Positions 1-64,000 of a DNA stretch of 64,000 bases are shown here, one piece after another. Origin of the DNA: Candidatus Levyibacteriota bacterium (GTDB taxonomy: Bacteria > Patescibacteriota > Microgenomatia > Levybacterales > UBA12049); NCBI GenBank assembly GCA_027459725.1, contig DAIDHK010000007.1:261-64260 (forward strand). The letters are read 5' to 3'. A program made the translations under genes and the position numbers. The notes beneath the pieces are model-generated. The model saw nothing but the letters and a program-made list of their open reading frames with translations, did not search any database and had not been told where the DNA came from. Position 1 is the stretch's first letter, and every line of letters starts with the position of its first letter.

Positions 1-3000
1 CTTAGGGTGTTACTACTGCTGAAAAATTGTATGTTCCCTGTTGATGACCCATTTAGTGTTAACGTATTCGTGCTACTCGCTGTTAATGACCCCGCCCCTG
101 CAAATGTTAATCCCGTCGCACTCGTGTTGATCGTATCTAGTGATGCTACCCCACTGAGTGCCCCTCCTGTCGTAACGTTTAATCCCCCACTGGATGTTAA
201 CGCAAATGTCCCGCTGCTGTTTCCAATCGCAGTTGATGCCGTACCTGTCGTGTTGATATTTGTAGCCCCTGCTACGCTTAATCCACCGTTGAGTGTCTGT
301 AACCCTGTCCACGTATTAGCATTACCTAAGTTTATCCCTAACGTGTATGGACCACTCCCACTTCTCGTCAACGTTGAGTCTGTACTGTTGTTTACAAATA
401 AATTACTTCCTCCCGGACATGTTCCCCATACAGGAGAACCAGTTGAAGCCCCTGAGGATAGAAAGCATTGCTGTGTCCCTGAAGTAGTTGTCGCCAGAGC
501 CAGTTGATTTGAAGTATTTAAATAAATAACGCTACTCTGATTTCCTGTACCTATGCCAGATAGCGTAATATTCCCAGCAGAACTCAGACCTGTCAATCCG
601 CTTATAACACCACTTGCGGTTATATTGCCATTGTTACCTATGGTAAATTTAGTATTTCCAGAACTACTGGCAGTAAAAATATCATTGGTTATCGCCCCTA
701 TCTGATTGACCACTTCTGCCGCATTTCCACCAGTATTTCCCCCATTAACGCTCAAAGTTCCAACCGGTGAATTCGTACCCACACCCAAGCTACCATTTAT
801 AAATGCAACATTTGAACCACTAGAATTGCTCAATACCAAAGCATCTTCATAACCGCTGCTAGTAAGATTAGGCAGTTCAAAACCAATGCTTCTATAAATA
901 CGCCCTACAGCAAATTGTGTACCCAGGCGTAATTCATTATTACTCGAATCCATATACATAAAAGCATATGGGTTTACATTATTTGATACAAACGGATTAG
1001 CGTAAGGCGTCACATTACCGGAAAGTACCAGAACGCCGGTCTCAATAGCACCATTCCCCGCATCAATTGTTTGTCGGGGAGATGTTGTTCCTACCCCTAA
1101 AAATCCACTTCCATTGGAATTGATCAACACATTCCCGGTGGTATTGTATGCAGAAGAGTTCCCTAAAGTTAAATTACCATCATTTGTAGTTGCCAATGTA
1201 CCATCTCCTGTTAAATATACAGCGTTATTTCCGCTATTGGCCGATATACTAGCCACTGGAGTACCTGTATTGTTATTCAAAAATGCAAATTTGGCGCTGG
1301 CTGTACTCGTCCCACCTACAAACAGATCTTCTGTGGCATTTAAAGGATAGATGGAACCATTACCACTAGTAAACAAACTCGTACTTCCTCCTCCTCCGGA
1401 GCCACAGCTACCCCAACTTGGCGAACTGGCACCATTAGAGACTAAACATTGCCCCGATGACCCAGCCGTAGTAAATGAGTAACTACTCCCGTTACTGTAA
1501 GCGATAGATCCAGCCGAACCAATGCTGCTAATGCCTGTTCCCCCACTTGAGACTCCTACTGTGGTAGCGGATAGTAGTCCTGACGAGGCTTGTAAAACAC
1601 CATTGCCTAAGCCTGTAAAATCAATCGAACCTGTAGCTGTAATATTATCAATATTTACTAGGTTACCATTATTATCAATTCTTTCTATCCCCGCTCCGGA
1701 ACCTGAATTAATACCTGTCGTACCGTTCAAAATTGTACCTGTGATTGTACTGGCGGCATTTAGAGCACCGGCCGTAGTGACATTAAAATTGGAGCTGGTA
1801 ATATAATTACCACCTGTTGCAGTTGCACCTGCTAAACCTAGCGTACCAGCACTGTTAATTGAAGCTTCTTCATTACCATTAACTCTAAAAGCAAAATTAT
1901 TATTAGTTGTATTTACTCCTAATGCATAATCATATAACAGACCAGCACTACCACAACCCTCGGTAAAAGTACATTGAATATGTAATGAACCAGGTCCTAA
2001 GAACAGATTTCTAAATCTAGCCGAGCCGCTGGCACCTAAATCGGTAACATTATCAGTTGCCGGAGCTAAATACCCATCTATAGCACTATTACGTGGATTA
2101 ACAATAATGTTACCCGTACTACTGGTGCCCAGTGTTAAAGTCTGAGCATTGGTGGTTCCCAAAACTCCGGCGCCCGATAAATATGTAGCATTATTGGTCG
2201 TATTAGCAGAAATACTGGCTGTAGGCGTACCGCTGTTAACATTAGTGAAGGCAAATTTGGCAGACGAAGTGGATGCACCACCGATCAATAAATCTTCAGT
2301 TGAATTTATTGGATAAATTGCTCCCTGTCCGGCATTAAATAAGTTAGTTCCGCTGCCTAATGTGCAATCACCCCAGATAGGAGCGCTTGTCCCGCCCGAG
2401 AGCAAACACTGATTACTGCTTCCCACTCCTGTAAATTGATAGCGGGTTCCATCTGAATACAAAACTGTTCCCCCTAACCCGATAGAGTTAGTATTAGTAC
2501 CTCCATCATTTATTCCCAGAGTACCTGTAACCTCATTGCTCTCCAAATGAACAGGACCACTACTCAAAACACCTGATGCTGAAAAATGAGCAATGCCGAT
2601 AGAGCCTGTGGCATAAGCTGTACCACCTGCAGTAATCGTCCCGTCATTGGCAATAGTAAATTTAGTAATACCCGATGAACTTGCAGTAAATATATCGTTT
2701 GTATTTGCACCATTCTGATTGACAATAAGCGCAGCATCTCCATTATTTACACCCCCGCTGATACTTAAGTTGTTATCCGTTGCTAAAATTTGAGATCCGG
2801 AGTTATATAAATCTACATTTCCATTAGTGCCGCTAATAGTCAAACCGGTGTTGGCGGTTGTATTGCTTAATAATAGGGCGTTCTTACCAGAAGCTCCTAT
2901 AGACAGATTGCTGGAGAAATTACCCGTACCACCTACATTCAAAGTTGAGCTTCCTCCTGCCTGTCCAATGCTAACAGTTCCATTATTGTTTATATTCATT

Positions 3001-6000
3001 ACATTCAAGTTATAACTGCTATTACCAACATTGGCTGTTTGAATATTTAAACTATCACCGTTTAACAAATCCAGAGTTTGTGTGGCACTAGACCCAACTG
3101 GCACTGTCAAAGAGTAGTTAGTATTAAAAAGGAAAGAAGGATTTGTGTATCTCATACCTACTACTGCAAAGACAGCACTACTGGTAGCAGACGATCCCAA
3201 CAGAAAATCGGTTGTTGGATTACCGGGATATAATGCTCCGTTGGTAATCTCCCAGTAATTAGAACCAACCGTTGACTGATCCTGCCACACAGGTCCACCA
3301 GATCCTCCATTTGAAACCAAAACCTGACCGCTGTTACCTGCTGAAGTGAAATATAACGGGCCATTGGTCCCACCAGAGTATGGCACAGATCCATAAGGAC
3401 CAAATGAAGTAGTACCAGTTCCTCCATTACCTACAGGTAAGGTATTGGTTACATCTGTCGTAAGATTAACTAGTCCGCTGGAAATATTTCCATTACTATC
3501 AAAATGCGCCACGCCTGTTGAATACTTCTTGTCCGTAATTGTTCCATCATTAGCTATTGTAAATTTAGTTATACCCGAACTACTGGCACTGAAGATGTCA
3601 TTTGAAGTACTTCCGATTTGATTAACCACAAATGCTGAATTGCCTCCACTGTTTCCTCCTTCAACATCTAACAGAGCAATTGGATTGGTAGTACCAATGC
3701 CAATATTACCATTATCGTAGATGTCTCCGTCTCCCAATGCATAGGTGCCTGTAAATTTAGCAATATAGTTTGTAATTCCATTCCCACCCAAACTGGCTGA
3801 AGATCCTGAACAGTTTCCGCTCGAATCACAAAGAGTCCGGTTACCCCAGTATAAATATCCAGACGGCGCTCCTGTAGTACCGGTAGTATTTAAAATATCA
3901 TTTATCCCACCAGCCACACCTAATCTAACACCCCCATTGATATCTAACAATTCCTGGGGGTTAGTAGTTCCAATACCTACAAATCCACTTGGGGAAATAG
4001 TCAGTGCAGTATGAAAATAACTTGGAGTATCTCCGCCTGGGCTGGTATTAAAAGTCAGGCTGCTGCCGTTATACAAATTAAAGTTGGCTGCAGCATTTAC
4101 GCCTGTTGGCACCTCCAACGCAAGATTCCCCGAAATGGAAGCAGTAGGATTACCCGTTCCTGAATTATTGATAAAAGCAAATTTGGCACTATCTGTAGAT
4201 ATTCCACCCAATAACAAATCATTACTCAAAAATTTTGGTGAGACAGTTCCCTGATATTCACTCCAATAATTCACGCCCACCGAGCTTGAACTGGTCCAGC
4301 TAGGTGTACCTGTACCATTAGAAATTAAAACATCTCCCAATGTCCCGGATGAAGTAAATCCATAAGCCGTTCCAGTGGAATAAACGATGGAACCAGCAGT
4401 ACCTACAGAGTTATTTCCGGTACCACCTGAACCAAGAGGCAATAGACCACTCACCTCACTTGTTAAATTTACCAGGCCACTAGTTATGGTCCCATTAGAG
4501 CTCAAATGAGCTATTCCTGTAGTCAAATTTGCCAATCTCACGCTGCCATCACTGCCTAAAATCAAAGAGGAAGCCAATCCGCTATCTCCACCCGGAGAAA
4601 AATTGAAATTAAATGACCCTCCGTTTAAGACGTTCAAACTACCCATAAAATTGTTGCCAGTGGGTGCGCTTAATGAAAGATTACCTGAAATAGAGGCAGA
4701 ACGAGTATTAGTGGTAGTGCCAAGAAAGGCAAAGGCGGCAGAAGGAGTTGACTGACCTCCAACCAACAGATCAACTGAATTATCTGCAGGAGTGATAACC
4801 CCATTACCTTCATTCCAATAATTAGTTCCTACTGATCCTGAGCTTACCCAGCTGGGGGCACTGGATCCGTTGGAAATTAAGACCTGCCCAGGATTACCTT
4901 GGACCGTAAAGCTATATCCAGTACCGTCAGAATAAGCGACTGTGCCGGCACTGCCCAAAAAAGTAGTATTAGTTCCGCCTAAGCTGACTGGCAAAGTTCC
5001 AGTCAGATCAGATCCACTAGTTAAATCTATCAAACTACTACTTATTGTTCCATTTGAGCTAATATGTGCCACACCGGTGGTTAATTGAGGCAGCTGTACA
5101 CTCCCGTTATTATTCAAAACAAAACTTGAAGTTAAGCCGCTATTGCCACCTGGTGAGACTTCAAATGATAAAGCTCCTCCATTGAAAATGTTTAAACTAT
5201 TTGAGCCACCAACACCTGTAGGAACTGATATGGATAAATTGCCGCTTATGCTTGCTGAACGAGTAGTGGAGAGTACACCTGAAAACGCAAAAGCCGCCGA
5301 ACTAGTGGCGGTGCTTCCGATTAATACATCGTTAGTTTCATTACCCGGTGATATGGCACCGCTGCCTTGCTGCCAGTAGTTGACTCCTAAAATACAATTT
5401 CCCCATCCCGGTGCGCCTGAACCATTTGATACCAGACACTGATTAGCGGTCCCTTGGGTTGTGAAGTCATAGTAAGTTCCGTTCGAATAAGCGATTGTCC
5501 CAACAGGTCCTAAGTAAGTGGTATTGGTTCCACCCCGGTTAATTGGCAGTGTACCAATCACATCTCCACTAGCCAAGGCTATCTGACTGCTGCTCAAATT
5601 TCCGTTAGCATCGAAGTGAGCTATCCCTGTAGATAAACCTGACATCTGTATCGTACCGTCATTCTTTATAACAAACCTAGTCATTCCAGAACTGCTTGCA
5701 GTAAAGATATCTCCATTACCTGTCTGATCAATAATTCCAGCTGCCATACCAGCCACTGATGATGACCCCTGGACATCCAGCAATCCTAACGGCGCAGCTG
5801 TACCAATTCCGATATTACCTGCAGTGTAGTAGAGACTGCTTCCATTAATTAACCATTGGCCATTTCCTCCCGTTCCGTTGGAAGAAGCAATAGTAATAAT
5901 CTTGTTCGCTGCATCTGTCGTCAAAGTAATCCCGGTACCGGAAGCAAAGTTTAAAGTGTCATTGTTACTGCCAGCTGTGATTGTACTCTGTCCGCTGACA

Positions 6001-7103
6001 GCTATGTTTTTAAAAATATTTTGACTTGAGCCTAAATCATTTGCTGAAATCTGTAATCCATCAATAGAAATTCCTGAACCCGCATCCAATGTTAACGCAC
6101 CCGTCTGCCCCTGCAGACTGGTTTGTGTAACCGTAGAGCTAATGGTTGGCGTTTGACCGGAACTGATACTAATTCCTGACCCGGCTTTTACTCCATAAAT
6201 TAAATTAGCGCCTGTCACATTTCCTGAACCTGCGTCAATATTGGCATTGTTAGTAGTAATCCCCCCGTTCAAGATTGATAACCCATTAGCTGTTAAAGCC
6301 TGACCTACAACTAGAGTTTGCTGAGCACTCACTGAAGAGGAAAAAGTAGTTTCCTGCTTAAAAAGCGATGGAATCGAAACTGTAAATTGTAAATCAGGAT
6401 TGACACTTGCTGCACCAAGTACAGACTGAAATTCATTTCCTTTTAGATCCAGGGTAGTAACAGCTGATTTAAATAAGTTGTAATTTAGCCAGCTATTGCC
6501 TAACCACTGAGGCTTAAAAAATAAAACAGAACTAAGAACAAACAAACTTAAAATTAAGCCCGAAGACGTAAATATGAAATATTTTGATATATTTCTATGC
6601 TTTTTGTTAGCTTCTTCAGAATTTTCAGAGTATAAATTTTCATATGGCATTACATCCGCTGGTGGCTGATAAGCCGCAATTCGTTCATTCAAATCACGTT
6701 GCCTTTCCTGTTCCCAGGCATAACGCTGTGCAATAGTGGCAAAGCCAAGATATTGTTCTTGTTCCTCTGTTTCTTCATTTTCAGTTGCATAATCAAGATC
6801 TAACTTAGGAACTACTATATTTTTTTCAATTGTTGAGATTGGCATCTCCTCAGTTTGAGGCAGGTTTGCTTCCAGAGCTAATTTCCGTAAAGCCTTTTGT
6901 GGATTTTTTTTCTGCAGTAGTTTTCTAAAGGCCCGTAGTTGTTTAACAGTATAACGACGCTGGTTTCCCTGAGTTCGGATGGAGACTAATTTAGCGCTTT
7001 CGTCCCAACGTCTTAAAGTTTGAGTGGAAACATGCAGGTAATCTGCCGCCTCTTGAACGGTTAATTTTTGTACACTTTCTTTGGACAGGGACAGATCTTT
7101 CAT
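1..7103 (-). CDS. Giant surface fibre protein, partial: start codon at 7103, continues past window position 1 (at least 2360 aa in window). N-terminal excisionase/MerR-type HTH, one TM helix (FIFTSSGLILSLFVLSSVLFF), then a huge repetitive ectodomain rich in G/S/T/N with tail-fibre-like motifs
   Basis: Hand translation of the minus strand from ATG (rc of cat at 7101-7103) gives MKDLSLSKESVQKLTVQEAADYLHVSTQTLRRWDESAKLVSIRTQGNQRRYTVKQL..., and the frame stays open to the window edge. The codon just upstream of the ATG is a stop. The ORF track omitted it because it has no stop inside the window. About 7 units recur every roughly 110 aa (e.g. LISNGSSAPSWVSSGSVGTNYWNEGNG), together with LPxxxGGTGxT and GNIGIGTTNPxxLLDV motifs reminiscent of phage tail fibres. 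Confidence 0.8.
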   Translation of the reverse strand, partial: MKDLSLSKESVQKLTVQEAADYLHVSTQTLRRWDESAKLVSIRTQGNQRRYTVKQLRAFRKLLQKKNPQKALRKLALEANLPQTEEMPISTIEKNIVVPKLDLDYATENEETEEQEQYLGFATIAQRYAWEQERQRDLNERIAAYQPPADVMPYENLYSENSEEANKKHRNISKYFIFTSSGLILSLFVLSSVLFFKPQWLGNSWLNYNLFKSAVTTLDLKGNEFQSVLGAASVNPDLQFTVSIPSLFKQETTFSSSVSAQQTLVVGQALTANGLSILNGGITTNNANIDAGSGNVTGANLIYGVKAGSGISISSGQTPTISSTVTQTSLQGQTGALTLDAGSGISIDGLQISANDLGSSQNIFKNIAVSGQSTITAGSNNDTLNFASGTGITLTTDAANKIITIASSNGTGGNGQWLINGSSLYYTAGNIGIGTAAPLGLLDVQGSSSVAGMAAGIIDQTGNGDIFTASSSGMTRFVIKNDGTIQMSGLSTGIAHFDANGNLSSSQIALASGDVIGTLPINRGGTNTTYLGPVGTIAYSNGTYYDFTTQGTANQCLVSNGSGAPGWGNCILGVNYWQQGSGAISPGNETNDVLIGSTATSSAAFAFSGVLSTTRSASISGNLSISVPTGVGGSNSLNIFNGGALSFEVSPGGNSGLTSSFVLNNNGSVQLPQLTTGVAHISSNGTISSSLIDLTSGSDLTGTLPVSLGGTNTTFLGSAGTVAYSDGTGYSFTVQGNPGQVLISNGSSAPSWVSSGSVGTNYWNEGNGVITPADNSVDLLVGGQSTPSAAFAFLGTTTNTRSASISGNLSLSAPTGNNFMGSLNVLNGGSFNFNFSPGGDSGLASSLILGSDGSVRLANLTTGIAHLSSNGTITSGLVNLTSEVSGLLPLGSGGTGNNSVGTAGSIVYSTGTAYGFTSSGTLGDVLISNGTGTPSWTSSSSVGVNYWSEYQGTVSPKFLSNDLLLGGISTDSAKFAFINNSGTGNPTASISGNLALEVPTGVNAAANFNLYNGSSLTFNTSPGGDTPSYFHTALTISPSGFVGIGTTNPQELLDINGGVRLGVAGGINDILNTTGTTGAPSGYLYWGNRTLCDSSGNCSGSSASLGGNGITNYIAKFTGTYALGDGDIYDNGNIGIGTTNPIALLDVEGGNSGGNSAFVVNQIGSTSNDIFSASSSGITKFTIANDGTITDKKYSTGVAHFDSNGNISSGLVNLTTDVTNTLPVGNGGTGTTSFGPYGSVPYSGGTNGPLYFTSAGNSGQVLVSNGGSGGPVWQDQSTVGSNYWEITNGALYPGNPTTDFLLGSSATSSAVFAVVGMRYTNPSFLFNTNYSLTVPVGSSATQTLDLLNGDSLNIQTANVGNSSYNLNVMNINNNGTVSIGQAGGSSTLNVGGTGNFSSNLSIGASGKNALLLSNTTANTGLTISGTNGNVDLYNSGSQILATDNNLSISGGVNNGDAALIVNQNGANTNDIFTASSSGITKFTIANDGTITAGGTAYATGSIGIAHFSASGVLSSGPVHLESNEVTGTLGINDGGTNTNSIGLGGTVLYSDGTRYQFTGVGSSNQCLLSGGTSAPIWGDCTLGSGTNLFNAGQGAIYPINSTEDLLIGGASTSSAKFAFTNVNSGTPTASISANTTNNATYLSGAGVLGTTNAQTLTLGTSSTGNIIVNPRNSAIDGYLAPATDNVTDLGASGSARFRNLFLGPGSLHIQCTFTEGCGSAGLLYDYALGVNTTNNNFAFRVNGNEEASINSAGTLGLAGATATGGNYITSSNFNVTTAGALNAASTITGTILNGTTGINSGSGAGIERIDNNGNLVNIDNITATGSIDFTGLGNGVLQASSGLLSATTVGVSSGGTGISSIGSAGSIAYSNGSSYSFTTAGSSGQCLVSNGASSPSWGSCGSGGGGSTSLFTSGNGSIYPLNATEDLFVGGTSTASAKFAFLNNNTGTPVASISANSGNNAVYLTGDGTLATTNDGNLTLGNSSAYNTTGNVLINSNGSGFLGVGTTSPRQTIDAGNGAIETGVLVLSGNVTPYANPFVSNNVNPYAFMYMDSSNNELRLGTQFAVGRIYRSIGFELPNLTSSGYEDALVLSNSSGSNVAFINGSLGVGTNSPVGTLSVNGGNTGGNAAEVVNQIGAITNDIFTASSSGNTKFTIGNNGNITASGVISGLTGLSSAGNITLSGIGTGNQSSVIYLNTSNQLALATTTSGTQQCFLSSGASTGSPVWGTCPGGSNLFVNNSTDSTLTRSGSGPYTLGINLGNANTWTGLQTLNGGLSVAGATNINTTGTASTAIGNSSGTFALTSSGGLNVTTGGALSGVASLDTINTSATGLTFAGAGSLTASSTNTLTLNGSSTGNIQFFSSSNTL
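300..5500 (-). repeat. Degenerate in-frame tandem repeats of about 330-345 nt (about 110-115 aa) inside the giant gene
   Basis: At least 7 protein-level repeats share the core [LF][LIV]S[NG]G[ST]..P.W...C/S..G.NYW/LF. Examples are the rc of 5425-5465 (LVSNGSGAPGWGNC) and the rc of about 370-430 (FLSSGASTGSPVWGTCPGG). Boundaries are approximate. Confidence 0.6.
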
Positions 7104-7226
7104 AACTTAATCAAAAACTTATACAAGTTTGAGTCTAAAACGAAATTTTTATTGCTTACTTCATTGAAGCAATTTTTCACAACGCTGTCAATGATTATTA
7201 AGCATAATTTTGAGGCTATTTTTTTA

Positions 7227-7255
7227 TTGACTTTTGCAAATCTTTTCATTAGAGT
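7227..7255 (+). promoter_or_regulatory. Putative sigma70-like promoter for the atp operon (TTGACT, 17 nt spacer, TAGAGT)
   Basis: TTGACT at 7227-7232 and TAGAGT at 7250-7255 with a 17-nt spacer, in the divergent intergenic region between the giant gene start (7103) and the gene at 7317. Confidence 0.3.
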
Positions 7256-7316
7256 AAAAGCAGAGGATAAATTTGTGTCGAAACTTATACATTTTTTTAG
7301 CAAAATAAGTCCTATA

Positions 7317-8087
7317 ATGTCTTTATTCCTACTACTTCTTTTACTAGAAATTGTTTCTCCATTGACATCAGTTTTCGCGCAAACATTGTCTACAGGAGTA
7401 GCAATTTATGTAGATATACCTGGACAGACCGTACAACCTGGATCTATAATCAGTTTAAGTTCTCATGAATATAAACTAAGCAGCATTGCCTATGACCCTA
7501 CTGCAATAGGTGTGGTCATTAAGGATCCATCTGTATCCCTAGAAAACCCTCTTTCTATATCAAAATATTCCTATCCGATCATTCATGATGGAAAAGCCTA
7601 TGTTCTCGTCAACACCTCAAATGGAAATATTCAGACAGGTGATCCACTAACTACATCAAACACACCAGGAATAGCTCAAAAGGCTACAGAAGATGGCTAT
7701 GTAATTGGTACTGCCTTAGAAAACTACGACAATACAAATAAACTAAAATCTGCACTGATTCTTGCTAACATTACTTTTACTTTACGATCTAAACCAATTA
7801 ATAGTAAAACACAAAATCTGTTTTCTTCTTTTCAACAAGCATTTAATACAGGTTATGTCTCCCCTGCCACAATTATCCGCTATATAGCAGCTGCTCTGGT
7901 AGTCATCCTTTCTTTTCTGTTGGGTATCGGTTACTTTGGCCGAATAGCCACAGCAGGTATAGAAGCATTAGGCAGAAATCCATTGGCCAGCAATCTCATC
8001 TGGACAGGAATCGTATTTAATATTTCAATCATGCTGCTTTTAATCATAATTGGCATCGTCATAGGTTATTTTATTCTGGTTATTTAG
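7317..8087 (+). CDS. Secreted domain fused to a C-terminal ATP-synthase-subunit-c-like helical hairpin, sitting in the atpE position (degenerate c homolog lacking the conserved carboxylate)
   Basis: Signal peptide MSLFLLLLLLEIVSPLTSVFAQ, then a hydrophilic domain of about 190 aa, then IAAALVVILSFLLGIGYFGRIATAGIEALGRNPLASNLIWTGIVFNISIMLLLIIIGIVIGYFILVI. The loop IEALGRNP matches the c-subunit loop IEGIARQP/LEGAARQP, and LIIIGIV matches LPIIGVV in helix 2. The position that normally holds the essential Glu/Asp aligns to Leu/Met. The gene lies immediately upstream of atpF. The track start at 7068 overlaps the divergent giant gene; ATG 7317 is preferred and 7191 is an alternative. Confidence 0.55.
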   Translation: MSLFLLLLLLEIVSPLTSVFAQTLSTGVAIYVDIPGQTVQPGSIISLSSHEYKLSSIAYDPTAIGVVIKDPSVSLENPLSISKYSYPIIHDGKAYVLVNTSNGNIQTGDPLTTSNTPGIAQKATEDGYVIGTALENYDNTNKLKSALILANITFTLRSKPINSKTQNLFSSFQQAFNTGYVSPATIIRYIAAALVVILSFLLGIGYFGRIATAGIEALGRNPLASNLIWTGIVFNISIMLLLIIIGIVIGYFILVI

Positions 8088-8156
8088 ATTTAACTAAGTT
8101 CAGGCTCTTGTAAAAATCTTTTAAATCTTAGATACTAGAATTAACTATTAAAAACT

Positions 8157-8867
8157 ATGTTAGTTGCACCTGCCTTTTTATTATTAATAATTCTAACTAC
8201 TATCATCCTAGCTATAGCTGTATTATCAGTAATTGCCAAGTATGAGAAGTCCATTCATCAGTTGCGAGAAATTCTAAGAGAAAACATGAGTTTGAAAAAT
8301 ACAACACAAAGCAAAACGAGAAAGGCCTTGGAAAAAGTACACAAACAAACTGAAGAAATTATTCAACAAGCAAATAAGAAAGCCGAAGCGATTATTGAGG
8401 ATGCTCACCAGTTTCAGAATAATGAACGTGAAACTTTTCTTAACAAACTTAAAGAACTTACCCAAATGCACAGCAAAGCTCTTGATGAAATAAATGAAAA
8501 TCTACATGGCGAGTACAAGAATTCCCTAACTGGAGAAGAGTCTAAGGCTGAACAAATATTTCAAACTGCAACGAAAGATATCGAAGATTTGGCAGATCAG
8601 GAGCTCGCCCAACTGAAATCACTTTTAGAAAAAGAAACTATCGACAGACAAAAAGAGGTAGATGCAAAGATAGCCAAAGAATATCAAGATGTAGAAAAAG
8701 AGCTACAAGCTTACCGTCAACAGAAACAACAAGAGATAGATAAACAGGCACAAGCTAAGTTAAAAGATCTGATATATGCCACACTGGGGGAAAGTTTGAG
8801 TCCTGACCAACAGGAACAATTGCTGGTAAATGCGGTCAAAAATGCAGCGAAACGACAAAGTTTATGA
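8157..8867 (+). CDS. atpF: F-type ATP synthase subunit b
   Basis: N-terminal single TM helix followed by a long charged coiled-coil (K/E/Q-rich). Its position in the operon precedes delta. Confidence 0.75.
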   Translation: MLVAPAFLLLIILTTIILAIAVLSVIAKYEKSIHQLREILRENMSLKNTTQSKTRKALEKVHKQTEEIIQQANKKAEAIIEDAHQFQNNERETFLNKLKELTQMHSKALDEINENLHGEYKNSLTGEESKAEQIFQTATKDIEDLADQELAQLKSLLEKETIDRQKEVDAKIAKEYQDVEKELQAYRQQKQQEIDKQAQAKLKDLIYATLGESLSPDQQEQLLVNAVKNAAKRQSL

Positions 8868-9343
8868 ATAACATAACTACTTCTATTTCCCCACTTCTGG
8901 CAGTAATCTATACACGGGAAGAAGCGGAGAAGGTGCAAGATATTTTAAGTGATTCATTAGATTCACTCTACAAAGTACATCATAACAATACTTTATCAAT
9001 CTTATTAGATAATCTCCCTGCTCACATAGGGGAGGTTTTAAAAGATCAGATCGAACAAAAACAAATTGACGTACAAACACCTGAGGCTATAAAAAAAATT
9101 TGTGATAGTTTAGCTTTGGCATTAAAAAATACCGACTTACTAACTTTAAGCCTTGCTTTTGAGCCTAGCTTTGAATTGACACAGAAAATAGCCAAACTCA
9201 TAAAAACTGAGTTTGGTGGAAATACTTTGATTGAAATAGAAGTAGACCCGCATGTAATGGGAGGAGCCATAATTACTTTCAAGGGACAGTATTTTGACTA
9301 TTCATTAAAAACTAAAATAGATCATTTTCTCAAATCGCAATAG
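8864..9343 (+). CDS. atpH: F-type ATP synthase subunit delta (OSCP)
   Basis: A 159-aa helical protein between b and alpha; the 4-nt overlap with atpF is typical of operon coupling. Confidence 0.65.
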   Translation: MNNITTSISPLLAVIYTREEAEKVQDILSDSLDSLYKVHHNNTLSILLDNLPAHIGEVLKDQIEQKQIDVQTPEAIKKICDSLALALKNTDLLTLSLAFEPSFELTQKIAKLIKTEFGGNTLIEIEVDPHVMGGAIITFKGQYFDYSLKTKIDHFLKSQ

Positions 9344-9359
9344 CGATTGGTTATGCACA

Positions 9360-10898
9360 ATGGAAGTTTTTACTCAATACTTAGAACAGTTCAATGAGAT
9401 TGGTTACGTACAGGAAACCATCAGCTCACTGGTGTATGTCTCTGGATTACCCTCTGCCCACCAACAAGAAATGCTCATTTTTGAGAATGGTGTCATTGGC
9501 ATGGTGGGCAATATCACCCAGGAGCTTGTGGAGGTTTTTGTCTTTGCCGCCGAACCTCTTAAGGTAGGCACTAAAGTTGCTCGAACTAACCAGCTTTTTT
9601 CTATTCCCGTAGGTGAAGAATATCTAGGAAATGTTGTTGATCCCTTCGGTAAGTTGCTGGATAAATTTAACTCACTCACCCCACCTAAGACTATGCGTCA
9701 GATTGATTCCCCTCCAGGGGATATTTCTACCAGAAAACGCGTTAACCGTACATTTGATACCGGAATTACGCTGGTAGATATTTTAATCACTTTGGGCAAG
9801 GGCCAGCGGGAATTGGTTATTGGAGATAGAAAAACTGGTAAAACGAACTTCTTATTTCAAACGTTAGTTACACAAGCGCGCCAAGGGGCAATTTGTATTT
9901 ACGCAGCAATTGGTAAAAAACGACTTGATATTAAAGCAGCGGAAACATATTTTAAAAAACAAAATATTTTGTCCCAGACAGTCATCATGGCATCTACCTC
10001 TGATGATCCATCCTCTGTGATCTATATCACTCCTTACTGTGCGATGACACTGGCTGAGTATTTTCGGGATCAGGGCCATGATGTTGTCTTAGTGTTAGAT
10101 GATCTTTATACGCATGCTAAATTCTATCGTGAACTTTCATTGTTGGGAAAACGATTCCCTGCTCGCAATTCCTATCCAGCCGATATTTTTTACACTCATG
10201 CACGTCTATTGGAACGAGCAGGTAACTTTATATCACCTGATGGCAAAGAACGCGCCATAACGTGTCTACCGGTCGCAGAAACTGTACAGGGAGATATGTC
10301 TGGATATATCCAAACTAATTTGATGTCTATGACCGATGGGCACATCTATTTCGACATCGATTCTTTTACACAAGGTCGACGACCTGCTGTGAATCCTTTT
10401 CTTTCTGTCAGTCGTGTCGGACGACAGACTCAGACGGATTTAAAGCGCAGCATCAGTCGTGAAGTATTGAGTTTTTTAACCTTACACGAACATATGGAGC
10501 GCTTTTCTCATTTTGGAGCAGAGGTTACACCAACAATTCGTGACACTCTCAGTACAGGAGAGAGAATACAGCATTTTTTCGACCAGAAAACAGATGTAAT
10601 ACTAGACAGTAATTTACAGCTATTTCTTTTCACTATTCTGTGGTTCGGTTACTGGAATAACAGACCATTTGAGCAAATGAAAAAAGAAGTTGAACAATTA
10701 GTTAAAATATATAACACTGATACAGACTTTCATCAAAAAGTTGACCAGATGACGACAACTAATAAAACTTTAAATGACTTTATGCGGGTAGTAGCTAAAA
10801 ACGTTATACCTTTTTTGGATAAACTATTTCCTCCCTTAATCGCTCCGGCAAATGCTACACCAAACATACAACCTGTAAACAGCAATACTAAATCTTAA
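9360..10898 (+). CDS. atpA: F-type ATP synthase subunit alpha
   Basis: Contains GDRKTGKT (the alpha P-loop GDRQTGKT) and conserved alpha-subunit blocks (DDLYTHAKFYRELSLLGKRFP); 512 aa. Confidence 0.92.
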   Translation: MEVFTQYLEQFNEIGYVQETISSLVYVSGLPSAHQQEMLIFENGVIGMVGNITQELVEVFVFAAEPLKVGTKVARTNQLFSIPVGEEYLGNVVDPFGKLLDKFNSLTPPKTMRQIDSPPGDISTRKRVNRTFDTGITLVDILITLGKGQRELVIGDRKTGKTNFLFQTLVTQARQGAICIYAAIGKKRLDIKAAETYFKKQNILSQTVIMASTSDDPSSVIYITPYCAMTLAEYFRDQGHDVVLVLDDLYTHAKFYRELSLLGKRFPARNSYPADIFYTHARLLERAGNFISPDGKERAITCLPVAETVQGDMSGYIQTNLMSMTDGHIYFDIDSFTQGRRPAVNPFLSVSRVGRQTQTDLKRSISREVLSFLTLHEHMERFSHFGAEVTPTIRDTLSTGERIQHFFDQKTDVILDSNLQLFLFTILWFGYWNNRPFEQMKKEVEQLVKIYNTDTDFHQKVDQMTTTNKTLNDFMRVVAKNVIPFLDKLFPPLIAPANATPNIQPVNSNTKS

Positions 10899-10900
10899 TT

Positions 10901-11755
10901 ATGGCCAATAAAATAGAAATAACCAATTTAAATAATCAGATTAAAGGCATACAGAACTTAATTGAAACTTATGAAGAACTAGCAGCATTGCAGATGCGTA
11001 AAAACCGGACTCGTGTAGTTAATAGTCGTTCTTTTATCGAGGATTTGGTGACAATTTATCATGAGCTAATGATTGCTTACCATCGTCAAGCAATGACACG
11101 TCTGAAAGAAAAATTTGCTAAGCAGCAAACTCCAGGACGCACGATTGCGGTCCTTCTGTCATCCAACGTGGGTCTGGTGGGAGAAATCGTTCAACAAACA
11201 TTTAAACTTTTTTCAGACTATATCACAACACATCCTTGTGATATCATGGTAACGGGAAGAATTGGACAAAAAATGATGATGAACCACTTCCCTGACAAAA
11301 AATTTCTTTATTATGAATCATCAGACGAAAATATTGACCCTCAACAGTTATCTTTCATGATCAATATGCTCACTGGTTATGAGAAAATATATATTTTCTA
11401 TGGAAAGTTTAACTCCTTTGCTTCGCAGACCCCCTACGTACTTGATGCACGCGGAGAACAGGAAAAACTTTCAGTACAAAATGTACCTTTAATCCAATAT
11501 CTTTTTGAACCCAGTTTAAACGAGCTATTCCATTTTTTCGAAACACAAATTTTCTCCACTATAATCGAACAAACCTTTCGCGAATCCAATCTGGCAAAAT
11601 ATGCCGCCCGTATGGTAGCTCTCAATAGTGCCACAGACAACGTTAGCAAATATCTTAAGAAACTTAATTTACAACAAAGAGTAATTACGCACCGCATTTC
11701 TAATCAAAAGCAGCAACAGGTCTTTACGAGTATGTCGTTATGGAAATTGCGCTAA
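10901..11755 (+). CDS. atpG: F-type ATP synthase subunit gamma
   Basis: A 284-aa protein between alpha and beta, with N- and C-terminal helices typical of gamma (LAALQMRKNRTRV...; a C-terminal helix). Confidence 0.75.
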   Translation: MANKIEITNLNNQIKGIQNLIETYEELAALQMRKNRTRVVNSRSFIEDLVTIYHELMIAYHRQAMTRLKEKFAKQQTPGRTIAVLLSSNVGLVGEIVQQTFKLFSDYITTHPCDIMVTGRIGQKMMMNHFPDKKFLYYESSDENIDPQQLSFMINMLTGYEKIYIFYGKFNSFASQTPYVLDARGEQEKLSVQNVPLIQYLFEPSLNELFHFFETQIFSTIIEQTFRESNLAKYAARMVALNSATDNVSKYLKKLNLQQRVITHRISNQKQQQVFTSMSLWKLR

Positions 11756-13445
<1,690 letters not shown>

Positions 13446-13468
13446 CTGAACCAATCTTATTATGGGTC

Positions 13469-13497
13469 TTGACACTATTGCTATACTTTGTTACTTT
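13469..13497 (+). promoter_or_regulatory. Putative promoter (TTGACA, 17 nt spacer, TACTTT) for the HTH gene
   Basis: TTGACA at 13469-13474 and TACTTT at 13492-13497, roughly 20 nt upstream of ATG 13518. A second TTGACA at 13508 lies too close to the start to be a promoter. Confidence 0.3.
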
Positions 13498-13517
13498 AGT
13501 AGATATATTGACACTAT

Positions 13518-13748
13518 ATGAGCGATCAAAATACTATTAACGGCAACCATCAAATTTCTATCCAATCTTTACCCGATTTATTAACAGTTCGGGAAGTAGC
13601 AGAAATTTTGAGAGTGTCTCCTCTTACCATTAAACGTTGGGGTAAACGAGGAAAATTACCTGCTATCCGCATTAACACCCGTGGAGATCGCCGTTACAAA
13701 AAAGAAGCTGTTCTCTGGTTACTGGGTATTCAACAAAAATCCGTTTAG
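13518..13748 (+). CDS. Small excisionase/MerR-superfamily HTH (HTH_17-like) DNA-binding protein
   Basis: LTVREVAEILRVSPLTIKRWGKRGKLPAIRINTRGDRRYKKEAV matches the Xis-type HTH. It is a paralog of the giant protein N-terminus and of the ORF at 42755. Confidence 0.7.
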   Translation: MSDQNTINGNHQISIQSLPDLLTVREVAEILRVSPLTIKRWGKRGKLPAIRINTRGDRRYKKEAVLWLLGIQQKSV

Positions 13749-13946
13749 TACTTAATCTACTCCTGTTGGTAAAATAATTCCCACTATTTAGATAGCCATT
13801 AACCTTTCACACTGTTTTTTCATAATGTTACATAAATAATGTGCTTTAATTTGTATATTATTGCATATAATTGCATATATATTTAAAAATAAATAATCTT
13901 TTTTTCTTAAGATAAACAGCAAAATTAACTTAAGTTATGATAGAAC

Positions 13947-14837
13947 TTAAACGTTTCGGCGATATGAGGCTTGTTGAGTATGCAAGATTTTTTCTCTGTC
14001 AGTTTTTGTTAAATGCTCTAACAAAAACTGATTAGTTTCTTTAGAGTCCTGGGTATTAACATATACCCCCGTACTCACCTCAAAGCCCCCTATTTTTTTC
14101 TGACGTGGTACTATACGAATGAACCAGTTCTTGCCAAAATAAATAGAAAAGTTAAAGGGAAACTCATGTCCGTGACGAAGATCAAGGATTTCGATTACTC
14201 GCGGAAATAAACTGCTTAATTCCCTAATCTCAGTGTCATTGATTTCTCCGAAACTCAAACCTGACCTTTGTGGAACTATCCAGACTTCATCAGGCCATTG
14301 ACAGATGCTGGGGCTGAAAACTACAAAATTCTCGCTTCTGAATGCATCCTCGGGAATTTGCGATAAGGTAGGAGCATTCAAAGGAATGTCATTTGGTATA
14401 ACTACCACTTGCGTATGAGGATGTGGAATACTTTCCCCACCATCTACTCCTCGATTATGAAACAAGCAGACTTGACCTTTATCTTTATGCAAATTAAACC
14501 TAAGTTTAAAAACTTTTAATATTAATTCAACCTGTTCCTGCGGTAATTCATCAATATTTTTATGATGATCCGGAGAGTGAATTATTAACTCATGTATCGG
14601 GGCAAAGGGATACTTGTTGGTTAAAACTTTAACTAACCATTGGTCACTACTTTCAGATTTAACTTGGTATAAAACATTTTCTCCACTCTCTTTACAAAAT
14701 GGACATACAAAGAATTCTTTCTTAGCCACATTTGGTCTTAATGCTCTTTGAAAAGATTGTACAATCCATTGTGGCTGAGTAGTAAGTTTGAGAAATATAA
14801 ACGATGATTGGTCAGACATATTGTATTTATATACCAA
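13947..14837 (-). CDS. Galactose-1-phosphate uridylyltransferase-like / HIT-superfamily nucleotidyltransferase (GalT family)
   Basis: A CPFC zinc-type motif, FHNRG, and HPHTQ (the HxHxQ HIT-like active site), at GalT half-size (296 aa). Confidence 0.55.
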   Translation of the reverse strand: MVYKYNMSDQSSFIFLKLTTQPQWIVQSFQRALRPNVAKKEFFVCPFCKESGENVLYQVKSESSDQWLVKVLTNKYPFAPIHELIIHSPDHHKNIDELPQEQVELILKVFKLRFNLHKDKGQVCLFHNRGVDGGESIPHPHTQVVVIPNDIPLNAPTLSQIPEDAFRSENFVVFSPSICQWPDEVWIVPQRSGLSFGEINDTEIRELSSLFPRVIEILDLRHGHEFPFNFSIYFGKNWFIRIVPRQKKIGGFEVSTGVYVNTQDSKETNQFLLEHLTKTDREKILHTQQASYRRNV

Positions 14838-15064
14838 CCATGTCTACAATTGCAATTTGAAATTAAAAGCGTAGAGAAACAATAATGAAATAGCTATATT
14901 CATACATAATCATTAACTTGTATCTAATTAGTGGGTATTCTCTTCTAGTATCTCTTAGCTATCATTTAATTGTCAAAAGTATAAATTATTGTTATATTAA
15001 TTTTATCTCTAATTATTGACATACTTTACTTATAGTAACATTTGGGATAAAATCGCCAAACATT

Positions 15065-16234
15065 ATGACTAATCTTAAAAAAGTCGCCATTCTTACTTCT
15101 CTATCAGGAGGATTGGGTCATTATGCTGCACATCTGTCTGGACCACTCTCGAAGGAATTTAGCATTAAATTTATCTCATATCCACAATTAGATTCAAGTG
15201 GAACAACGGTAAAGCAAATAACTGATTCACTTGTTCGTCAATATATAAAATGGCCACGTTTTGATTTGGATGATAAAGACCCAATCAGTATAGTTTCAAT
15301 ACTTGAATATATCAATTCACATGATATTGATCTAATTAATATTCATATAGGTACAACCGTAAAAGAGAAAGTTCTTTACTTCATCTCACTTTGTTTATAT
15401 GCAAAAACTTTTCATCGAAAAAAATTTGTATTTACATTACATGATGTCTTACCATTTGAAGAAAATAAGAAACTTATTAAACTTCTTAAAGTCTTTTATA
15501 ATCTCGGGGATTACTTTACCGTAGGTAATGAAGAAGAGAAGAAGAAACTAATAAAATATTTTCAGATATCTGAAGCCAAAATAAGCATAATACCACATGG
15601 AATTTATAACCTATTTAATAAAAAAGTTTATACTCAAAATTTTGCACGTAGTTATTTAGGTATTCCACAAGATAAAAAAGTTCTTCTATTCTTTGGCTGG
15701 TTAAGACCTTATAAGGGATTTGAATACTTAGTTCAGGCTGTAAAAATCATGTTAAAAAAAGATCCTAATTTTATTATCTATGTCGCTTCAGGACTAAAAT
15801 ATACCCCAAAAAGCCTATTAGAAAAATATTTCCACCTTATGAAAAGGTATGGCGTACAAGATCAATTTGTATTAAACCTCAATTATTTAGATAGCTTAGA
15901 AGTCGAAGCTGTTTTCCAGGCAAGCGATGCAGTGATTCTCCCATATACCCATGTCTCTCAAAGTGGGGTAGAACAAATGGCATTCGGATTTAAAAAGCCG
16001 GTTGTTGTTACCGATGTTTTTCCTGATAAAACATGGATTAATAAAAAAGCTGGGCTAATAGCTAAAACTGCTGACGCAACAGATATAGCAGATAAACTAT
16101 TAGAACTAATTTCAGATCCTCAAAGAATGATAGAGTATGGGGAGTTTGGTTATCAATACAGTATGGAAAACTTCAATTGGGAGTTAATTGCTGGAAAGTA
16201 TGCTGCAGTCTACCATAAAGTTCTAACTAAGTAA
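15065..16234 (+). CDS. Glycosyltransferase, GT4 / group 1 family
   Basis: C-terminal GT-B signature LLFFGWLRPYKGFEYLVQAV and an E-x7-E-like region. Confidence 0.75.
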   Translation: MTNLKKVAILTSLSGGLGHYAAHLSGPLSKEFSIKFISYPQLDSSGTTVKQITDSLVRQYIKWPRFDLDDKDPISIVSILEYINSHDIDLINIHIGTTVKEKVLYFISLCLYAKTFHRKKFVFTLHDVLPFEENKKLIKLLKVFYNLGDYFTVGNEEEKKKLIKYFQISEAKISIIPHGIYNLFNKKVYTQNFARSYLGIPQDKKVLLFFGWLRPYKGFEYLVQAVKIMLKKDPNFIIYVASGLKYTPKSLLEKYFHLMKRYGVQDQFVLNLNYLDSLEVEAVFQASDAVILPYTHVSQSGVEQMAFGFKKPVVVTDVFPDKTWINKKAGLIAKTADATDIADKLLELISDPQRMIEYGEFGYQYSMENFNWELIAGKYAAVYHKVLTK

Positions 16235-16285
16235 TATTTACTTAAAACTTTATTCTCTGCTCACATATTATAAGCTGATAAAAAA

Positions 16286-17428
16286 ATGAAGATTTGTTTT
16301 ATTTCTCCCTTTCCCCCTAGACATGATGGTATTTCTGAGTTTAATCAAGATCTAATACATGGTCTAGAAAAAAACTATACATTTGAATATATTGGTATTG
16401 CTATTAATCAAAATAATGAGGTTATCAAATATGATAAACATATCATTTTTCAAATTAGAAAAGACCAGCTAGAAGATTACTTGCAGGCAGCAGTCATGGT
16501 TAATCAAAGCGATGCTAACATCATATGTCTACAATTAGAATATGCATTATTCGGCGGATTTGATGGTAAATATATATTTGATCTTATACGAGGTCTCAAA
16601 AAGAAGCTTATAATCATTGTTCATGGAATTCCTATCAATTCATACTCAAGGAGGAAGAAGACTAGAAAAAAATTCTTTCAAAAAATCTCACCATACGTTG
16701 AGGCTTTCATTACCATCAACCCCCTGGAGAAAAAGATTTTAGAAGGTTGGGGAATAAATAATAAGATATACAACATTTTTCACGGAGCACCAGATGAGAT
16801 CTTGAATTACCATAAATCAGCTTCCAGAACTGCACTAAAAATAAAAGACGAACTTATAGTTTTCAACTTCGGATTAATCCATGAAAAGAAAGGATTAGAA
16901 TATTTATTAATAGCTTTTAATGAGTTTTCGAAAAAAAATACTCTGGCTAAATTAATAATAGCTGGAGAGTCATTACTGGGTGCAAAAAACAACGACTACC
17001 TATCTTCCCTGATGCAATATGTAAAGAAAGAACATTTGACCAATCAAGTAACTTTTATTAATAAATTTTTACAACATGATGAACTATATACATACATTGC
17101 ATCAGCAGATATTATTGTTTTCCCATATATAAAACGCGATTTGGTTTCAAGTGGACCATTATCTTTTGCAATTTTAGCTGATAAATTTATAATCACTACC
17201 AATTTCCCTTACGCAAGAGTATTATTAAATAAGGATCAAGCATATTTTGTTCACTATAAAAATGCATTAGACATTAAACGAGGTTTAGAGTTTTATGTTG
17301 ACAATAGGGATACCAAGATAAAAAATATGTTAAATGGGCTCAAAAATAGAGCTGGAGTAATAGCTTGGAGTATGATTTCACAGCAGTATTATAGGGTTCT
17401 AGTAAACATACTAAAATCTAATGACTAA
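16286..17428 (+). CDS. Glycosyltransferase, group 1-like (paralog of the gene at 56153)
   Basis: FNFGLIHEKKGLEYLLIAF. ADIIVFPYIKRDLVSSGPLSFAIL parallels ADVVLFPYRALMSSSGPFSIALAF in the 56153 gene. Confidence 0.65.
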   Translation: MKICFISPFPPRHDGISEFNQDLIHGLEKNYTFEYIGIAINQNNEVIKYDKHIIFQIRKDQLEDYLQAAVMVNQSDANIICLQLEYALFGGFDGKYIFDLIRGLKKKLIIIVHGIPINSYSRRKKTRKKFFQKISPYVEAFITINPLEKKILEGWGINNKIYNIFHGAPDEILNYHKSASRTALKIKDELIVFNFGLIHEKKGLEYLLIAFNEFSKKNTLAKLIIAGESLLGAKNNDYLSSLMQYVKKEHLTNQVTFINKFLQHDELYTYIASADIIVFPYIKRDLVSSGPLSFAILADKFIITTNFPYARVLLNKDQAYFVHYKNALDIKRGLEFYVDNRDTKIKNMLNGLKNRAGVIAWSMISQQYYRVLVNILKSND

Positions 17429-18599
17429 ACTAAGTTCAAAAAAAATAAAAATTGGCTTTATTAATACAAACCGGGATCCATATCCTCTCCCACCAGCCTC
17501 AATTAATGGCGGAATGTGGATTACTGGCAAACTAGTAGAAGCTTTTGCGCCAAAGGAAAATTTTGAAGTATATTTCTTTACTACCGAAGATTCTAAAGTT
17601 CCAGAAACTGTACATAAAATTACACTCGGGTTAGAATCTCTATATAAACAATATGGAACAAAGGTCTTTTTACCTGAGTACAAAACACGTCATGTCTTCT
17701 ATCAACAACTTTTACTGGCAGAAGCAATAAAACATACAGATTTAGATCTTCTACATATTCATAACTATTTCCCTCATGCAGCAAATTTCTTGGAGTATTT
17801 TAAAATACCCATTGTATATACACTTCATAATCCTATCGTAGATTACCATAAAATATTTTTTACTCATAGATCTCTTCCACGATCATATTTTATTACCTTG
17901 ACGGAATATCAGGATATCAAAGCAAAAAAAGCAAAAATACCAGTTGTCGCTAAGATCGTAAACGGGGTAGATACACAGATATTTAATTTCAGCCCTGAAG
18001 GCGGAGATTCAATCTTCTTTCCCAGTAGAGTTGCAAGTGAAAAAGGAATTCTTGAAGCAATTACCATTGCTGACAATACAAGACAAATACTCAGCCTTTC
18101 AAGTATAAATATTGACAATCCAACAAATCTTGAACAACAAGTACTTTCTATTACTAAATCTAAGCCCAGTATTAAAATATTACATAATAAAAATCAGGCA
18201 GATATGGTGAATAGTTATCGAAAATCAAAGCTTAGCCTATTCCCAATTCAATGGGATGAACCTTTTGGATTGGTCATGATTGAATCAATGGCAATTGGTA
18301 CACCTGTTCTTGCCTTAGCACGTGGTTCTGTACCTGAAATTATTAAAGATGGCGAGACTGGATTCATAGTGAATCCGTCAGATGATGATATTCGAGGCAA
18401 TTGGATAATTAAAAAAACGGGTGTTGAGGGACTCTGTGAAGCTGTTAATAGAATTTACTCAATGTCACCAGATGAGTATAAACAAATGCGCTTAAATTGC
18501 CGCAAGCTTGTTGAAAAATATTTTACGGTTGAGAAAATGGTTGATAGCTATGAAGAAGTCTATCAACAAATCTTACAATTATCAGCCATTAAATCTTAA
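17421..18599 (+). CDS. Glycosyltransferase, GT4 / group 1 family
   Basis: PSRVASEKGILEAI and the EPFGLVMIESMAIGTPVLALARGSVPEII motif, classic for GT4. Confidence 0.85.
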   Translation: MTKLSSKKIKIGFINTNRDPYPLPPASINGGMWITGKLVEAFAPKENFEVYFFTTEDSKVPETVHKITLGLESLYKQYGTKVFLPEYKTRHVFYQQLLLAEAIKHTDLDLLHIHNYFPHAANFLEYFKIPIVYTLHNPIVDYHKIFFTHRSLPRSYFITLTEYQDIKAKKAKIPVVAKIVNGVDTQIFNFSPEGGDSIFFPSRVASEKGILEAITIADNTRQILSLSSINIDNPTNLEQQVLSITKSKPSIKILHNKNQADMVNSYRKSKLSLFPIQWDEPFGLVMIESMAIGTPVLALARGSVPEIIKDGETGFIVNPSDDDIRGNWIIKKTGVEGLCEAVNRIYSMSPDEYKQMRLNCRKLVEKYFTVEKMVDSYEEVYQQILQLSAIKS

Positions 18600-19357
18600 T
18601 GCTTCGTTAGCTTCATCTGTAATACTAAGGCAATAAACTCAATCAATGCCAACTGTCTCTTCCATCTCCACGGTTGACGAATTAAACGATAAAACCATTC
18701 CAGACCTATCCTACGTAATAAGTAAGGGGCTCTCGAAACTTCAGCGCTAATATAATCAAACGATCCTCCTACTGCCATAGCAGATTTTACAGATAATTTT
18801 GGCAAGTTTTGCGCAATCCATTGCTCTTGTTTAGGAAAACCAAAAGCAACAAATAGTATATCTACCGATATGTCTTTGCCATCCCATTCTGAGGCTACAA
18901 AATCGATTTTGAGATTGTGATATTTTTTTATTAAGCACTCTGCTGTCTTATCTGCTATGCCCGGTCCGGCTCCCAATAATCCTATCCTTATAGGATTTTC
19001 ATTGCTTTTTTGACATAAATTTAGCATAAAATCTATTCCTGTAATCCGTTCTCTTAAGGGTTTGCCTAAATATGAAGCTGCCCATGTTATGCCTATACCG
19101 TCGGGCAAGTTAATTTGCGCCTGATTTAGTAAATTTTGAAATTCAGGATGAGATTTTGCATACACAACTATTTCCGGATTTGGAGTAAAAATCAACAACT
19201 TATTATTCTTGTCTAATGGTTTTTGTACAAAATCAATAACATACTCCAGGACATCGTTAGCAGTCATATCAATCATTTGCAAATCGATAATATTTTTTTT
19301 CACGAGATTATCAGATGGTAGATTTATTAATCTATTAGATACATTTTTACGTGTCAT
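18596..19357 (-). CDS. WecB/TagA/CpsF-family glycosyltransferase (GT26; N-acetylmannosaminyltransferase-like)
   Basis: PDGIGITWA and GLEWFYRLIRQPWRWKR are typical WecG/TagA signatures. Confidence 0.8.
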   Translation of the reverse strand: MTRKNVSNRLINLPSDNLVKKNIIDLQMIDMTANDVLEYVIDFVQKPLDKNNKLLIFTPNPEIVVYAKSHPEFQNLLNQAQINLPDGIGITWAASYLGKPLRERITGIDFMLNLCQKSNENPIRIGLLGAGPGIADKTAECLIKKYHNLKIDFVASEWDGKDISVDILFVAFGFPKQEQWIAQNLPKLSVKSAMAVGGSFDYISAEVSRAPYLLRRIGLEWFYRLIRQPWRWKRQLALIEFIALVLQMKLTKH

Positions 19358-19583
19358 ATATAACTATTGTATACTCTTTGTCTTCTTTTTGTATGCTCGC
19401 ATATTAGGCATTTAGCCTTAGAAAACTGCGATGTATTTTAGCATAAATTAAAATAGGATTTAATATTACTCAATTTCTGTGAAAAATATATATTTTAATC
19501 CTTAAAGGTGAAGCTATAATTTTCTTTTTATTTATTATAAGTTATGCATCTATTTTCACTGATCCTAAGTAACTTGAAATGCC

Positions 19584-20651
19584 TCACTTCCTATTTATAC
19601 TCCTCTTATACAGCTCAATATTCTCCATCGCGACCCCTGTTCCTTTAACCACACATAACAAAGCGTCTTCCGCTACATGACATGGAACTCCGGTAGCATG
19701 AGTCATAAGCTTATCTAAATTGGTTAAAAGCGAGGTTCCCCCTGATAAAACAATTCCTTTATCGATAACATCAGCGGCTAATTCAGGCGGACATTGCTCT
19801 AGCACTAACTTAACTCCATTGATAATCTCATTTAAAACAGACTTAATAGCTTCATTAATTTGAACTTCATCGACCTCAATCGTGCGTGGCAAACCTGTGA
19901 CATTATCCCGACCTCGTATTTCCATCTTTTTCAGATTTGTCTGGTGTTTGTTAGTACCTTTTTCTTCCTCGATAAATGCATTGCCTATACTGATTTTAAT
20001 TTGTTCAGCAGTCGTCTCACCCACCAACAGATTGAATTTCTTTCGAATATACGTGGCGATAGCTTCGTCCAATTTATTACCAGCCACTCTCACAGAGCTA
20101 TGAACAACTACTCCACCCAGGGAAATAACAGCTGATTCAGTAGAGCCTCCCCCAATGTTTACAATCATGTGACCCGCGGGCTGAGCAATTGGTATTTTTG
20201 CCCCAATTGCAGCTGCCAAAGGCTCATCTATCAGATAAGCTACTCGAGCGCCAGCTGTCATAGCAGCATCAAGCACTGCACGTCTTTCAACCTGAGTGAC
20301 GCCTGAAGGTATACAGACCATTACTTCAGGTTTAAAGAAACGTGCTTTGCCACAAGCCTTGTCAATAAAATATGAAAGCATGGATTCGGTAATGGTATAA
20401 TCTGCAATGACTCCATCCCGAAGCGGACGCATGGCTATCACATTGCCAGGAGTTCTGCCAAGCATTTCCTTGGCTTCGCTTCCTACAGCCACTACTCGGT
20501 TATCTTCAGCCGTCACAGCGACCACGGTAGGTTCATTCAAGACAATTCCTTCACCGGTAAGGTAGACCAATGTATTGGCTGTTCCTAAATCTATACCTAT
20601 TCTTTTGGAAGTTGGCAGATTAAATTTCATATGAGAGTCAAAAATTATCAA
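19584..20651 (-). CDS. mreB: Rod-shape-determining actin homolog MreB
   Basis: RIGIDLGTANTLVY phosphate-1 motif and the full actin fold. The true start is probably the Met of MKFNLPTSK (about 20630). Confidence 0.93.
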   Translation of the reverse strand: MIIFDSHMKFNLPTSKRIGIDLGTANTLVYLTGEGIVLNEPTVVAVTAEDNRVVAVGSEAKEMLGRTPGNVIAMRPLRDGVIADYTITESMLSYFIDKACGKARFFKPEVMVCIPSGVTQVERRAVLDAAMTAGARVAYLIDEPLAAAIGAKIPIAQPAGHMIVNIGGGSTESAVISLGGVVVHSSVRVAGNKLDEAIATYIRKKFNLLVGETTAEQIKISIGNAFIEEEKGTNKHQTNLKKMEIRGRDNVTGLPRTIEVDEVQINEAIKSVLNEIINGVKLVLEQCPPELAADVIDKGIVLSGGTSLLTNLDKLMTHATGVPCHVAEDALLCVVKGTGVAMENIELYKRSINRK

Positions 20652-20765
20652 TAACTATATCTAAATATTACCTATCTATATCACCCAATGCCTAGTACAA
20701 TTTGATTATAACACGCGAGTATCGGGTTGCAACATAGACATAGACAAACTATAATTCAGTTAACT

Positions 20766-22046
20766 ATGCCGGATAAAAAAATTAATCTTACCGAAGAACT
20801 TAATCGTTCGATACGCCGTCAGATAATAACCAGTATTCTTACCTTGATACTACTAATCATTATTACTACTGGTTTTGTGCTTTATGGCATGGGATATAGA
20901 CTTAACTTCACAGCCAAAAATACCCCTATACTAGCTCATACAGGTATTTTAAACGCTCAAAGCTCACCTACCGGGGCAGAAGTGTGGGTAGATGGACATC
21001 CCACCACTGCCACTAATAATACTGTAAATCTGACCCCTGGTATATATACCATTACAATTACTAAAGATGGATATATACCCTGGAAGAAAGATGTAATGAT
21101 AGAAGATCAGGTCGTATCAAATGTAAACGCCCGCCTATTTCCCCAAGCCCCAACCTTACAAAGTATCTCTTCGGTAGGAATAAGTGATCCGGTCATGGAT
21201 CCTTCCGGTACAAAATTAGCCTTCACTATTGCCTCTCAATCAGCACAGAAAAACGATGGTATCTATGTTTTGAATATGACTTCACAGAATTTCCCGGTCT
21301 TACCCCTACAGAGTTCTTCAATACAAATTGCTGATGAATCGACGGGTATCCCTTTCTCACAGGCACAACTTTCCTGGTCTCCTGATGGTCAGCAAATTAT
21401 AGCCAGCGTCTCTGCTACTCCTACACAACCGGCTACTGTCTATTTACTGCAGGCTAATCAGCTTAACACAACAGCCCAGGATATAACCGCTACTTTACCT
21501 TCCGTTGAAGCTAACTGGCAAACTTTAGAAAATCAACAAAGTAAAGCCAGACTAGCTTCGCTTAATCCCGCTGTGCGTCAATTACTTACTCACTTCAATA
21601 TTATTTCCTATTCTCCCGATGGTACTAAGATCTTATATCAGGCTAAAGACAACTATACTCTGCCTATAATTATTAAGCCTAGACGAATTGGGAACAATTT
21701 GCTCTATGAACAGAGATCTCTACAAAAGAATAGTATTTATGTCTATGACATTACCGAAGACGTTAATACACGCGTATTAGATTATTCCCCGGTAGCCTGT
21801 GATGTAACTAAAAAAGACTGCCAAGTGCCTCTAACTTGGTTCCCAGATTCGAATCATCTTGTTTATGTCTATGATAAGAAAATTAATATCGTAGAAGCAG
21901 ATGGATCAAATATGACAACTATCTATGCTGGCCCTTTTGTAGGTAATTATGCTTTTCCGTGGCCCGATGGTTCCAAGTTGGTAATCTTAACTAACCTAGG
22001 CAACACATCTATTCAGCCTACACTTTATACCATAGGCTTGCAGTAA
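20766..22046 (+). CDS. Membrane-anchored PEGA-domain protein with TolB/PD40-like beta-propeller repeats
   Basis: N-terminal TM; a PEGA motif SPTGAEVWVDGHPTT...ITKDGYIPW; repeated SPDG/FPDS/WPDG blades (SWSPDGQQIIAS, YSPDGTKILYQ, WFPDSNHLVYV). The track start at 20727 is probably too long. Confidence 0.55.
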   Translation: MPDKKINLTEELNRSIRRQIITSILTLILLIIITTGFVLYGMGYRLNFTAKNTPILAHTGILNAQSSPTGAEVWVDGHPTTATNNTVNLTPGIYTITITKDGYIPWKKDVMIEDQVVSNVNARLFPQAPTLQSISSVGISDPVMDPSGTKLAFTIASQSAQKNDGIYVLNMTSQNFPVLPLQSSSIQIADESTGIPFSQAQLSWSPDGQQIIASVSATPTQPATVYLLQANQLNTTAQDITATLPSVEANWQTLENQQSKARLASLNPAVRQLLTHFNIISYSPDGTKILYQAKDNYTLPIIIKPRRIGNNLLYEQRSLQKNSIYVYDITEDVNTRVLDYSPVACDVTKKDCQVPLTWFPDSNHLVYVYDKKINIVEADGSNMTTIYAGPFVGNYAFPWPDGSKLVILTNLGNTSIQPTLYTIGLQ

Positions 22047-22075
22047 GGCTAAGTAATAGTTAGCATTCAAAACCC

Positions 22076-22783
22076 CTAAATGCTGGATTTAGGCTTAGCG
22101 ATGACGAACAATCTTTCAAGTGATGTTCCTGGAGGATAGCAGGTTTGCAAGACAAGCTGGGGGGGAGTATTGTGACTATTCTCCAGTAGACTTGTATTGT
22201 CTGGACTGGTAATTTCAGTCTTGGTAACTATATAGTTATAACGTTTCCCATCAAAGAAAATAACTATTTCATCCCCTTTGGTCAAATCTTTTACCAAGTA
22301 GAAAACTGCATTATATTTAGGCACATCCCACCAGGTATCGGTAGAGTGAGCAAACAAATAGACTGTACCTTTGTTATTAGGAAAGACACTCCCTTTAGCA
22401 TGGGCAACCCCTTTCATTAAGTCAGGCATATATATATTAGGATCGTTAGGATCTACATTAGGAATGATTTTTGCCGCAGCACCAATTTTAGGGATTACGA
22501 TGCTAAAGCTAGTATCTGGCGCGATAATTACCTGCTGTTTATCACCAAAAAGTAAGCTTCCAAATCCGGGCGATGTCACTTTTGTTTCATTTTTACCTAA
22601 ACTATCTGCTTGTGTTGCCGTACTGACTGTATAGTGAATTCCCCTAAATTCAGCAATGTGAAATTCAACCTCATACATCAATGCGGGTCCAAACGTTGCT
22701 ATCACACCATACAAAGCCATCAAGAAAAGAAAATTTCCCAGACTTCTTAGTACTAAAAACTTGACCATCTCATTGTTATTCAT
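22076..22783 (-). CDS. Sortase (class E/A-like transpeptidase)
   Basis: N-terminal membrane anchor and a catalytic TLxTC-type motif QLVLQTCYPPGTSLERLFVIAKP; a conserved His region LFAHSTD. Confidence 0.7.
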   Translation of the reverse strand: MNNNEMVKFLVLRSLGNFLFLMALYGVIATFGPALMYEVEFHIAEFRGIHYTVSTATQADSLGKNETKVTSPGFGSLLFGDKQQVIIAPDTSFSIVIPKIGAAAKIIPNVDPNDPNIYMPDLMKGVAHAKGSVFPNNKGTVYLFAHSTDTWWDVPKYNAVFYLVKDLTKGDEIVIFFDGKRYNYIVTKTEITSPDNTSLLENSHNTPPQLVLQTCYPPGTSLERLFVIAKPKSSI

Positions 22784-22841
22784 AATATAAAGTAATATAC
22801 CAAAATATATACCAATACATCGTTACATTATATTAACTATG

Positions 22842-22913
22842 TCGGGGTGGGCGGAATTGAACCGCCTGCATCTCGTACCCGAAACGAGCATTCTACCGAT
22901 GAACTACACCCCG
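22842..22913 (-). tRNA. tRNA-Pro (anticodon CGG)
   Basis: The reverse complement folds as a cloverleaf: acceptor CGGGGTG/CACCCCG with C1-G72 (typical of bacterial tRNA-Pro), T-loop GGCGGTTCAATTCCGCC, anticodon stem CTCGT/ACGAG with loop TTCGGGT. CCA is not encoded. Ends are within 1-2 nt. Confidence 0.8.
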
Positions 22914-23044
22914 CTATGCTTCACAACCCACCAGCTTCTAATTATGAATTATAGCAGTAAAACGCTTTTTGAAGCAAAAAAATCTCCATTTTGCTAAAAT
23001 ATAAATGGACACAGATACCATAATGTGAAGATATGGTGAAAAAT

Positions 23045-23117
23045 GCCCCTGTAGCTCAGCAGATAGAGCAGCCCCGTCCTAAGGGGTTGGTCGGGGGTGC
23101 AATTCCCTCCAGGGGTA
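23045..23117 (+). tRNA. tRNA-Arg (anticodon CCT)
   Basis: GCCCCTGTAGCTCAGCAGATAGAGCAGCCCCGTCCTAAGGGGT...GGGGGTGCAATTCCCTCCAGGGGTA: D-arm GCTC/GAGC, anticodon loop GTCCTAA, T-loop TGCAATT. Confidence 0.8.
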
Positions 23118-23192
23118 CTAAAAAGAAAATAAATGAAGAATTAATTTTTCGTTCGTTTGATTGACTAATTGCAAGATCAAGATTTAATATCT

Positions 23193-23765
23193 TTAGATGT
23201 TTTCCTCAGCTCTTTTGTAGGATTGAATCTCTTCAGGAGTGAACCATAACATTTTTTCAAAATTAGCTTCTTCTATTGAAGCAGAAATGTGTACTAAATT
23301 CATTACACCACGCTGTTCTTCATTGGCATAAGCAGCTGAATCTGTTGAGAAATCTCCACGAATGGTTCCTGCTGGCGCAGATACCGGCATTGTTGGCCCT
23401 GCTAAATTAACGACATTCTCAACGGCATGACGTCCCTCTAAAATTAATGCAATAACTGGGCCTGATTTCACATAGTCAAATAACCATTTATTGACCAATT
23501 TGCCCAGCTCTAAGGGATTATCAGTACCGAGGTCTTTCTTAGCATCTTTGCCGTACTTAGTATAAGTACCAAGCGTCTTCTCACCCCAACGTTTGAGAGT
23601 AGCTTCTTTATCAGATTGATAGTGTTTTAATAAAATATCATCTTTAGGAGCAACCATTTTCATGGCTACAATTTTGAGTCCCATACGTTCAAAACGATGA
23701 ATAATCTCACCGACAATTCCTCTTTTAACACCATCAGGTTTAATAAGTACTAATGTTTGTTCCAT
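23193..23765 (-). CDS. ndk: Nucleoside diphosphate kinase with an internal insertion of about 50 aa
   Basis: TLVLIKPDGVKRGIVGEIIHRFERMGLKIVAMKM and the active-site NLVHISAS (NxxHGSD-type). 190 aa against the usual ~140. Confidence 0.85.
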   Translation of the reverse strand: MEQTLVLIKPDGVKRGIVGEIIHRFERMGLKIVAMKMVAPKDDILLKHYQSDKEATLKRWGEKTLGTYTKYGKDAKKDLGTDNPLELGKLVNKWLFDYVKSGPVIALILEGRHAVENVVNLAGPTMPVSAPAGTIRGDFSTDSAAYANEEQRGVMNLVHISASIEEANFEKMLWFTPEEIQSYKRAEENI

Positions 23766-23775
23766 AACTTCAACT

Positions 23776-25050
23776 TTATAATTTTACAATATCAATAAGC
23801 TTCTGTCTATCCTTAAAATCCCCGATCAAGGCCAAATTCAAAGTGTCATTTTTGAAAAATTCTGATCCCGCCTCTTCAATTTGTGCTTTACTTATAGCAT
23901 CAATCTTCGCTAAAACTTCATCAGGATTTAACTGTTCTTCTTCAAGTAATTCCTGGTGTGCATAATAACCTGCCACGGAACGACTATCTTCCAAATCAAG
24001 AACAAAGTGCCCCTTTATAAACTCTTTAGCCTTTTTAAGTTCATCATCTGTTATCTTCAGCCTATTATCTTTAACCAACGCATATTGTTCTGCCAATACT
24101 GATACTGCATCTAACACTCTTTTAGGGTCAATCCCAGCCATAGTTACCAAGCTACCAGCATCTTTGTAGTGATCAGAGCTGGAGCGCACATAATAAGCAA
24201 GACCACGTTTCTCACGAATCTCAGAAAATAACCGAGAACTCATACCCCCACCTAAAATGGCGGATAAGACTTCCAAAGGATATTTTCTTTCATCATCAAT
24301 AGAGACTGTGCGTACACCCATGGCAATATGTATTTGCTCTGTTTTTTTCTCTTTAACTAAAACAGCCGGCTTTTTTTGATCTTCCATGATGGTTTTAGCT
24401 TTGGGAGTAGAAAACTTTTTCATACCTCCGAAATACTTCTCGGCCAATTTAACAATCTCTTCCTCCTCGATCCCCCCAGCCACTACTACTGTCATATTGT
24501 CGCTGGAATACAAGCTACTCATATATGCAACAAAATCCTGACGAGTAGTAGCTCTAATCACATCTTTTTCACCAGCGATATCCCATCCCAGAGGAGTATC
24601 GCCATATAGCAATTGCTCATAAATATCGCCAATCTTACGCATGGGAGTATCCTCATAAAGATTGATTTCTTCCAAAATTACACCTTTCTCTTTATCTATT
24701 TCTGCTTGCTCTAGTTTGGAATGCTGCAACATATCTGACAAAACGTCTAAACATAATTCAACATTATTTTTAGCGGCTTTAATGTAATAACCAGTAGCTT
24801 CCTTCCCTGTAAAGGCATTAAATTCACCACCCATACCATCGATCAAACTGGAAATTGCCAGAGCATTTGGACGTTTTTCTGTGCCTTTGAAAGCCATATG
24901 CTCTAAGAAATGGGAGATACCGTTATTTTTTTTTGTTTCGTATCTGGAACCAGCGCCCACCATGACCATAACAGTCGCTGATTCAAATGAGGGCATCGGA
25001 ACAGTAATTAAACGTAGACCATTTGAGAGAACTCTTTTGTTAAAGCGCAT
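23776..25050 (-). CDS. M16-family zinc peptidase (insulinase/pitrilysin-like)
   Basis: Inverted zinc motif HFLEHM (HxxEH) near the N-terminus; 424 aa. Confidence 0.88.
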   Translation of the reverse strand: MRFNKRVLSNGLRLITVPMPSFESATVMVMVGAGSRYETKKNNGISHFLEHMAFKGTEKRPNALAISSLIDGMGGEFNAFTGKEATGYYIKAAKNNVELCLDVLSDMLQHSKLEQAEIDKEKGVILEEINLYEDTPMRKIGDIYEQLLYGDTPLGWDIAGEKDVIRATTRQDFVAYMSSLYSSDNMTVVVAGGIEEEEIVKLAEKYFGGMKKFSTPKAKTIMEDQKKPAVLVKEKKTEQIHIAMGVRTVSIDDERKYPLEVLSAILGGGMSSRLFSEIREKRGLAYYVRSSSDHYKDAGSLVTMAGIDPKRVLDAVSVLAEQYALVKDNRLKITDDELKKAKEFIKGHFVLDLEDSRSVAGYYAHQELLEEEQLNPDEVLAKIDAISKAQIEEAGSEFFKNDTLNLALIGDFKDRQKLIDIVKL

Positions 25051-25102
25051 AACGAAAACTATTCTAACAGATCTTTTTATATTTTGCTAGCAACGAGTAT
25101 TA

Positions 25103-26926
25103 CTACATTTTCTCAGGAGTTTCCATGCCGAGAATATGAAGGCCTTTTTTAATGACTTTGGCCGTGACGGAAACTAAAAGTAATCTAAATTTCTTTTGTG
25201 TTTCGTTTTCGGCATGTAAAACCGGCACCTTTTGGTAAAAATGATTAAATACTTGAGCGAGTTCAAAAAGATAAGTACACAGCATATGGGGTGCAAGCTC
25301 TTTTGCAGCTTGTTTTAATATTGTTTCAAAGAAACATAATTGTCTAAGCAATTCAAACTCCTCTGACTTAAACGTATAGCCTTCAAAATCACTTATTCGT
25401 TCTTGCACATCTTGACCTTCTACGTCCAAAGTATTAGACTTTGCCTTCTCTAATATGCTTAAGCATCTTACATACACATACTGCATATAAGGTCCTGAAT
25501 TACCATGCATATTCAAGATATCATCCCAGTCAAATAGAATATCCTGTTCTGAATTTCGTTTTAAATCATTCCATTTGATTGCACCAATAGCTACAGCTTT
25601 TGCTCTATCTTCAATTTCAGTTTTTTCTCCTTTACCCAGCTGTATTGTATTTTGAACTTTTTCTTTTATCTCATCATTTGGATATGAGATATTGTCAAAT
25701 TGCAGATTATATGCCCTTTTTTTAGCTTCATCTAATACATCTTCCAACCAGATTACATTCCCTTTCCTGGTTGACATCTTCCCTTCCTGAAAGCGATAAA
25801 GACCGTGTTTCTTATGCATTCTTTGCTCAGGGTAAAACCATCCTAGCATCTCTTCCAATTTATACAGTTGTCGAAAATATAATGACTGCTCTCCACCAAC
25901 TTCATTTATGATAATAATAGCTTTCCCATAATGTTCTAAACGAAACTTATCAGTAGCTAAATCACGCGTCGAATACAATGTGGCACCGTCTTTTTTTAAA
26001 ATCATTAACGGCGGTAATTTGAAATCTGATGGAAACTCAACAATCTGTGCTCCTTGTTCACCCACATGGAGTAGCTTCTTCGCTTTCAGTTCCTCAATCA
26101 CGGACTGCATCTTATCTTCAAAATATGCCTCACCAAAACCCCTTCCTTCATTTTCTGTAAACTCAACGTTTAATTCGGAATAGATTCGATTAAACTCTTT
26201 CCAGGACCAATCAATACATTTCTTCCAAAGTCTGCGTGCTTCGGGATCTCCATCTTCCAACTTTTTAAACCAAGCACGTCCCTCGTCTTCCAGGCTAGGA
26301 TTCTTTTCCGCTTCATCATGAAATCTTACATACAAAGCTACCAAATCTTTAACCGGATTCTCACTCGCATCCATTTCAGCCTCATTTCCCCAGGTTTTAA
26401 TAGCATAAATTTGCTTTCCAAACTGTGTACCCCAGTCACCTAGATGATTGTCTCTATACACTTTATTACCAGTCGCTTCTAGCAGATTGGCAATAGCATC
26501 ACCAATAATCGTTGAGCGCAAGTGACCTACTGTGAAAGGTTTGGCGATATTTGGAGAAGAATATTCGACAATATATTTATAGGATTTTCCCTTTCCATCA
26601 ATCTTTTCTTGACCTTCAAGCAAATATTTAAGTTGACTGACAAGAAATGCTCTGTTTACATATATATTTACAAATCCTGGCTTAACCACAACTATCTTCT
26701 CTAGTAAATTATCTGCAGGTTTATGAGTTATTAATTTTTGCTTAATCTCCTCGGCAATCTCCATCGGCGATTTATCAATTTTTTTGGCTAATAACATAGC
26801 AACATTGCTACTAAACTCACCATGGTCACTACTTGAACTCAAACTTACCTGTGGAATTACATCTGAAACATTCATGTCAACTAAGATTTTAGTTAATAGC
26901 TGCTTTATCTGATCTTGCATAAGCAC
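25103..26926 (-). CDS. argS: Arginine--tRNA ligase
   Basis: The SPNIAKPFTVGHLRSTIIGD HIGH region is characteristic of ArgRS; 607 aa with a DALR-type C-terminus. Confidence 0.9.
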   Translation of the reverse strand: MLMQDQIKQLLTKILVDMNVSDVIPQVSLSSSSDHGEFSSNVAMLLAKKIDKSPMEIAEEIKQKLITHKPADNLLEKIVVVKPGFVNIYVNRAFLVSQLKYLLEGQEKIDGKGKSYKYIVEYSSPNIAKPFTVGHLRSTIIGDAIANLLEATGNKVYRDNHLGDWGTQFGKQIYAIKTWGNEAEMDASENPVKDLVALYVRFHDEAEKNPSLEDEGRAWFKKLEDGDPEARRLWKKCIDWSWKEFNRIYSELNVEFTENEGRGFGEAYFEDKMQSVIEELKAKKLLHVGEQGAQIVEFPSDFKLPPLMILKKDGATLYSTRDLATDKFRLEHYGKAIIIINEVGGEQSLYFRQLYKLEEMLGWFYPEQRMHKKHGLYRFQEGKMSTRKGNVIWLEDVLDEAKKRAYNLQFDNISYPNDEIKEKVQNTIQLGKGEKTEIEDRAKAVAIGAIKWNDLKRNSEQDILFDWDDILNMHGNSGPYMQYVYVRCLSILEKAKSNTLDVEGQDVQERISDFEGYTFKSEEFELLRQLCFFETILKQAAKELAPHMLCTYLFELAQVFNHFYQKVPVLHAENETQKKFRLLLVSVTAKVIKKGLHILGMETPEKM

Positions 26927-27054
26927 ATTATATCAATTTAGAAGTCATAATTCACAATCTACCACTTGCAATAAATTATCCTCAACTTTTATTATCTTAA
27001 TATTGCAACTCGCTCTTGCATTTCAATACTATTCTTGCTAAGTTGGAGATAAGC

Positions 27055-27447
27055 ATGAAAATTTTAATGATTGATGATGACCCAGCATTGATAACTGTTA
27101 TCTCCACAGCACTTCAGGCTGAAAATTATCAAATCATTACTGCTGCTGACGGCCGTACCGGCCTAAATCTTGCTCAGACCGAAAAACCAGATTTCATTCT
27201 ATTAGACCAGGTTTTGCCTGATATCCAAGGAAATGAAGTTTTAGCTACTTTAAAGCAAAATGAAGATACAAAGAATATTCCTGTCGTACTCTTCTCCAAT
27301 TTTTATAAGCCTGAATTAATGCAGCAAGCAATTAATCAGGGAGCTGTTGATTATTTGCTTAAATATCAGATAGAACCCAAAGATCTCCTCACTAAAATCA
27401 AAAGTCTCACTCAAGAATCAAAGGCCGAACAGGCACAAGAACAATAA
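27055..27447 (+). CDS. Single-domain response regulator (CheY-like receiver)
   Basis: MKILMIDDDPALITVISTAL...DFILLDQVLPDIQG...PVVLFS: a receiver domain with no output domain. ATG 27055 is preferred over the track start at 27016. Confidence 0.85.
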   Translation: MKILMIDDDPALITVISTALQAENYQIITAADGRTGLNLAQTEKPDFILLDQVLPDIQGNEVLATLKQNEDTKNIPVVLFSNFYKPELMQQAINQGAVDYLLKYQIEPKDLLTKIKSLTQESKAEQAQEQ

Positions 27448-27477
27448 AATTAAATCTGACATCTTAAAATCTAGCAT

Positions 27478-28254
27478 ATGGTTCAACTGCTCACCATAAC
27501 TACTCTACTATTTGGTTTTTTAGCCATTATCTTTTCGTTTCTACTAGATAAAGAAAAGCATAAGCAGCAGGAGAAACAAGATGTCAATCTCTTTATGATC
27601 CATGAACTGCGTAGCCCTCTCTCCTCTATCAAAGCCGCCGCCAGTCTATTATTATCTGATACTGGTCAAATTGAACTCGAGAAAAAAAATGATTTACTAA
27701 AACTAATAAACAGTCAGTCTTTACAATTATTGGAATATGTTAGTTTATTGTTGGACACTTCCAGATTACAGTCAGGTATTTTCAATTTACAGAGAAAACC
27801 GAATGATATCAAAGCTCTGGTGGAAGAGAGAATAAGATTACTTCAACCCTTGGCTCATGAAAAACAGATCGAGCTGAAAAGCGATATCAAGGAACCAGTT
27901 CCCTCTTTTCGTTTTGATAAAGAATATATTGCCCATGCCTTGGATAATTTACTGTATAATGCCCTAAAGTTTACGCCTGTTAAAGGACACATCGATGTAA
28001 CTGTTGAATTAGATAATCAATTTGTTACCATCAATGTGCAGGACTCAGGCGAAGGTTTGGATCAAGAACAAATAGCGATGTTATTTAAAAAGTTCTCACA
28101 AGTTGGTCCAAAGACGGCCAACAGCAGCGGCCTGGGATTGTATTTCGTCAAGAGTATCATCGAAGCGCATAAAGGTACTGTTAATGTAACTTCTTCCGAT
28201 GATACGGGTACTACTTTTAGTTTTTCTCTTCCATTCTCTAATGCCAATGGTTAA
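27478..28254 (+). CDS. Sensor histidine kinase (membrane-anchored; HisKA + HATPase)
   Basis: N-terminal TM, H-box HELRSPLSSI, N-box LLYNALKFT, G-boxes DSGEGL and GSGLGLYFVKSIIEAHKGTV. It pairs with the response regulator upstream. Confidence 0.9.
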   Translation: MVQLLTITTLLFGFLAIIFSFLLDKEKHKQQEKQDVNLFMIHELRSPLSSIKAAASLLLSDTGQIELEKKNDLLKLINSQSLQLLEYVSLLLDTSRLQSGIFNLQRKPNDIKALVEERIRLLQPLAHEKQIELKSDIKEPVPSFRFDKEYIAHALDNLLYNALKFTPVKGHIDVTVELDNQFVTINVQDSGEGLDQEQIAMLFKKFSQVGPKTANSSGLGLYFVKSIIEAHKGTVNVTSSDDTGTTFSFSLPFSNANG

Positions 28255-28640
28255 CTAATTCTGAAACTTTCGTGACTAAATTCTCTTAGTATCTTATCCC
28301 CCGTAAAATAATAAAAATTCCTTTGCTAATATGAAAACTAATCGGAATTAAAATCATAAAATTTACTAATCCTCGAATGCATCTATATATGTCATAGTAC
28401 AAATTATACTAACAAACTCGTACAAGAGATAACACTTAACATAACAGTTCTTAGTCGTGTAAAATCAACATGAGTCTTTGCCTGCAACGTAAATACTTAT
28501 TGATAATTATATTATGGCAAAACTTGACATGAGAATGGCTCCAGCAGCCAGTAAAACAAAAAAATGTAATAATTCCCCATCCATCAAGAGACGGAAAATT
28601 TATTAGAGAGTGAATAGAGCACAGATGATCCGTGAGTACT

Positions 28641-31271
28641 TTACACAATAAAATTCAAAACCTTTCCGGGGACATAGATAACTTTGGCTGGATCAATTAT
28701 AGCTCCACCCAGATGACGTTTTACTTTTTCACTTTGTAAGGCCAGCTCAATAACTTTTACTTTATTCTGGCTGTCATTGATTGCAATTGCTAATACCTCT
28801 CTGACCTTACCGTTAACCTGGATGGCAATCCGCACTTCCTCGCTTACTAAATACTTTTCTTCATAACTAGGCCATTTAGACAAATGGACTGAAGATGACT
28901 CGCCTATCGTGTACCACAATTCTTCGGCCACATGAGGGGCAAATGGTGCAATCAACTGTAAATAAATTTTGGCTTCCGATACATTAACTTCGTTTTGGGT
29001 AGATAGGAAATTATAATATGACATAAGTTTAGCTATAGCGGTATTAAATCTTAATCCTTCCATATCCTCAGTAACACCCTTAATTGTCTGATGCATCATT
29101 TTAACTCGTTCAGAGCTTAACTCTTTTCCTTGATTTGAGACATTAGAAAACATCTTCCAAATTCTTTTAATAAATTTATGCATTCCTTCTATACCTGTAT
29201 CACGAAAGTCTCCACCTTGCTCAAATGGCCCTAAAAACCTCAAATACAATCTTACTGTATCAATGCCAAATTTCTCAATCAAAGGATCAGGCAAAATCAC
29301 ATTCCCCTTACTTTTACTCATCTTAGCACCGTCTTTTATGATTAACCCATGGGCATAGAACTTGCTGAATGGCTCTTCAAAATCTAGATAGCCCATGTCA
29401 TGCAATGCCATAGTCGTAAAACGAGCATAAAGAAGATGTAGCACCGCATGTTCGGCACCGCCAATATATATAGTGACCGGAAGGAATCTGCTACGATTTA
29501 CTAACTCACTAGAAAAATCAGCTGATTCAGATGAAGATTTGTGGTTATTGTGAGATAAATCTAAATCAAATCCATTGGTAAATTTAAGATTAGCTTTAGT
29601 AAAATCTGGTGACGGAAAAGGTACTTCATTCCAATCTGTAGCCAAGTATCGCAGAAAGTACCAAGCGCTATCTAAAAATGTGTCACTCACATCCGTTTCC
29701 CGCCTCGCATCGCTACCACATCCTGGACACTTAACATTATAAAATTCAGGATGATTAGCCAAAGGTGAGATACCAGTTCCTAAAGGCTTGAAGTCTTCGA
29801 TAAATGGCAATAGCACTGGCAAATCTTTATCGCCAACCGGATACCAGCCTGCCCCCTCCCACTCCTCAGGTTTTGTAACATTAGACTGAGTAAACCAGGA
29901 TTTATTCTCCAGCGCACATTTTTCACAGTAAATCATAGGAATTGGTGGGCCCCAGTATCTTTGCCTGGAGATCAGCCAATCACGCAGGTGATAGTTTGAT
30001 TTTGCTTTACCAACACCTCTTTTCTCTATATCAGATATTATCTTAACTATATCCTTTGGGTACAATAGGCCATTCCAGATATCTGAGTTAATTATTTCCC
30101 CAGCTCCGACATATAAACTATTGTGAGAATCATTCTCGGGAGAAGAAATCACATGTTTAATAGGCAAGGAATATTTAACTGCAAAATCGTAATCACGCTC
30201 ATCATGAGCTGGTACAGCCATAATAGCGCCCGTACCGTATGAGGCCAAGACATAGTCAGCAATCCAAATAGGCAATTGCTTACCGGTCAGAGGATGCAAT
30301 GCAAATAGACCAGAGAACACGCCAGTTTTTTCTTTTCCTTCAGTTAACCTCTCCTCTTCTGGCTTATTTTGAACACTTTTGATATATTTCCTAATTTCTT
30401 TCTTAATCTCAGGGTCTATAGAAAAAGTCTCATGAAATATTTGTTTGACTAACTCATGCTCAGGTGCAATAACCATAAATGTTGACCCATACAATGTATC
30501 AGGCCGTGTAGTAAAAATTTCTAGCTCAATACTTTTAGACTGTGGGATGTCTACTTTGAACTTTAAGATTGCCCCCTTTGACTCTCCAATCCAATTAGTC
30601 TGTGCTATTTTAATCTTCTCATCCCAATCCAAACCAGGAATATTGTCCAGCAAACGTTGGGAGTATTTTGTAATCTTGAAGAACCATTGTTCCAAATCTC
30701 TCTTTCCCACAACGGAACTGCAACGCTCGCATTTCCCGTCTATAACCTGCTCATCCGCCAGAACAGTCTTACAGGAAGGACAGAAGTTGACCTTTGCTTT
30801 CTTACGAACTGCTAGCCCATGTTTAAACATTTGTACAAATAACCACTGAGTCCATTTATAATAGTTTGGATCAGTTGTCTCTAGCTTCTTAGACCAATCA
30901 ATCATCGTACCTGCAGCTTCCATTTGGCGATAAAAATTCTCCTGTACTAAACGACCTTGCTCCATGGGATGTTTACCGATCTTCAGTGCATAATTCTCTG
31001 AATGAATACCAAACGCATCCAAACCCATGGGTTCGAAAACATCATAGCCCTGCATTCTCTTGAAACGAGCAAAAGCATCAGTACCAGTTTGCATATAGAT
31101 ATTTCCAATATGTAACCCCTCAGCAGAAGGATACGGAAACATCATTAAGCAATAATAAGGACGTTTGGCATTACCTAAATTAATTTGATAAAGCTTGTCC
31201 AGCCTCCATTTCTCCTGCCATTTACCCACAATTGCATGCGGATCAAATTGTATTGTTTTATCTTGCTTCAT
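28641..31271 (-). CDS. leuS: Leucine--tRNA ligase
   Basis: HIGH-region PYPSAEGLHIGN, KMSKSKGN (KMSKS), and a CP1 editing-domain-sized insert; 876 aa. Confidence 0.95.
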   Translation of the reverse strand: MKQDKTIQFDPHAIVGKWQEKWRLDKLYQINLGNAKRPYYCLMMFPYPSAEGLHIGNIYMQTGTDAFARFKRMQGYDVFEPMGLDAFGIHSENYALKIGKHPMEQGRLVQENFYRQMEAAGTMIDWSKKLETTDPNYYKWTQWLFVQMFKHGLAVRKKAKVNFCPSCKTVLADEQVIDGKCERCSSVVGKRDLEQWFFKITKYSQRLLDNIPGLDWDEKIKIAQTNWIGESKGAILKFKVDIPQSKSIELEIFTTRPDTLYGSTFMVIAPEHELVKQIFHETFSIDPEIKKEIRKYIKSVQNKPEEERLTEGKEKTGVFSGLFALHPLTGKQLPIWIADYVLASYGTGAIMAVPAHDERDYDFAVKYSLPIKHVISSPENDSHNSLYVGAGEIINSDIWNGLLYPKDIVKIISDIEKRGVGKAKSNYHLRDWLISRQRYWGPPIPMIYCEKCALENKSWFTQSNVTKPEEWEGAGWYPVGDKDLPVLLPFIEDFKPLGTGISPLANHPEFYNVKCPGCGSDARRETDVSDTFLDSAWYFLRYLATDWNEVPFPSPDFTKANLKFTNGFDLDLSHNNHKSSSESADFSSELVNRSRFLPVTIYIGGAEHAVLHLLYARFTTMALHDMGYLDFEEPFSKFYAHGLIIKDGAKMSKSKGNVILPDPLIEKFGIDTVRLYLRFLGPFEQGGDFRDTGIEGMHKFIKRIWKMFSNVSNQGKELSSERVKMMHQTIKGVTEDMEGLRFNTAIAKLMSYYNFLSTQNEVNVSEAKIYLQLIAPFAPHVAEELWYTIGESSSVHLSKWPSYEEKYLVSEEVRIAIQVNGKVREVLAIAINDSQNKVKVIELALQSEKVKRHLGGAIIDPAKVIYVPGKVLNFIV

Positions 31272-31390
31272 TAGGCAAAGTATAGCATAAAGAGAATAAG
31301 TAAGTGATAATGTTTGAGCTAAAGATAGTTGAACATTTTTAGATATTAATTTGTATTTTAATTAGCTTTAGCCTAACATATAATCTGCCT

Positions 31391-32089
31391 ATGCATACAC
31401 GTGCTTTATCTTTTTACTTTTTGTTAATCACTTCTTGTTTTCTGACTCTTGCTACACCCAATGTTTATGCGCAAGCTGACAACTTAGACATTGGAAACAT
31501 CCAGTTAAAGAGTAAGAACTTACCCGCTTCTCCACCAACAATCACTCCTGAACCCAAACAGATAACAAATCCTATAATCACCAAGCATATAATCCTAGAT
31601 AAATATTCTACAGGTCTTATTAATATAGACCTGTCCTTACCTCTCTTGTCATTTACTTCATTAGAACCTACTAATCCTCAGTTGCGTAAAAATAGCTTGT
31701 CGATTAATATAACAGGAGACTCCTCTTTGGGATTATATATTTATACCAATGGCCCCTTAACTAATCAATCTAATCAGCAGAACATCCCCGCAACAAACTG
31801 TGATAACGGCAACTGCAGCCCCAATAATACTGATGAATGGAGCAGTACTCTTACCTATGGCCTGGGATATAATTGTATCGGAGGATTAAGTATATGTCCT
31901 GTAGCTTTTACTGATTCTAATTCCTACCGTCCCTTGTCCATCAGTCTAACTAGAGCAATCCCACTAGACACTGGTCTTATGAACACTAGCCAAGTTTACA
32001 GCCTGCTTTATAAATTAAATGTTTCGGCCGAACAAGCTTCAGGAACTTACATTTCGAATGTGGAATATCTATTTTTACCCAACTTATGA
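31391..32089 (+). CDS. Secreted hypothetical protein (signal peptide; possibly WxL-like cell-surface protein)
   Basis: Signal peptide ending VYAQA. No catalytic motif recognised. The C-terminal ...GTYISNVEYLFLPNL is loosely WxL-like (inference only). Confidence 0.4.
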   Translation: MHTRALSFYFLLITSCFLTLATPNVYAQADNLDIGNIQLKSKNLPASPPTITPEPKQITNPIITKHIILDKYSTGLINIDLSLPLLSFTSLEPTNPQLRKNSLSINITGDSSLGLYIYTNGPLTNQSNQQNIPATNCDNGNCSPNNTDEWSSTLTYGLGYNCIGGLSICPVAFTDSNSYRPLSISLTRAIPLDTGLMNTSQVYSLLYKLNVSAEQASGTYISNVEYLFLPNL

Positions 32090-33051
32090 AATCATATCAA
32101 TATATATCTTTGCATATCATTGGTTGCCTAGCTCTTTTGATAATTTTCATGCTCTCTCAGTCAAAACAAGTAAATGCTAATACGAGCCTATCAGCCTCCC
32201 CTTTAATTCAAACATTATCTCTTACTAACGCTTCTCAGTCAGCAAACTTAGCATTAAGTAACAATAGTAATCATAAAATCATTTTTAGCCTCAATATTTT
32301 GCCATTTAAGCAGTCTAGTAGCAGTAGTGATAGGCCGATACTGGGCTCAAAGAAGGTAATTTTGAGTTCTCCCTTTTTAAAAAATATAACTGTAAGTATA
32401 AATAATCAAGCTGTGCAGTCCTTTGCTCTAGCTGCTCATTCCAGTCAGATACTTCAAGTCCATATTCCACCTCAAATCAAACAACAAAAGCCTACAGATT
32501 ATTATTTCAGCCTTATATTATCGACTAGAAATGCTGCCGATACTGTAAATAATACCGCCAAAAAGGAAATAGATGCTTATATAAATCAGAATCTAGCCAT
32601 AGGCACTCTCTTTCTCTTATCACCCACAATAAGTCTTTTACCTCCGTTAATGCCTCCTAGCCTGGTCAAGTTAACTCAGCCAGAATATGTCTATGGATCT
32701 GCTATTAGAGGGAATATTATTCTTAGAAACCCAAACCCTACCTATCAGAATATATCTATTAGTATCATTCAGAACAATATACTAGGCGCAATTATAAAGA
32801 CTACAAGCATGCCAGAATCTTTTATCTTGGCAAAAAACACTAGACAATTTTCCTATGCCCTCGACACTCAGGGTTATGTAGGAATTGAAAATATAGTACT
32901 TAGCATTAAAGACTTGCATTCAGGTAAATCTATTACCTTAACCAGAAGTGTCATATTGCTACCAACAAAAGTGGGTATACTTATATCTATACTAGTATTT
33001 GGTATTTTATATATTATATATAAAATAAAAAAACGTTTAATACAAATGTGA
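32086..33051 (+). CDS. Cell-surface protein with N-terminal signal and C-terminal TM anchor (CscA/DUF916-like architecture)
   Basis: Signal/TM MKSYQYISLHIIGCLALLIIFMLS, a C-terminal TM VGILISILVFGILYIIY plus KIKKR; the 4-nt overlap with the upstream secreted gene suggests an operon. Confidence 0.4.
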   Translation: MKSYQYISLHIIGCLALLIIFMLSQSKQVNANTSLSASPLIQTLSLTNASQSANLALSNNSNHKIIFSLNILPFKQSSSSSDRPILGSKKVILSSPFLKNITVSINNQAVQSFALAAHSSQILQVHIPPQIKQQKPTDYYFSLILSTRNAADTVNNTAKKEIDAYINQNLAIGTLFLLSPTISLLPPLMPPSLVKLTQPEYVYGSAIRGNIILRNPNPTYQNISISIIQNNILGAIIKTTSMPESFILAKNTRQFSYALDTQGYVGIENIVLSIKDLHSGKSITLTRSVILLPTKVGILISILVFGILYIIYKIKKRLIQM

Positions 33052-33701
33052 AGTCGTTATATAGGTCTCTTTTATCAAGTTCTATAGTTTTTTATCCAAT
33101 ATATTCACCTAAATAATAGAATATATACAGCTCTTCTTTTAATTAGGCATTTTAGGTTGCTATATCTTTCTTAGTAAACGTTTATATTTTTTATCACATT
33201 ATTGCTCAGTGTGCCAATTAGAGTGATTATACGAAATTAATAAGAACTTGAATATATCAGCTTGTGTATTACTACAAGATTCTTCGTTTAGAGTTTTTTA
33301 AAGTTAATTTTAATAGTATATCGGGTTAAGTATAAAATGATTTGCAGATAAGACTAATGCGACAATAAATCAAAGCTAAAATAAGATATTTACCTTTGAG
33401 AAACTTTAAGTAGTAACAGAGGAGTCACTTTGATACTTTATGATAGGGATTATGTTTTCACGTCTTCAGATCTACAAACACATTTTCCTATATTTTTCAT
33501 ATAATATTTATAAATCATTTAAATGTTAATTTATTCTAACATATATAACATGACTTTCGTATTTTTTTAATATATCATAATATATCTCTGGTGCCTAATA
33601 TTGTTTTTCCTCATTGACAGTTTACGGCTATTTATCTACTCTAAAACTAGAGTTATTTTTATTCTTTTGCCGCTCTATAATTCTTATAATCTGTATAATC
33701 T

Positions 33702-36700
33702 ATGGCTAACTTAAATTTTGAACAGCTTTATAAAAATCACCTTATCACTCAGCAACCTCCTCTGCAGGATATATCTGTGAAAAACTACTTGTCTGATCTT
33801 CGTAAGTTCGTCTCCTGGTATGAGTCTAATTATTCACATGAATTTAGACCCCAGGATGTTCATTTTGACACAATTCGTGCCTACAAGCAGTCACTTCAGG
33901 AAAGCGCTTATCACTTATCAGACAATAATGCTAATACAGCTTCCGCTCATTCGCTTGAAAGGTATTTCTCCAGCTTGCGTAAATTCTTTAATTACTTACA
34001 ACAAAATGGATATATATATATCAACCCTTTAAGTCATGTATCACAAAGTTCGATAGAGGACCCCTTTCTTTTTAAAGCATTTAAAAACTACCTACTTCGC
34101 GAGAAAGCCAGTCCTGCAACAATTAAGAACTACTTAACTGACATTCAACTATTTTTATTCTGGTTTAGAACCACTTATCAGAACCTAGAACTAAAAAATG
34201 ATTTTTCTTCATATCTAACTGAGGAAATTATTAAAGAGTATAAACAACGTCTTCTTTCAGAGAACATTGCCACTTCAACTATAAACAGACGCTTATCTTC
34301 TTTAAAAAAATACATTAATTATTTGGATATAAAATGTCATACACCACATAACCCTATAGCTATATCTAGCATTCCCTATAATAATACTACTGTTACACCT
34401 AAAACTTCTCCTATTGGAAATGAATCAAACTCCAAGGAATTTAAATATTCTTCTTTTCCCCCACTACGAGTTTGTCAGAAACTTTATAAAGGTTTTGATT
34501 ACTTGATAGATCATACCTTAATAAATCCATTAACATATGGAGTTATTGTTGGACAATATATTATCTGGAAAACTTCGGGTCAAAAAATATTTGTACCTAC
34601 TCAACAAGTTGATTCACAATTTAGTTCTTACATTCAAGATCGTATGAATAGCGTCTATTGGTCTAGGCATCGAAAAAAATACTCACAAGAATTTCTTGCT
34701 CCTATAACAATACCTAACAATATTACAAACAAGCAATCAATCAGTAAATTTGTATCTCCGAAACTAACATATACTATTACCGGTTTTTTAGTTCTTGCAC
34801 TCTTACTCAGCTTAACTTACTTTTTTATTTTTTTAAGAACTTACGTAGTAAATCAAAGAGTCTTAGGACTTCAGACTGCGCAAAGGCTATTATCTTTTCA
34901 AGGAAAACTTCTCGACGCAGAACAAAAACCCATCACCCAGCCTACACAAGTCAGATTTAGCCTCTATAACGATCCCACCAGCTCTGGTTCTGCTCTACTA
35001 TGGCAAACCATAGACACTGTCAAGCCTAATAACAATGGCAACTTCCAAATAACCCTTGGCCAAAATGAAGAGTTGCCACAAACTATCTTTTCTAATAATC
35101 CCTCAATTTATCTGGGAACTACTATTGCCAATAACCCTGAACTAACTCCCCGAGAGGAAATTCCCAGTACAAGCTTAAGTGCGGATTCTTTAGCTTTAAA
35201 TGGTATGGCTATTGTTAATTCCGCTTCTGGTCCACAAAGAAATGTAATCTTGGCCCTGGATTCCTCAGGCAACTTACAGATTGCTGGATCTTCATCACCT
35301 ACTTTTTCAGCTACCAATGGGACATTTACGCTAAGCGGCAACTTGACTGTTATTAAATCAAATGACCAGTCTAATGGTAATGTAGTAATTGCACCAGATG
35401 GTTCTGGCATGATTGACTTACAAAAACCTCTGACAAATACTGCTTTAACAGGTAATTTCGCGGATAATCTGGGCGCCGTAGAAGTTGATGACAGACTGGC
35501 CGTTTGGGCAACCTCCAGTGCTCAACCAGCCTTGCAAATAGAACAAGACGGCACTGGTCCCCTACTCAATGCCAGTTCCAGTGGAGTGTCCAAATTCACA
35601 GTTAGCTATACGGGTACAGGCACATTTGCAGATAATTTAGCTATTAATGGAGGCAATTTAACTAGTAGCGCCAGCACTTTTGGTTTGCTAAATAATGGTC
35701 CGCTCGAACTGGATATTGGGAACTCTGCCTATGACATAAATATAGGTAGCAGCAGCGGCATCATGAGAATCAACAATCCCACGACCGCTCTTTCTGGTAA
35801 TCTGAACATCAATGGAACACAAGGCCTAGCCTTCACCGGTGATAACGCAGGCATCAACTTTAGCGGTTATGATAACCATGTGATAGAGGCAACTCAGGGT
35901 GCATTGTTGATTAATAACGCACAAATAAATAATCCCCAATTCAACTCCAATGTCATAGTTAATAATCAGCTAGGAGTGGGTAATACTTCTCCCCAATTTA
36001 GACTGGATGTTGTAGATGATCAAAAAGCCACAGCTTCAGCCATGATTACTAATTTAAATTCTAATAACTCTCCGCAAGCTTCGGTACTAGCTCTAAAGCT
36101 TGGTAATTCCCAAAGTTCAAATGGACATTTTATAAACTTTCTGGACAGTAAAGGTGAAATTTTAGGTAGCATTCAGGGTAATGGATCAGGAGGGATCACT
36201 TTTGCACAAAGTGGGATAGGAGATTTTGCAGAATACTTACCTAAAGATCCAAATGAGTCTATTCCTACTGGAGCATTAGTCTGTTTTACTCCATCACAAA
36301 CCATCACGCAGTGCAATTCGCAATCTTACTCCTCTCTTGCTGGAGTTACTTCTGCCTCACCTACCATCCTAGCCGGTCACAATAACGGCCCTGCCTCAAC
36401 TCCAGTTGGCTTTGTAGGACAATTGCAGGTGAGAGTAAGCACGCAAAATGGCAATATTCAACCAGGAGATCCAATCTCGGTTTCTGATATTCCTGGCGTA
36501 GGAGTAAAAGCCACTTCAGCAGGACCTATTATTGGACATGCACTCGCAAGCTATACTTCCACTGACCCCTACCTCATTGGTTCAATCTTAGTAGTAGTAC
36601 AACCAAGCTGGTATGACCCAGCCATAGAAATTACTAATGCTGGCAATCTGAATATCAATATGCCGACCACACCTCAGGCAGGAAGCAACACTCATTCTAT

Positions 36701-38150
36701 CTATCAGCTGAATAACAGTAACGGTGTTATCCTAAGTTCAATAGCAGCATACGCTTTAGCAACTATAGCTAATTTACAAGCCGGCATGGTCAACACAAAG
36801 GATTTAGTAGTTAATGATAGCGCGAGTTTTCTGGGGACACTGCAAGCAGATACCATACAAACCACTCAGCTTTCTGCAAATAATATTTTAATCGCAGGAG
36901 TTTCACTACAGGACTATGTCAACAATTTAATTCATCAATCACAATCAAATATTGCCAGCCCCTTATCATCTTCGATTAACAGCTTGGCGGTAAATATTAT
37001 TAGCCCACTTGGGACACAAAGCGCAGTTACTATAAACGGTAATGTGAATATTAATGGTAGTGCAAGTGTATCAGCAAACTTGTCTTCGGCTAACCTGCGA
37101 ACTACAGATGCTACAGTTAGTGGAACATTGTACGCGCACAAAATAGTGGCTGATGAAATTCAAGGATATAATGCCAGTCCAAGCGCCACATATATTACTA
37201 ATGTTACCAATGTTTACCAAACTGCCACCCAAGATGCACAACTAAATGCTAATTTAGCTGATAATACAATCGCTACTTCCAGTGCTAATGGAAATGATGT
37301 TTCAACACAAGAGTTAGCCAATCAAGCTATCACACCATTACCTAACAACATCAATCTTGCTTCATACAGCGCCCAACTCTCAAATACAAATTTACAAGTT
37401 GCTACCCTCAATGTTACAACCGGTTTGATGAGCAGCGGAACAACAAGCTTGGCTGATACTGCAATTGCCGGAGAATTAACCATTAATGGCCGACTAAGCG
37501 TGGTAAATACGGAAATTAATGTAGTCGGTTCTGATTTAGAACTACAACCACTACGTCAAGGCGGTATAGACTTTTTAGATGGTTTACTTACTATTGACCC
37601 AAATGGAAATTTAAATGTCACCGGAAACGCAGTATTTAATCAGAATATTACTGTAAAAGGAGATTTGGCTACAAATACACTCTCCCCTTTGGCGAACAAC
37701 AACTTATCTATTAACTTAGCTACCCCTTCGGCCATCAATAATCCTAGGCTTAATGTTAATAATGCATCCGGAAGTGCTGTCTTAAGTCTTGATCAACAAG
37801 GGAATCTTAGCGCTTCGGGTAGCGGCAATTTTGCCCAAATCATTTCAAATGCCCTTAATATCGTGCATGGAGCGCAGGCAGATACTTCTATTACACAAAC
37901 CATAGCTACTGCTTCAGCCGGAACTGCGGTCATTTATCGAGGCCAAACTGAAAAGACTATTATTACTCCTTACGCTCATGCAACGTCATTAATATATATC
38001 TCTCCCAGCTCAAATACATATGGCCAAACACCATATATATCCCGTCAAACCGACTCAAAAGTTGACCCAAATCAACCGAACAGTTTTACCATCCAAATAT
38101 CATCGCCCGTTGACCAGGACATCCACTTAAATTGGTGGATAGTAAATTGA
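33702..38150 (+). CDS. Giant (1482 aa) membrane-anchored surface fibre protein: two tandem N-terminal integrase SAM-like core-binding domains (no catalytic domain), one TM, and a repetitive ectodomain with tail-fibre-like motifs
   Basis: NYLSDLRKFVSWY...IRAYKQSL...SLERYFSSLRKFFNYLQQNGYIYINP and a second copy IKNYLTDIQLFLFWF...INRRLSSLKKYINYLDIKCHTPHNP (Phage_int_SAM-like). TM TYTITGFLVLALLLSLTYFFIFL. Ectodomain motifs include QLGVGNTSPQFRLDV and a domain NGNIQPGDPISVSDIPGVGVKATSAGPIIGHALASY. Confidence 0.8.
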   Translation: MANLNFEQLYKNHLITQQPPLQDISVKNYLSDLRKFVSWYESNYSHEFRPQDVHFDTIRAYKQSLQESAYHLSDNNANTASAHSLERYFSSLRKFFNYLQQNGYIYINPLSHVSQSSIEDPFLFKAFKNYLLREKASPATIKNYLTDIQLFLFWFRTTYQNLELKNDFSSYLTEEIIKEYKQRLLSENIATSTINRRLSSLKKYINYLDIKCHTPHNPIAISSIPYNNTTVTPKTSPIGNESNSKEFKYSSFPPLRVCQKLYKGFDYLIDHTLINPLTYGVIVGQYIIWKTSGQKIFVPTQQVDSQFSSYIQDRMNSVYWSRHRKKYSQEFLAPITIPNNITNKQSISKFVSPKLTYTITGFLVLALLLSLTYFFIFLRTYVVNQRVLGLQTAQRLLSFQGKLLDAEQKPITQPTQVRFSLYNDPTSSGSALLWQTIDTVKPNNNGNFQITLGQNEELPQTIFSNNPSIYLGTTIANNPELTPREEIPSTSLSADSLALNGMAIVNSASGPQRNVILALDSSGNLQIAGSSSPTFSATNGTFTLSGNLTVIKSNDQSNGNVVIAPDGSGMIDLQKPLTNTALTGNFADNLGAVEVDDRLAVWATSSAQPALQIEQDGTGPLLNASSSGVSKFTVSYTGTGTFADNLAINGGNLTSSASTFGLLNNGPLELDIGNSAYDINIGSSSGIMRINNPTTALSGNLNINGTQGLAFTGDNAGINFSGYDNHVIEATQGALLINNAQINNPQFNSNVIVNNQLGVGNTSPQFRLDVVDDQKATASAMITNLNSNNSPQASVLALKLGNSQSSNGHFINFLDSKGEILGSIQGNGSGGITFAQSGIGDFAEYLPKDPNESIPTGALVCFTPSQTITQCNSQSYSSLAGVTSASPTILAGHNNGPASTPVGFVGQLQVRVSTQNGNIQPGDPISVSDIPGVGVKATSAGPIIGHALASYTSTDPYLIGSILVVVQPSWYDPAIEITNAGNLNINMPTTPQAGSNTHSIYQLNNSNGVILSSIAAYALATIANLQAGMVNTKDLVVNDSASFLGTLQADTIQTTQLSANNILIAGVSLQDYVNNLIHQSQSNIASPLSSSINSLAVNIISPLGTQSAVTINGNVNINGSASVSANLSSANLRTTDATVSGTLYAHKIVADEIQGYNASPSATYITNVTNVYQTATQDAQLNANLADNTIATSSANGNDVSTQELANQAITPLPNNINLASYSAQLSNTNLQVATLNVTTGLMSSGTTSLADTAIAGELTINGRLSVVNTEINVVGSDLELQPLRQGGIDFLDGLLTIDPNGNLNVTGNAVFNQNITVKGDLATNTLSPLANNNLSINLATPSAINNPRLNVNNASGSAVLSLDQQGNLSASGSGNFAQIISNALNIVHGAQADTSITQTIATASAGTAVIYRGQTEKTIITPYAHATSLIYISPSSNTYGQTPYISRQTDSKVDPNQPNSFTIQISSPVDQDIHLNWWIVN

Positions 38151-38219
38151 GCCTGATATTATCATATATATATTTTGTTATATTGACAAAACGAGCAAAA
38201 AACCTGAATAATAAATATT

Positions 38220-40397
38220 ATGCAAAACAATTCATCTCTTTCTGTGAGTTTACAAAAAATCGCTGTAGTAATAATGGGTATTGCTCTCTTGGTGTTACCT
38301 ATTCTTTATACCTCATTAACAACTGACCCATTCACCTTACCAAAGCAAATTGTGATTGCTGTCGCTGCTGCCGTAGCAGTTATTGTTTATGGAATATCTA
38401 TGATTGCGGACCGTAAAATGTTTTTCCGTGGTACACCTTTTGATATAGCAGTTTTGTTATTCATAATCGTTGCTTTCGCTTCAGCTGTCTTCGCTGTTAA
38501 TAGAATCGATAGTTTGACCTCTTTCTTCCCACTTCTATTTGCAGTGTTGTTTTATTTTAGTATTACTAATCTCGTCAAGAAAGAAAACGATATAGTATTT
38601 CTGGTTAGTGCGCTAGTTATTGGAGCTTTGGTGAGCACGCTCTTATCTGTTTTTCAGTTCTTTAACATTTATTTACTCCCTTTTGCAGACACTCATTCTC
38701 AGGGTTTCACTACATATGGGTCTTTCTTAGATCAAGCCATCTACCTGGCTATTGTATTACCTCTAGCTTCTTATTTAGCTTTTCCTCTTTTTCAAAGTAA
38801 TGGTATTCTAGCCAATAAAAGGACCTTATTAATGCACCGCGATGGTAGCTCTGGGCAGATGAGCAGAGCAATTGTATTCGCATTTGCTGCGTTCGTATTG
38901 CTAATCGGCTTGCTGATCACCTTATTTGAATTATTCACGACTCAAAAGCCATTAATTTTACCTTTTGCTACCGGATTTCAGACGGCCTTTGCTTCTATCT
39001 CTCAAGATACTACTCTCTTAAAGAGTTTCTTGCTGGGTAGTGGATTTGGCACCTATCTGACTGATTTCACTCGTTTCAAATCAGCCTCCTACAATATGGA
39101 CCAAACACTATGGTCAGTCACCTTTGTGCGCTCAACCAGTTTCTTTCTGGAGTTAATTGCCACTACTGGATTCTTGGGAGCTTTATCTTTCTTATTCTTA
39201 GTTTATAGAGTAATTAAACAAAAAGTATTCTTCTTACCCCTGGTTATAGCTTTACTAGCTGCGTTCTTATTACCATTCTCTCCTGTCATCGTTACCTTGT
39301 TGTTTGTCATCTTAGGTATCTTCGCGAGTTTGTTGGCCCTACATCATCCTAATAAATTTCCAACCTTTGAGTTTCACTTTGTCGCCTTCAATCAGGGTTT
39401 GGTTAATGCCACGCAAGAAGGTAGTACCTCACGTCAGCATTCCAGCCGCTTCCTACCAAGTGTAGTATTCATAATTATCCTAGCTTTAGTAGGCATAGTA
39501 GGCTACTTTACATTTGAATACTTACAATCAGATATGGTCTTTGAACAATCTTTAGTCGCAGCAAGAGAGAATAAGGCCCAAGACACCTATGACTTACAAA
39601 GACAAGCCATCAGTATTTTCCCATATCGAGATTTGTACTACACAGTCTTCTCGCAAACTAATCTAGCATTGGCAAATTCTCTAGCTGCCAGCCAACCGAA
39701 GAACAAAAAACCAGATACAACAGTACAAAATACCATCTTACAGTTGATTCAACAATCTATCACAGCGGGCCGTGCAGCTGTAAGTGTGGCTCCGGAGACA
39801 GCATCTGACTGGAACAATCTGTCTTCCATCTACCGCAGTCTGATCGGCTTCGGTCAGAACGCTGATGCTTACGCTATTGCTACTGCTCAACAAGCTATAG
39901 CTTTGGACCCTAAAAACCCACAACAGTATATAAACTTGGGCGGCATCTATTATCAGCTGGGTCAGTGGGATAATGCTATAACTCAATTTACCTATGCCTG
40001 GAATGCTAAATCTGACTATGCCAATGCATACTATAATTTAGGTCACGCTTATGAAGCTAAAGGAGACTTGAACAATGCTTTGCAAGCTTTTCAGGTCGTA
40101 CAACAGTTAGTTGCTGGTAACAAAGCCAATAGTGATAAGATTAGCGCTGAAATTAAGGCATTACAAAATAAAATAAACTCTCAAAGTCAAGGTAATTCTT
40201 CTAACTCAGCTACTAACAATCAACAAGCCGGTTCTAACGCAAGTAATCAGCAATTAAAGGTAAGTACACCTCCAGCTACTTTACCAAAGATCAGTCCAAA
40301 AGCTGAAATTCCCGGCCCATCTGTCTCACCTGTTCCATCCAATCCATTACCATCAACAGCTCCTAAGACGACTTCTACAGTCACCCCAAAACCATAA
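38220..40397 (+). CDS. Polytopic membrane protein of the O-antigen ligase/Wzy_C family with C-terminal TPR repeats and a P/S/T-rich tail
   Basis: About 12 TM helices with a Wzy_C-like periplasmic loop (GSGFGTYLTDF). TPR units (AYAIATAQQAIALDPKNPQQYINLGGIYYQLGQWDNAITQF..., ANAYYNLGHAYEAKGDLNNALQAF). Tail PPATLPKISPKAEIPGPSVSPVPSNPLPSTAPKTTSTVTPKP. Confidence 0.65.
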   Translation: MQNNSSLSVSLQKIAVVIMGIALLVLPILYTSLTTDPFTLPKQIVIAVAAAVAVIVYGISMIADRKMFFRGTPFDIAVLLFIIVAFASAVFAVNRIDSLTSFFPLLFAVLFYFSITNLVKKENDIVFLVSALVIGALVSTLLSVFQFFNIYLLPFADTHSQGFTTYGSFLDQAIYLAIVLPLASYLAFPLFQSNGILANKRTLLMHRDGSSGQMSRAIVFAFAAFVLLIGLLITLFELFTTQKPLILPFATGFQTAFASISQDTTLLKSFLLGSGFGTYLTDFTRFKSASYNMDQTLWSVTFVRSTSFFLELIATTGFLGALSFLFLVYRVIKQKVFFLPLVIALLAAFLLPFSPVIVTLLFVILGIFASLLALHHPNKFPTFEFHFVAFNQGLVNATQEGSTSRQHSSRFLPSVVFIIILALVGIVGYFTFEYLQSDMVFEQSLVAARENKAQDTYDLQRQAISIFPYRDLYYTVFSQTNLALANSLAASQPKNKKPDTTVQNTILQLIQQSITAGRAAVSVAPETASDWNNLSSIYRSLIGFGQNADAYAIATAQQAIALDPKNPQQYINLGGIYYQLGQWDNAITQFTYAWNAKSDYANAYYNLGHAYEAKGDLNNALQAFQVVQQLVAGNKANSDKISAEIKALQNKINSQSQGNSSNSATNNQQAGSNASNQQLKVSTPPATLPKISPKAEIPGPSVSPVPSNPLPSTAPKTTSTVTPKP

Positions 40398-40554
40398 GCG
40401 GTAAATAATACTATCATTGTTTAGTAAGCTAGTTAACTCCGTCGAATATTTTGCTCTATCTTATTACTCCCTATGATACTGTTTTGTATTAACCACTAAC
40501 CTATTATTCTTTTTATTTCTTATAATAAGGTATAATAATAAAGTTATATTTAAT

Positions 40555-40628
40555 GGGCCTATGGTTGAACGGTACAACACTGCATTCGCATTGCAGAAGT
40601 CCGGGTTCAATTCCCGGTAGGTCCACCA
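40555..40628 (+). tRNA. tRNA-Ala (anticodon CGC), CCA encoded
   Basis: GGGCCTATGGTTGAACGGTACAAC...CTGCATTCGCATTGCAG...CCGGGTTCAATTCCCGGTAGGTCCACCA; the G3:U70 identity pair is present. Confidence 0.8.
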
Positions 40629-40706
40629 GCGAGGTTAAATAACTAAAGGACAAATTAGATCTAGTCGAATAATCAGATTTTCGCTATAATTTAGATCGCA
40701 TAAGCC

Positions 40707-40777
40707 GGGCCCGTGGTATACCGGTAACACATTTCTATGGCATAGAAAAGTAGGGAGTTCGATTCTCCTCGGGTCCA
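40707..40777 (+). tRNA. tRNA-Ala (anticodon GGC)
   Basis: Acceptor GGGCCCG/CGGGTCC with G3:U70; anticodon stem TTTCT/AGAAA with loop ATGGCAT; T-arm GGGAGTTCGATTCTCCT. One mismatch in the D-stem; CCA is not encoded. Confidence 0.65.
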
Positions 40778-40916
40778 CAAGAAGAAAATAGGATTAATAT
40801 ATTAAGTAGAATGGAGATCGATCAAAATCTACCTGGTCTGAACCACAGCAGCTTCCCCTATATCATTTGTAGACTTACTTAAATGGTTATATATCTCATC
40901 TAAATGCAAACTAGAT

Positions 40917-42083
40917 CTATAGAGGTCCACCACCACCACCTATATACGGTATAGGGTCAACTAAAACTCCATTACGCTTAATTTCAAAATGACAGTGCGG
41001 ACCAGTTGTGTGCCCGGTTACGCCAACGTAACCTACAATTGATTGACCACCTACCATCTGCTCCCCTACATGTACAGGAACAACTGACATATGGGCATAA
41101 TGCGTCATATATCCATCACCATCATCTATCCAGACGTTATTGCCAAATCCCCAATCCCAGGTTCCCACACTAACATAACTTACAGTTCCACTATGAGCAG
41201 CATAAATAGGCGTACCAATCGGCGAGGTAATATCCAAAGCCATATGATACCATGAAGCATATTGTGAAATTTTTCCGCCGGGTAAGGGGAAGAACCATCC
41301 ACCAGAAGCAACAGGAATCGGTCCACTGTAAGTACTCGCTCCAGAAGGTCCTCCAGAGGCTTCAGGAGTAGCTACAATTTTACCATTCGGTACATACAGT
41401 ATCTCTCCAACAACTAGAGTAAAAGTCTCTGGATCTGCAAAAGTATTGAAGGGAAAATCAACAATTCCCTGCGGATCAGTCTTGTACTTTTTCGCAATCG
41501 AATAGATCGTATCACCTGACTGTACTTTGTAGGCAACACCCGTAACCGGCAAAATCTTTAACTGATCTCCCACTGAGAGACTATCACTAGTTAAATCATT
41601 AGCCCAACGGATAGTATCTTCCGATATACCAAAAGTTTTAGCTATGGAAGATAGAGTATCACCTTTCTGTACTGTGTAAGTAATAATTGAATCGCGAGGT
41701 TTTTGAGCAATTTGCGTATTAAAGACAGTATCTCCAACATTGATGGACTGCTGTTGTGCACTGGCATTAGCATTAAGCTGGTTAGCTTGAGCTGAAGCAA
41801 ACAAAGGAAAAGTCTCCTGTAAGTATGGTGTAATTAACACACCTACTACTAAGACCATCACAGTACTCACATGCAGGAATAAACGATTATATCTACCGCG
41901 TTTAGTTAAAAATAACTTAACTAAGCGGTTTTTTTTGCGTTCAAACCAGTATGAAGTACTAAGTGTACGCTTCTTACTATAGAAAAAAAGGAAATTTGCA
42001 AATGTGCTAAACTCGTGTATTTCAGCACGGCAACGTTTCCCAAACCCAGCTAAAAATGAGTGCATAGATCGGCTGGAGGACAA
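40917..42083 (-). CDS. Cell-wall hydrolase: LysM(x2)-M23 family metallopeptidase, membrane anchored
   Basis: Two LysM motifs (TVQKGDTLSSIAKTFGIS..., YKVQSGDTIYSIAKKYKT) and an M23 catalytic region HMALDITSPIGTPIYAAHSGTV...GPHCHFEIKRNG. The start may be an internal Met. Confidence 0.88.
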   Translation of the reverse strand: MSSSRSMHSFLAGFGKRCRAEIHEFSTFANFLFFYSKKRTLSTSYWFERKKNRLVKLFLTKRGRYNRLFLHVSTVMVLVVGVLITPYLQETFPLFASAQANQLNANASAQQQSINVGDTVFNTQIAQKPRDSIITYTVQKGDTLSSIAKTFGISEDTIRWANDLTSDSLSVGDQLKILPVTGVAYKVQSGDTIYSIAKKYKTDPQGIVDFPFNTFADPETFTLVVGEILYVPNGKIVATPEASGGPSGASTYSGPIPVASGGWFFPLPGGKISQYASWYHMALDITSPIGTPIYAAHSGTVSYVSVGTWDWGFGNNVWIDDGDGYMTHYAHMSVVPVHVGEQMVGGQSIVGYVGVTGHTTGPHCHFEIKRNGVLVDPIPYIGGGGGPL

Positions 42084-42754
42084 AAAAATAGTTCAAAATA
42101 AAAAACCCTGAATACAGATTCAAAGGCTGAGAAATGGATTTCAAACTACTTTATACTTCGTCCTGGAGCTATCAGCGTAACAAATTTAAGCGCAAAAGTC
42201 AAACTTATTACCCTAGTTCAAAAGCCCGAAAGCTAAAGTCATGACCTTGCGATAAAAAATGATCATGCTGCGATCTTGAGTGAAGTCACATACTTATCTC
42301 TATTGGTATATAGAAATGAATGTGGAGGAATATTAATATATTTAGTATACTATCTATTATACGCACTTTAGAGACTATATCTTCCTTCTAAACTCAATTA
42401 CACCTCTTTAATGTTTACTATACTACGCGCATAGTGAACATCATGGCGATCAACTGGAAGTTTTTTCTGATACGTTTTAAATAATGTATTAATTGCATAC
42501 TCTACAAATAACTCACCTCCATTCCCACTCAAAAACCTCTGAGTGTATTTTCTAAACTCGGACTGTACTAACTATATGAGACATCTAAATCTCTAACTGA
42601 AATCTAAAATTATACTCATAAAGTTAACTCTGTTATATAGGACTTGAGAATTAAATATAAAGATATGAGGATTAAATATCATAGCAATATCTAAATTAAA
42701 TCAAGCGGTTATAATAATCAAATTTATTTACATATTGCATATTTTTGTATATAG

Positions 42755-43063
42755 ATGTATAAAATTATTATATTTATGGAAAATCTTTTTAATGTTAATC
42801 AAGCAGCTTTTATCCTCAAAGTTCATCCATTAACTATCCGCCGATATATTAAAGAAGGCCGTCTGAAGGCAATCAGAGTGGGAGGTGCCGTGCGTATTAA
42901 AGAATCTCAACTGCAGGAATTTAATCGTGAGTTCACTCCTAAACAACCCAAGCAACCCAGCTCCCCTTTTCGTCTTAAACAGCTGACTGCCAAAGTTTTC
43001 ACAGAAGAAGATCCATTTTTACGCCTGAATGGAAGAGGAGCAAGCCTGGCATTGGGAAAATAG
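42755..43063 (+). CDS. Small excisionase/MerR-superfamily HTH (HTH_17-like) protein
   Basis: VNQAAFILKVHPLTIRRYIKEGRLKAIRVGGAVRIKESQLQEF; a paralog of 13518 and of the giant protein N-terminus. The start may be 42776. Confidence 0.65.
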   Translation: MYKIIIFMENLFNVNQAAFILKVHPLTIRRYIKEGRLKAIRVGGAVRIKESQLQEFNREFTPKQPKQPSSPFRLKQLTAKVFTEEDPFLRLNGRGASLALGK

Positions 43064-43133
43064 CGTAAGTTATCAGTGAAGAAATATGAAAAAAGGAATA
43101 CGATTTTTGTACTTATTACTCAAATCATAATAT

Positions 43134-43559
43134 ATGGCCACATTAAGTAAAAAAGTATTATTAGCCCCAGATAGCATTATTTCTTTTATTGATCGTGCAC
43201 ATGATAAACATGACCAGGCCGCAGCTTTTTTCCGTTTCTTCGCCCAAAATCAGTATCAACTATACATGGATACGCTGACTTTAAACAGAGTATATGAATA
43301 CTTATTTAAGAACATCAGTCCTAGCCTAGCTAAGGACTTTATTCGCACTATCTCTCTAAGTGAAATCAACATGTTATATACTGATGAAAATGACTTTAAA
43401 GCTGCTCTTAAGACTCTACTAATATATCCAAATACGGACTTGTCATTTCCTTTGGCCATGTTAGCTACTCTGGCTAATAGAAGAAATATTCCTCAAGTCT
43501 GTACATTTGTTTACTTCCCTAACCTTTTTGCCCTGCAGACATTTTTCCTGCCAATATAA
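43134..43559 (+). CDS. Hypothetical protein, possibly PIN-like (weak)
   Basis: The N-terminal KKVLLAPDSIISFID resembles the PIN first-strand acidic motif and the size (141 aa) fits. It is adjacent to the small HTH gene. No firm motif match. Confidence 0.3.
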   Translation: MATLSKKVLLAPDSIISFIDRAHDKHDQAAAFFRFFAQNQYQLYMDTLTLNRVYEYLFKNISPSLAKDFIRTISLSEINMLYTDENDFKAALKTLLIYPNTDLSFPLAMLATLANRRNIPQVCTFVYFPNLFALQTFFLPI

Positions 43560-43714
43560 ATAACAGAAGGAAAGTGAGTGTTTACTTTGATATTTTGCTT
43601 TCTTCATTTCACACAAAACCTTATCAGAAATAGATGCATTATGATACTTAAAGTTATATTACTATAAATATTGATATATATCCCAACTGGTTTCAGAGTG
43701 CCTAAAAAATAGGA

Positions 43715-45103
43715 TTATGATTTGCCTAGACTATCGAGGAATGCTTCATTGTTCTCCGTCGATGCCAATTTCTCTACCAAAATGCTGGTTCGCTCTTCAG
43801 GCCCAAGCATATCCATCATACGACGCATTGTGGTAATTTTCTTGTAAGTCTCCTCCGATAATAATAGATGTTCCTGACGCGTACCCGAACGTTCAATATT
43901 AATAGCAGGATAGATACGACGTTCTGCCAAACGACGATCCAAATGCAACTCCATATTGCCTGTCCCCTTGAACTCTTCGTAGATCAAATCGTCCATTCTA
44001 GAGCCGGTTTCAACTAAAGCTGTACCAATGATAGTCAAAGATCCACCCTCCTGACAGTTACGAGCTGCACCAAAGAACCTTTTAGCTGGCCATAAGGCAG
44101 CGGGATCAAATCCGCCTGATAAAGTGCGCCCACTAGGAGCAACAGATAAATTGTAAGCGCGAGCCAATCTAGTAATTGAGTCAAGCAAGATTACAACATC
44201 AATACCCATTTCTACCAATCTTTTAGCACGATCTAACGTAATTTCAGCTACTCTGGTCTGATTTTCTGGCGGTTCATCAAAATTGGAAGCAATCACATCA
44301 CCTTTTACTGACATACTGATATCCGTCACTTCCTCGGGTCGCTCACCAATTAAAGCTGCCATCAAATGGACATTAGGGAAATTAGCAGAGATGCCGGCAG
44401 CGATTTCTTTTATAATAGTAGTCTTTCCTGCCTTAGGAGGAGAGACAATCATACCACGTTGGCCAAAACCTATTGGAGCTACCAGGTCAATTATACGGGT
44501 AGAAATTGGTTTTTTACCAGTAGCTAAGATAATCTGGGATTTGGGATAAACGGCTGTCAAATCATCAAAAATTGGTCTACGTGCCTGATTATCTGCAGAC
44601 ACTCCATTGACCTTTTCTACTTTTAACAAACCATAATAGCGCTCAGCATCCTTGGGTGGACGAGCCAGACCTTCGACCAGATCGCCGGGTCTTAACATAA
44701 AACGTCTGATTTGAGACTGTGAGATATAGATATCACGACTAGATGGAATGAACTTTGGACGCAAAAAACCATGTCCTTCCTGTTGCACATCAAGATAACC
44801 CTGTACTGTTTCAGTTGGAGTAGCAGCTGGATTATTATATTGTCCTCCTACCATATGTCCACCAGAAGAGCGATGAAAACCATTTCCATTACTATTGTAA
44901 TGTTCTCCACCATTATCGCTCTGTTGAGCTGGATTTTGAATCTTGGGAGAAGGAGCACTAACAACGGGTGTCACTTTGACTTCTTCTACAGGTATAACTG
45001 GGACGTCTACTGTCTTTGCAATTGGAGTTTTGGACTTGGGACTTGCTTTTGGAGGCTGTCCTACAAAGTCATCTGCGCTATTTAGTTTTTTTCTATATGC
45101 CAT
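43715..45103 (-). CDS. rho: Transcription termination factor Rho, with an extended low-complexity N-terminal region
   Basis: The GQRGMIVSPPKAGKTTIIKEIAAGI Walker A block and a RecA-like core conserved to the C-terminus. The N-terminal ~120 aa are K/P-rich then N/G/Q/H-rich (GEHYNSNGNGFHRSSGGHMVGGQYNN). Confidence 0.93.
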   Translation of the reverse strand: MAYRKKLNSADDFVGQPPKASPKSKTPIAKTVDVPVIPVEEVKVTPVVSAPSPKIQNPAQQSDNGGEHYNSNGNGFHRSSGGHMVGGQYNNPAATPTETVQGYLDVQQEGHGFLRPKFIPSSRDIYISQSQIRRFMLRPGDLVEGLARPPKDAERYYGLLKVEKVNGVSADNQARRPIFDDLTAVYPKSQIILATGKKPISTRIIDLVAPIGFGQRGMIVSPPKAGKTTIIKEIAAGISANFPNVHLMAALIGERPEEVTDISMSVKGDVIASNFDEPPENQTRVAEITLDRAKRLVEMGIDVVILLDSITRLARAYNLSVAPSGRTLSGGFDPAALWPAKRFFGAARNCQEGGSLTIIGTALVETGSRMDDLIYEEFKGTGNMELHLDRRLAERRIYPAINIERSGTRQEHLLLSEETYKKITTMRRMMDMLGPEERTSILVEKLASTENNEAFLDSLGKS

Positions 45104-45343
45104 AGGAATTAAGTTTGATAAATTATGTTACAAGATCACGGAAAGTTAAAAATTAAATGAACATGACTGGAATAAAATAATTACTGAAGACTCTCGTGTA
45201 TCGATGCTATTACACCATACCTAGCCCGATTTGTCAAGTCGGAAATTGAAAAAGAGCTTAAAGAGCTCCCCTACCCGATGAAAAATTCTTTGGTTAATTT
45301 GACAAAACGATACTTCTCTGCTAACCTGCTACGAGATAAATAT

Positions 45344-46117
45344 ATGAAGTTGGCATATCTTATAGCTATAGCAGCCCTGCTACTAATTAACCTCACCACC
45401 AAACCAGTTTTTGCGGCCGGTAGTTGTCAAAATATATATAATGGAGGTACCGTTTGTAATCAAACTAACGGAAGTTTAACTATTGAGAAAACTGTACTTA
45501 ATCCTATCAACAAACAATACACCAATAATTTACGTCAGGATCAATATGTCTTCTTGCAAGGACAAACTCTTAGCTTCCACCTCAAACTTAGCAATACAAG
45601 CAAGTCAGGTGTTTCTAATATCACCATCACAGATCCATTACCGGTTAATTTGGATTTCACCGGTGGAGATGGAACCTTTGACAGCTCCAAGCACATTCTA
45701 ACAATTAAGCTTAACCAGTTGGCGCCCAACTCCAGCCAAACATATAACTATCAAACCACAGTGAATAATTCAGCAATCCCCGGGAGTCAAGTAGACGCAT
45801 GTTTACTCAATACTGTTAGTGTCTCAACTACCAGTTTTTTCTTCTTTACCAGTTTACAAAGCCAAAGTTCAGCATCGTTTTGTATAAGTTCACAACAGGC
45901 ACAAAGTAACTCTACCGGGGGGTCCAATAATAATCTACCCACATCCACCAACAATGCTAATCCTACACCTACACCTGTAGTCTTGGGTCATAAACCTACA
46001 GTTTATACTGCTCCTAAGACCAAACAGACCCCACCTACCGGACCTGAAGCCGCCAGCTTGGTTGTCTTACCTTTATTTGCATTTATAGGTAGAAAGCTGC
46101 AACAGAAGGCTAAATGA
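45344..46117 (+). CDS. Surface protein with DUF11-like conserved-repeat N-domain and C-terminal sortase sorting signal (TPPTG + TM + basic tail)
   Basis: Signal peptide MKLAYLIAIAALLLINLTTKPVFAAGSC, then CQNIYNGGTVCNQTNGSLTIEKTVLNP; C-terminus KTKQTPPTGPEAASLVVLPLFAFIGRKLQQKAK. Confidence 0.7.
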   Translation: MKLAYLIAIAALLLINLTTKPVFAAGSCQNIYNGGTVCNQTNGSLTIEKTVLNPINKQYTNNLRQDQYVFLQGQTLSFHLKLSNTSKSGVSNITITDPLPVNLDFTGGDGTFDSSKHILTIKLNQLAPNSSQTYNYQTTVNNSAIPGSQVDACLLNTVSVSTTSFFFFTSLQSQSSASFCISSQQAQSNSTGGSNNNLPTSTNNANPTPTPVVLGHKPTVYTAPKTKQTPPTGPEAASLVVLPLFAFIGRKLQQKAK

Positions 46118-46227
46118 AAAAATCACAGGTTGTCAAGTTGACATAAAAGCATCTTCTGATAGAATAGGGTCTCTTCTGCCGAAACATTTGTTGAAATCGT
46201 CTGCTTTTGCTTCTGCCTTAGTAATTT

Positions 46228-46980
46228 ATGAACGATACAAATCAAAAAGTTTCTATTATCCTGCCAGTATATAATGCTCAGGACAACTTAGCAGCCTGTT
46301 TGGACAGCTTGCTCGAGCAGACATATACTGACTTTCAAATTATCGCTGTTGACGACAACTCGAAAGACAAATCCTACGATATACTTCAGGTTTACAAAAA
46401 GCTTGACAAACGCATTCAAATTTATCGAAATGTTAAAACCTATGGCAAAAGTATTACGCTTAACCGTGGACTTACGCACGTTTCCGGCAAATATGTTATA
46501 TTTATGAATACTTCTGACACAGTTACCAAAGATAAAGTAAGAAAGCAAGTTCAATTCTTAGAAGAAAACCCCAAAGTAGTTGCGGTGGGTACACAATGTA
46601 CTTATCTTAATGACCAGCACAGGAGAATTGGTAAAAGCTACTTCCCAACCGAGGCTCATGTTATAAGTCGAACTCTTTTTACCGGCTTTGCCATCCATAA
46701 TGAATCTGTCATGATTAATAGATTTAAATTGCCTAAAGACTTTTTACATTTTTTGCCCGTCCCTAATAAGCGTTTTTCCTTCACTCCCCTATTTATCAAG
46801 TTACTTGGTTACGGTACTATTGCTAATTTTGATCAACAACTCCAGTATCATGTCAAACAGGAAGATCTTTTCTCATTGCAATCCGAACTTATCAGTTATA
46901 TCAAACTTTGGCTGCGAGCCCGCTTTGTCTACGACTTACGATTACCCATCCTTACTCTATTCTACCCACTGGTAAGATAA
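46228..46980 (+). CDS. Glycosyltransferase family 2
   Basis: VSIILPVYNAQDNLAACLDSLLEQTYTDFQIIAVDDNSKDKS, a canonical GT2 N-terminus with a DxD region. Confidence 0.85.
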   Translation: MNDTNQKVSIILPVYNAQDNLAACLDSLLEQTYTDFQIIAVDDNSKDKSYDILQVYKKLDKRIQIYRNVKTYGKSITLNRGLTHVSGKYVIFMNTSDTVTKDKVRKQVQFLEENPKVVAVGTQCTYLNDQHRRIGKSYFPTEAHVISRTLFTGFAIHNESVMINRFKLPKDFLHFLPVPNKRFSFTPLFIKLLGYGTIANFDQQLQYHVKQEDLFSLQSELISYIKLWLRARFVYDLRLPILTLFYPLVR

Positions 46981-47011
46981 ATCTATTAAAAAAGACCTAA
47001 AATACAAGATG

Positions 47012-49264
47012 CTAGTTAGTAGTTAACGACTCAGATGTAGAAAGCTTTTCATCTTTTTTCTCCATCCTATTCTCCTTAACCACATCAGGTTTAACTTCCT
47101 TCATATAGCGCTCACGAGAGCTTTTAATTACCTTCTCCCGATTCTTAGTCCTACTATTAGGTAAAGGCAGTGTATGACACAAAAACGGCGCCTGGGTAAT
47201 ATCATTGATAGCCAGTTTAATAATCGCCTGATGATTTCCCAATGCGAGTAAATCCTCCTGAGTAAACCGCTCACCAAATTCTTTGGCCAGATAAGCAGCA
47301 TCGGTAGCCCCGATTAAAAAAGATAACAATGTTCCAGCATTACCAAAAATGGCCGAACGCACATCTTCTGGAACCTGTGCGATATACTGATTGGCCAGCA
47401 GTAAATTCAACCGGTATTTGCGCGCTTCTGATAATATCTTCACAAAACTGGAGGTAGCAAAGTTCTGGAACTCATCGACATATAAATAAAAATCTCGTCT
47501 TTGCGCTTCTGGTATATTCACCCTATTCATAGCCGCCAGTTGAATTTTGGTAATAATCATCGCACCAAGTAGCGCGGCATTATCCTCACCCAATTTGCCT
47601 TGTGAGAGGTTTAATAAAATAATCTTCCCCTCATTCATAATTTTCTCAATATCAATAGTTGAATGGGGATTTTTGACGATGTTACGAATAACCGTACTGG
47701 AGAGAAATTGACCAACTTTGTTTTGAATCGGACCAATGGCCTCGGTCCTTTGTCTGGGGAGCATTTTCTCAAATTCATTGACCCAGAAACTCTTAATAAC
47801 CGGATCAGTCAATTTCTCCACCGCCCTGGCACGGAAATTCGCATTGGCCAACATTTCGGGTACCATTAATAATGTAGGATTGGGCAGATTAATAACCGTT
47901 AATAATGTATTACGCAGGATATATTCAAGTCGTGGTCCCCATGAAGTGCCATACATTTTCTTAAAGATAGAGACAATACCAGACACCACTAATTCTTTCT
48001 GGGACTCATTAGTAACCTCCAATGGATTTAGCGAAAAGGCATGATGTGAGTCGGAGGGATCAAGATACACTACGTCATTAACCCTAAAGGAAGGGACGAA
48101 ATTCAAAACTTCTTCACATAAATCACCATGTGGATCAACAATACAAAACCCCCTTCTATTTCTCATATCATTGATAGCCATGTTACAAATAAGAGTTGAT
48201 TTTCCAGCCCCTGTCTTACCGATAATATACATATGACGACGTCTGTCTGTCTGTTTGATACCAAAAACTGCTGATTTATTACGAAAATCAGTCCTGGCAA
48301 AGAAATTAATTTCTTCTTTTTCCTCTACCGATTTATTCTCAGCTATCGGCAAATTCTCCGGCGGGTCAGAGAGAATAACTTTGTGCCAGGCAATATTGGG
48401 AATGGCTGCCAGTTTTTCCGTGGGAAAATGGAACATTGTCGCCAGCTCGCGAATATTTAGGATTTGCTTGGGCATGAAAAAGCGACTACGTCTTAACATG
48501 GCCTCCCTCAAGCGATAATTCTGCCACAAATGCGGCTTGCGTAGTAACAACATATTGCCGTGTGGATTGTTAAAGGAGGTAAAACTACCTACTATTTCGG
48601 ACAAAAACTGCTTACTGCGCTCTTTAGTATGGCTATTGACCGCAATTCTTATCGCACTCTTAAAACCATTGCTAGCAATTTTATCACCAATCTGCTTACC
48701 ATAGGGATTTACAGAAACTGCCCCACTAGCATCCTTAGTCTTCTCTGTAGCTGTCGCTCCATTAATCTGCCAGTTATTACCAACCGGCAAGAGCATAAAT
48801 TGAATGCAGGCCTTGTCACCTGGGTTGGATTTAGCCATCACACCTAGTAAAGAAGATAAGGGATCAATGTCCTTAAAATCTGACATTGAGCGTATCGGAT
48901 ACAGATAATTGTAAGCCAGCTTCAACTGACCCAGCGCCACACTTGCTTCAGGTTGCAAAATTCCCGGTAAGTAGTCTTTTGACTTTAAAAGCAGTGATTT
49001 AGGATATTGTGAAACGATCTGACTCTCTACAAACGCCTGATACAGCGCCGGGATGGTGATATAGAAATGTACCAGTTGGTCTTCAATAGTCATCTCCAGA
49101 CTAACCGGGATGCTGCGTCGGAAAAAATAGAACATGGGTACACGAAGACTGGCTAAGGACTCCAAAAACTGCGACATCGCCTCGGGTGTTTCTTTGCTTG
49201 AGCGAGTTGTACGCACTTCAAGAATTACACGATCTGATGAGATAGTAGAGTTTTGTTCTATCAT
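47012..49264 (-). CDS. P-loop ATPase of the VirD4/TraG/TrwB type IV coupling-protein-like (DUF87/TraD-like) family, lacking N-terminal TM helices
   Basis: Walker A YIIGKTGAGKSTLI; Walker B FYLYVDEFQNF. A ~330-aa soluble N-terminal region and a C-terminal K/E-rich tail. Family assignment is from motif spacing only. Confidence 0.5.
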   Translation of the reverse strand: MIEQNSTISSDRVILEVRTTRSSKETPEAMSQFLESLASLRVPMFYFFRRSIPVSLEMTIEDQLVHFYITIPALYQAFVESQIVSQYPKSLLLKSKDYLPGILQPEASVALGQLKLAYNYLYPIRSMSDFKDIDPLSSLLGVMAKSNPGDKACIQFMLLPVGNNWQINGATATEKTKDASGAVSVNPYGKQIGDKIASNGFKSAIRIAVNSHTKERSKQFLSEIVGSFTSFNNPHGNMLLLRKPHLWQNYRLREAMLRRSRFFMPKQILNIRELATMFHFPTEKLAAIPNIAWHKVILSDPPENLPIAENKSVEEKEEINFFARTDFRNKSAVFGIKQTDRRRHMYIIGKTGAGKSTLICNMAINDMRNRRGFCIVDPHGDLCEEVLNFVPSFRVNDVVYLDPSDSHHAFSLNPLEVTNESQKELVVSGIVSIFKKMYGTSWGPRLEYILRNTLLTVINLPNPTLLMVPEMLANANFRARAVEKLTDPVIKSFWVNEFEKMLPRQRTEAIGPIQNKVGQFLSSTVIRNIVKNPHSTIDIEKIMNEGKIILLNLSQGKLGEDNAALLGAMIITKIQLAAMNRVNIPEAQRRDFYLYVDEFQNFATSSFVKILSEARKYRLNLLLANQYIAQVPEDVRSAIFGNAGTLLSFLIGATDAAYLAKEFGERFTQEDLLALGNHQAIIKLAINDITQAPFLCHTLPLPNSRTKNREKVIKSSRERYMKEVKPDVVKENRMEKKDEKLSTSESLTTN

Positions 49265-49330
49265 GCTGCATTTATGATACTTAAATTCCTGCAGCTATGC
49301 AATGTTCCCACACATTTAATTAAGGCCTTT

Positions 49331-50186
49331 TTATTCTACCGACTGGAGACCCAATTTTTTAGCCTCTTCCCGATAAAAAGCTTTAAGATCTTCGAGAGTT
49401 AATAGCTTTACTATTCTTGGTAGAGTGTCAAATTCCTCTACCTTCAGTAAATCAGATAAGACAACAAACGGATCTAACTTCATTTTAAATTTAGCTTCAA
49501 CTCCATACATCAGATCCCAAAAACCAAATTTTGGAAGTAAGAAATACAAATCAACAAAATTTTTTATTGTAGTTCGCTGAGTTATAGTAAACAGTTTATT
49601 CACGGCAATATCATTCAAACTGTCGGTCAAAACACCATTTATCAACCTACTCTCCTCAACTCTTTTATATGGATAAAAACTGAAGTCGACTTTTAATACT
49701 GGTATGCAAGGAAACTGTATTAGGAATACATACATGACCTCATGAAACTCAGACTGAAACGTGAGATGATATTTTTTGCTCCATTCTTCGATTAATCCAA
49801 GTATTGTTTGATTGTTAAATTTTTTTTCCGAAAAGAAATCTAAACCCTCAGAGTACCTATGCTGCAAGTAAAATCCACTCAAAGTAGTATCGCCGGTAAA
49901 ATAAAAGTGGCGAAGATCAGAGTTTTGCTTTGCTTTACTTCATCCAAAATGATTTGCTGTTGTTTGGTAAGGATATGTATTTCCCCCATATAAGTAGCTC
50001 CAAAAGCCTTTTTCGCAAGGGAAACAATTCAAGTTGATCCCAATATTTTTTTACTTCATCCAACTTTATCTTTTCACCTGCAGGGGGACCATAATTAATT
50101 TTTCGCTCAAGAATAAAAATCCTTCCTTTTTCTGTTTTCTCTAATTCTTTTTCATCAAAATCACCCAAGTACTGTGGCATATACAT
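49331..50186 (-). pseudogene. AbiEii/DUF1814-family nucleotidyltransferase (type IV toxin-antitoxin toxin-like), split by a +1/-1 frameshift into 83-aa and 183-aa ORFs
   Basis: The upstream ORF ends ...SFWMK*. The downstream ORF starts at a TTG, and its frame opens 5 nt earlier, reading SKAKQNSDLRHFYFTGDTTLSGFYLQHRYSEGLDFF. This matches the DUF1814 core F.GGTAL....HR.SEDLDF. A one-nucleotide shift near 49925-49940 would fuse the two into a ~285-aa protein. Confidence 0.5.
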
Positions 50187-50617
50187 GAGTATACACTATA
50201 CAATCCACTAGATTCTCCCGGAGTTAAATTTAATACCCCGTTGCTACCGCTGACTCGAAAGTAGTGAACAGAAGGATAAGTGTACTAATATCAAGAATTG
50301 TGAGAATACTTTTCTCTCACATGAGCCTTCACAGTTTTCTTTACTTCCTGCTTAGAAAGGTGCTTGTACGTGGAAACTATGCCCAGCAATGCATTAACTT
50401 GTGATACAAGCTGAGTGATTTGTTGTTCGAGCATACCGTCATTATGATCTTTCACTTAAGCTTAATCAAGTAATACTTATATATAATCTAATTACTCTTT
50501 TCCCCTAAAAATTTCACTAAATACACACCTCGAAGTTAAATGTCCTATATAACAGAGTTAAACTTACTAACAAGCTCTGTCACTTGACAATCAATAATCC
50601 CGTAGTATAATAGAGTT

Positions 50618-51676
50618 ATGCCAAGTTCTGAATCCGTTCGCTTACATTTCGGTGATCAGCTTCCCTCTACTTCAATAGCTCAGAGATCCTCTAGTGAAAT
50701 CCCTACAGTGGTAAATACTCCCTTACAAAGTCTATCTAGACCAAATAATTATGCCCTTTCAAGATTGAGTCCGGAACAACAAGCAAGTCTTGTAGATGCC
50801 ATTGTTGATTTATCTCCTGCTCAAATCAGGTTTCTAGGTCCTGTTCTTAGCAGGTTAGGTCCACAGAATCCAACATTGGAAGCAATTGCTCTCTCTCATG
50901 TGAATGGAGCTTCTCCTGTAACGCCTATGGAGAAAATGGCACCCCATATTGCCTTAAAAATTGTCTATGATAATCGTTTATCTACTGGCACTGCTACCAT
51001 TGGAGATAAAGTGGGTCGAACAAGCGAGCAATATCAGATTTGGAAGTTAAAAGAACCTACCAGACGTGAAACTATGCCTAGAATCGCTCTAACTACTGCG
51101 TTATCAGCAATTCCCACAGAAATTGCCGTTTCCCATGCCCGAGCTGGATTTAACGCTCTTGGCGCGAGTGGAAACAGTATCAAACAGGCTGGTTCTGATG
51201 TTCTACAAGTACAAAAACTCCTACCTGAGACTCCCCATATTGATACTTCTATATTTAAAGATGTCATAACAGGCCAAACTTTGCCTCCTTTTTTCTCCTT
51301 TCATTCAGAAATCCTTTTAAGATTATGGGAAGAACTAATCCAGCCATTCGTTACCTATACGCAAAAAGCAGGAGGATACTTCTCAAGTGTATCTGATCAG
51401 GTGGGTCAAGTAGGTAATCATATTAATGAAGCTGGAACAAGTTTCATGCAAGCTGCCGCCTGGAGTGTATTAACCTTAGGAACACTTCTCTACCTCAGAC
51501 CTTGGAAAACCGCTCTTCCTGGCAAAACACACTCAACGAACGAAGAACTCGTCCCTACAGGTATGCTGGGAGTAACTGATATGGCAATGGAAGGCGCAAA
51601 GAACTTATTTCCTGCCAAACCTCCCACTGTAGAAGAAACGATGGGATTTTTGCCAACCTCACAACCCAAAGTATAA
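50618..51676 (+). CDS. Hypothetical protein (S/P/T-rich N-terminus, no recognisable domain)
   Basis: A 352-aa ORF with coding-like composition; no motif identified. Confidence 0.4.
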   Translation: MPSSESVRLHFGDQLPSTSIAQRSSSEIPTVVNTPLQSLSRPNNYALSRLSPEQQASLVDAIVDLSPAQIRFLGPVLSRLGPQNPTLEAIALSHVNGASPVTPMEKMAPHIALKIVYDNRLSTGTATIGDKVGRTSEQYQIWKLKEPTRRETMPRIALTTALSAIPTEIAVSHARAGFNALGASGNSIKQAGSDVLQVQKLLPETPHIDTSIFKDVITGQTLPPFFSFHSEILLRLWEELIQPFVTYTQKAGGYFSSVSDQVGQVGNHINEAGTSFMQAAAWSVLTLGTLLYLRPWKTALPGKTHSTNEELVPTGMLGVTDMAMEGAKNLFPAKPPTVEETMGFLPTSQPKV

Positions 51677-51751
51677 ACTCTATCCCATATATATATATAG
51701 CCATAGCTTGAGCTTGACAACACACTCACTAACTGGGAAGATGTAGCCCTT

Positions 51752-52303
51752 ATGGGATGGCTAGAAACAACCAGCAGACTGTTAGGCACGGGCGCGCTTT
51801 TAGCCTCGTCTCAGCTAGGCCTGCAGGCGGAAAAGCCAAAACCACCCACTCGCCCAGACAGCTTTGTCAGCTACCAGCTTCGTCCTCACTTACCTCCTAT
51901 CCAGAAAGACCATGTTTCGGTCATTCAACTCATCACCAAACCCGAAATGTATGCCGGTAAAGTTATTAGCCTGACCAATGTGGTGGCGGTGCCAGGCGTT
52001 CAAAACGAGATTACCCACATTTATCCACCTGGCCACCCAGGCCAGCCTCAGCGCATTGTATACAACGAAATAGCTTACCTCACCGACGCTGCCAGCCTCA
52101 AGGCGCAATATCCCTACAGCGAGGCGATTCGCATTCTGAACCTCAATGGTTTGCGTGGTAAGCCCAACTATGAGCCACATCTGGCTGACTACGTCAAATT
52201 CAATATTGAAGCTAAAGTAGATACAGATACAGCCAGCAGCGGTGACGCGGGAAATGGATTGGTCAATTTAACAGCTCTGGCTATCCAACCTGTGGCTAAA
52301 TAG
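51752..52303 (+). CDS. Hypothetical secreted protein encoded in a high-GC (about 52%) island
   Basis: N-terminal signal-like MGWLETTSRLLGTGALLASSQLGLQA. Codon usage is very different from the neighbours (GC-rich third positions). Confidence 0.5.
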   Translation: MGWLETTSRLLGTGALLASSQLGLQAEKPKPPTRPDSFVSYQLRPHLPPIQKDHVSVIQLITKPEMYAGKVISLTNVVAVPGVQNEITHIYPPGHPGQPQRIVYNEIAYLTDAASLKAQYPYSEAIRILNLNGLRGKPNYEPHLADYVKFNIEAKVDTDTASSGDAGNGLVNLTALAIQPVAK

Positions 52304-52461
52304 GCTCAAAACCTTCGTCCTTATAACTTATCTTATATCTGTGATCTAAATCACATTATCCCTACTTATAGCCTCAACTTGACTATTGACAGACACTATA
52401 AGCCATGTTATACTTCTACTCAACATTTGCGATTCTGTCCTATCGGCTCTATCGCTTTTTT

Positions 52462-53154
52462 ATGAAAAAACTTTTATTTACTCTAGGTCTTATATCTTCT
52501 ACCTTGCTAGTAGCAGGAGTTCCTGTTGCATCAGCCAATACGACTAACTGTACTACAAACTATGGGGGAGGTACTACTTGTAATACCACCAATATCACCA
52601 TTAATAAGACTGTACAAAATCCTTCCAATGGAAACTATGTCGACAATCTTGGTGTCAATGATCCTAAATACAACCCAAGTCAAGATGTTAACTTCCAAAT
52701 CACTGTAACCAATACCGGTAATGTAACTCTAAACAATGTAAACGTGAATGATTACTTACCACAGTACACATCTTTTGTGTCTGCTCCTGGCTCACACAAT
52801 GGTAATACCATTACTTATACCATCGGAACTTTAAATCCCGGCGCAACTGATACTGAAACTATCACTGCTCAAGTTGCTGATTCTAGTACTTTACCCAGTG
52901 GTATAACCTGCTTAACCAATCAAGCTACCGCTAATGATAACAATGGTGACCAAGTTTCTGACAATGCACAATTTTGTGCCCAGAATAATGTACTTGGTAC
53001 AACTTCAACATCTACCAGTACAGGACTAACTGTTTATCCTGCACCTAAATTGACTAAAACTCCTCCTACCGGAGCCGATGCAGTCTCACTGCTCGCCCTC
53101 ATTCCCGCAGCTTTTGCTGGATTGACTCTAAGAAAGAAAGCTATAAAAGGATAA
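52462..53154 (+). CDS. Surface protein with DUF11-like conserved-repeat N-domain and C-terminal sortase signal (TPPTG); paralog of 45344..46117
   Basis: Signal MKKLLFTLGLISSTLLVAGVPVASA, then NCTTNYGGGTTCNTTNITINKTVQNP; C-terminus KLTKTPPTGADAVSLLALIPAAFAGLTLRKKAIKG. Confidence 0.7.
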   Translation: MKKLLFTLGLISSTLLVAGVPVASANTTNCTTNYGGGTTCNTTNITINKTVQNPSNGNYVDNLGVNDPKYNPSQDVNFQITVTNTGNVTLNNVNVNDYLPQYTSFVSAPGSHNGNTITYTIGTLNPGATDTETITAQVADSSTLPSGITCLTNQATANDNNGDQVSDNAQFCAQNNVLGTTSTSTSTGLTVYPAPKLTKTPPTGADAVSLLALIPAAFAGLTLRKKAIKG

Positions 53155-53584
53155 TAATTTACGCTCGTCATTGCGAAAGCAGGACGACAAGCCAAAATAG
53201 ACTAATAGCTTGCCCACCACACTCTCGCTCTGACACAACTTATGGTTGGAGAGAGATCTTTGAACCAAATCCCAATCTAAAATCTCTCCTCAATCATAAC
53301 TGATTGAGATTTTGCGTATCTTTCATTCATCAATTTTGCGATGAACATAAAGAACGTAATATAGCTCTTTAACAAAGTATACGAGGAAATCTTTCTATTT
53401 AAGAAAGGAGAATTTTATTTAAATCCCAGTGTCGGGTACGACGTGTATTAGCGTAAGCTTGTCATGTGGTATCCGATACTGGGTAATATTGCCTTTAAAA
53501 AGCAATATTCAGGTCGAACCTAAGTCGGAGCAACATTCACCGGCAGGCAGCTGTGCCACCGGAATCCAGTTTCACGGAGAAAAA

Positions 53585-54818
53585 AGTGAACAAGTATCTG
53601 CGCATCAGCCTTGCGATCGCCATGATCGCACTTCTGATTCTGGGGATCGCAATCCCCACGCACGTGGCGGCTAACTCGACTTACTTTCCCGCTACTTCGG
53701 CGCAAGCCGTCCAGCAGTGGGACGTCGTCGCTATGCAGGGCTCTTGTCTTGCAGTCGTCACCGAAGCCAAAGGCGGAGGTATCGAATTTCACGGGCGTTA
53801 TATAGACGCTCAGAAACTTGGTGCTGATGCCATAGACCTAACCGTTGACTTCGACTACGGTCGAGTCAAGTTTAGAGGCGGTCTCGGCACGCTGATTCCT
53901 TATGGGAACACTCCAACGAGTGATCCCAAGAAACAAGGACTTGGTGTCCGATTCGTTGTGCCCGCGGGGCACCCGATCAACGTCGAAATCAGCGGCGGTT
54001 GCGGTAATTCCGGCTTTGGATTTACTGTGTGGGCAGGAGACCCACAGCAGCCGTGCATACGGTACGTCATGCCTGGACAGAAGGTGTCGACTGCACCTAA
54101 ATGTGTCGCGCCGGTCAACTATTCCAACATCGGCAATGCTAAAGGCAAGCTGACCAACCCTGGGAACCCTATTGGGAACCCCTCATCTAGCTCGAAGCAG
54201 ACAATAACGCAGCAAAACAACTCGTGCAAGTATTATGCCGAGTTTGCATCCTTGTTCAGAAGCCCTTCGGGGCAGATGAGCACCCGGAGCCAGTGGGTTC
54301 CGGAACAGGTGAATGGCTGTGAATTCCATGCCAAGTTGGATCCGAGTGGTCCGACACAACTGGTATTCACGTACCAGAAATCGATGGTCATAAACACACC
54401 GACCTATCCTAATGGTTCGGGTCTTCCTTCGGGAGGACTCGAATACGCAAGCGATGCAACTGTTTACAATGCCACGCCACAAGCGACGGCATCAAACAAC
54501 AGCAATTCTGCAGCTCCGGTCGCGACAGCAACGCCTGTGGCAACGCAGGCGCCTTCTACCGCCAGTACGCTGGCGGTAACAACTGCACTAGCCTGGTGTA
54601 ACAATTCGGCCTGTACGGCCGGAGAGTTCACCCCGCTGGTCGAGTCCAACGGATATACCAATCCCGCCGGACTTAAGTTCACGGCAACCAACACCAACAA
54701 CTGTCCATCATTCACGCTCCCTAGTGGAGCAACGATGGACTACAATGGCGGAAACGGGATAACAGGCCCGACCACAGTAAACAACGTTTGTGTAGCTAGC
54801 CTCCGGCTGGCCGCATAA
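53585..54818 (+). CDS. Hypothetical secreted Cys-containing protein encoded in a high-GC (about 57%) island
   Basis: GTG start preceded by GGAG. Signal peptide VNKYLRISLAIAMIALLILGIAIPTHVAA. Multiple Cys pairs and a T/A/P-rich linker (ATPQATASNNSNSAAPVATATPVATQAPSTAST). The antisense ORFs 53520-53792, 53900-54118, 54183-54482, 54464-54715 and 54740-55225 are judged GC-driven artefacts. Confidence 0.6.
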
Positions 54819-54823
54819 TTCTT

Positions 54824-54839
54824 CCCGCCGTGAGGCGGG
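54824..54839 (+). terminator. GC-rich hairpin immediately after the stop of the 53585 gene (CCCGCC-GTGA-GGCGGG); no U-tract
   Basis: A perfect 6-bp GC stem with a GTGA tetraloop, 6 nt after the TAA at 54816-54818. Confidence 0.4.
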
Positions 54840-55353
54840 GGCGCGTTCCCTATGACGTTTCCCACCAGCGTGGTGGCAGCGTTGGGGATCGCATCACCCC
54901 CGCCTCCGGCAACGGAATTCGGGTGGCTCCGTGATAAGCCAATTCTCTCTTTCGTAGAAAGAGAATCCTGAAGTCGACAAGACTTCACGTTCCAGGTCCG
55001 ACACTTTGCGTTGGACAATTGGCGCGTGAATTCGCGACTACTCCAGGAGTTGGGGATTTTGAAAGCTTTTATAACTTTCCGCCCACCCTCGTATACTTTT
55101 TGTTTTACTGCTAAAGGCAGTACTGATGAGTCTCTGTGATTAGAGAAATCTAAAAACAGTCCCCCTTCGCTATAAGCTACGGAGGGATAAAGACGAAAAC
55201 AAACAGAGCAAGTAAAAAGTAACAATATCTAATACTCAATATTCAATGAATATATAAATTTAAAAAATTCAATTATTTAAAAATTGATTGAATATTGGAT
55301 ATTGAAAATTGTAAATTTGACTAACTATTTTACAAACAAATTAAACAATAATT

Positions 55354-56133
55354 ATGAAAAAACAAATCAAAACCATTTCTTTCGTTATACCAGTCTTTAA
55401 CGAAGAAAAAAGATTGAGTAAAACCTTTAAAGCATTGAACGAATTGCAGCTTCCGGCCAGGTTGAAATTGCAGGATATTATTTTCGTCAATGATGGCTCT
55501 CAAGACAAAACAACCCAAATGATAGAAAAATTTGGCAAAAACAAAAGTTTTAAAGCACAGGTCGTCTTGTTAACTTATCCTACCAATCAAGGTAAGGGCT
55601 ATGCCATCCGACAAGGTATGAAGTATTCTACGGCCGACTATACTCTCTTTTTCGATGCTGATATGTCTACTCCCTTGAGTGAATTGCATAAATTCATGCC
55701 AAGTCTGAAAAAGAACGTTGACGTACTAATTGGTACACGTAAAAATGGTCACTCTACCGTCACCAAACACCAGCCTTTTTTGCGTGAATTCCTAGGCAAA
55801 GGCTTCACCAAAATGACTCAATTCATCTTGGGTGTGAATGTGACTGATTTTACCTGTGGCTTCAAAGCTTTCTCACAAAACGCCAAAGATACTATCTTCT
55901 CACAAACTACCATCAATGGTTGGGGTTATGATGCCGAAGTCTTATTTTTGGCCAGCAAACAAAACTTCTCCATGCAAGAAGTAGCTGTTGCTTGGGCTAA
56001 TGATGAAAGAACCAAAGTAAACATGTTACAAGCTATCCCCCAAACTCTAAAAGAGTTATGGATGATTCGCGCCCAACATAGTTTGTATTCTCATACTCTC
56101 TTCCCTTCATTTAGACCTTTGACGAACACTTAA
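55354..56133 (+). CDS. GT2-family polyprenyl-phosphate glycosyltransferase (Dpm1/ArnC/GtrB-like)
   Basis: ISFVIPVFNEEKRLSKTFKAL...IIFVNDGSQDKTTQMIEKF...FFDADMS (GT2-A fold, DxD), soluble, 259 aa, typical of lipid-linked monosaccharide synthases. Confidence 0.8.
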   Translation: MKKQIKTISFVIPVFNEEKRLSKTFKALNELQLPARLKLQDIIFVNDGSQDKTTQMIEKFGKNKSFKAQVVLLTYPTNQGKGYAIRQGMKYSTADYTLFFDADMSTPLSELHKFMPSLKKNVDVLIGTRKNGHSTVTKHQPFLREFLGKGFTKMTQFILGVNVTDFTCGFKAFSQNAKDTIFSQTTINGWGYDAEVLFLASKQNFSMQEVAVAWANDERTKVNMLQAIPQTLKELWMIRAQHSLYSHTLFPSFRPLTNT

Positions 56134-56152
56134 GAAAGGAGTCATTATATAT

Positions 56153-57466
56153 ATGGCACTTTCTATGCAAAACTCTGATAATTCACTACTCGTCATCGCC
56201 AGCTATCCACCCAAAGATGCAATTCATCATCCGTTGATTGTCGGCGGTGCTTCGTATACCAAAAATACCTTACTTTCCCTACAACGTGTATTAACAGACA
56301 AATCTATAGACTATAAAATTACAGTTCTCGCCGAAAAATTGACTGCTAATCATCACTCTGAACCAAATGAAAAATCTGAAGATATTAATTCATATGAGGA
56401 TAATGGCATTAACGTCAAACGAATTTGGCAACGCAATAACTTTGGGTCATTTTTCTCGTTGATTAACGAAATCAATAAATATAAAAAGACTCAAAAAATT
56501 CTTTTCTCCTTAGAGTTAGCCATGTTCGGCGGACAACTTTCATTGCTTGGCATCATGTTACTTTTGATCTGGTTAAAAATCTCGGGTAAAAAAACTTACA
56601 TCGTTTTACATCAGATCATTGCCAATCTCCAAGATATGGAAGGACATTTGGGCAAAACCTCACCTACCTTAATGACACATATTAATAATTTTGCTTTGCG
56701 ACAGTTTTACCGCTTTGTAGTATTTATAAGTTATAAAATCAATGTCTTTGAACAAACTTTTAAGGATTATTTACACACCTTGGGAGATCCGCAAAAAGTG
56801 GTGGTTATACCACATGGGGTCGAAAAATTTGTCAATTCAGTCACTAAAAAACAGGCCAGAGAAAACCTGCATATAGACCCTAAAAAGAAGGTAATTATGC
56901 TGTTTGGCTTCTTAGCTTGGTATAAAGGTACAGATTGGATTGTCAATCAAATCGACAAACAAAGCATACAAAAAAACAACATTCAGGTCATCATTGCGGG
57001 TGGTCCTAACCCGAACCGTTTGGAACTAGATTTTTATCAAAAATATCTAAAAGATTTAGAACAGAGCGCCAAAGAAAAAAATATCTTAATTACGGGTTTT
57101 GTCCCGGAAAATAAAATAGGTCTGTATTTTCAATCCGCTGATGTAGTACTTTTCCCTTACCGTGCATTGATGTCCAGTAGTGGACCTTTTTCAATAGCGC
57201 TAGCATTTGGTGCTCCACTTTTGCTGGCAGACAAACTCTTGCCATTGACAAAAACTGTAGATTTTCAAACCACACTTACCGACACAAAAATTGCTGAAAA
57301 AGATCTCTTCTTCCCGCTTAACCAGCAAGGTCTAGAGAGAATTATCTCGCAAATAAATGACCAAACATTTCTGGATAAGAGCCATAAATTCGCTCTAACT
57401 CTTGCACAAAAACGCGCATGGAATGCAATTGGACAAATGTATTACGAAACTATTTTTACTAACTAA
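56153..57466 (+). CDS. Glycosyltransferase group 1-like protein with a membrane-spanning insert (paralog of 16286..17428)
   Basis: GFLAWYKGTDWIVNQI and ADVVLFPYRALMSSSGPFSIALAFGAPLL share signature blocks with the 16286 gene. A hydrophobic segment LSLLGIMLLLIWL. Confidence 0.55.
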   Translation: MALSMQNSDNSLLVIASYPPKDAIHHPLIVGGASYTKNTLLSLQRVLTDKSIDYKITVLAEKLTANHHSEPNEKSEDINSYEDNGINVKRIWQRNNFGSFFSLINEINKYKKTQKILFSLELAMFGGQLSLLGIMLLLIWLKISGKKTYIVLHQIIANLQDMEGHLGKTSPTLMTHINNFALRQFYRFVVFISYKINVFEQTFKDYLHTLGDPQKVVVIPHGVEKFVNSVTKKQARENLHIDPKKKVIMLFGFLAWYKGTDWIVNQIDKQSIQKNNIQVIIAGGPNPNRLELDFYQKYLKDLEQSAKEKNILITGFVPENKIGLYFQSADVVLFPYRALMSSSGPFSIALAFGAPLLLADKLLPLTKTVDFQTTLTDTKIAEKDLFFPLNQQGLERIISQINDQTFLDKSHKFALTLAQKRAWNAIGQMYYETIFTN

Positions 57467-57480
57467 ATATTTCTTCACCT

Positions 57481-59583
57481 ATGAAAAGACTACTGGAAAT
57501 AATTATTGTTTTAATCCTAGCTTTAGTAGCCAGTATAGTTTTTACCTATCCGGCCATAACACATATCACCACTCAATATATTGGTGATGGCGGAGATAAT
57601 TATGAATATGCCTCATATATGGGTCTTTTAACCCAGCAAATTCATGATCACCTCATACCACTTAGTCATACCAATTTTTGGCGCTATCCAGTTGGCATTG
57701 ATTTTGCCAGATCATTTGACTCATATTTAACTCTTTTTATTGGTACGGCTTTTACTCTAAGTGTCGGATTACCTCTGTCATATAATCTGACCATTTATGT
57801 TCTTCTGATTCTAAACGGTCTGTTTAGCTATCTGTACTTTAAGAAAATAACCCATTCCCCATTATTAGGTATTATTGGCATGCTTTCCTATGGTTTTTCT
57901 TTTTATGTACTGGCGCGCTCGAACGCACATCCTAACCTCATGTTTGTCGGCGGCTTTCCCCTCTCACTCATTTTTCTACTGCGTTTAATCGAAAGACCAT
58001 CTTTAAAAACGCGCGATTTTCTCTATTTTTTCTTCAGTCTAATATTTATCACGCTTGGCTCTATGCAATATCTACTTTTAATGAGTATATTTTTGGGTAT
58101 TGTACTGTTTACTTCACTGCTTTTTTATTATCCCCAAAGCAAAATTTTCTTTCACAAACTGCTTAACTATCAAAAACAAATCCTTCAAAGTAGCATAACC
58201 TCCGCTTTAGTATTCTTTATTGTTTTTATGCCCCAAATTCTAGCTTTTATACAAGGAAATGTTAATTTTTCCAGCCGTTTAGACACTCTAGCTTTCGCAA
58301 CTCCTGGAATTGATGATTTCTTTCTACCCAATACATACTTGCATCTATTAATCTCTCCCCTGGCTTCGGCTAAATCGAAAATGTCGATTGAAACCATGGT
58401 CTTTTTAGGCTGGATTGAGATGCTGTTTTTTATATTGTTTTTGTTACAAAATAAAATAGCCAAGAAATTTAGACTATATTTACTAACTATCTTTTTAATC
58501 CTGTTTTTACTCGCCCTGGGATATGGTACAGATGATTCATTTTTTCTGTTGCCTTATCATTTCCTGCGCCAGTTTAGTCTTTTCTCTGCAATCGCTGAAA
58601 CCGGCAGGTATTTAGTTGTATTCTATTTGATTTTCCTATCTGCCATCCTATTAGGATTAAGCAAACTTAAAAACCATAAGAAGCTTTACTATTTTCTTGC
58701 TCTAATTTTACTAGGCGGTGTCATTTTGGAAAGAATACCTCTATCATTTAGAACCGTACCAGTTTTGACAGATCAAAAATACATTCAAGTAGTCAAAAAT
58801 ACACCTGCCAAGGCTGTCTTAGATATTCCCATTGATATCTATACCCCGGTCTACAATATTTTGTCACTTGGCTATGACAAGCCGATTGTAAATGGATATT
58901 TTCACTGGTTAGCAGATGGAGCAAGGGAACAATCATTTTTGAGAAATGAAAATCTCTTTCTGCAATTTACTTGTTCCAATCAGGATCCCATACTGAAAGA
59001 TCCTTTGAATTATCCATATACCAGCTATGAAACACAATTAATGCAGACTCTAATAAACAATGGCATAACCACACTTGTCATTCACCGCAATACCAACTAT
59101 CTCTTCTCCAATTGTCGCAATGTACGCATTCGTGTTGACCATCTGATTCCCTTTGAACAACCTCTAAAGCCAAGTATAAATCAGACTGTTTACTCTACTT
59201 CACTTGAGACAAGTCAACCAAGCTTTACTTTTTATTTCCCTTACAGCGGAACTTTTTATCTAGACGGAGCTTTTATCTCCACACGTGGCAAAGGATATTT
59301 TCAAATCCTGCAAAACTACCAACCAGCTACTTTTAAATATGCCTGGAGTGTAGATAACAAGAATAGCTACCAGATCCTGTCTCCCAAAAACACAATTAAA
59401 TTTAAAGTTAACACAGGAGACAACCTGACTATCTATTCCAGTAACCTCATCGATTATACCTATCTTTCTCTTTGGTATCGCTACGCTAAAGATCCTAATA
59501 GTCCCTATATACCATTCTCACCGAAAATACAAAGAATTTACCAGGATAATAATACAATTGTGTATAAAATTAATAGACCTTGA
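57481..59583 (+). CDS. Large polytopic membrane protein, GT-C-type glycosyltransferase-like (YfhO/ArnT/PMT-like architecture)
   Basis: About 12-14 TM helices in the N-terminal 430 aa, followed by a soluble C-terminal domain of ~270 aa. It lies directly downstream of the GT2 polyprenyl-P-sugar synthase and a GT4. No specific catalytic motif was confirmed. Confidence 0.5.
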   Translation: MKRLLEIIIVLILALVASIVFTYPAITHITTQYIGDGGDNYEYASYMGLLTQQIHDHLIPLSHTNFWRYPVGIDFARSFDSYLTLFIGTAFTLSVGLPLSYNLTIYVLLILNGLFSYLYFKKITHSPLLGIIGMLSYGFSFYVLARSNAHPNLMFVGGFPLSLIFLLRLIERPSLKTRDFLYFFFSLIFITLGSMQYLLLMSIFLGIVLFTSLLFYYPQSKIFFHKLLNYQKQILQSSITSALVFFIVFMPQILAFIQGNVNFSSRLDTLAFATPGIDDFFLPNTYLHLLISPLASAKSKMSIETMVFLGWIEMLFFILFLLQNKIAKKFRLYLLTIFLILFLLALGYGTDDSFFLLPYHFLRQFSLFSAIAETGRYLVVFYLIFLSAILLGLSKLKNHKKLYYFLALILLGGVILERIPLSFRTVPVLTDQKYIQVVKNTPAKAVLDIPIDIYTPVYNILSLGYDKPIVNGYFHWLADGAREQSFLRNENLFLQFTCSNQDPILKDPLNYPYTSYETQLMQTLINNGITTLVIHRNTNYLFSNCRNVRIRVDHLIPFEQPLKPSINQTVYSTSLETSQPSFTFYFPYSGTFYLDGAFISTRGKGYFQILQNYQPATFKYAWSVDNKNSYQILSPKNTIKFKVNTGDNLTIYSSNLIDYTYLSLWYRYAKDPNSPYIPFSPKIQRIYQDNNTIVYKINRP

Positions 59584-59614
59584 CTCTATTCTGATTATCT
59601 GATATTCTGAATGT

Positions 59615-59881
59615 ATGAGCAGTATAAGTATAATCCGCGAACGAGGCCAAATAACCATACCTGATAAAATTCGGGCAACATTAGACTGGCTTACTCCCAC
59701 CTCTCCTGTTTCGATATCTATTGTCAACCCGGATGAAATTAGTATCCGTCCTTATCAGAACAAAAAAATAACGGACTGGCAAAAGCTGTGGGCACAGATT
59801 AGAAAATCTCGTGCACTAAAAAGCAAAGGACAAGGTAATCTATCTGCTTTTATTATTGAAGATAGGCAGACAAGAAGATGA
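59615..59881 (+). CDS. AbrB/MazE/SpoVT-type antitoxin
   Basis: RGQITIPDKIRATL swapped-hairpin motif; 88 aa; a 4-nt ATGA overlap with the downstream PIN gene. Confidence 0.7.
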   Translation: MSSISIIRERGQITIPDKIRATLDWLTPTSPVSISIVNPDEISIRPYQNKKITDWQKLWAQIRKSRALKSKGQGNLSAFIIEDRQTRR

Positions 59882-60315
59882 TTAAAAAGATTATTATAGA
59901 TAGTTCAGTTAGTGTTAAGTGGATCAATCAAATTGATGAAGATCTTTTAGAGCAAGCAGATAAAATTCTTTTAGACGTCCAAGCCGAAAAAATAGTCCTT
60001 TTCGCTCCTGAACTCTCAAAATATGAAATTGGTAACGCACTACTAAGAAAACAATTCTCTACACAACATGTAAAAGATACCATACATCTATTGTACCAAT
60101 TGCCTATTACCTTTGTTCCGGAAACAGAAGATCTGGCTAAGCAGACATATATGATTGCACACGAGACTGGAATGACATATTATGATGCAAGCTTTGTAGC
60201 TTTAGCAAAACAAGAAGATGCCTTGTTGGTTACTCATAACGCAAAACATCAAGGCAAAAGTACCACAGTTAAGGTAATTTCACTAAAAGATTACTCCACT
60301 TCAGTCTTGAGCTAA
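59878..60315 (+). CDS. PIN-domain ribonuclease toxin (VapC-like)
   Basis: IIIDSSVSVKW (first acidic residue), ...E..., and the YYDASFVALA motif; 145 aa. Confidence 0.75.
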   Translation: MIKKIIIDSSVSVKWINQIDEDLLEQADKILLDVQAEKIVLFAPELSKYEIGNALLRKQFSTQHVKDTIHLLYQLPITFVPETEDLAKQTYMIAHETGMTYYDASFVALAKQEDALLVTHNAKHQGKSTTVKVISLKDYSTSVLS

Positions 60316-60319
60316 GTAT

Positions 60320-63300
60320 GTGCTAAACTTCTATATATACTTCTTTTTTAAGAATATGCAAACAAACATTAGACGGTTTATTTCTCTTCATTGGCCTATT
60401 ACAACATTAAGCATTCTGATACTTCTCCTCTTTATTACCAACTATATTCCTGGTACCTATCTCACTGGGTGGGACAACTTACATCCGGAATTTAATTTTT
60501 CCGCTAATATACAAAGAGCAATATTCGCCGTCTGGCAGGAATACCAAGGCTTAGGCTTACTGGGCGGTATGGGCCATGCTACAGACATTGTACATGCTGT
60601 ATTTCTGTTTATAGTCTCTTTTGTTCTCCCTCAATCTATCTTGCGCTATATCTGGACTTTCTTAATGCTTTGGCTGGGATGTATAGGAATGTATGTTCTG
60701 CTCAGACGAATAGTTTTTCAATCTCAAACTCAAAGATTATTCCCTTTTCTGGGAGCTTTGTTCTATTTATTAAACCTGGCTACCATTGAAACTTTTTATG
60801 CCCCTTTTGAGGCATTTACGGGTCATTATGCAGCACTTCCCTGGTTAATTTTTGCCTGTCTTAACTACTTTCAACAAAAATCCAAACACAGTCTGGCTCT
60901 GTTAGTCATCATTCTTTTTTTAGCCACCCCTCAAGCATATATCCCCACGTTATTTCTAGTTTTCATACTAGCGTTATCCATGTATTTGTTATTCTGGATG
61001 CTATCCAGCAGAAGCTTTCCCATAATAAGATTACTGAAGCTTTATTTAATCATTATTTTCGTCAACGCCTTCTGGTTGCTGCCTTTTCTCTATTTTGTCT
61101 TCACTAACTCACAAGTAAGTATTTCATCCAAGATTAACCAGATGTCCACCCCCACGATTTATGCCCAAAATCTTGAGTTTGGTAATCTATTTGATTTTGC
61201 CCAATTAAAAGGATTTTGGTTTAACAATGTAGATTACACAAGACATAACAACTTCAATTACATGCTCGAACCCTGGAGAAATTATAGCAATAATCCAATC
61301 TTAATTGCCCTTAGCTTACTTATCTTTGCTCTGGTTGTATTCGGACTGGTAATGGGCTTGAAAAAAGGAAAACAACAGATCTGGGGCTTTACAGGTATTT
61401 TCCTACTGGCTTTAATTGCTCTTGCCAATGACACACCACCTTTTTCCTGGATCAACGCTCTAATTCGCAATCATATCTCATTATTAAACGAAGCTCTCCG
61501 CTTTCCATACACAAAATTCTCTATTCTGGCCGCTTTTATTTTTGCGATCTTTTTTGCTCTGGGAATTCAAGCGATCTATGAATGGCTAAAAACCACCCGC
61601 CAGAAACAATTGTTAATTGTTGCTTCTATAATAACCCTCTTTATCATTTCCTTGCCGATGTTTACCGGAAATTTAATCTATACAAACGAAAAAACATCTA
61701 TTCCCCAAAGTTATTTCCAACTTTTTTCATATATGAGAACACAGGATCCTAACACTCGTATCGCCGATATGCCCCAATACACCTTCTGGGGTTGGAATTT
61801 TTATAACTGGCCAATAAACGGTATAAATCAGGTCGATGGGGGTTCTGGTTTCATCTGGTATGGCATCCAGCAGCCCATTTTAGACCGTGCCTTTGATGTG
61901 TGGTCCAAATATGATGAGAACTATTACTACGAACTCTCACAGGCGCTGTACAGCCAAAATCCTGCTGCATTTAATGACGTTCTGCAGAAATACCAAATCA
62001 ACTGGTTGTTGTGGGACAAAAATATTATTAATCCCTCTTCACCTCAGGCACTCTTTTATCCCCAATTTCAACAATTGCTCACTCAGGAGCCAAATGTTCA
62101 TTTAGTAAAAACATTCGGCAATCTGGAATTGTATAAAGTGGCTCTGACTGACAAACCTAATTCTTTTGTCTTCAGCACCCCTTCTGATCTACCCGCAGTT
62201 AATTTATACACCTGGAGTGACAATGACGTAGCTTATCAAAAGCTGGGTAATTATATATCCGTCAATCACGACAGTTCAGTTAATCTAAAATCACCCGTAA
62301 TAGATTATCCTTACCGTTCGCTTTTTAGCAAAAAAACTTCCAGTGACGAGTCGTTTAAGGTAGCCCAAACCAGTAATTCCCTAATTTTTAAAGCCATCAT
62401 CCCCGCTCATAACCAACCTTTAACCCTCAAAATTCCATCTTTTATTAGTTCTCAGCCTATTGTACCCGTCATTATTACGAGCAGTCCCAGTGCTAAAACA
62501 TTAAACGTTGATATGAAAGTATCTCCACCTGTTGTCTCACTGGATAATAACAATCTATGGAGCTCTAATAGTAATCTGGACTTTAACATCTCATTGTCTT
62601 TACCTATTCCTGCCTCCCAGTCTGGTAATCCACTTGAGATGAAATTAAATGGTGTTGTGAATTATCCCGTGTCTACTACCGACAAAACAGTTAAGACTAC
62701 GTTCTTATCTCTGGAACAAAAAAATATTCTTAGTATCGCTAAAGGGTCTGTAGTCTATGCCAATGTGGTGATTCCTACTTCTTCAATCCATATTGCATCT
62801 GCTGCCTCAAGCTTAATTCCTGCCACCTCACAATCACAAACCTTAACTGTTACTTACCCCAAAATAAGCGATAAATATCTCTCCCTTATACCCGATGTCT
62901 CTAAAGGTTTTACCGGCAGCTGTGACAATTTCCGCAATGGAAATATTTCTATTTTCCCTATTAAACAACCGCAGGCAGATCTGAGAATTCAAAGCAAGAA
63001 CGCAACTGCCTGTACTTCATATTACTCCAGTACTCTTTCACATCGTTTAGGCTACATTGTGTTTATTAACAGCCAGAATATAAGTGGTAGAGGTTTGCAT
63101 TTCTGGATATTAAATGAGGACGAAAAATATGCTCCGCTTGATACATACCTTAAAGGCGATAAGAATCAATTTGAGACATTTATTCTACCTCCCCAGGATC
63201 CGTTTGGTCAGGCATATTCACTGCATTTTGATAATGTCTCCATTGGTAATCAAGTCGCCACCAATCAACTCAATGATGTTGCTATGTACACACTTCCATA

Positions 63301-63676
63301 TAATTTCTTAACCAATCTTGTATTACAATCCTCTCCCTACAACAAACCCGTCATCAATAACCAGGTAATTACAAGCGTTAATCATACCAATCCTTCCAGT
63401 TATACCATTACCACAAAAAACAACCAACCTTTCATCCTGGCACTGTCTCAAAGTTATGACCAAGGCTGGGTCGCTTTTGCAAACGGCAAGGCGCTAAATA
63501 CTCATTTGGAATTAAACAACTGGGAAAACGGCTGGCTTATCACCCCTGTTTCCAATCAATCTACTCAAGCTATTACGATCATCTACTTACCTCAGTATTT
63601 GGAATATGCAGGCTGGATCTGTCTGGCAATTTTACTTGGAATAATTGGCATTAAAAGCTTGATCAAAAGTCACTAA
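60320..63676 (+). CDS. Very large (about 1100 aa) polytopic membrane protein, GT-C-type glycosyltransferase-like; resembles DUF3367/AftD-like arabinofuranosyltransferase architecture
   Basis: About 13 TM helices in the first ~480 aa with the loop motif LTGWDNLHPEFNFSANIQRAIFAVWQEYQGLGLLGG. A soluble extracytoplasmic domain of ~600 aa, then a final C-terminal TM. The start may be the Met at about 60356. Confidence 0.45.
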   Translation: MLNFYIYFFFKNMQTNIRRFISLHWPITTLSILILLLFITNYIPGTYLTGWDNLHPEFNFSANIQRAIFAVWQEYQGLGLLGGMGHATDIVHAVFLFIVSFVLPQSILRYIWTFLMLWLGCIGMYVLLRRIVFQSQTQRLFPFLGALFYLLNLATIETFYAPFEAFTGHYAALPWLIFACLNYFQQKSKHSLALLVIILFLATPQAYIPTLFLVFILALSMYLLFWMLSSRSFPIIRLLKLYLIIIFVNAFWLLPFLYFVFTNSQVSISSKINQMSTPTIYAQNLEFGNLFDFAQLKGFWFNNVDYTRHNNFNYMLEPWRNYSNNPILIALSLLIFALVVFGLVMGLKKGKQQIWGFTGIFLLALIALANDTPPFSWINALIRNHISLLNEALRFPYTKFSILAAFIFAIFFALGIQAIYEWLKTTRQKQLLIVASIITLFIISLPMFTGNLIYTNEKTSIPQSYFQLFSYMRTQDPNTRIADMPQYTFWGWNFYNWPINGINQVDGGSGFIWYGIQQPILDRAFDVWSKYDENYYYELSQALYSQNPAAFNDVLQKYQINWLLWDKNIINPSSPQALFYPQFQQLLTQEPNVHLVKTFGNLELYKVALTDKPNSFVFSTPSDLPAVNLYTWSDNDVAYQKLGNYISVNHDSSVNLKSPVIDYPYRSLFSKKTSSDESFKVAQTSNSLIFKAIIPAHNQPLTLKIPSFISSQPIVPVIITSSPSAKTLNVDMKVSPPVVSLDNNNLWSSNSNLDFNISLSLPIPASQSGNPLEMKLNGVVNYPVSTTDKTVKTTFLSLEQKNILSIAKGSVVYANVVIPTSSIHIASAASSLIPATSQSQTLTVTYPKISDKYLSLIPDVSKGFTGSCDNFRNGNISIFPIKQPQADLRIQSKNATACTSYYSSTLSHRLGYIVFINSQNISGRGLHFWILNEDEKYAPLDTYLKGDKNQFETFILPPQDPFGQAYSLHFDNVSIGNQVATNQLNDVAMYTLPYNFLTNLVLQSSPYNKPVINNQVITSVNHTNPSSYTITTKNNQPFILALSQSYDQGWVAFANGKALNTHLELNNWENGWLITPVSNQSTQAITIIYLPQYLEYAGWICLAILLGIIGIKSLIKSH

Positions 63677-63703
63677 ATTTTCTATCCCACATAATCCTTT
63701 ACA

Positions 63704-63732
63704 TTGACATGATATACATCATGATGTATACT
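63704..63732 (+). promoter_or_regulatory. Consensus sigma70 promoter (TTGACA, 17 nt spacer, TATACT) containing a perfect 14-bp palindromic operator
   Basis: TTGACA at 63704-63709 and TATACT at 63727-63732. TACATCATGATGTA (63715-63728) is a perfect palindrome spanning the spacer and -10. The downstream ORF's ATG lies only ~8 nt after the -10, so the mRNA is leaderless-like. Confidence 0.55.
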
Positions 63733-63740
63733 TTCATCAG

Positions 63741-64000
63741 ATGATACGAACACAGATTTACCTTACTCCCAAACAATACGATCTATTAAAAAAGAAGGCA
63801 CACGCTGAGAATACGACAATTTCCCAGGCCATTCGGGCAACACTGGATATGAAATTACAAACTACAACCGACAGTCAAGCAAAGAAGAAACAACCCAATC
63901 TGGGAGAATGGCTTCATTCAATTGCAAAAAGAGCTGAAGAAAGGCATATAAAGGGTCCAAAAGATCTCTCTACTAACGTTGATAAGTACCTTTATGGCGA
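63741..64000 (+). CDS. Ribbon-helix-helix (CopG/antitoxin-like) DNA-binding protein, 3' partial (runs off the window)
   Basis: MIRTQIYLTPKQYDLLKKKAHAENTTISQAIRATLDMKLQ... shows the beta-strand-helix-helix pattern of RHH proteins. No stop before the window end. Confidence 0.55.
   Translation, partial: MIRTQIYLTPKQYDLLKKKAHAENTTISQAIRATLDMKLQTTTDSQAKKKQPNLGEWLHSIAKRAEERHIKGPKDLSTNVDKYLYG

What the first reader, a model, noticed from the sequence alone, without database searches (positions are those of the whole stretch)
1..7103. Giant tail-fibre-like surface protein anchored by a cytoplasmic excisionase/MerR-type HTH domain (gene missing from the ORF track)
Reading the minus strand shows an uninterrupted frame from ATG 7103 to the window edge (over 2360 aa). 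The track skipped it because it has no in-window stop. The N-terminus is a bona fide HTH_17/Xis-like DNA-binding motif (LTVQEAADYLHVSTQTLRRW...RRYTVKQL), followed by a charged linker and one TM helix. A ~2000-aa ectodomain follows, built from ~110-aa repeats with phage-tail-fibre-like motifs (LPxxxGGTGxT; GNIGIGTTNPxxLLDV). With the fibre outside, the DNA-binding domain must be cytoplasmic (N-in, type II topology). Standalone paralogs of the same HTH occur at 13518 and 42755. This suggests a ToxR/CadC-like one-component transmembrane regulator on a giant adhesin scale, or a tether between nucleoid or mobile DNA and a surface fibre.
Basis: seen in the sequence. Interest (0 to 1): 0.8.

Follow-up and report, generated by a model that had tools for sequence, protein, structure and literature searches.

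The report
Giant surface fibre with DNA-binding tail
An ultra-small (CPR/Microgenomates) bacterium encodes a surface fibre protein of over 2,367 residues whose short cytoplasmic N-terminus is a BldC/MerR-type DNA-binding domain. That domain most likely binds repeats in front of its own gene, so it looks like a membrane-tethered gene regulator built onto a giant adhesin, a combination I found no description of.

Summary
The minus strand from ATG 7103 to base 1 is one open frame of 2,367 codons. Residues 14-59 pass the Pfam HTH_17 and MerR thresholds. There is one strong TM helix (aa 175-196, N-in), followed by a G/S/T/N-rich ectodomain. Its repeats have a period of about 185 aa, not about 110.

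The architecture is a family, not an accident. 76 of the 80 best related loci keep HTH-TM-long ectodomain. A 78-80% identical ortholog is 3,220 aa, and relatives reach 5,762 aa.

The closest solved structure is Streptomyces BldC (40-42% identity, TM 0.74-0.77). BldC's DNA-contact residues are the family's invariant residues.

New here: the leader of the giant gene carries arrays of AACTT[G/A]GACA. The arrays are helically phased and about 27-fold enriched over other non-coding DNA. The base at core position 4 covaries with the recognition-helix residue that aligns with BldC Lys26: K/R goes with G, and Q/A/M with T.

Best reading: a membrane-tethered BldC-like autoregulator fused to a giant fibre. 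DNA binding and any signalling role are inferred, not shown. The gene also lies divergent from an unusual F-type ATPase operon in 72 of 81 loci.

The parts
1..7103 (-). Giant ORF (aa 1-2367; 3' end lies outside the window). The likely full length is about 3,200 aa, judged from the ortholog L001.
   Evidence: The translation has no stop. Ortholog L001 is 3,220 aa and 78% identical over aa 1-2009.
6867..7073 (-). Cytoplasmic BldC/MerR-like winged HTH (aa 11-79; Pfam match aa 14-59). The recognition helix is S26-T-Q-T-L-R-R-W33 and the wing is R43-T-Q-G-N-Q-R-R-Y51.
   Evidence: Pfam HTH_17, MerR and MerR_1 all score above threshold. AF2 pLDDT is 83-96 for aa 11-70, with topology b-a1-a2-b-b-a3. 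Best PDB matches are BldC 6amk/6ama: phmmer E about 2e-6; Foldseek TM 0.74-0.77, rmsd 1.4-1.7 A, 40-42% identity.
6582..6866 (-). Charged, mostly disordered cytoplasmic linker (aa 80-174) with one predicted helix at aa 115-144.
   Evidence: AF2 pLDDT is below 50 for aa 81-121, with a helix at 115-144. The linker is poorly conserved and its length varies between homologs.
6516..6581 (-). Single transmembrane helix (aa 175-196), acting as a signal anchor with N-in orientation.
   Evidence: Kyte-Doolittle 2.09, the only such segment in 2,367 aa, with basic residues on the N side. An equivalent segment is present in 76 of 80 related loci.
5883..6428 (-). Conserved membrane-proximal ectodomain module (aa 226-407; VLGA...NVIYG...GQTPTI...SSQNIFKNI...TITI).
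   Evidence: It contains invariant columns across the family. Residues 324-407 are 41-56% identical to proteins carrying Peptidase_S74 or Mtd_N domains.
564..5828 (-). Repetitive G/S/T/N-rich ectodomain (aa 426-2180). It holds ~185-aa repeats (three tandem copies at aa ~470-1030, others near 1185, 1486 and 1848) interspersed with GNIGIGT/DIFTASSSG modules.
   Evidence: Chunked self-BLAST gives a dominant offset of 184-186 aa, supported by alignment A3 and the motif positions. There are no Pfam or PHROG hits.
7112..7140 (-). Candidate operator in the leader of the giant gene. On the minus strand, TTAGACT lies at 7138-7132 and the palindrome AACTTGTATAAGTT at 7129-7116. This is the 'T-type' version of the family motif.
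   Evidence: In 80 related loci the family motif reaches 13.6/kb in the 130 nt upstream of the giant gene, against 0.50/kb in other non-coding DNA.
7163..7191 (-). Tentative promoter of the giant gene: TTGACA (7191-7186), 17 nt, TTCAAT (7168-7163).
   Evidence: Read from the sequence. The same CTTGACA-N17 layout occurs in 52-78 of the related loci. It was NOT flagged by the consensus scan, because the -10 hexamer has T at position 2.
7282..7291 (+). A single further copy of the motif (AACTTATACA), 26-35 nt upstream of the ATG of the divergent gene.
   Evidence: 3 of the 5 matches in the 64-kb window fall in the interval 7104-7316. This position is not conserved in other loci, so its relevance is uncertain.
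7317..8087 (+). Divergent neighbour ('cLike'): signal peptide, ~150-aa ectodomain and a C-terminal hairpin resembling ATP-synthase c subunit but lacking the ion-binding carboxylate. It is adjacent to the giant gene in 72 of 81 loci.
   Evidence: Its ectodomain is 34% identical (E = 6e-14) to aa 2817-2932 of the full-length ortholog L001.
8157..13445 (+). F-type ATPase genes b, delta, alpha, gamma, beta and epsilon. This is syntenic context, not shown to be regulated by the HTH.
   Evidence: Pfam and NCBIfam hits. The synteny holds in 60-64 of 81 loci.

Best explanation
The gene encodes a type II (N-in, C-out) membrane protein. A ~70-residue BldC-like winged HTH stays in the cytoplasm. A flexible ~95-residue linker joins it to one TM helix. 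More than 2,100 residues (about 3,000 in the full-length ortholog) form a repetitive surface fibre.

The HTH most likely binds an array of AACTTRNACA repeats. The array lies between the promoter and the start codon of its own gene, at roughly -5 to +45 of the transcription start. This would give negative autoregulation of a very costly gene.

The recognition-helix residue that aligns with BldC Lys26 appears to read core position 4 of the repeat. Most of the family has K with TTRGACA. This window has Q28 with TTRTACA/TGTATAA. The repeats are spaced 10, 21-22 or 32 nt apart. That places them on one face of the DNA, as expected for cooperative head-to-tail binding of the BldC kind.

The HTH is the first part translated and then becomes membrane-anchored. 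It would therefore act mainly in cis and hold its own locus at the membrane.

Shown here: the ORF, the domain assignment, the topology indicators, family-wide conservation, motif enrichment and the residue-base covariation.
Inferred: that this HTH is the protein that binds the motif, and that binding represses.
Speculative: that the state of the ectodomain (assembly, host contact, tension or proteolysis) modulates binding. If so, the protein would be a contact sensor.
For: Architecture:
- ORF, HTH and TM are confirmed.
- 76 of 80 related genomic loci keep HTH + TM + G/S/T/N-rich ectodomain. Complete ORFs are 672-3,483 aa.
- 558 cluster representatives match the family profile at E <= 1e-30. 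Of the 134 newly retrieved top hits, 74 have an N-terminal HTH plus TM, with lengths up to 5,762 aa.

DNA-binding competence:
- BldC is the closest solved protein by sequence and by fold.
- BldC contact residues T27, R30, W31, R47 and R48 (PMC5859096) align with T29, R32, W33, R49 and R50. These are invariant or nearly invariant in the family.

Operator:
- TT[GA]GACA and its complement occur at 13.6/kb in the 130 nt upstream of the giant gene. Other non-coding DNA has 0.50/kb and ORF-covered DNA 0.24/kb, over 1.07 Mb.
- Of 78 motif clusters, 51 lie immediately upstream of the giant gene and 16 lie further up, within 700 nt upstream.
- Same-strand spacings are 10 nt (16 cases), 21-22 nt (6) and 32 nt (8). 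Motifs start +30 to +70 from the -35 hexamer.

Covariation within the family:
- The G-type core is present in 71 of 82 K/R loci but in only 1 of 9 Q/A/T/M/I loci (Fisher p = 7e-6).
- The T-type core is present in 11 of 82 versus 7 of 9 (p = 1e-4).
- Unrelated soluble HTH proteins with the VSTQTLRRW helix also carry TGTATAAGG or AACTTAT(T/A)CA repeats at their own promoters.

Against other readers of the motif:
- The small conserved HTH at 13518 has an identical recognition helix in G-type and T-type loci.

Against an RNA hairpin:
- 33 loci have the motif in one orientation only.
- Between forward and inverted copies, A.C mismatches are about as frequent as G.U pairs (my reading of the listing).
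- The window's leader does not fold better than shuffled sequence (z = +1.2).
Against: - There is no direct binding evidence of any kind.
- The window's own operator is minimal: one palindromic pair and one half-site. Its promoter did not pass the consensus scan.
- The covariation statistics are not corrected for phylogeny. WIN and L001 are close relatives, and the Q-type loci may represent only 2-3 independent events.
- 9 of the K loci also carry a T-type copy.
- BldC Leu43, which matters for head-to-tail contacts, is Q45 here and variable in the family.
- The repeat period is 10 nt, whereas BldC's is 9 nt.
- A soluble paralog with the same helix could exist elsewhere in these genomes. Only 64 kb of this genome was available.
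- A membrane-tethered HTH must reach DNA. This is plausible in cells about 0.2-0.3 um across with a 25-170-aa linker, but it is untested.
- In loci with an inverted copy, the leader can form a significant hairpin (-10.3 kcal/mol, z = -2.8). An additional RNA-level role is therefore not excluded.
Confidence: 0.6

Rival explanations
1. Contact- or tension-sensing transmembrane regulator with other targets, working like ToxR/CadC, or like Notch and RsgI through regulated proteolysis. The fibre binds a host cell. This changes HTH clustering or releases the HTH, which then controls a regulon that may include the divergent ATPase operon.
For: - The topology matches known transmembrane transcription regulators (definition in PMC10269533).
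- The divergent pairing with the cLike/F-ATPase operon is conserved in 72 of 81 loci.
- One motif copy lies in the cLike leader in this window.
- How Patescibacteria switch between attached and free states is stated to be unknown (PMC11665869).
Against: - In K-type loci the motif shows no position preference upstream of cLike. It occurs in only 12 of 66 loci.
- Motif clusters outside the giant gene's own upstream region are rare.
- No protease site or partner was identified.
- This rival extends the best explanation rather than excluding it.
Confidence: 0.2
2. Architectural anchor rather than regulator. The HTH ties the gene's own locus or the chromosome to the membrane at the base of the fibre. 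RacA anchors the chromosome in a comparable way, and transertion couples a gene to the membrane. A >10-kb gene could then be transcribed, translated and exported in one place, with transcription control secondary or absent.
For: - RacA and Xis, which are architectural MerR-like wHTH proteins, are among the fold matches. BldC itself forms protein-DNA filaments.
- The HTH is made first and is followed by a signal anchor.
- The arrays hold up to 7 repeats (L009, L016, L029).
Against: - The sites overlap the transcription start and early leader, the classic position of a repressor.
- The motif is essentially confined to one locus, so this cannot be general chromosome anchoring.
- Anchoring and repression are not mutually exclusive.
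Confidence: 0.1
3. The HTH does not bind DNA. It is a cytoplasmic protein-interaction module, as in RodZ, whose HTH binds MreB. The conserved leader motif would then be read by another factor or would act as RNA.
For: - RodZ has the same HTH-TM-ectodomain layout (my own knowledge, not tested here).
- No binding data exist.
- Leaders with an inverted copy can form a significant hairpin.
Against: - The invariant residues are exactly BldC's DNA contacts.
- The motif base covaries with a recognition-helix residue, within this family and in unrelated proteins that share the helix.
- The other conserved HTH in the locus does not vary with the motif.
- Direct-repeat-only arrays cannot form hairpins.
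Confidence: 0.07
4. Artefact: a small HTH gene fused to a downstream fibre gene by an assembly or sequencing error.
For: None found. Giant repetitive genes are prone to assembly breaks, and most related contigs end inside the gene.
Against: - The frame is continuous here.
- The same fusion occurs in 76 of 80 independent assemblies, with 30-80% identity.
- It also occurs in database proteins from NCBI, ENA, JGI and Logan.
Confidence: 0.01

Closest known systems
BldC (Streptomyces), founder of the BldC family of MerR-like wHTH regulators (PDB 6AMA, 6AMK; PMC5859096)
   Same: - It is the best sequence and fold match (40-42% identity over ~50 residues, TM 0.74-0.77).
- It has no MerR coiled-coil or effector domain.
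- The DNA-contact residues are conserved.
- The candidate operators are head-to-tail direct repeats of about one helical turn.
- The position aligned with BldC Lys26 behaves as a base-reading residue.
   Different: - BldC is a free 68-aa cytoplasmic protein. Here the domain is the N-terminus of a membrane-anchored protein of 2,400 to over 5,000 aa.
- The repeat unit is 10 nt (AACTTRGACA), against 9 nt (AATTNNNNC) for BldC.
- BldC Leu43 is not conserved.
- The targets appear restricted to the gene's own leader rather than forming a developmental regulon.
ToxR / CadC / TcpP-type transmembrane transcription regulators (TTRs)
   Same: N-terminal cytoplasmic DNA-binding domain, flexible linker, single TM helix and an extracytoplasmic C-terminal part. 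Under the survey's definition (DNA-binding domain plus TM region) this protein is a TTR.
   Different: - The DNA-binding domain is MerR/BldC-type, not OmpR-type.
- The ectodomain is 10-30 times longer and fibre-like, not a compact sensor domain.
- MerR, MerR_1 and HTH_17 TTRs together made up under 2% of the 50,302 TTRs in the survey. No Patescibacteria appear in the text held.
Classical MerR-family activators (MerR, CueR, BmrR, SoxR)
   Same: The winged-HTH fold matches, and the Pfam MerR and MerR_1 scores are above threshold.
   Different: There is no long dimerisation helix directly after the wHTH and no effector domain. The promoter spacer is 17 nt rather than 19-20 nt. The sites are direct repeats downstream of the -10 element, not a palindrome within the spacer.
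RacA (B. subtilis chromosome anchor) and Xis-type excisionases
   Same: Both have a MerR-like wHTH used architecturally, and both appear among the fold matches. RacA links DNA to a membrane-associated site.
   Different: RacA is soluble and binds many origin-proximal sites. Xis proteins work with integrases on mobile elements. Here the motif is confined to one chromosomal locus, and no integrase is associated.
Phage tail fibres / Peptidase_S74- and Mtd_N-bearing fibre proteins; giant surface proteins of CPR and Omnitrophota
   Same: - The ectodomain is G/S/T/N-rich and repetitive.
- It carries GNIGIGTxxP and LPxxxGGTG motifs.
- An ~85-aa module is 41-56% identical to proteins with S74 or Mtd_N domains.
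- Its length is comparable to other giant bacterial surface proteins.
   Different: The ectodomain matches no Pfam or PHROG profile. No S74 chaperone domain was seen in the window part. None of the literature I found on giant proteins mentions an N-terminal DNA-binding domain.

Membership tests
Pfam HTH_17 / MerR N-terminal HTH | Score above the curated gathering threshold | tested here: met
   HTH_17 36.8 bits (cut-off 27), MerR 35.3 (28.2), MerR_1 33.1 (21.6), aa 14-61. The same holds in orthologs.
Classical MerR family | Long coiled-coil dimerisation helix directly after the wHTH, plus a C-terminal effector-binding domain | tested here: not met
   The AF2 model has short helices at 53-63 and 68-79, then pLDDT below 50 for aa 81-121. 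No further Pfam domain is found. The next conserved element is the TM helix.
Classical MerR family | Palindromic operator inside a 19-20-bp -35/-10 spacer | tested here: not met
   The spacer is 17 nt in the window and in most loci. The motifs start +30 to +70 from the -35 hexamer and are often direct repeats.
BldC family | MerR-like wHTH with conserved BldC DNA contacts (T27, R30, W31, R47, R48) | tested here: met
   The phmmer alignment to 6amk/6ama maps these to T29, R32, W33, R49 and R50. These residues are invariant or nearly invariant in the family. Contact residues are taken from PMC5859096.
BldC family | Binds head-to-tail on direct DNA repeats | not testable with these tools
   Indirect support only: direct repeats with 10, 21-22 and 32-nt phasing lie in the gene's own leader, and residue-base covariation is seen. 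Binding itself needs EMSA or footprinting.
BldC family | Hydrophobic head-to-tail interface residue (BldC Leu43) | tested here: inconclusive
   The equivalent residue is Q45 in the window. The position is variable in the family (A/P/V/I/S/T/D/E/K).
BldC family | Small stand-alone protein consisting only of the wHTH | tested here: not met
   The domain is fused to a linker, a TM helix and more than 2,100 further residues. The 76-aa ORF at 13518 fits this criterion instead.
Transmembrane transcription regulators (TTR, as defined in PMC10269533) | A predicted DNA-binding domain plus at least one predicted TM region in one protein | tested here: met
   The definition was read.
ToxR/CadC family | OmpR-type winged helix (Trans_reg_C) DNA-binding domain | tested here: not met
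   Trans_reg_C is not among the Pfam hits, even at E <= 1.
Excisionase / recombination directionality factor | Encoded with an integrase on a mobile element, acting at attachment sites | tested here: not met
   The neighbours are ATPase, glycosyltransferase and HIT/GalT genes. The chromosomal synteny is conserved in 72 of 81 loci.
Phage tail fibre / Peptidase_S74 fibre proteins | Profile match to tail-fibre or S74 families | tested here: not met
   Pfam and PHROGs give no hit for aa 201-2367. There is only local similarity of aa 324-407 to S74- or Mtd_N-bearing proteins. The C-terminus is outside the window. The L001 C-terminus shows LVIVD-like repeats and an unannotated PHROG.
RacA-like chromosome anchor | Many binding sites spread over a chromosomal region | tested here: not met
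   The motif is about 27-fold enriched only in the giant gene's leader. Clusters elsewhere number 11 of 78 over 1.07 Mb. Whole genomes were not scanned.

The most novel reading that the evidence does not exclude
The giant fibre, the divergent c-subunit-like membrane protein and the a-less, carboxylate-less F-type ATPase operon form one functional unit under the fibre's own DNA-binding domain.

The c-subunit-like protein shares an ectodomain module with the distal end of the fibre.

In this reading the fibre reports host contact or tension to the chromosome, through clustering or release of its BldC-like domain. It would also be physically or energetically coupled to an unconventional F1-type motor.

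This would be a contact-sensing, self-regulating attachment organelle of episymbiotic CPR bacteria.
Probability: 0.1. Interest if true: 0.92.

Novelty: new variant of a known kind. Interest (0 to 1): 0.72.

Why it matters
Patescibacteria (CPR) are a large fraction of bacterial diversity and live attached to host cells. A 2024 PNAS perspective states that it is unknown how they sense attachment and reprogramme themselves (PMC11665869).

This family joins a giant surface fibre directly to a sequence-specific DNA-binding domain in one polypeptide. It also comes with a predicted operator and a predicted specificity residue. That gives a concrete, cheaply testable candidate for surface-to-genome signalling, or at least for feedback control of the largest gene in these tiny genomes.

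The finding also extends the BldC family to a membrane-tethered, multi-thousand-residue context. It suggests a simple recognition rule (K/R reads G; Q/A/M reads T) that can be checked by point mutation.

Finally, it flags an odd F-type ATPase operon whose first gene is related to both the c subunit and the fibre.

Tried and rejected
- **AF2 of one 185-aa repeat** from six internal copies failed (pLDDT 38), so there is no fold assignment for the ectodomain.
- **AF2 of aa 1-408** was confident only for the HTH, one linker helix and the TM helix.
- **Profile search of the repeat against PDB** found nothing.
- **The search for homologous proteins with the repeat** returned no scored hit.
- **Pfam and PHROGs on the ectodomain** gave nothing.
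- **Rfam** found only tRNAs in the window.
- **RNA-hairpin reading of the leader motif:** rejected as the general explanation.
- **Co-regulation of the ATPase operon through the same motif:** not supported in K-type loci.
rejected.
- **c7 (a DeoR-HTH gene) as a general partner:** it is present in only 23 loci.
- **Paralogs of the ectodomain among the other large ORFs of the window:** none.
- **The consensus promoter scan** did not flag the promoter I read by eye.
- **Literature searches** for this architecture found only the generic TTR survey and giant-gene papers that mention no HTH.
Full report
**1. The observation**

The minus strand from ATG 7103 to base 1 translates into 2,367 codons without a stop. 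The ORF list skips it only because it has no in-window stop.

Residues 14-59 score above the curated thresholds of Pfam HTH_17, MerR and MerR_1. The only strongly hydrophobic segment in the whole protein is aa 175-196 (Kyte-Doolittle 2.09). Its N-side flank is basic (ANKKHRNISK) and its C-side flank nearly uncharged. The N-terminal 175 residues are rich in charged residues (E+K+R+D about 31%). The remaining ~2,170 residues are 53% G/S/T/N with few charged residues. Together this supports N-in, C-out topology.

The repeat period is 184-186 aa, not ~110 aa. Three tandem copies lie at aa ~470-1030 (52-58% identical), with more copies near aa 1185, 1486 and 1848.

The ORFs at 13518 and 42755 are indeed HTH_17 proteins.

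**2. Context and organism**

The flanking genes are an F-type ATPase operon, glycosyltransferases and tRNAs. GC content is 31-46%. The closest genomic relative is a Candidatus Levyibacteriota MAG, 80% identical at the N-terminus. This is a chromosomal region of a Microgenomates (CPR/Patescibacteria) bacterium, not a phage or mobile element.

**3. The fusion is a conserved family**

A database search with aa 1-450 returned many proteins with the same HTH Pfam domains covering 86-92% of the query. They come from Levy-, Shapiro-, Ames- and Roizmanbacteria, and NCBI names them 'MerR family transcriptional regulator, partial'.

A scan of one genome per GTDB species found 598 pattern matches, of which 461 were confirmed by tblastn. 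In 76 of the 80 best loci the HTH ORF has a TM segment 78-233 residues in, followed by a long G/S/T/N-rich tail (mean 48% G/S/T/N, 10% charged). Complete ORFs are 672-3,483 aa. Most others run off the contig end, as expected for repetitive giant genes.

The ortholog L001 is 3,220 aa and 78% identical over aa 1-2009. The window protein is therefore probably about 3,200 aa. The C-terminal part of L001 contains LVIVD-like propeller repeats, a further globular domain and a coiled coil.

An exhaustive profile search found 558 cluster representatives at E <= 1e-30. Of the 134 newly retrieved top hits, 74 have the N-terminal HTH plus TM, with lengths up to 5,762 aa. Four members (the proteins of loci L033, L043 and L064, and database protein P0011) carry two tandem HTHs.

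**4. What the HTH is**

The closest solved proteins by sequence are the BldC-DNA complexes 6AMK and 6AMA (E about 2e-6). A LitR/CarH-like protein and a mycobacteriophage Xis follow, and classical MerR proteins score only weakly.

AF2 models aa 11-70 at pLDDT 83-96 with the MerR topology. It then gives a short helix, a disordered stretch, one linker helix and the TM helix. Foldseek ranks BldC first (TM 0.74-0.77, rmsd 1.4-1.7 A, 40-42% identity), followed by NmlR, RacA, Xis and GlnR.

The BldC paper shows that T27, T29, K33 and W31 contact phosphates. K26 and R30 read major-groove bases. H46, R47 and R48 sit in an AT-rich minor groove. Protomers bind head-to-tail on 9-bp direct repeats (PMC5859096).

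In the alignment these positions correspond to Q28 (K in most of the family), T29, R32, W33, Q48, R49 and R50. T29, L30, R31, R32, W33, R43, G46, R49 and Y51 are the invariant columns of the family, while the linker is not conserved. There is no MerR-type coiled coil or effector domain. The domain is best described as BldC-like.

**5. A conserved operator-like array in the gene's own leader**

Comparing the 250 nt upstream of the giant gene in 81 loci revealed (A)ACTT[G/A]GACA. The core TTGGACA occurs in 53 loci, whereas the best k-mer in shuffled controls reached 28 loci.

The core and its complement occur at 13.6/kb in the 130 nt upstream of the ATG. Other non-coding DNA of the same loci has 0.50/kb and ORF-covered DNA 0.24/kb. 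Of 78 clusters of two or more copies, 51 lie immediately upstream of the giant gene and 16 lie further up, within 700 nt upstream.

The typical layout is CTTGACA-N17-TAxxAT, then two (up to seven) head-to-tail copies, often followed about 19 nt later by an inverted copy. Same-strand spacings are 10 nt (16 cases), 21-22 nt (6) and 32 nt (8), which is helical phasing. The copies start +30 to +70 from the -35 hexamer, or roughly -5 to +35 of the start site. That is a repressor-type position.

**6. DNA operator or RNA element?**

Thirty-three loci have copies in one orientation only. Where forward and inverted copies differ at the R position, my reading of the listing gives A.C mismatches about as often as G.U pairs.

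The window leader and a direct-repeat-only leader fold no better than shuffles (z = +1.2 and -0.4). A leader with an inverted copy does form a significant hairpin (z = -2.8). A DNA site explains all cases. An RNA role in some loci is not excluded.

**7. Residue-base covariation**

Only WIN, L001 and L006 have Q. Exactly these three lack TTRGACA and instead carry TTATACA/TGTATAA. In the window this is AACTTGTATAAGTT at 7116-7129, plus TTAGACT at 7132-7138.

A metagenome scan for VSTQTLRRW retrieved mostly unrelated soluble HTH proteins, in families of about 244, 206 and 680 aa. Their own promoters carry TGTATAAGG or AACTTAT(T/A)CA repeats. Among Q-type loci the central dinucleotide is AT in 26 of 40 motif instances and never GG. 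Among K-type loci it is GG or AG in 66 of 83.

I then fetched DNA for further family members with R, Q, T, M, I or A at this position. Within the giant family the G-type core is present in 71 of 82 K/R loci but in only 1 of 9 non-basic loci (Fisher p = 7e-6). The T-type core is present in 11 of 82 versus 7 of 9 (p = 1e-4).

These tests are not phylogeny-corrected. The pattern (Lys/Arg with G, Gln with the T:A pair) is chemically sensible and recurs in independent protein families.

The other conserved HTH of the locus is the 76-aa protein at 13518. It is 77-89% identical across loci and has an identical recognition helix in G-type and T-type loci, so it cannot be the reader of that base.

**8. 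Mechanism proposed**

The steps shown are the architecture, the BldC-like domain with its contact residues, the leader array and the covariation.

I infer that the HTH binds the array cooperatively on one face of the DNA and represses its own promoter. The HTH is translated first and is then anchored by the TM helix. It should therefore act largely in cis and hold the locus at the membrane. The flexible linker (25-170 aa across the family) and the very small size of CPR cells make membrane-tethered DNA binding plausible, as it is for ToxR and CadC.

Whether the ectodomain state modulates binding is speculation. Candidate inputs are assembly, host contact, tension or proteolysis.

**9. Synteny, and what it does and does not show**

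In 72 of 81 loci the giant gene is divergent from the same gene, which in the window runs from ATG 7317 to 8087. Genes for F-type ATPase b, delta, alpha, gamma, beta and epsilon follow in 60-64 loci.

In Woesebacteria-type loci a phosphoglycerate mutase gene is inserted after that first gene. In 23 loci a ~310-aa DeoR-HTH gene lies between it and the giant gene.

The first gene encodes a signal peptide, an ectodomain and a C-terminal hairpin. The hairpin matches ATP-synthase c subunits (PDB profile E = 2e-4) but has a hydrophobic residue where the ion-binding Glu should be. Its ectodomain is 34% identical (E = 6e-14) to aa 2817-2932 of the L001 fibre.

The window has one motif copy 26-35 nt upstream of this gene. 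In K-type loci, however, the motif shows no position preference there and occurs in only 12 of 66 loci. Co-regulation of the ATPase operon is therefore not supported. The conserved divergent pairing and the shared domain remain unexplained.

**10. The 'tail-fibre-like' claim**

The ectodomain hits no Pfam or PHROG family. Structure prediction of a repeat failed, and a profile search of PDB found nothing.

Support is limited to the short motifs and to aa 324-407. That segment is 41-56% identical to proteins that also carry Peptidase_S74 or Mtd_N domains. 'Fibre-like surface protein' is reasonable. Homology to phage tail fibres is shown only for that one module.

**11. Comparison with the known, and novelty**

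By the survey's definition this protein is a transmembrane transcription regulator. That survey counted MerR (386), MerR_1 (350) and HTH_17 (151) among 50,302 TTRs, and no Patescibacteria appear in the text held.

The BldC paper describes only small soluble BldC-like proteins and mentions no membrane fusion. The giant-gene and huge-protein papers I found do not mention an N-terminal DNA-binding domain.

I therefore file it as a new variant of a known kind. It is a BldC-like domain used as the cytoplasmic module of a single-pass membrane protein whose ectodomain is a giant fibre, with a predicted self-operator. It fails the membership tests for classical MerR, ToxR/CadC, excisionases and RacA-type anchors. 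It meets the domain-level tests for BldC, but not the 'small stand-alone protein' feature.

**12. Verdict**

My approximate confidence is:
- architecture and family: about 0.95
- a DNA-binding, self-regulating HTH: about 0.6
- a sensory or contact-signalling role: about 0.2

Interest is high for CPR biology and for the MerR/BldC field, because the prediction is specific (site, residue and swap) and can be tested in vitro without culturing the organism.

Noticed in passing
window 7317-8087 (+) and 8157-13445 (+): The F-type ATPase operon has no subunit a and no canonical c gene in the operon. Its first gene encodes a signal peptide, a ~150-aa ectodomain and a c-subunit-like hairpin (GVEAxGRNPLA loop). 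The ion-binding Glu/Asp position of that hairpin is hydrophobic. The ectodomain is homologous to a domain near the C-terminus of the giant fibre ortholog (L001 aa 2817-2932). The arrangement is conserved in 60-72 of 81 Microgenomates loci. Subunits a and c could be encoded elsewhere, because whole genomes were not checked.
   Followed up: partly
window 13518-13748 (+): A 76-aa stand-alone BldC-like wHTH lies just after atp epsilon. It is 77-89% identical across Levy-, Ames- and Woesebacteria-type loci whose other proteins are only ~30-45% identical. This is an unusually conserved small DNA-binding protein of unknown role.
   Followed up: partly
L002-L080, 0-5 nt before the ATG of the giant gene (absent in the window): The hexamer CTGCCC sits immediately before the start codon of most giant genes and a few ATPase-operon genes. 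53 of its 409 occurrences precede the start of an ORF of at least 60 aa. It is not a Shine-Dalgarno sequence and its function is unknown.
   Followed up: partly
L081-L134 (metagenome contigs): Unrelated soluble HTH proteins (about 244, 206 and 680 aa) share the recognition helix VSTQTLRRW. Each has TGTATAAGG or AACTTAT(T/A)CA repeats at its own promoter. The TLRRW...G(N/G)(Q/H)RRY wHTH therefore looks like a broad, self-regulating BldC-like subfamily.
   Followed up: partly
L058-L080 (Woesebacteria-type loci); L005 and 22 other loci: A 2,3-bisphosphoglycerate-independent phosphoglycerate mutase gene is inserted between the c-like gene and ATPase b in one clade. In 23 loci a ~310-aa protein with a C-terminal DeoR-like HTH lies between the c-like gene and the giant gene.
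   Followed up: partly
record titles of L004, L007, L013 and other loci: Many GTDB species-representative MAGs that carry this Microgenomates-type locus are titled 'uncultured Gammaproteobacteria' or 'Pseudomonadales' (binchicken co-assemblies). A few are titled Acidiferrales, Alphaproteobacteria or Phycisphaeraceae. These are probably placeholder or mis-binned labels.
   Followed up: no
window 7068-8087 (+): The mechanical ORF call starts at TTG 7068 and overlaps the giant gene's start. Family length (250-280 aa) and the signal peptide MSLFLLLLLLEIV point to ATG 7317 as the true start. That leaves a 213-bp divergent intergenic region (7104-7316).
   Followed up: yes
L033, L043, L064; protein P0011: Some family members carry two tandem copies of the HTH before the TM helix. 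This fits binding to adjacent direct repeats.
   Followed up: no

What the first reader, a model, noticed from the sequence alone, without database searches (positions are those of the whole stretch)
33702..38150. Second giant fibre protein anchored by tandem integrase core-binding (SAM-like) domains that lack a recombinase catalytic domain
Residues 1 to ~230 contain two consecutive copies of the XerD/phage-integrase N-terminal SAM-like core-binding fold (NYLSDLRKFVSWY...SLRKFFNYLQQNGYIYINP and NYLTDIQLFLFWF...SLKKYINYLDIK...HNP). No tyrosine-recombinase catalytic domain follows them. Instead there is one TM helix and a ~1100-aa ectodomain with tail-fibre-like motifs. Combined with giant protein 1, this window holds two independent fusions of a DNA-binding domain, a TM helix and a giant surface fibre, each using a domain type borrowed from mobile-element machinery (Xis HTH and Int core-binding). 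To my knowledge this recurring architecture is uncharacterised. The upstream 640-bp AT-rich region ends in three tandem TATAAT boxes just before the ATG.
Basis: seen in the sequence. Interest (0 to 1): 0.8.

Follow-up and report, generated by a model that had tools for sequence, protein, structure and literature searches.

The report
Membrane fibre with integrase-type DNA-binding tail
This is a real gene, conserved across one group of ultra-small (CPR) bacteria, for a giant cell-surface fibre resembling a phage tail spike; its cytoplasmic end carries two integrase-type DNA-binding domains with no recombinase enzyme, and the gene is always preceded by the same short tandem DNA repeat.

Summary
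ORF 33702-38150 (1482 aa) has two Xer-type core-binding (CB) domains (residues ~3-111 and 123-212) and no recombinase catalytic domain. These are followed by a ~145-aa basic linker, one TM helix (358-381), and an acidic, N/S/T-rich 1100-aa ectodomain.

The ectodomain holds a phi29-gp12-type Peptidase_G2 autochaperone domain. It carries the same DFAEY motif that sits at the gp12 cleavage site, which predicts cleavage at G840|D841.

The architecture defines a large family: at least 725 50%-identity clusters and 226 relatives among species-representative genomes. Most loci whose source label is informative are Ca. Levyibacteriota or other Microgenomates. The gene is chromosomal and syntenic (LeuRS, secreted proteins, fibre, TPR membrane protein) and almost absent from viral contigs. 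Databases call these proteins "site-specific integrase/XerD", which is wrong.

New findings:
- The three TATAAT boxes belong to a conserved tandem 9-bp repeat found essentially only upstream of this gene.
- Other Microgenomates split the gene inside CB2.
- Some members replace the G2 autochaperone with an S74 one.

Best reading: a membrane-anchored, self-processing, probably trimeric surface fibre whose cytoplasmic CB pair binds DNA. It may bind its own tandem-repeat operator, as ToxR does. DNA binding is inferred, not shown.

The parts
33614..33642 (+). Conserved upstream block with a perfect TTGACA (33614-33619) and a weak -10-like TACTCT (33637-33642); possible distal promoter
   Evidence: The last ~150-170 nt of the 650-bp intergenic region are conserved with orthologous locus L001, while the rest has diverged; sequence read. 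Promoter function is inferred.
33675..33709 (+). Tandem 9-bp repeat element: three TATAAT boxes (33676-81, 33685-90, 33694-99) followed by CTATGGCTAA, this window's version of the conserved YTYGARGCTAA box. ATG 33702 lies inside that box.
   Evidence: The exact GTATAATCNGTATAATYT occurs once per locus in 40/80 loci, always on the + strand and mostly 20-130 nt upstream of the family gene, with a few up to ~700 nt. For the relaxed motif, 70 of 77 hits in 1.07 Mb lie <800 nt upstream of the gene, in 61/81 loci. Of 96 metagenome hits to the 25-mer, 79 are directly followed by a CB-CB ORF.
33702..38150 (+). CDS of the 1482-aa CB-CB-TM-fibre protein
   Evidence: Orthologues of 1482-1483 aa at 76-81% ectodomain identity (P0169, P0170).
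33708..34034 (+). CB1: first Xer-type core-binding (SAM-like) four-helix domain, residues ~3-111, cytoplasmic
   Evidence: Family-invariant N28, Y29, D32 and R87; near-invariant K27, S90, S91, R93.
34068..34337 (+). CB2: second core-binding domain, residues 123-212
   Evidence: Invariant N143, Y144, D147 and R196. In other Microgenomates the gene is split in the loop between its helices B and C.
34338..34772 (+). Basic cytoplasmic juxtamembrane linker, residues 213-357, with the conserved YSSFPPLR motif and a predicted long helix at 253-291; function unknown
   Evidence: pI 9.7. Not hydrophobic enough to span the membrane (maximum KD 0.87).
34773..34844 (+). Single transmembrane helix (signal anchor), residues 358-381, predicted N-in/C-out
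   Evidence: Family level: K+R in the 20-aa flanks averages 4.25 (N side) versus 2.11 (C side), with N>C in 160/201 members.
34878..35174 (+). First ectodomain module, residues 393-491: beta-sandwich with the LSFQGKL...TPRE motifs
   Evidence: pLDDT 85-93. Conserved in all family members that reach this point.
35175..36221 (+). Fibre stalk, residues 492-840, N/S/G/T-rich, carrying the repeat motif (ALxINQxGTGPLxxASSSGxxKFTV) shared with giant protein 1
   Evidence: Low monomer pLDDT, as expected for an intertwined oligomeric fibre.
36222..36614 (+). Peptidase_G2-type intramolecular autochaperone domain, residues 841-971. Predicted self-cleavage between G840 and D841 (codons at 36219-36224).
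   Evidence: Pfam scores 27.8 bits against a cutoff of 25. pLDDT >90. Foldseek hits 3suc at E 1.4e-5 and 3gqh at E 1.4e-4. GDFAEY starts at residue 840, with D841, A843, E844 and Y845 at least 90% conserved. phi29 gp12 reads S691-D692-F-A-E695-Y and aligns at E 1.3e-13. Mature gp12* ends at residue 691 (PMC6542822).
36615..37871 (+). Distal fibre region, residues 972-1390, with short predicted helices and low-confidence repeats
37872..38144 (+). C-terminal beta-sandwich domain, residues 1391-1481, ending in the conserved FNWWIVN; candidate distal binding tip
   Evidence: pLDDT ~90. Near-invariant N1096, W1097 and N1101 in ectodomain numbering.
31391..33051 (+). Two overlapping upstream genes for small exported proteins (232 aa with a signal peptide; 321 aa with a signal peptide and a C-terminal TM plus basic tail), syntenic with the fibre gene
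   Evidence: Relatives of the 232-aa protein lie upstream of the family gene in 53 loci. No Pfam or NCBIfam match.
38220..40397 (+). Downstream syntenic 725-aa polytopic membrane protein with C-terminal TPR repeats; possibly an O-antigen-ligase-like glycosylation or assembly factor
   Evidence: Directly downstream in 20 of the 22 loci that hold a relative, at 40-51% identity (93% in L001). TPR repeats. Only a weak IctB-family hit at the N-terminus, E 0.002.
3..7106 (-). Giant protein 1 (at least 2367 aa, runs off the window): HTH_17/MerR domain, TM helix and fibre; the parallel architecture

Best explanation
**What it is.** The gene encodes a chromosomal, vertically inherited, bitopic (N-in/C-out) membrane protein of Ca. 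Levyibacteriota. Its roughly 1100-aa ectodomain is a cell-surface fibre resembling a phage tail spike.

**Assembly.** The fibre probably assembles as a trimer with the help of an internal phi29-gp12-type (Peptidase_G2) autochaperone. It probably cuts itself at G840|D841. That would leave a membrane-anchored proximal stalk (residues 382-840) and a distal piece of about 640 aa (residues 841-1482) ending in a beta-sandwich tip. The fibre most plausibly mediates attachment to a host cell or substrate.

**Cytoplasmic end.** The N-terminus carries two Xer-type core-binding domains that have lost the recombinase catalytic domain but keep the CB signature residues in helices B and D. I propose they still bind DNA, which makes the protein a membrane-tethered DNA-binding protein of the ToxR/CadC kind. 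Their most likely target is the tandem 9-bp direct repeat (GTATAATCN, two or three copies) that overlaps the -10 region of the gene's own promoter and is conserved across the group. Binding there would give autoregulation and/or tether the locus to the membrane.

**Shown:** the architecture, the folds, the family, the synteny, the cleavage motif, and the specificity of the repeat for this gene.

**Inferred:** topology (about 0.85), surface fibre with self-processing (about 0.7), CB domains bind DNA (about 0.5), and the target being the gene's own tandem repeat (about 0.25-0.3).
For: - **Domains and fold:**
- **No catalytic domain:** absent from every homologue listed.
- **CB signature under selection:** 191 full CB-CB sequences keep TvKNY..D and R..SSLRKF in both repeats, with conserved basic residues at K27, R87, R93 and K94, and at K142, R196, K197 and R202. 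This holds despite only 25-40% overall identity.
- **Topology:**
- **G2 autochaperone:** Pfam hit, fold matches to 3suc and 3gqh, and a DFAEY motif identical to the phi29 gp12 site S691|D692FAE695Y. Mature gp12* ends at residue 691 (PMC6542822).
- **Cellular, not phage:** synteny with LeuRS in 45 loci and with the downstream TPR protein in 22, and only one weak relative in 2.9 million viral contigs.
- **Gene-specific tandem repeat:**. The element stays nearly invariant while the proteins diverge to about 30% identity.
- **A second DBD type on the same kind of fibre:** HTH_17/MerR heads in the window and in P0255/P0256. DNA binding is the property the two heads share.
- **Precedents:** ToxR/CadC/TcpP bitopic regulators (PMC7888679, PMC11323476); MYRF, a membrane transcription factor built with a phage autocleavage domain (PMC8326128); and Patescibacteria needing multiple adhesins for epibiotic growth (PMC10633639).
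Against: - No experiment or DNA-complex model shows that these CB domains bind DNA. In recombinases, isolated CB domains bind weakly without the catalytic domain (general knowledge).
- CB1 in this protein is not basic (pI 6.3).
- Between the window and its closest orthologue, the cytoplasmic part is less conserved (59-72%) than the ectodomain (76-84%).
- The tandem TATAAT array could simply be a strong, gene-specific multi-start promoter. Its co-occurrence with the gene is expected for any conserved promoter.
- The repeat period of 9 bp is shorter than a helical turn.
- Trimerisation and self-cleavage are inferred from homology. The autochaperone is internal here rather than C-terminal as in phages, so what happens to the distal 640 aa is unknown.
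- AF2 confidence is low for about 40% of the ectodomain.
Confidence: 0.45

Rival explanations
1. The protein has the same surface-fibre role, but the CB pair no longer binds DNA. It would be a repurposed helical scaffold on the cytoplasmic face that docks a protein partner (cytoskeleton, secretion or glycosylation machinery), as the HTH of RodZ docks MreB. It could instead help oligomerise the fibre from inside. Under this reading the tandem TATAAT array is just a strong dedicated promoter for an abundant envelope protein.
For: - The cytoplasmic part evolves faster than the ectodomain.
- CB1 has pI 6.3.
- A conserved ~145-aa juxtamembrane module of unknown function accompanies the CB pair.
- In other Microgenomates the gene is split inside CB2. 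The domain therefore behaves as a protein-protein complementation interface.
- S-layer and other abundant surface-protein genes classically have strong multiple promoters and 5' hairpins (general knowledge), and hairpins are visible in several leaders.
Against: - The residues conserved family-wide are the generic CB signature on helices B and D, including four or five basic positions per repeat.
- An unrelated DNA-binding fold (MerR/HTH_17) occupies the same position on sister fibres. That is hard to explain if the head were only a specific protein-docking scaffold.
- Near-invariance of the flanking bases of each repeat unit (G before and C after TATAAT) and of the 9-bp phasing goes beyond what a -10 hexamer needs.
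Confidence: 0.3
2. The CB pair binds DNA non-specifically and acts as a structural tether between the nucleoid and the envelope in these ultra-small cells, or it couples the transcribed gene to the membrane while the giant ectodomain is exported co-translationally. It would have no regulatory role, and the repeat would be unrelated to it.
For: - The same evidence for retained DNA-binding signatures applies.
- Two different DBD heads sit on giant fibres in one genome.
- The DBD is translated first and the TM signal-anchor follows at about residue 360.
- If the fibre is a trimer, six CB domains would sit together at the membrane.
Against: This reading does not explain the extreme, gene-specific conservation of the tandem repeat. 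There is no evidence on abundance or nucleoid association.
Confidence: 0.18
3. The gene is a relic or an artefact: a decayed integrase fused by frameshift or misassembly to a prophage tail-fibre gene, or part of a mobile element.
For: - Both halves have their closest characterised relatives in phage or recombinase proteins.
- Public names such as 'site-specific integrase' and 'tail fiber domain-containing protein' suggest it.
- A VirD4-like gene lies about 9 kb away.
Against: - The ORF is intact, and the same architecture occurs in hundreds of clusters.
- Synteny is fixed between LeuRS and a TPR membrane protein across at least 45 genomes.
- The flanking genes are housekeeping (LeuRS, ArgRS, Rho, tRNAs).
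- The family is essentially absent from viral contigs.
- No catalytic-domain remnant is present.
Confidence: 0.02

Closest known systems
XerC/XerD and phage-type tyrosine recombinases (core-binding / Phage_int_SAM N-terminal domain)
   Same: Each of the two N-terminal domains matches the CB four-helix fold and its sequence signature (T-x-K-N-Y-x-x-D in helix B; R-x-x-S-S-L-R-K-F in helix D). Best matches are XerC/XerD models and the CB domains of Brujita Int, XerA, lambda Int and IntI.
   Different: The CB domain is duplicated in tandem. There is no catalytic domain and no RKHRHY residues, and the protein is membrane-anchored and 1482 aa long. It cannot be a recombinase, so the public names 'site-specific integrase/XerD' are misannotations.
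ToxR / CadC / TcpP transmembrane transcription regulators
   Same: They share the bitopic plan: an N-terminal cytoplasmic DNA-binding domain, a linker, one TM helix and an extracytoplasmic domain (PMC7888679, PMC11323476). ToxR recognises direct repeats (general knowledge), and a direct-repeat candidate operator exists here.
   Different: The DBD is a tandem CB pair rather than an OmpR-type winged helix. The outer domain is a giant fibre of 1100 to more than 5000 aa rather than a small sensor. Regulation and DNA binding are not shown.
phi29 gp12 pre-neck appendage (tail spike) and other phage fibres with intramolecular chaperone domains (Peptidase_G2 / Peptidase_S74)
   Same: The G2 domain matches by sequence and by fold, and the DFAEY motif at the gp12 S691|D692 cleavage site is identical. 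Sister proteins use the S74 chaperone instead.
   Different: The autochaperone is internal, at about 57-65% of the length, with about 500 aa following it; in phages it is C-terminal. The protein is cellular, membrane-anchored and encoded at a conserved chromosomal locus.
MYRF (myelin regulatory factor), a eukaryotic membrane transcription factor with a phage ICA domain
   Same: It is a single polypeptide combining an N-terminal DNA-binding domain, a phage tail-spike autocleaving trimerisation domain and a TM helix (PMC8326128).
   Different: In MYRF the ICA domain lies between the DBD and the TM helix, on the same side of the membrane, so cleavage frees the DBD. Here the autochaperone lies beyond the TM helix in the ectodomain, so cleavage would free the distal fibre and not the DBD. 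The DBD type also differs (Ndt80-like in MYRF).
Bdellovibrio MAT (mosaic adhesive trimer) fibre proteins
   Same: These are cell-encoded fibres resembling phage tail fibres, displayed on a bacterium that lives on other bacteria and used to recognise them (PMC10769870).
   Different: There is only a weak, low-probability fold hit (8ond, probability 0.18). MAT fibres have no cytoplasmic DNA-binding head.
RodZ (cytoplasmic HTH, TM helix, periplasmic domain)
   Same: It has the same bitopic layout with a DNA-binding-type fold on the inside.
   Different: The RodZ HTH binds MreB rather than DNA (general knowledge). It is useful as a precedent for the rival non-DNA reading. There is no sequence relationship.

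Membership tests
Tyrosine recombinase (XerC/XerD/phage integrase) | N-terminal core-binding (SAM-like) domain | tested here: met
   Present twice. Pfam PF02899 scores E 6e-14 in two stretches, and the fold matches recombinase CB domains.
Tyrosine recombinase (XerC/XerD/phage integrase) | C-terminal catalytic domain (PF00589) with the R-K-H-R-H/W-Y active site | tested here: not met
   There is no PF00589 hit at E<=1. Xer equivalog models match only their positions ~2-107, at 62 bits against a 335-bit cutoff. The sequence after CB2 is the linker and TM helix.
Tyrosine recombinase (XerC/XerD/phage integrase) | Inverted-repeat core recombination site (dif/att) acted on by the protein | not testable with these tools
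   Only a direct tandem repeat was found upstream. Recombination cannot be assayed here.
ToxR-like transmembrane transcription regulators | Bitopic N-in topology with a cytoplasmic DBD, one TM helix and an extracytoplasmic domain | tested here: met
   By prediction only: a single hydrophobic segment, no signal peptide, and charge bias in this protein and in 160/201 relatives.
ToxR-like transmembrane transcription regulators | OmpR/PhoB-type winged-helix DBD | tested here: not met
   The DBD is a tandem CB pair. No Trans_reg_C hit was found.
ToxR-like transmembrane transcription regulators | Sequence-specific binding to promoter DNA and control of transcription | not testable with these tools
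   A candidate operator (tandem 9-bp repeat at 33675-33709) is gene-specific and conserved. Binding is untested.
Phage tail spike/fibre with Peptidase_G2 intramolecular chaperone | G2 domain by sequence and fold | tested here: met
   PF11962 scores 27.8 bits against a cutoff of 25. Foldseek hits 3suc at E 1.4e-5 and 3gqh at E 1.4e-4.
Phage tail spike/fibre with Peptidase_G2 intramolecular chaperone | Cleavage-site motif (phi29 gp12 S691|D692-F-A-E695-Y) | tested here: met
   G840|D841-F-A-E844-Y845. D, A, E and Y are at least 90% conserved in 60 relatives, and the profile aligns with gp12 at E 1.3e-13. Actual cleavage is not tested.
Phage tail spike/fibre with Peptidase_G2 intramolecular chaperone | Chaperone domain at the extreme C-terminus, discarded after folding | tested here: not met
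   The domain spans residues 841-971 of 1482, and about 500 conserved residues follow it.
Phage tail spike/fibre with Peptidase_G2 intramolecular chaperone | Encoded in a phage or prophage structural module | tested here: not met
   The locus is a conserved chromosomal one between LeuRS and a TPR membrane protein. Only one weak relative was found in viral contigs.
MYRF-type membrane transcription factor | Autocleaving ICA domain between the DBD and the TM helix, so that cleavage releases the DBD | tested here: not met
   The order here is DBD, TM helix, fibre, autochaperone. The autochaperone lies on the far side of the membrane.
Bdellovibrio MAT fibre superfamily | Homologous trimeric fibre stalk with variable C-terminal binding domains | tested here: inconclusive
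   Only a low-probability Foldseek hit to the Bd2133 fibre (8ond, probability 0.18). The stalk region is poorly modelled as a monomer.

The most novel reading that the evidence does not exclude
The protein is a contact sensor that works on a proteolytic, mechanical principle, analogous to Notch or adhesion GPCRs. The G2 or S74 autochaperone pre-cleaves the ectodomain into two non-covalently held pieces. Engagement of the distal tip with a host cell pulls the pieces apart or changes the trimer. That change is relayed through the single TM helix to the six clustered CB domains of a trimer, which bind or release the tandem 9-bp operator on the protein's own promoter and possibly other sites. In the split-gene lineages the soluble CB1 plus half-CB2 fragment would be the releasable messenger. 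This would be a new class of bacterial transmembrane signalling, built from a recombinase DNA-binding module and phage fibre parts.
Probability: 0.12. Interest if true: 0.92.

Novelty: new variant of a known kind. Interest (0 to 1): 0.7.

Why it matters
- **Annotation.** Hundreds of giant CPR proteins are filed as 'site-specific integrase/XerD' although they cannot recombine DNA. Counts of integrases and mobile elements in Patescibacteria genomes are inflated as a result.
- **Surface biology.** The family is a conserved, syntenic, fibre-forming envelope protein of Levyibacteriota, a lineage with no cultured member. Attachment biology in this group is unknown, so these proteins are prime candidates for host-contact structures.
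- **A new use for the CB fold.** A tyrosine-recombinase core-binding domain used on its own, in tandem and tethered to the membrane, would be a new functional context for it. Sister fibres headed by MerR/HTH_17 domains suggest a general rule of 'DNA-binding head, TM helix, giant fibre' in these bacteria.
- **A testable operator.** The gene-specific tandem repeat gives a concrete hypothesis, namely 33 bp of DNA and a 230-aa protein fragment. The question can be settled in vitro without culturing the organism.
- **Protein evolution.** An internal phage autochaperone with an intact cleavage motif, and lineages that split the gene inside a domain, are both unusual.

Tried and rejected
- **PDB sequence searches** with the N-terminal 240 aa and with the ectodomain gave nothing significant. 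The only near-hit was a Xer-like chain in ribosome entry 9i5v labelled RaiA (E 0.25), which I did not pursue.
- **Literature searches** for a prior description found nothing relevant. This is absence in the held library only.
- **The review PMC11476376** did not give the gp12 cleavage residues. I fetched the phi29 genome and aligned gp12 directly instead.
- **The look-up of encoding contigs** for the exact protein returned nothing, and the cluster look-up gave no names. The source organism is therefore inferred from the nearest orthologue, L001 (Ca. Levyibacteriota).
- **The afdb50 fold library** was unavailable.
- **Pfam and NCBIfam on the two upstream genes** found nothing, and on the downstream gene found only TPR repeats and a weak IctB hit.
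- **A second TM helix at about 250-290**, suggested by my crude hydropathy scan of homologues, was rejected. In this protein the segment scores only 0.87 KD, and in relatives it contains charged residues. It is predicted to be a long amphipathic helix.
- **A bona fide Xer gene in the window** for comparison: none was found.
- **The three TATAAT boxes as a chance product of AT-richness** was rejected, because the element is conserved and gene-specific.
- **A resemblance of the repeat to dif inner arms (ATAA/TTAT)** was considered but judged too weak in AT-rich DNA to use.

Full report
**1.

The window holds an intact ORF at 33702..38150 (+), 1482 aa. An identical protein (P0049) is already in NCBI on a 71.6-kb contig.

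Pfam finds Phage_int_SAM_1 in two stretches on residues 1-240 (E 6.4e-14), with SAM_5 and SAM_4 also in two stretches each. There is no Phage_integrase catalytic domain. The NCBIfam XerC, XerD, XerS and XerA models hit twice each, but only with their first ~100 positions, at 62 bits against a 335-bit cutoff.

An AlphaFold2 model built on 18 relatives gives two four-helix bundles at pLDDT >90: helices 3-16/23-44/55-71/82-101 and 124-133/138-158/174-186/191-211. The top seven Foldseek matches in the PDB are all tyrosine-recombinase core-binding domains, and recombinase CB domains (Cre, Tn1549 Int) recur further down the list. They include Brujita Int 5vfz, XerA 4a8e, 3nrw, lambda Int bound to core DNA (1z19/1z1b) and IntI, at probability ~1.0. 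The rmsd is 2-3 A over ~105 residues for Brujita, 3nrw and lambda Int, and up to 6.5 A for XerA. E-values are only 0.06-0.4 because the domain is small relative to the query. The two repeats are 29% identical to each other (E 4e-11).

Hydropathy shows one strong segment at 358-381 and no N-terminal signal peptide. The N-side is basic (K+R 11-13%, pI 9-9.7). The C-terminal 1100 aa are acidic (pI 4.35), poor in K+R (2-4%) and rich in N/S/T/G. Across 201 relatives the 20-aa flank on the N-side of the TM helix carries twice as many K+R as the C-side flank, with N>C in 160 of 201. An N-in/C-out type II topology is therefore the best prediction.

The "other giant protein" is real. It is a minus-strand ORF from 7106 running off the left end of the window (at least 2367 aa). 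It has an HTH_17/MerR domain at residues 14-61, a TM helix and a fibre that shares the repeat motif ...IFTASSSGxTKFTI....

The three TATAAT hexamers are at 33676-81, 33685-90 and 33694-99. The ATG follows 2 nt later.

**2. It is a large, coherent, cellular family**

Searching with residues 1-400 returned 22 proteins. All have the SAM-like domains and none has a catalytic domain. Those long enough continue into the same linker, TM helix and 'LSFQGRLTD...TPRQPIATVAYALNS' ectodomain module.

A profile search of 1.84 billion cluster representatives found 725 at E<=1e-30. Nearly all of the best 150 match from residue 1 through the first ectodomain module, and they are 600 to 6048 aa long.

Among one genome per species, 226 loci encode a relative. 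The 80 best that carry an informative source label are mostly Ca. Levyibacteriota/Levybacteria, other Microgenomates or 'Patescibacteria group'. About 30 are labelled 'uncultured Gammaproteobacteria' or similar by their submitters, and a few carry other non-CPR labels; I read these as mislabels, but did not test that. In 55 of the 80 loci the CB-CB ORF is at least 1000 aa, with a TM helix at residue ~250-430. Most of the rest are cut by contig ends or assembly gaps.

The locus is syntenic:
- LeuRS lies upstream on the opposite strand in 45 loci.
- A relative of the 232-aa secreted protein lies upstream in 53 loci.
- A relative of the 725-aa polytopic TPR protein is present in 22 loci, directly downstream of the fibre gene in 20 of them.

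Flanking genes in the window are housekeeping (LeuRS, ArgRS, Rho, tRNAs). A scan of 2.9 million viral contigs found a single weak relative. This is a core chromosomal gene, not a phage or island cargo.

Public sources call these proteins 'site-specific integrase', 'site-specific recombinase XerD', 'tail fiber domain-containing protein' or 'peptidase G2 ... domain-containing protein'. The integrase names are wrong.

**3. The ectodomain is a self-processing fibre of the phage tail-spike kind**

Pfam Peptidase_G2 scores above its cutoff at residues 822-893.

An AF2 model of residues 382-1482, built on 59 relatives, is confident for three modules. These are a beta-sandwich at 393-491, the G2-like domain at 841-971 and a C-terminal beta-sandwich at 1391-1481. 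The stretches between them are poorly modelled as a monomer, as expected for an intertwined fibre.

Foldseek places the pre-mature phi29 gp12 (3suc, E 1.4e-5) and its C-terminal autochaperone fragment (3gqh, E 1.4e-4) first.

I fetched phi29 and read gp12. It has ...NTWS691-D692-F-A-E695-Y..., and a profile of 60 family sequences aligns 'sgiaDFAEYlkKd' to it (E 1.3e-13). In the window protein the motif is G840-D841-F-A-E844-Y845, and D, A, E and Y are at least 90% conserved. The mature gp12* tassel ends at residue 691 (PMC6542822), so the motif starts exactly at the known processing point. That D692 and E695 are the catalytic pair is my recollection of the original structural work, not something I could verify in the held papers.

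Other family members carry Peptidase_S74 (the endosialidase-type chaperone) at the same relative position, for example residues 942-995 of 1551. An internal autochaperone is thus a conserved feature whichever type supplies it.

Unlike in phages, about 500 conserved residues follow it. Cleavage would therefore yield a membrane-anchored stalk (382-840) and a distal piece of about 640 aa. Whether that piece stays attached cannot be told.

**4. The cytoplasmic head**

Across 191 full CB-CB sequences, both repeats keep the CB signature. Helix 2 has S/T-x-T-[VI]-K-N-Y-x-x-D-[IL]-x-x-F-x-x-W. Helix 4 has S-x-x-[ST]-x-x-R-[RK]-L-S-S-L-R-K-[FY]. Conserved basic positions are K27, R87, R93 and K94 in CB1 and K142, R196, K197 and R202 in CB2. 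These correspond to helices B and D, which in Cre, XerD and lambda Int lie in the major groove (general knowledge). Keeping them without any catalytic partner argues for retained nucleic-acid binding, but this is inference.

Three observations argue the other way. CB1 in this protein has pI 6.3. The cytoplasmic part is less conserved than the ectodomain between the window and its closest orthologue L001 (CB1 72%, CB2 65%, linker 59% versus 76-84%). The TM helix is only 17% identical between the two, though hydrophobic in both.

A ~145-aa basic juxtamembrane module (YSSFPPLRxxQK..., predicted helix 253-291) is conserved and unexplained.

Proteins with a MerR/HTH_17 head and a partly homologous ectodomain exist elsewhere (P0255/P0256, ~30% identity over a third) as well as in this window. 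Different DNA-binding folds have therefore been placed on the same kind of fibre.

**5. The TATAAT boxes are a conserved, gene-specific element**

Aligning the DNA upstream of the family gene in all loci shows a near-invariant element: [GT]ATAA[AT]CNG-TATAATCNG-TATAAT-YTYGARGCTAA. This is three 9-bp direct repeats followed by a conserved box.

- The exact 18-mer GTATAATCNGTATAATYT occurs once in each of 40 of the 80 loci. It is always on the coding strand and mostly 20-130 nt before the start, with a few up to ~700 nt.
- With a relaxed pattern, 70 of 77 hits in 1.07 Mb (both strands) lie within 800 nt upstream of the gene, in 61 of 81 loci.
- In the 64-kb window the exact double box occurs only here.
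- A metagenome-wide scan with the 25-mer found 96 sites, and 79 are followed by a CB-CB ORF at a median of 40 nt. Most of the rest are truncated contigs, artefacts of my ORF caller, or cases with a small four-helix-bundle ORF lying just downstream of the element.

The element stays nearly invariant while the encoded proteins fall to ~30% identity.

In the window and in L001, the ATG lies inside the conserved box (CT-ATG-GCTAA versus CTYGARGCTAA). This lineage has therefore lost the 20-60-nt leader and must translate from a very short or absent leader. That last step is inference.

A second conserved block with a perfect TTGACA (33614-33619) lies ~60 nt upstream.

Two tandem DNA-binding domains facing two or three tandem direct repeats over the gene's own -10 region suggest an autoregulatory operator. 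A dedicated strong promoter explains the same co-occurrence, so I rate that specific link at 0.25-0.3.

**6. Split-gene variants**

In more distant Microgenomates (L066, L074, L075, L076, L078, L079, L080) the gene is two cistrons cut in the loop between helices B and C of CB2.

ORF1 (150-180 aa) is CB1 plus the first half of CB2. ORF2 starts with the second half of CB2, then a TM helix at ~75-105 and a fibre of >2400 aa where the contig allows. The gap is -1 to 9 nt in four loci. It is 123-140 nt with a long hairpin in two loci. One locus holds an inserted 192-aa ORF.

Variants of the tandem repeat precede ORF1 there too. This shows that the DNA-binding head can be a separate polypeptide that must dock onto the membrane protein by completing a domain.

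**7. Comparison with known systems and verdict**

It is not a tyrosine recombinase, because the catalytic domain was tested for and is absent.

In layout it works most like ToxR/CadC/TcpP bitopic regulators (PMC7888679, PMC11323476), but with a different DBD and a giant fibre in place of a sensor domain.

Its ectodomain belongs with phage fibres that carry intramolecular chaperones, but the chaperone is internal and the protein is cellular.

MYRF is a known membrane transcription factor built with a phage autocleavage domain (PMC8326128). There, however, the cleavage domain lies on the DBD side of the membrane.

Bdellovibrio MAT fibres (PMC10769870), and the need for multiple adhesins in cultured Patescibacteria (PMC10633639), make a host-contact role plausible.

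I found no published description of the family.

I classify it as a new variant of known kinds. The architecture and family are established. The function of the head is unproven, but a concrete in-vitro test is now available.

Noticed in passing
window 33675-33709; L001-L176 upstream of the family gene: A widely conserved element of three 9-bp direct repeats ([GT]ATAA[AT]CNG TATAATCNG TATAAT) plus a YTYGARGCTAA box. It is found essentially only upstream of the CB-CB-fibre gene. In the window the ATG sits inside the conserved box, so the usual 20-60-nt leader is missing.
   Followed up: yes
L066, L074, L075, L076, L078, L079, L080 (around locus positions 7900-9200; L066 2839-3388; L074 1536-1997): Split-gene variants. 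ORF1 is CB1 plus helices A-B of CB2. ORF2 is helices C-D of CB2 plus the TM helix and giant fibre. They are separated by -1 to 9 nt, by a 123-140-nt hairpin-containing spacer, or by an inserted 192-aa ORF (L078).
   Followed up: partly
P0220 (residues 942-995), P0055 (948-1002) and about 20 other relatives: The internal autochaperone is Peptidase_S74 in some family members and Peptidase_G2 in others, at the same relative position. This looks like module replacement.
   Followed up: partly
window 28641-40397 and L001-L080: A conserved gene order: LeuRS (-), one or more small secreted proteins (relatives of the 232-aa ORF, sometimes several kb of paralogues), the fibre gene, and a 725-aa polytopic TPR protein. 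The TPR protein and the M23/LysM peptidase are 93% identical to L001, while the fibre head is 63% and the 232-aa protein 56% identical.
   Followed up: partly
window 32086-33051 (C-terminus of the 321-aa ORF): The protein ends in ...LLPTKVG, a hydrophobic helix and a KIKKRL tail. This resembles a sortase-type or C-terminal anchor signal. No family match was found.
   Followed up: no
window 3-7106 (-): Giant protein 1: a MerR/HTH_17 head, an acidic linker, a TM helix and more than 2100 aa of fibre with many copies of the ...NQxG...IFTASSSGxTKFTI... repeat. It runs off the window, and no tandem TATAAT element was seen near its start.
   Followed up: partly
window 57481-59583 and 60320-63676 (+): Two large polytopic membrane proteins (700 and 1118 aa). 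The larger has a weak GT-C/AftD-like hit (E 8e-4), so they may be glycosyltransferases acting on envelope or fibre glycans.
   Followed up: no
window 47012-49264 (-): A VirD4/TrwB-like coupling ATPase (750 aa), about 9 kb downstream of the fibre locus.
   Followed up: no
window 34773-34844 versus L001: The TM helix is only 17% identical to the closest orthologue, although the flanking segments are 59-78% identical. The DNA alignment shows ordinary divergence with small indels rather than a frameshift.
   Followed up: partly
L090, L103, L134 (downstream of the 25-mer): A small four-helix-bundle ORF, of the type found in 23S rRNA intervening sequences (motif ...SIxSNIAEG...), lies directly downstream of the tandem-repeat element. 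In L090 and L103 the contig ends before any fibre gene could be seen.
   Followed up: no
PDB entry 9i5v chain 14: A 401-aa chain labelled 'Ribosome-associated translation inhibitor RaiA' aligns weakly (E 0.25) with CB1. It shows a typical Xer CB signature (DYAQDL...RRLSALKSFYKYM), which is an odd label for an integrase-like sequence in a ribosome structure.
   Followed up: no
L076 and L079 upstream repeats and CB1: Here the repeat units read GTCTAATCA GTGTAATTA GTATAATCT, and CB1 helix B reads HKNYRSDL instead of VKNYLSDL. This may be protein-DNA co-variation, but two related genomes are too few to judge.
   Followed up: no

What the first reader, a model, noticed from the sequence alone, without database searches (positions are those of the whole stretch)
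53400..55250. High-GC (about 57%) island encoding a secreted Cys-rich protein inside a ~38% GC genome
The span 53.4-55.2 kb has a sharply different base composition and codon usage from all neighbours, and it spawns many spurious antisense ORFs typical of GC-rich DNA. It encodes a single signal-peptide protein (GTG start with GGAG RBS) that has a T/A/P-rich linker. It is flanked by AT-rich native DNA carrying small palindromes: TCAATCAtaacTGATTGA at 53288-53305, and ATATTCAaTGAATAT near 55240. This is consistent with a recently acquired foreign gene. If the organism is an epibiont of high-GC Actinobacteria (as Saccharibacteria are), host-to-epibiont transfer is an attractive source. The alternative is an assembly chimera.
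Basis: seen in the sequence. Interest (0 to 1): 0.6.

Follow-up and report, generated by a model that had tools for sequence, protein, structure and literature searches.

The report
Hammerhead-ended cassette with swappable GC-rich gene
The GC-rich island is real, but it is neither a misassembly nor a simple one-off gene transfer: it is the exchangeable cargo gene of a conserved non-coding framework (a structured leader, a matched pair of end sequences and a hammerhead-ribozyme motif) that recurs, always with GC-rich cargo, in other mostly low-GC bacterial genomes.

Summary
Observation confirmed. Window 53450-55100 has 0.51-0.58 GC against 0.28-0.45 elsewhere. The 410-aa signal-peptide ORF (53586-54818) has GC3 0.58 against 0.22-0.42 for other genes.

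Interpretation partly supported.
- A chimera is rejected. The same layout recurs in six other independent loci: AT-rich structured leader, GC-rich secreted-protein gene, structured trailer, and a type III hammerhead motif in five of them.
- A syntenic relative (L026, flanks 74-86% identical) keeps the leader, the last ~165 nt of the trailer and the hammerhead. Between them it carries a different GC-rich gene (GC3 0.54).
- The cargo is therefore laterally exchanged. No close high-GC donor exists, so Actinobacteria-to-epibiont transfer is unsupported.

New findings.
- A 13-nt inverted repeat brackets the cargo (53374-53386 / 55087-55099). It is kept by compensatory change (GTATACGAGG/CCTCGTATAC here, GTATACAAGG/CCTTGTATAC in L026; other sequences in remoter loci).
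- A complete hammerhead core lies at 55098-55204, with covarying stem I.

Most likely mechanism (inferred): the ribozyme cuts the transcript just 3' of the cargo, and end-pairing plus structured UTRs stabilise the mRNA. The protein's function is unknown; it has two confidently modelled beta-rich domains with no structural match.

The parts
53240..53305 (+). Leader hairpins 1 and 2. Hairpin 1 is GGAGAGAGAT...ATCTCTCC.
   Evidence: Conserved across five loci, with stems kept by different sequences: L002 GATAGTAG/CTACTATC and CCTGA/TCAGG, L011 CCAGATC/GATCAGG, L009 CCCAA/TTGGG. About 90% identical in L026. Windows 53200-53599 fold with z of -2.7 to -6.9.
53360..53373 (+). Conserved leader block TATAGCTCTTTAAC, immediately 5' of the left inverted repeat.
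   Evidence: GCTCTTTRA is present in the window, L002, L011, L001 and L026; L009 has a divergent GCACATTAA. Its role (promoter or RNA element) was not resolved.
53374..53386 (+). IR-L: AAAGTATACGAGG, the left arm of the inverted repeat that brackets the cargo.
   Evidence: A perfect 13-nt complement of 55087-55099; 0 of 200 shuffles reach 13 nt. Complementarity is kept with other sequences at the homologous position: L026 GTATACAAGG/CCTTGTATAC, L001 AAAGGTAACATGGAG/CTCCATGTTACCTTT, L009 TTAACAGGGA/TCCCTGTTAA.
53426..53482 (+). 5'-UTR hairpin 3 (CCAGTGTCGG...CCGATACTGG). This is where GC starts to rise.
   Evidence: The base of the hairpin is conserved in L026 with compensatory differences (GGTGTCGAG...CTCGATACTTGG). 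Local fold z is -5 to -7.
53510..54924 (+). Exchangeable GC-rich cargo: the proximal 5' UTR, the ORF and the proximal 3' trailer.
   Evidence: No nucleotide similarity to the syntenic relative L026 over window 53398-54939, while both flanks align at 80-86%.
53586..54818 (+). Cargo gene: a 410-aa secreted protein. It has a signal peptide, an N-domain (aa ~31-158), a poorly modelled middle region (~159-320, with a 51-aa module shared with the L026 cargo), a T/A/P linker, and an ~85-aa four-Cys C-domain.
   Evidence: GC3 0.584. Domain homologs were found. The AlphaFold model has pLDDT ~90 for both end domains. No Pfam, PHROG, PDB-sequence or fold match.
54925..55086 (+). Conserved, GC-rich, structured distal trailer (several hairpins).
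   Evidence: 85.6% identical to L026 over 54940-55139, and higher (by eye ~90%) in the trailer part, with a compensatory hairpin change (GAAGTC..GACTTC against GAAGTG..CACTTC). The whole trailer 54819-55105 folds at -120.9 kcal/mol, z = -5.8.
55087..55099 (+). IR-R: CCTCGTATACTTT, the right arm of the bracketing inverted repeat. It abuts and overlaps the hammerhead by 2 nt.
   Evidence: The 15-mer CCCACCCTCGTATAC is identical in L002.
55098..55204 (+). Type III hammerhead ribozyme motif.
- Stem III: 55099-55104 with 55198-55203.
- Predicted cleavage: after U55105.
- Stem I: TACTGC 55106-55111 with GCAGTA 55117-55122, loop TAAAG.
- Core: CUGAUGA 55123-55129 and GAA 55195-55197.
- Stem II: GUCU/AGAC with a long branched insert.
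   Evidence: Rfam RF00008 scores 26.3 bits, E = 0.002-0.26 depending on search space, below the gathering score of 48.5. Every core position is canonical. The motif is also present 3' of the cargo in L002 (26.4 bits) and, by eye, in L009, L010 and L026. Stem I is 100% paired, with 5 of 6 pairs showing double changes.
55216..55318 (.). AT-rich 44-nt inverted repeat between the hammerhead and the GT2 gene.
   Evidence: repeat I1, 77% complementary. It is absent from L026, so it is probably not part of the conserved unit. Promoter-like hexamers for the GT2 gene overlap it.

Best explanation
The island is the cargo of a conserved chromosomal cassette framework.

Framework parts (evolving at about the rate of the neighbouring genes): an AT-rich, hairpin-rich leader (~53240-53500); a short inverted repeat whose two arms bracket the cargo (53374-53386 and 55087-99); a GC-rich structured distal trailer (54925-55086); and a type III hammerhead ribozyme (55098-55204).

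Cargo (~53510-54924): a GC-rich gene for a modular, secreted, beta-rich protein. Related genomes carry different, only partly homologous, but always GC-rich cargo genes in the same framework. The cargo is therefore exchanged laterally within a pool of such genes, rather than imported once from a high-GC host.

Proposed working (inferred, not shown):
1. The unit is transcribed from the leader.
2. The hammerhead cleaves after U55105, separating the cargo mRNA from downstream glycosyltransferase transcripts and leaving a 2',3'-cyclic-phosphate 3' end.
3. IR-L pairs with IR-R, 6 nt from that end, and clamps the two ends.
4. Together with the structured UTRs and GC-rich body, this gives a long-lived mRNA for an abundant surface or secreted protein.

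The protein probably binds an envelope or partner-cell ligand; this is a weak inference from its architecture and its neighbourhood of cell-envelope glycosylation genes.
For: Shown:
1. GC and codon contrast.
2. Six further loci carry a GC-rich N-domain or related gene with the conserved leader and/or hammerhead. Ambient GC is ~0.37-0.42 in four of them, ~0.5 in L001 and unknown for L010. The loci are L002/3/4 (GC 0.52-0.56 in a 0.37 genome), L009, L010, L011, L001 and L026.
3. Rfam Hammerhead_3 hits the same relative position in the window and in L002. It is the window's best hit that does not overlap a tRNA.
4. Stem I covaries: 100% paired, 5 of 6 pairs with double changes, 0 of 500 shuffles reach the observed score. 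The stem I and core sequence is shared with bona fide phage type II hammerheads.
5. The inverted repeat is kept by compensatory change, including a single G:C to A:T swap in the close relative L026.
6. In L026 the flanks align at 74-86% but the cargo does not. Its 330-aa product shares only a 51-aa module with the window protein, and its GC3 is 0.54 against 0.25-0.39 for neighbours.
7. Leaders and trailers are unusually structured: z of -3 to -8 in the window, L002 and L009.
8. DUF11 neighbours are 45% identical between hosts, against 36% for the cassette N-domains. With DUF11 adjacency in three distant loci, this argues for long residence of the framework.

Published context: bacterial hammerheads flanking single genes are thought to process transcripts, and U15.1-A16.1 variants still cleave (PMC3088659).
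Against: - Both full hammerhead hits score about 26 bits, well below Rfam's gathering score of 48.5. The L026 motif was not reported at E <= 1 and has a bulged stem II.
- L002 has the less active U15.1-A16.1 variant, and L001 has no hammerhead at all.
- The cleavage triplet here is UUU, which is not a preferred one.
- No promoter could be assigned consistently, so the position of the 5' end relative to IR-L is unknown.
- All inverted-repeat arms are perfect Watson-Crick with no G-U pairs, so DNA-level recognition is equally possible. The repeat is not significant by length alone in L002 and L009.
- No 5'UTR-3'UTR complementarity extends beyond the short repeat.
- Strong folding of the coding region is seen in the window (z = -11.6 over 1 kb, 20 shuffles) but not in L002 or L009, so 'GC for RNA structure' is not general.
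- Why the cargo stays GC-rich is unexplained.
- Only seven loci are known. Motif scans of metagenome and viral collections found no further cassettes, and the genome-collection motif scan returned only L002's own contig.
Confidence: 0.6

Rival explanations
1. One-off recent horizontal transfer of a single gene from a high-GC organism (for example an actinobacterial host) into native AT-rich DNA.
For: Codon usage and CpG content are typical of a ~55% GC genome. C-domain relatives occur mostly in proteins with high-GC-like amino-acid composition. One relative (P0008) is conversely a low-GC gene inside a high-GC contig, which shows the domain crosses GC boundaries. The cargo differs between relatives.
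Against: - No close donor homolog anywhere: only self in 5.8 billion proteins, and at most 51% identity (mostly 32-45%) over single domains in 1.84 billion representatives. There are no plasmid or phage hits.
- The same family with the same GC contrast sits in the same conserved framework in six other loci.
- Part of the GC-rich span (54925-55086) is framework conserved with L026, not imported cargo.
- There is no tRNA, integrase or direct repeat at the borders.
Confidence: 0.12
2. The inverted repeat and conserved flanks act at the DNA level: as recombination sites for cassette exchange or inversion (integron-, shufflon- or inverton-like phase or antigenic variation of a surface protein). The hammerhead would then be incidental or only a transcript insulator.
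For: The repeat arms are perfect Watson-Crick and co-vary as recombinase-site pairs would. The left arm lies ~12 nt outside the left break in homology with L026, but the right arm lies ~150 nt outside the right break. The cargo encodes variable, modular secreted proteins.
Against: - No integrase, invertase or transposase was found by Pfam among the ten large ORFs scanned between 38 and 64 kb, or in the called genes of L002 and L026.
- All seven loci have the cargo in the same orientation.
- No attC-like, TR/VR or direct repeats were found.
- Conserved structured sequence extends well outside and inside the repeat, with RNA-type compensatory changes in hairpins.
Confidence: 0.2
3. Assembly chimera: a high-GC contig fragment wrongly joined into a low-GC genome.
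For: Sharp GC steps occur at both ends. A 91%-identical relative's contig (L025) breaks ~300 nt to the right of the cassette.
Against: - The GC transitions lie within elements conserved in independent assemblies from four sources.
- L002/3/4 give the same junctions in three samples.
- The inverted-repeat arms on either side of the island are complementary and co-vary.
Confidence: 0.02
4. The hammerhead-like motif is an inactive relic or a chance resemblance, and the unit is simply a fast-evolving surface-protein gene with long structured UTRs.
For: Scores are below the gathering threshold. There is no Rfam hit in L026, the motif is absent in L001, and the U-A 15.1/16.1 variant occurs in L002.
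Against: - The full canonical core is present in the window.
- The core and three stems are retained at the same position in five loci, while stem I changes by compensatory pairs even between close relatives.
- Low scores are largely due to large stem II inserts (51 and 22 nt).
Confidence: 0.15

Closest known systems
Bacterial and phage hammerhead ribozymes that flank individual genes (Perreault et al. 2011, PMC3088659; Rfam RF00008 and related models)
   Same: The catalytic core and three-helix junction are the same. The stem I sequence and loop (UACNNN-UWAAG-NNNGUA followed by CUGAUGAGUC) is shared with phage type II hammerheads found here. The position just 3' of a single gene fits the proposed transcript-processing role.
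   Different: Here the ribozyme is type III with a very long branched stem II. It is single rather than paired or tripled, and it is not in a recognisable prophage. It is coupled to a conserved leader, a covarying long-range inverted repeat and a GC-rich exchangeable cargo. It scores below the family's gathering threshold.
Genomic islands and single-gene horizontal acquisitions detected by atypical GC and codon usage
   Same: Atypical GC, GC3 and CpG content; a gene with no close relatives; different content at the same site in a relative.
   Different: There are no mobility genes, tRNA target or direct repeats. The atypical composition is a recurring property of a gene family inside a conserved host-resident framework in several genomes. 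Part of the GC-rich span is conserved framework.
Integron gene cassettes and other cassette-exchange loci
   Same: A fixed platform with exchangeable single-gene cargo whose composition differs from the host, and imperfectly symmetric sequences at the cargo borders.
   Different: No integrase, attI or attC was found. There is a single cassette rather than an array. The cargo genes all belong to related modular families. The flanks look like structured RNA and include a ribozyme.
Stabilising 5' UTR hairpins of highly expressed surface-protein mRNAs (for example S-layer genes and ompA). This comparison rests on my own knowledge and was not tested here.
   Same: A long, hairpin-rich leader upstream of a signal-peptide protein gene.
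   Different: The addition of a ribozyme-defined 3' end and 5'-3' end complementarity. Expression level is unknown.

Membership tests
Hammerhead ribozyme, type III (Rfam RF00008) | Conserved catalytic core: C3-U4-G5-A6-N7-G8-A9, G12-A13-A14, the G10.1-C11.1 and A15.1-U16.1 pairs, and H17 at the cleavage site | tested here: met
   In the window, CUGAUGA is at 55123-55129, GUC..GAC closes stem II, GAA-A is at 55195-55198, U55104 pairs with A55198, and H17 is U55105. L002 instead has the U15.1-A16.1 variant or a 1-nt bulge, a natural variant reported to cleave less well.
Hammerhead ribozyme, type III (Rfam RF00008) | Three helices around the core, with stems I and II closed by loops and stem III open | tested here: met
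   alignment: stem III has 6 standard pairs plus one mismatched terminal pair, stem I has 6 bp with a 5-nt loop, and stem II is closed with a 51-nt insert. Stem I is 100% paired across 5 sequences, with 5 of 6 pairs showing double changes.
Hammerhead ribozyme, type III (Rfam RF00008) | Score at or above the curated gathering threshold (48.5 bits) | tested here: not met
   26.3 bits in the window and 26.4 bits in L002. There was no hit at E <= 1 in L026.
Hammerhead ribozyme, type III (Rfam RF00008) | Site-specific self-cleavage | not testable with these tools
   This needs in vitro transcription or RNA end mapping.
Hammerhead ribozyme, type III (Rfam RF00008) | Tertiary contact between stem I and stem II loops, needed for fast cleavage | tested here: inconclusive
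   By eye, no obvious complement of the stem I loop (UAAAG / UUAAG) was seen in the stem II inserts of the window or L002. No formal search was done.
Horizontally acquired genomic island | Composition and codon usage deviating from the host genome | tested here: met
Horizontally acquired genomic island | An identifiable donor-lineage homolog of high identity | tested here: not met
   only self plus distant single-domain hits.
Horizontally acquired genomic island | Mobility hallmarks at the borders (tRNA, integrase or transposase, direct repeats) | tested here: not met
   The nearest tRNAs are at 40.5-40.8 kb. No flanking direct repeats were found, and there is no recombinase among the neighbours.
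Horizontally acquired genomic island | Presence or absence polymorphism among close relatives | tested here: inconclusive
   L026 has a different GC-rich cargo at the same site, not an empty site. L025 does not reach the site.
Integron gene cassette | An IntI integrase with attI, and attC recombination sites bounding the cassettes | tested here: not met
   No integrase domain was found in the neighbours scanned, and there is no cassette array or repeated attC-like element.
Diversity-generating retroelement target | A template/variable repeat pair and a reverse transcriptase nearby | tested here: not met
   No repeat >= 14 nt links the ORF to another region within 50-58 kb. No RT was seen in Pfam scans of the neighbours.
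Invertible DNA segment (inverton) | Inverted repeats flanking a segment found in both orientations, with an invertase | tested here: inconclusive
   Inverted repeats are present. All seven loci have one orientation and no invertase was seen. Population reads were not available.

The most novel reading that the evidence does not exclude
A previously undescribed cassette system of low-GC (possibly CPR-type) bacteria. In it, a host-resident RNA framework (structured leader, covarying end-clamp and hammerhead ribozyme) serves as a dedicated landing and expression site for a circulating pool of GC-rich genes that encode modular secreted proteins. Ribozyme cleavage and end-pairing might do more than process the mRNA: they could, for example, yield a clamped or circularisable RNA involved in the exchange itself, or in the maintenance of the GC-rich composition.
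Probability: 0.15. Interest if true: 0.85.

Novelty: new variant of a known kind. Interest (0 to 1): 0.68.

Why it matters
1. It cautions against reading a GC island as simple host-to-epibiont transfer or as misassembly. Here the atypical composition is a heritable property of a cargo class at a conserved site.

2. It gives a concrete genomic context in which a bacterial hammerhead ribozyme has an assignable job. The ribozyme is tied to one gene, to a covarying long-range pairing and to structured UTRs. The biological roles of most bacterial hammerheads are still unknown, and this arrangement is directly testable.

3. It identifies two uncharacterised extracellular domain families, and a locus where secreted proteins are swapped between related small-genome bacteria. 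These are candidates for surface or partner-interaction factors.

4. A gene class that stays at GC3 ~0.55-0.6 in genomes with GC3 ~0.3 is an unexplained compositional phenomenon.

Tried and rejected
- Protein relatives: a word-indexed search found only the gene itself. The N-domain profile found four relatives. The C-domain profile found none, although the exhaustive search had found about 27.
- More cassettes by DNA motif:
  - The genome collection returned only L002's own contig.
  - The metagenome scan with the leader motif gave four chance matches.
  - Viral scans gave nothing or chance coding matches.
  - One viral scan found genuine phage type II hammerheads that share stem I.
- Extended 5'UTR-3'UTR duplex or rod-like fold: duplex energies were not consistently better than shuffles (z -2.6, 0.0, -5.2, -1.1), so this was rejected. 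Only the short inverted repeat is conserved.
- Conserved small ORF in the trailer: none found.
- DGR, integron, transposon direct repeats: none found.
- Second ribozyme in the leader: nothing in Rfam, and no CUGAUGA core conserved there.
- Consistent sigma-70 promoter in the leader: not found.
- Paralogous DUF11-GT2 pair at 45.3-47.0 kb as an 'empty site': too divergent to use (31% and 24% identity).
- The apparent 6.5-kb ORF-free region at 0.5-7.1 kb is a giant minus-strand ORF running off the window.
- Organism identity could not be established. Exact look-ups gave no names.
Full report
**1. The observation**

Sliding-window GC rises from about 0.37-0.39 to 0.51-0.58 between roughly 53450 and 55100. 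It then falls to 0.26. No other 1-kb bin of the 64-kb window exceeds 0.453.

One long ORF fills the island (53553-54818). The best start is GTG 53586, 7 nt after GGAG. This start yields a classical signal peptide and matches the MVNK... start of a homolog.

GC3 is 0.584, against 0.22-0.42 for 39 other ORFs. The gene uses NCG and CTG codons, never uses TTA, and has CpG o/e of 1.08 against 0.71. This is a different mutational signature, not translational selection.

**2. The protein**

There is no Pfam, PHROG, PDB-sequence, plasmid or phage match. A word-indexed search of 5.8 billion proteins returned only the gene itself. The exhaustive representative search found 31 distant relatives, which split the protein into modules:
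- An N-domain (aa ~4-178), shared with P0003, P0010, P0012, P0025 and later P0033.
- A C-terminal domain of ~85 aa with four Cys, found singly or repeated in many proteins whose composition looks high-GC.

AlphaFold models both end domains at pLDDT ~90 and leaves the middle unmodelled. Foldseek finds nothing significant in PDB or BFVD. The function stays unknown. The architecture (signal peptide, beta-rich domains, T/A/P linker) and the neighbourhood (DUF11 surface protein; GT2, GT1 and GT-C glycosyltransferases) suggest an extracellular binding protein.

**3. The island is one instance of a recurrent unit**

I fetched the contigs that encode the N-domain relatives.
- P0025 sits in a 0.37-GC genome as a 0.52-0.56 GC island. 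It was assembled identically from three samples (L002-L004).
- P0012 (GC ~0.64) follows AT-rich DNA and a DUF11 gene, as in the window (L009).
- P0003 lies on a contig that also carries a DUF11 gene 45% identical to the window's (L001).
- P0010 and P0033 are on short contigs (L011, L010).

An Rfam scan of the island flagged a type III hammerhead at 55098-55204, exactly at the right GC edge (26.3 bits). The same model hit the same relative position in L002 (26.4 bits). It is the window's best hit that does not overlap a tRNA.

The window copy has every canonical core nucleotide. L009 and L010 show the stem I / CUGAUGAG part before their contigs end.

Stem I is kept by different sequences: TACTGC/GCAGTA, TACACG/CGTGTA, TTACGC/GCGTAA and GTCGCC/GGCGGC. 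On an alignment that also includes two phage type II hammerheads sharing the same stem I and core, pairing is 100%. Five of six pairs show double changes, and no shuffle reaches the observed score.

**4. Framework anatomy**

The 5' flanks of the window, L002, L011, L009 and L001 align. They share:
- Two hairpins whose stems covary.
- A block GCTCTTTRA.
- Immediately after that block, a short segment that is the perfect complement of a segment just 5' of the hammerhead. The window has 13 nt (53374-53386 / 55087-55099), L001 has 15 nt of unrelated sequence, L009 has 10 nt of yet another sequence, and L002 has the window's 8-nt core.

By length alone the repeat is significant in the window and in L001 (0 of 200 shuffles) but not in L002 or L009. 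Its constant position makes the case in those two.

Leaders and trailers fold far better than shuffles: z of -3 to -8 in the window, L002 and L009. The coding region is unusually structured only in the window (z = -11.6 over 1 kb) and in parts of L010. It is not structured in L002 or L009.

**5. The decisive comparison**

The window's DUF11 protein belongs to a 90% cluster with a member on an 18.8-kb NCBI contig. That locus (L026) is syntenic:
- L026 886-2551 aligns to window 51710-53397 at 80%.
- L026 4118-4317 aligns to window 54940-55139 at 85.6%.
- L026 4375-8565 aligns to window 55353-59566 at 74.5%.
- The ~1.55 kb in between has no nucleotide similarity.

L026 carries a different 330-aa signal-peptide gene there. 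Its GC3 is 0.54, against 0.25-0.39 for its neighbours. It shares only a 51-aa module (43% identity) with the window protein.

The framework is retained: the leader at about 90%, the distal trailer with a compensatory hairpin change, and a hammerhead with stem I changed to TTCCGA/TCGGAA.

The bracketing repeat shows a single compensatory substitution. The window has GTATACGAGG / CCTCGTATAC; L026 has GTATACAAGG / CCTTGTATAC.

This has three consequences:
- The framework is host-resident and under selection.
- The cargo has been replaced.
- Part of the 'island' (54925-55086) is conserved framework, not imported DNA.

Rfam did not report the L026 hammerhead at E <= 1. Its stem II has a bulge next to the core.

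**6.

Chimera: rejected. See the independent assemblies and the co-varying arms on both sides of the island.

'Recently acquired foreign gene': half right. The cargo is exchangeable and compositionally foreign. However, no high-GC donor is detectable. All cargos at this framework are GC-rich in genomes of lower GC: L026, L002, L009, L011 and L001. L010's host GC is unknown. The framework has been associated with DUF11 genes across hosts whose DUF11 proteins are only 45% identical.

C-domain genes cross GC boundaries in both directions. P0008 is a 0.38-GC gene in a 0.55-0.65 GC contig. P0006 is a mildly GC-elevated gene next to GT-C and GT2 genes in a 0.32-GC genome.

The Actinobacteria-to-epibiont idea could not be tested, because the organism is unidentified.

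**7. Mechanism (inferred)**

Published work proposes that bacterial hammerheads flanking single genes process long transcripts, and reports that U15.1-A16.1 variants still cleave (PMC3088659).

Here, cleavage after U55105 would free the cargo mRNA from the downstream glycosyltransferase genes, leaving a cyclic-phosphate 3' end 6 nt beyond IR-R. Pairing of IR-R with IR-L would clamp the ends. With the structured leader and trailer, this predicts a very stable mRNA.

Not shown: ribozyme activity, the transcription start, and whether the repeat acts in RNA or in DNA.

A DNA-level role (recombination or inversion sites) is the main rival. The arms are perfect Watson-Crick, and the left arm lies close to the left homology break; the right arm lies ~150 nt outside the right break. 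Against this rival, no recombinase was found and no alternative orientation was seen.

Why the cargo remains GC-rich is unexplained. Possible reasons are a high-GC reservoir, selection on the RNA, or biased gene conversion at an exchange hotspot.

**8. Novelty and score**

Hammerheads next to bacterial genes, and GC islands, are each known. New here, as far as my searches show, is their combination with a conserved leader, a covarying long-range clamp and an exchangeable GC-rich cargo. No paper pairs hammerheads with CPR or Patescibacteria.

I rate it a new variant of a known kind, with interest 0.68.

Noticed in passing
window 51752-52303: A 183-aa ORF with no Pfam match is a second compositional outlier (GC 0.51, GC3 0.52). 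Its ortholog in the syntenic relative L026 (928-1485, 185 aa) has GC3 of only 0.38, although the DNA aligns at ~80%. No leader or hammerhead framework was seen around it.
   Followed up: partly
L005 643-1251 (also L006, L007): The reverse situation: a C-domain gene (P0008, 202 aa) has GC 0.38 and is embedded between genes of GC 0.55-0.65 in a high-GC contig, with no cassette framework. The C-domain family therefore crosses GC boundaries in both directions.
   Followed up: partly
window 53622 versus 53586; L026 4151-4354: There are likely annotation errors in public records. The NCBI-sourced product (P0001, 398 aa) starts at ATG 53622 and truncates the signal peptide. The 67-aa 'gene' called in L026 overlaps the conserved trailer and hammerhead and is probably spurious.
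   Followed up: partly
L022 7926-7952, L023 533-559, L024 286-312 (IMG/VR contigs): These are genuine-looking type II hammerheads just after stop codons in phage contigs (GGACGAAAC-hairpin-GUC|UACNGG-UUAAG-CCNGUA-CUGAUGAGUCC). They share stem I, its loop and the core with the window's type III motif.
   Followed up: partly
window 1-7100, minus strand: There is no listed ORF >= 100 aa between 507 and 7068, because a giant minus-strand ORF (>= 2368 aa, starting VMKDLSLSKESVQKL...) runs off the left end of the window.
   Followed up: yes
window 53586-54585: The first 1 kb of the coding region folds at -407 kcal/mol against -334 +/- 6 for shuffles (z = -11.6, 20 shuffles). By eye, many hairpins have UUCG or UACG loops. 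This is exceptional for an mRNA and is not shared by the L002 or L009 cargo.
   Followed up: partly
L025 (ENA k141_2099558), equivalent to window 55504-61809: A relative that is 86-91% identical over the aligned blocks is syntenic on the right side, but its contig begins inside the GT2 gene, ~300 nt right of the hammerhead. It could not show whether that strain has the cassette. The break may reflect strain variation there.
   Followed up: partly
window 47012-49882 and 59878-60315: The neighbourhood encodes a VirD4/TrwB-like coupling ATPase (750 aa), an AbiEii-family toxin (183 aa) and a PIN-domain protein (145 aa). A 736-nt intergenic gap at 49883-50617 was not examined further.
   Followed up: no
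window 45278-46980 and 52405-56133: There are two DUF11-then-GT2 gene arrangements. The DUF11 proteins end in a PPTG-type sorting-signal-like motif followed by a hydrophobic tail. The two pairs are only 31% and 24% identical, so the first pair is not an empty-site control.
   Followed up: yes
L020 4001-5149: C-domain protein P0006 (382 aa) has GC 0.40-0.51 in a 0.32-GC genome. It lies next to GT-C(AftD-like) and GT2 genes, as in the window's neighbourhood. It ends with an ordinary terminator and has no hammerhead.
   Followed up: partly
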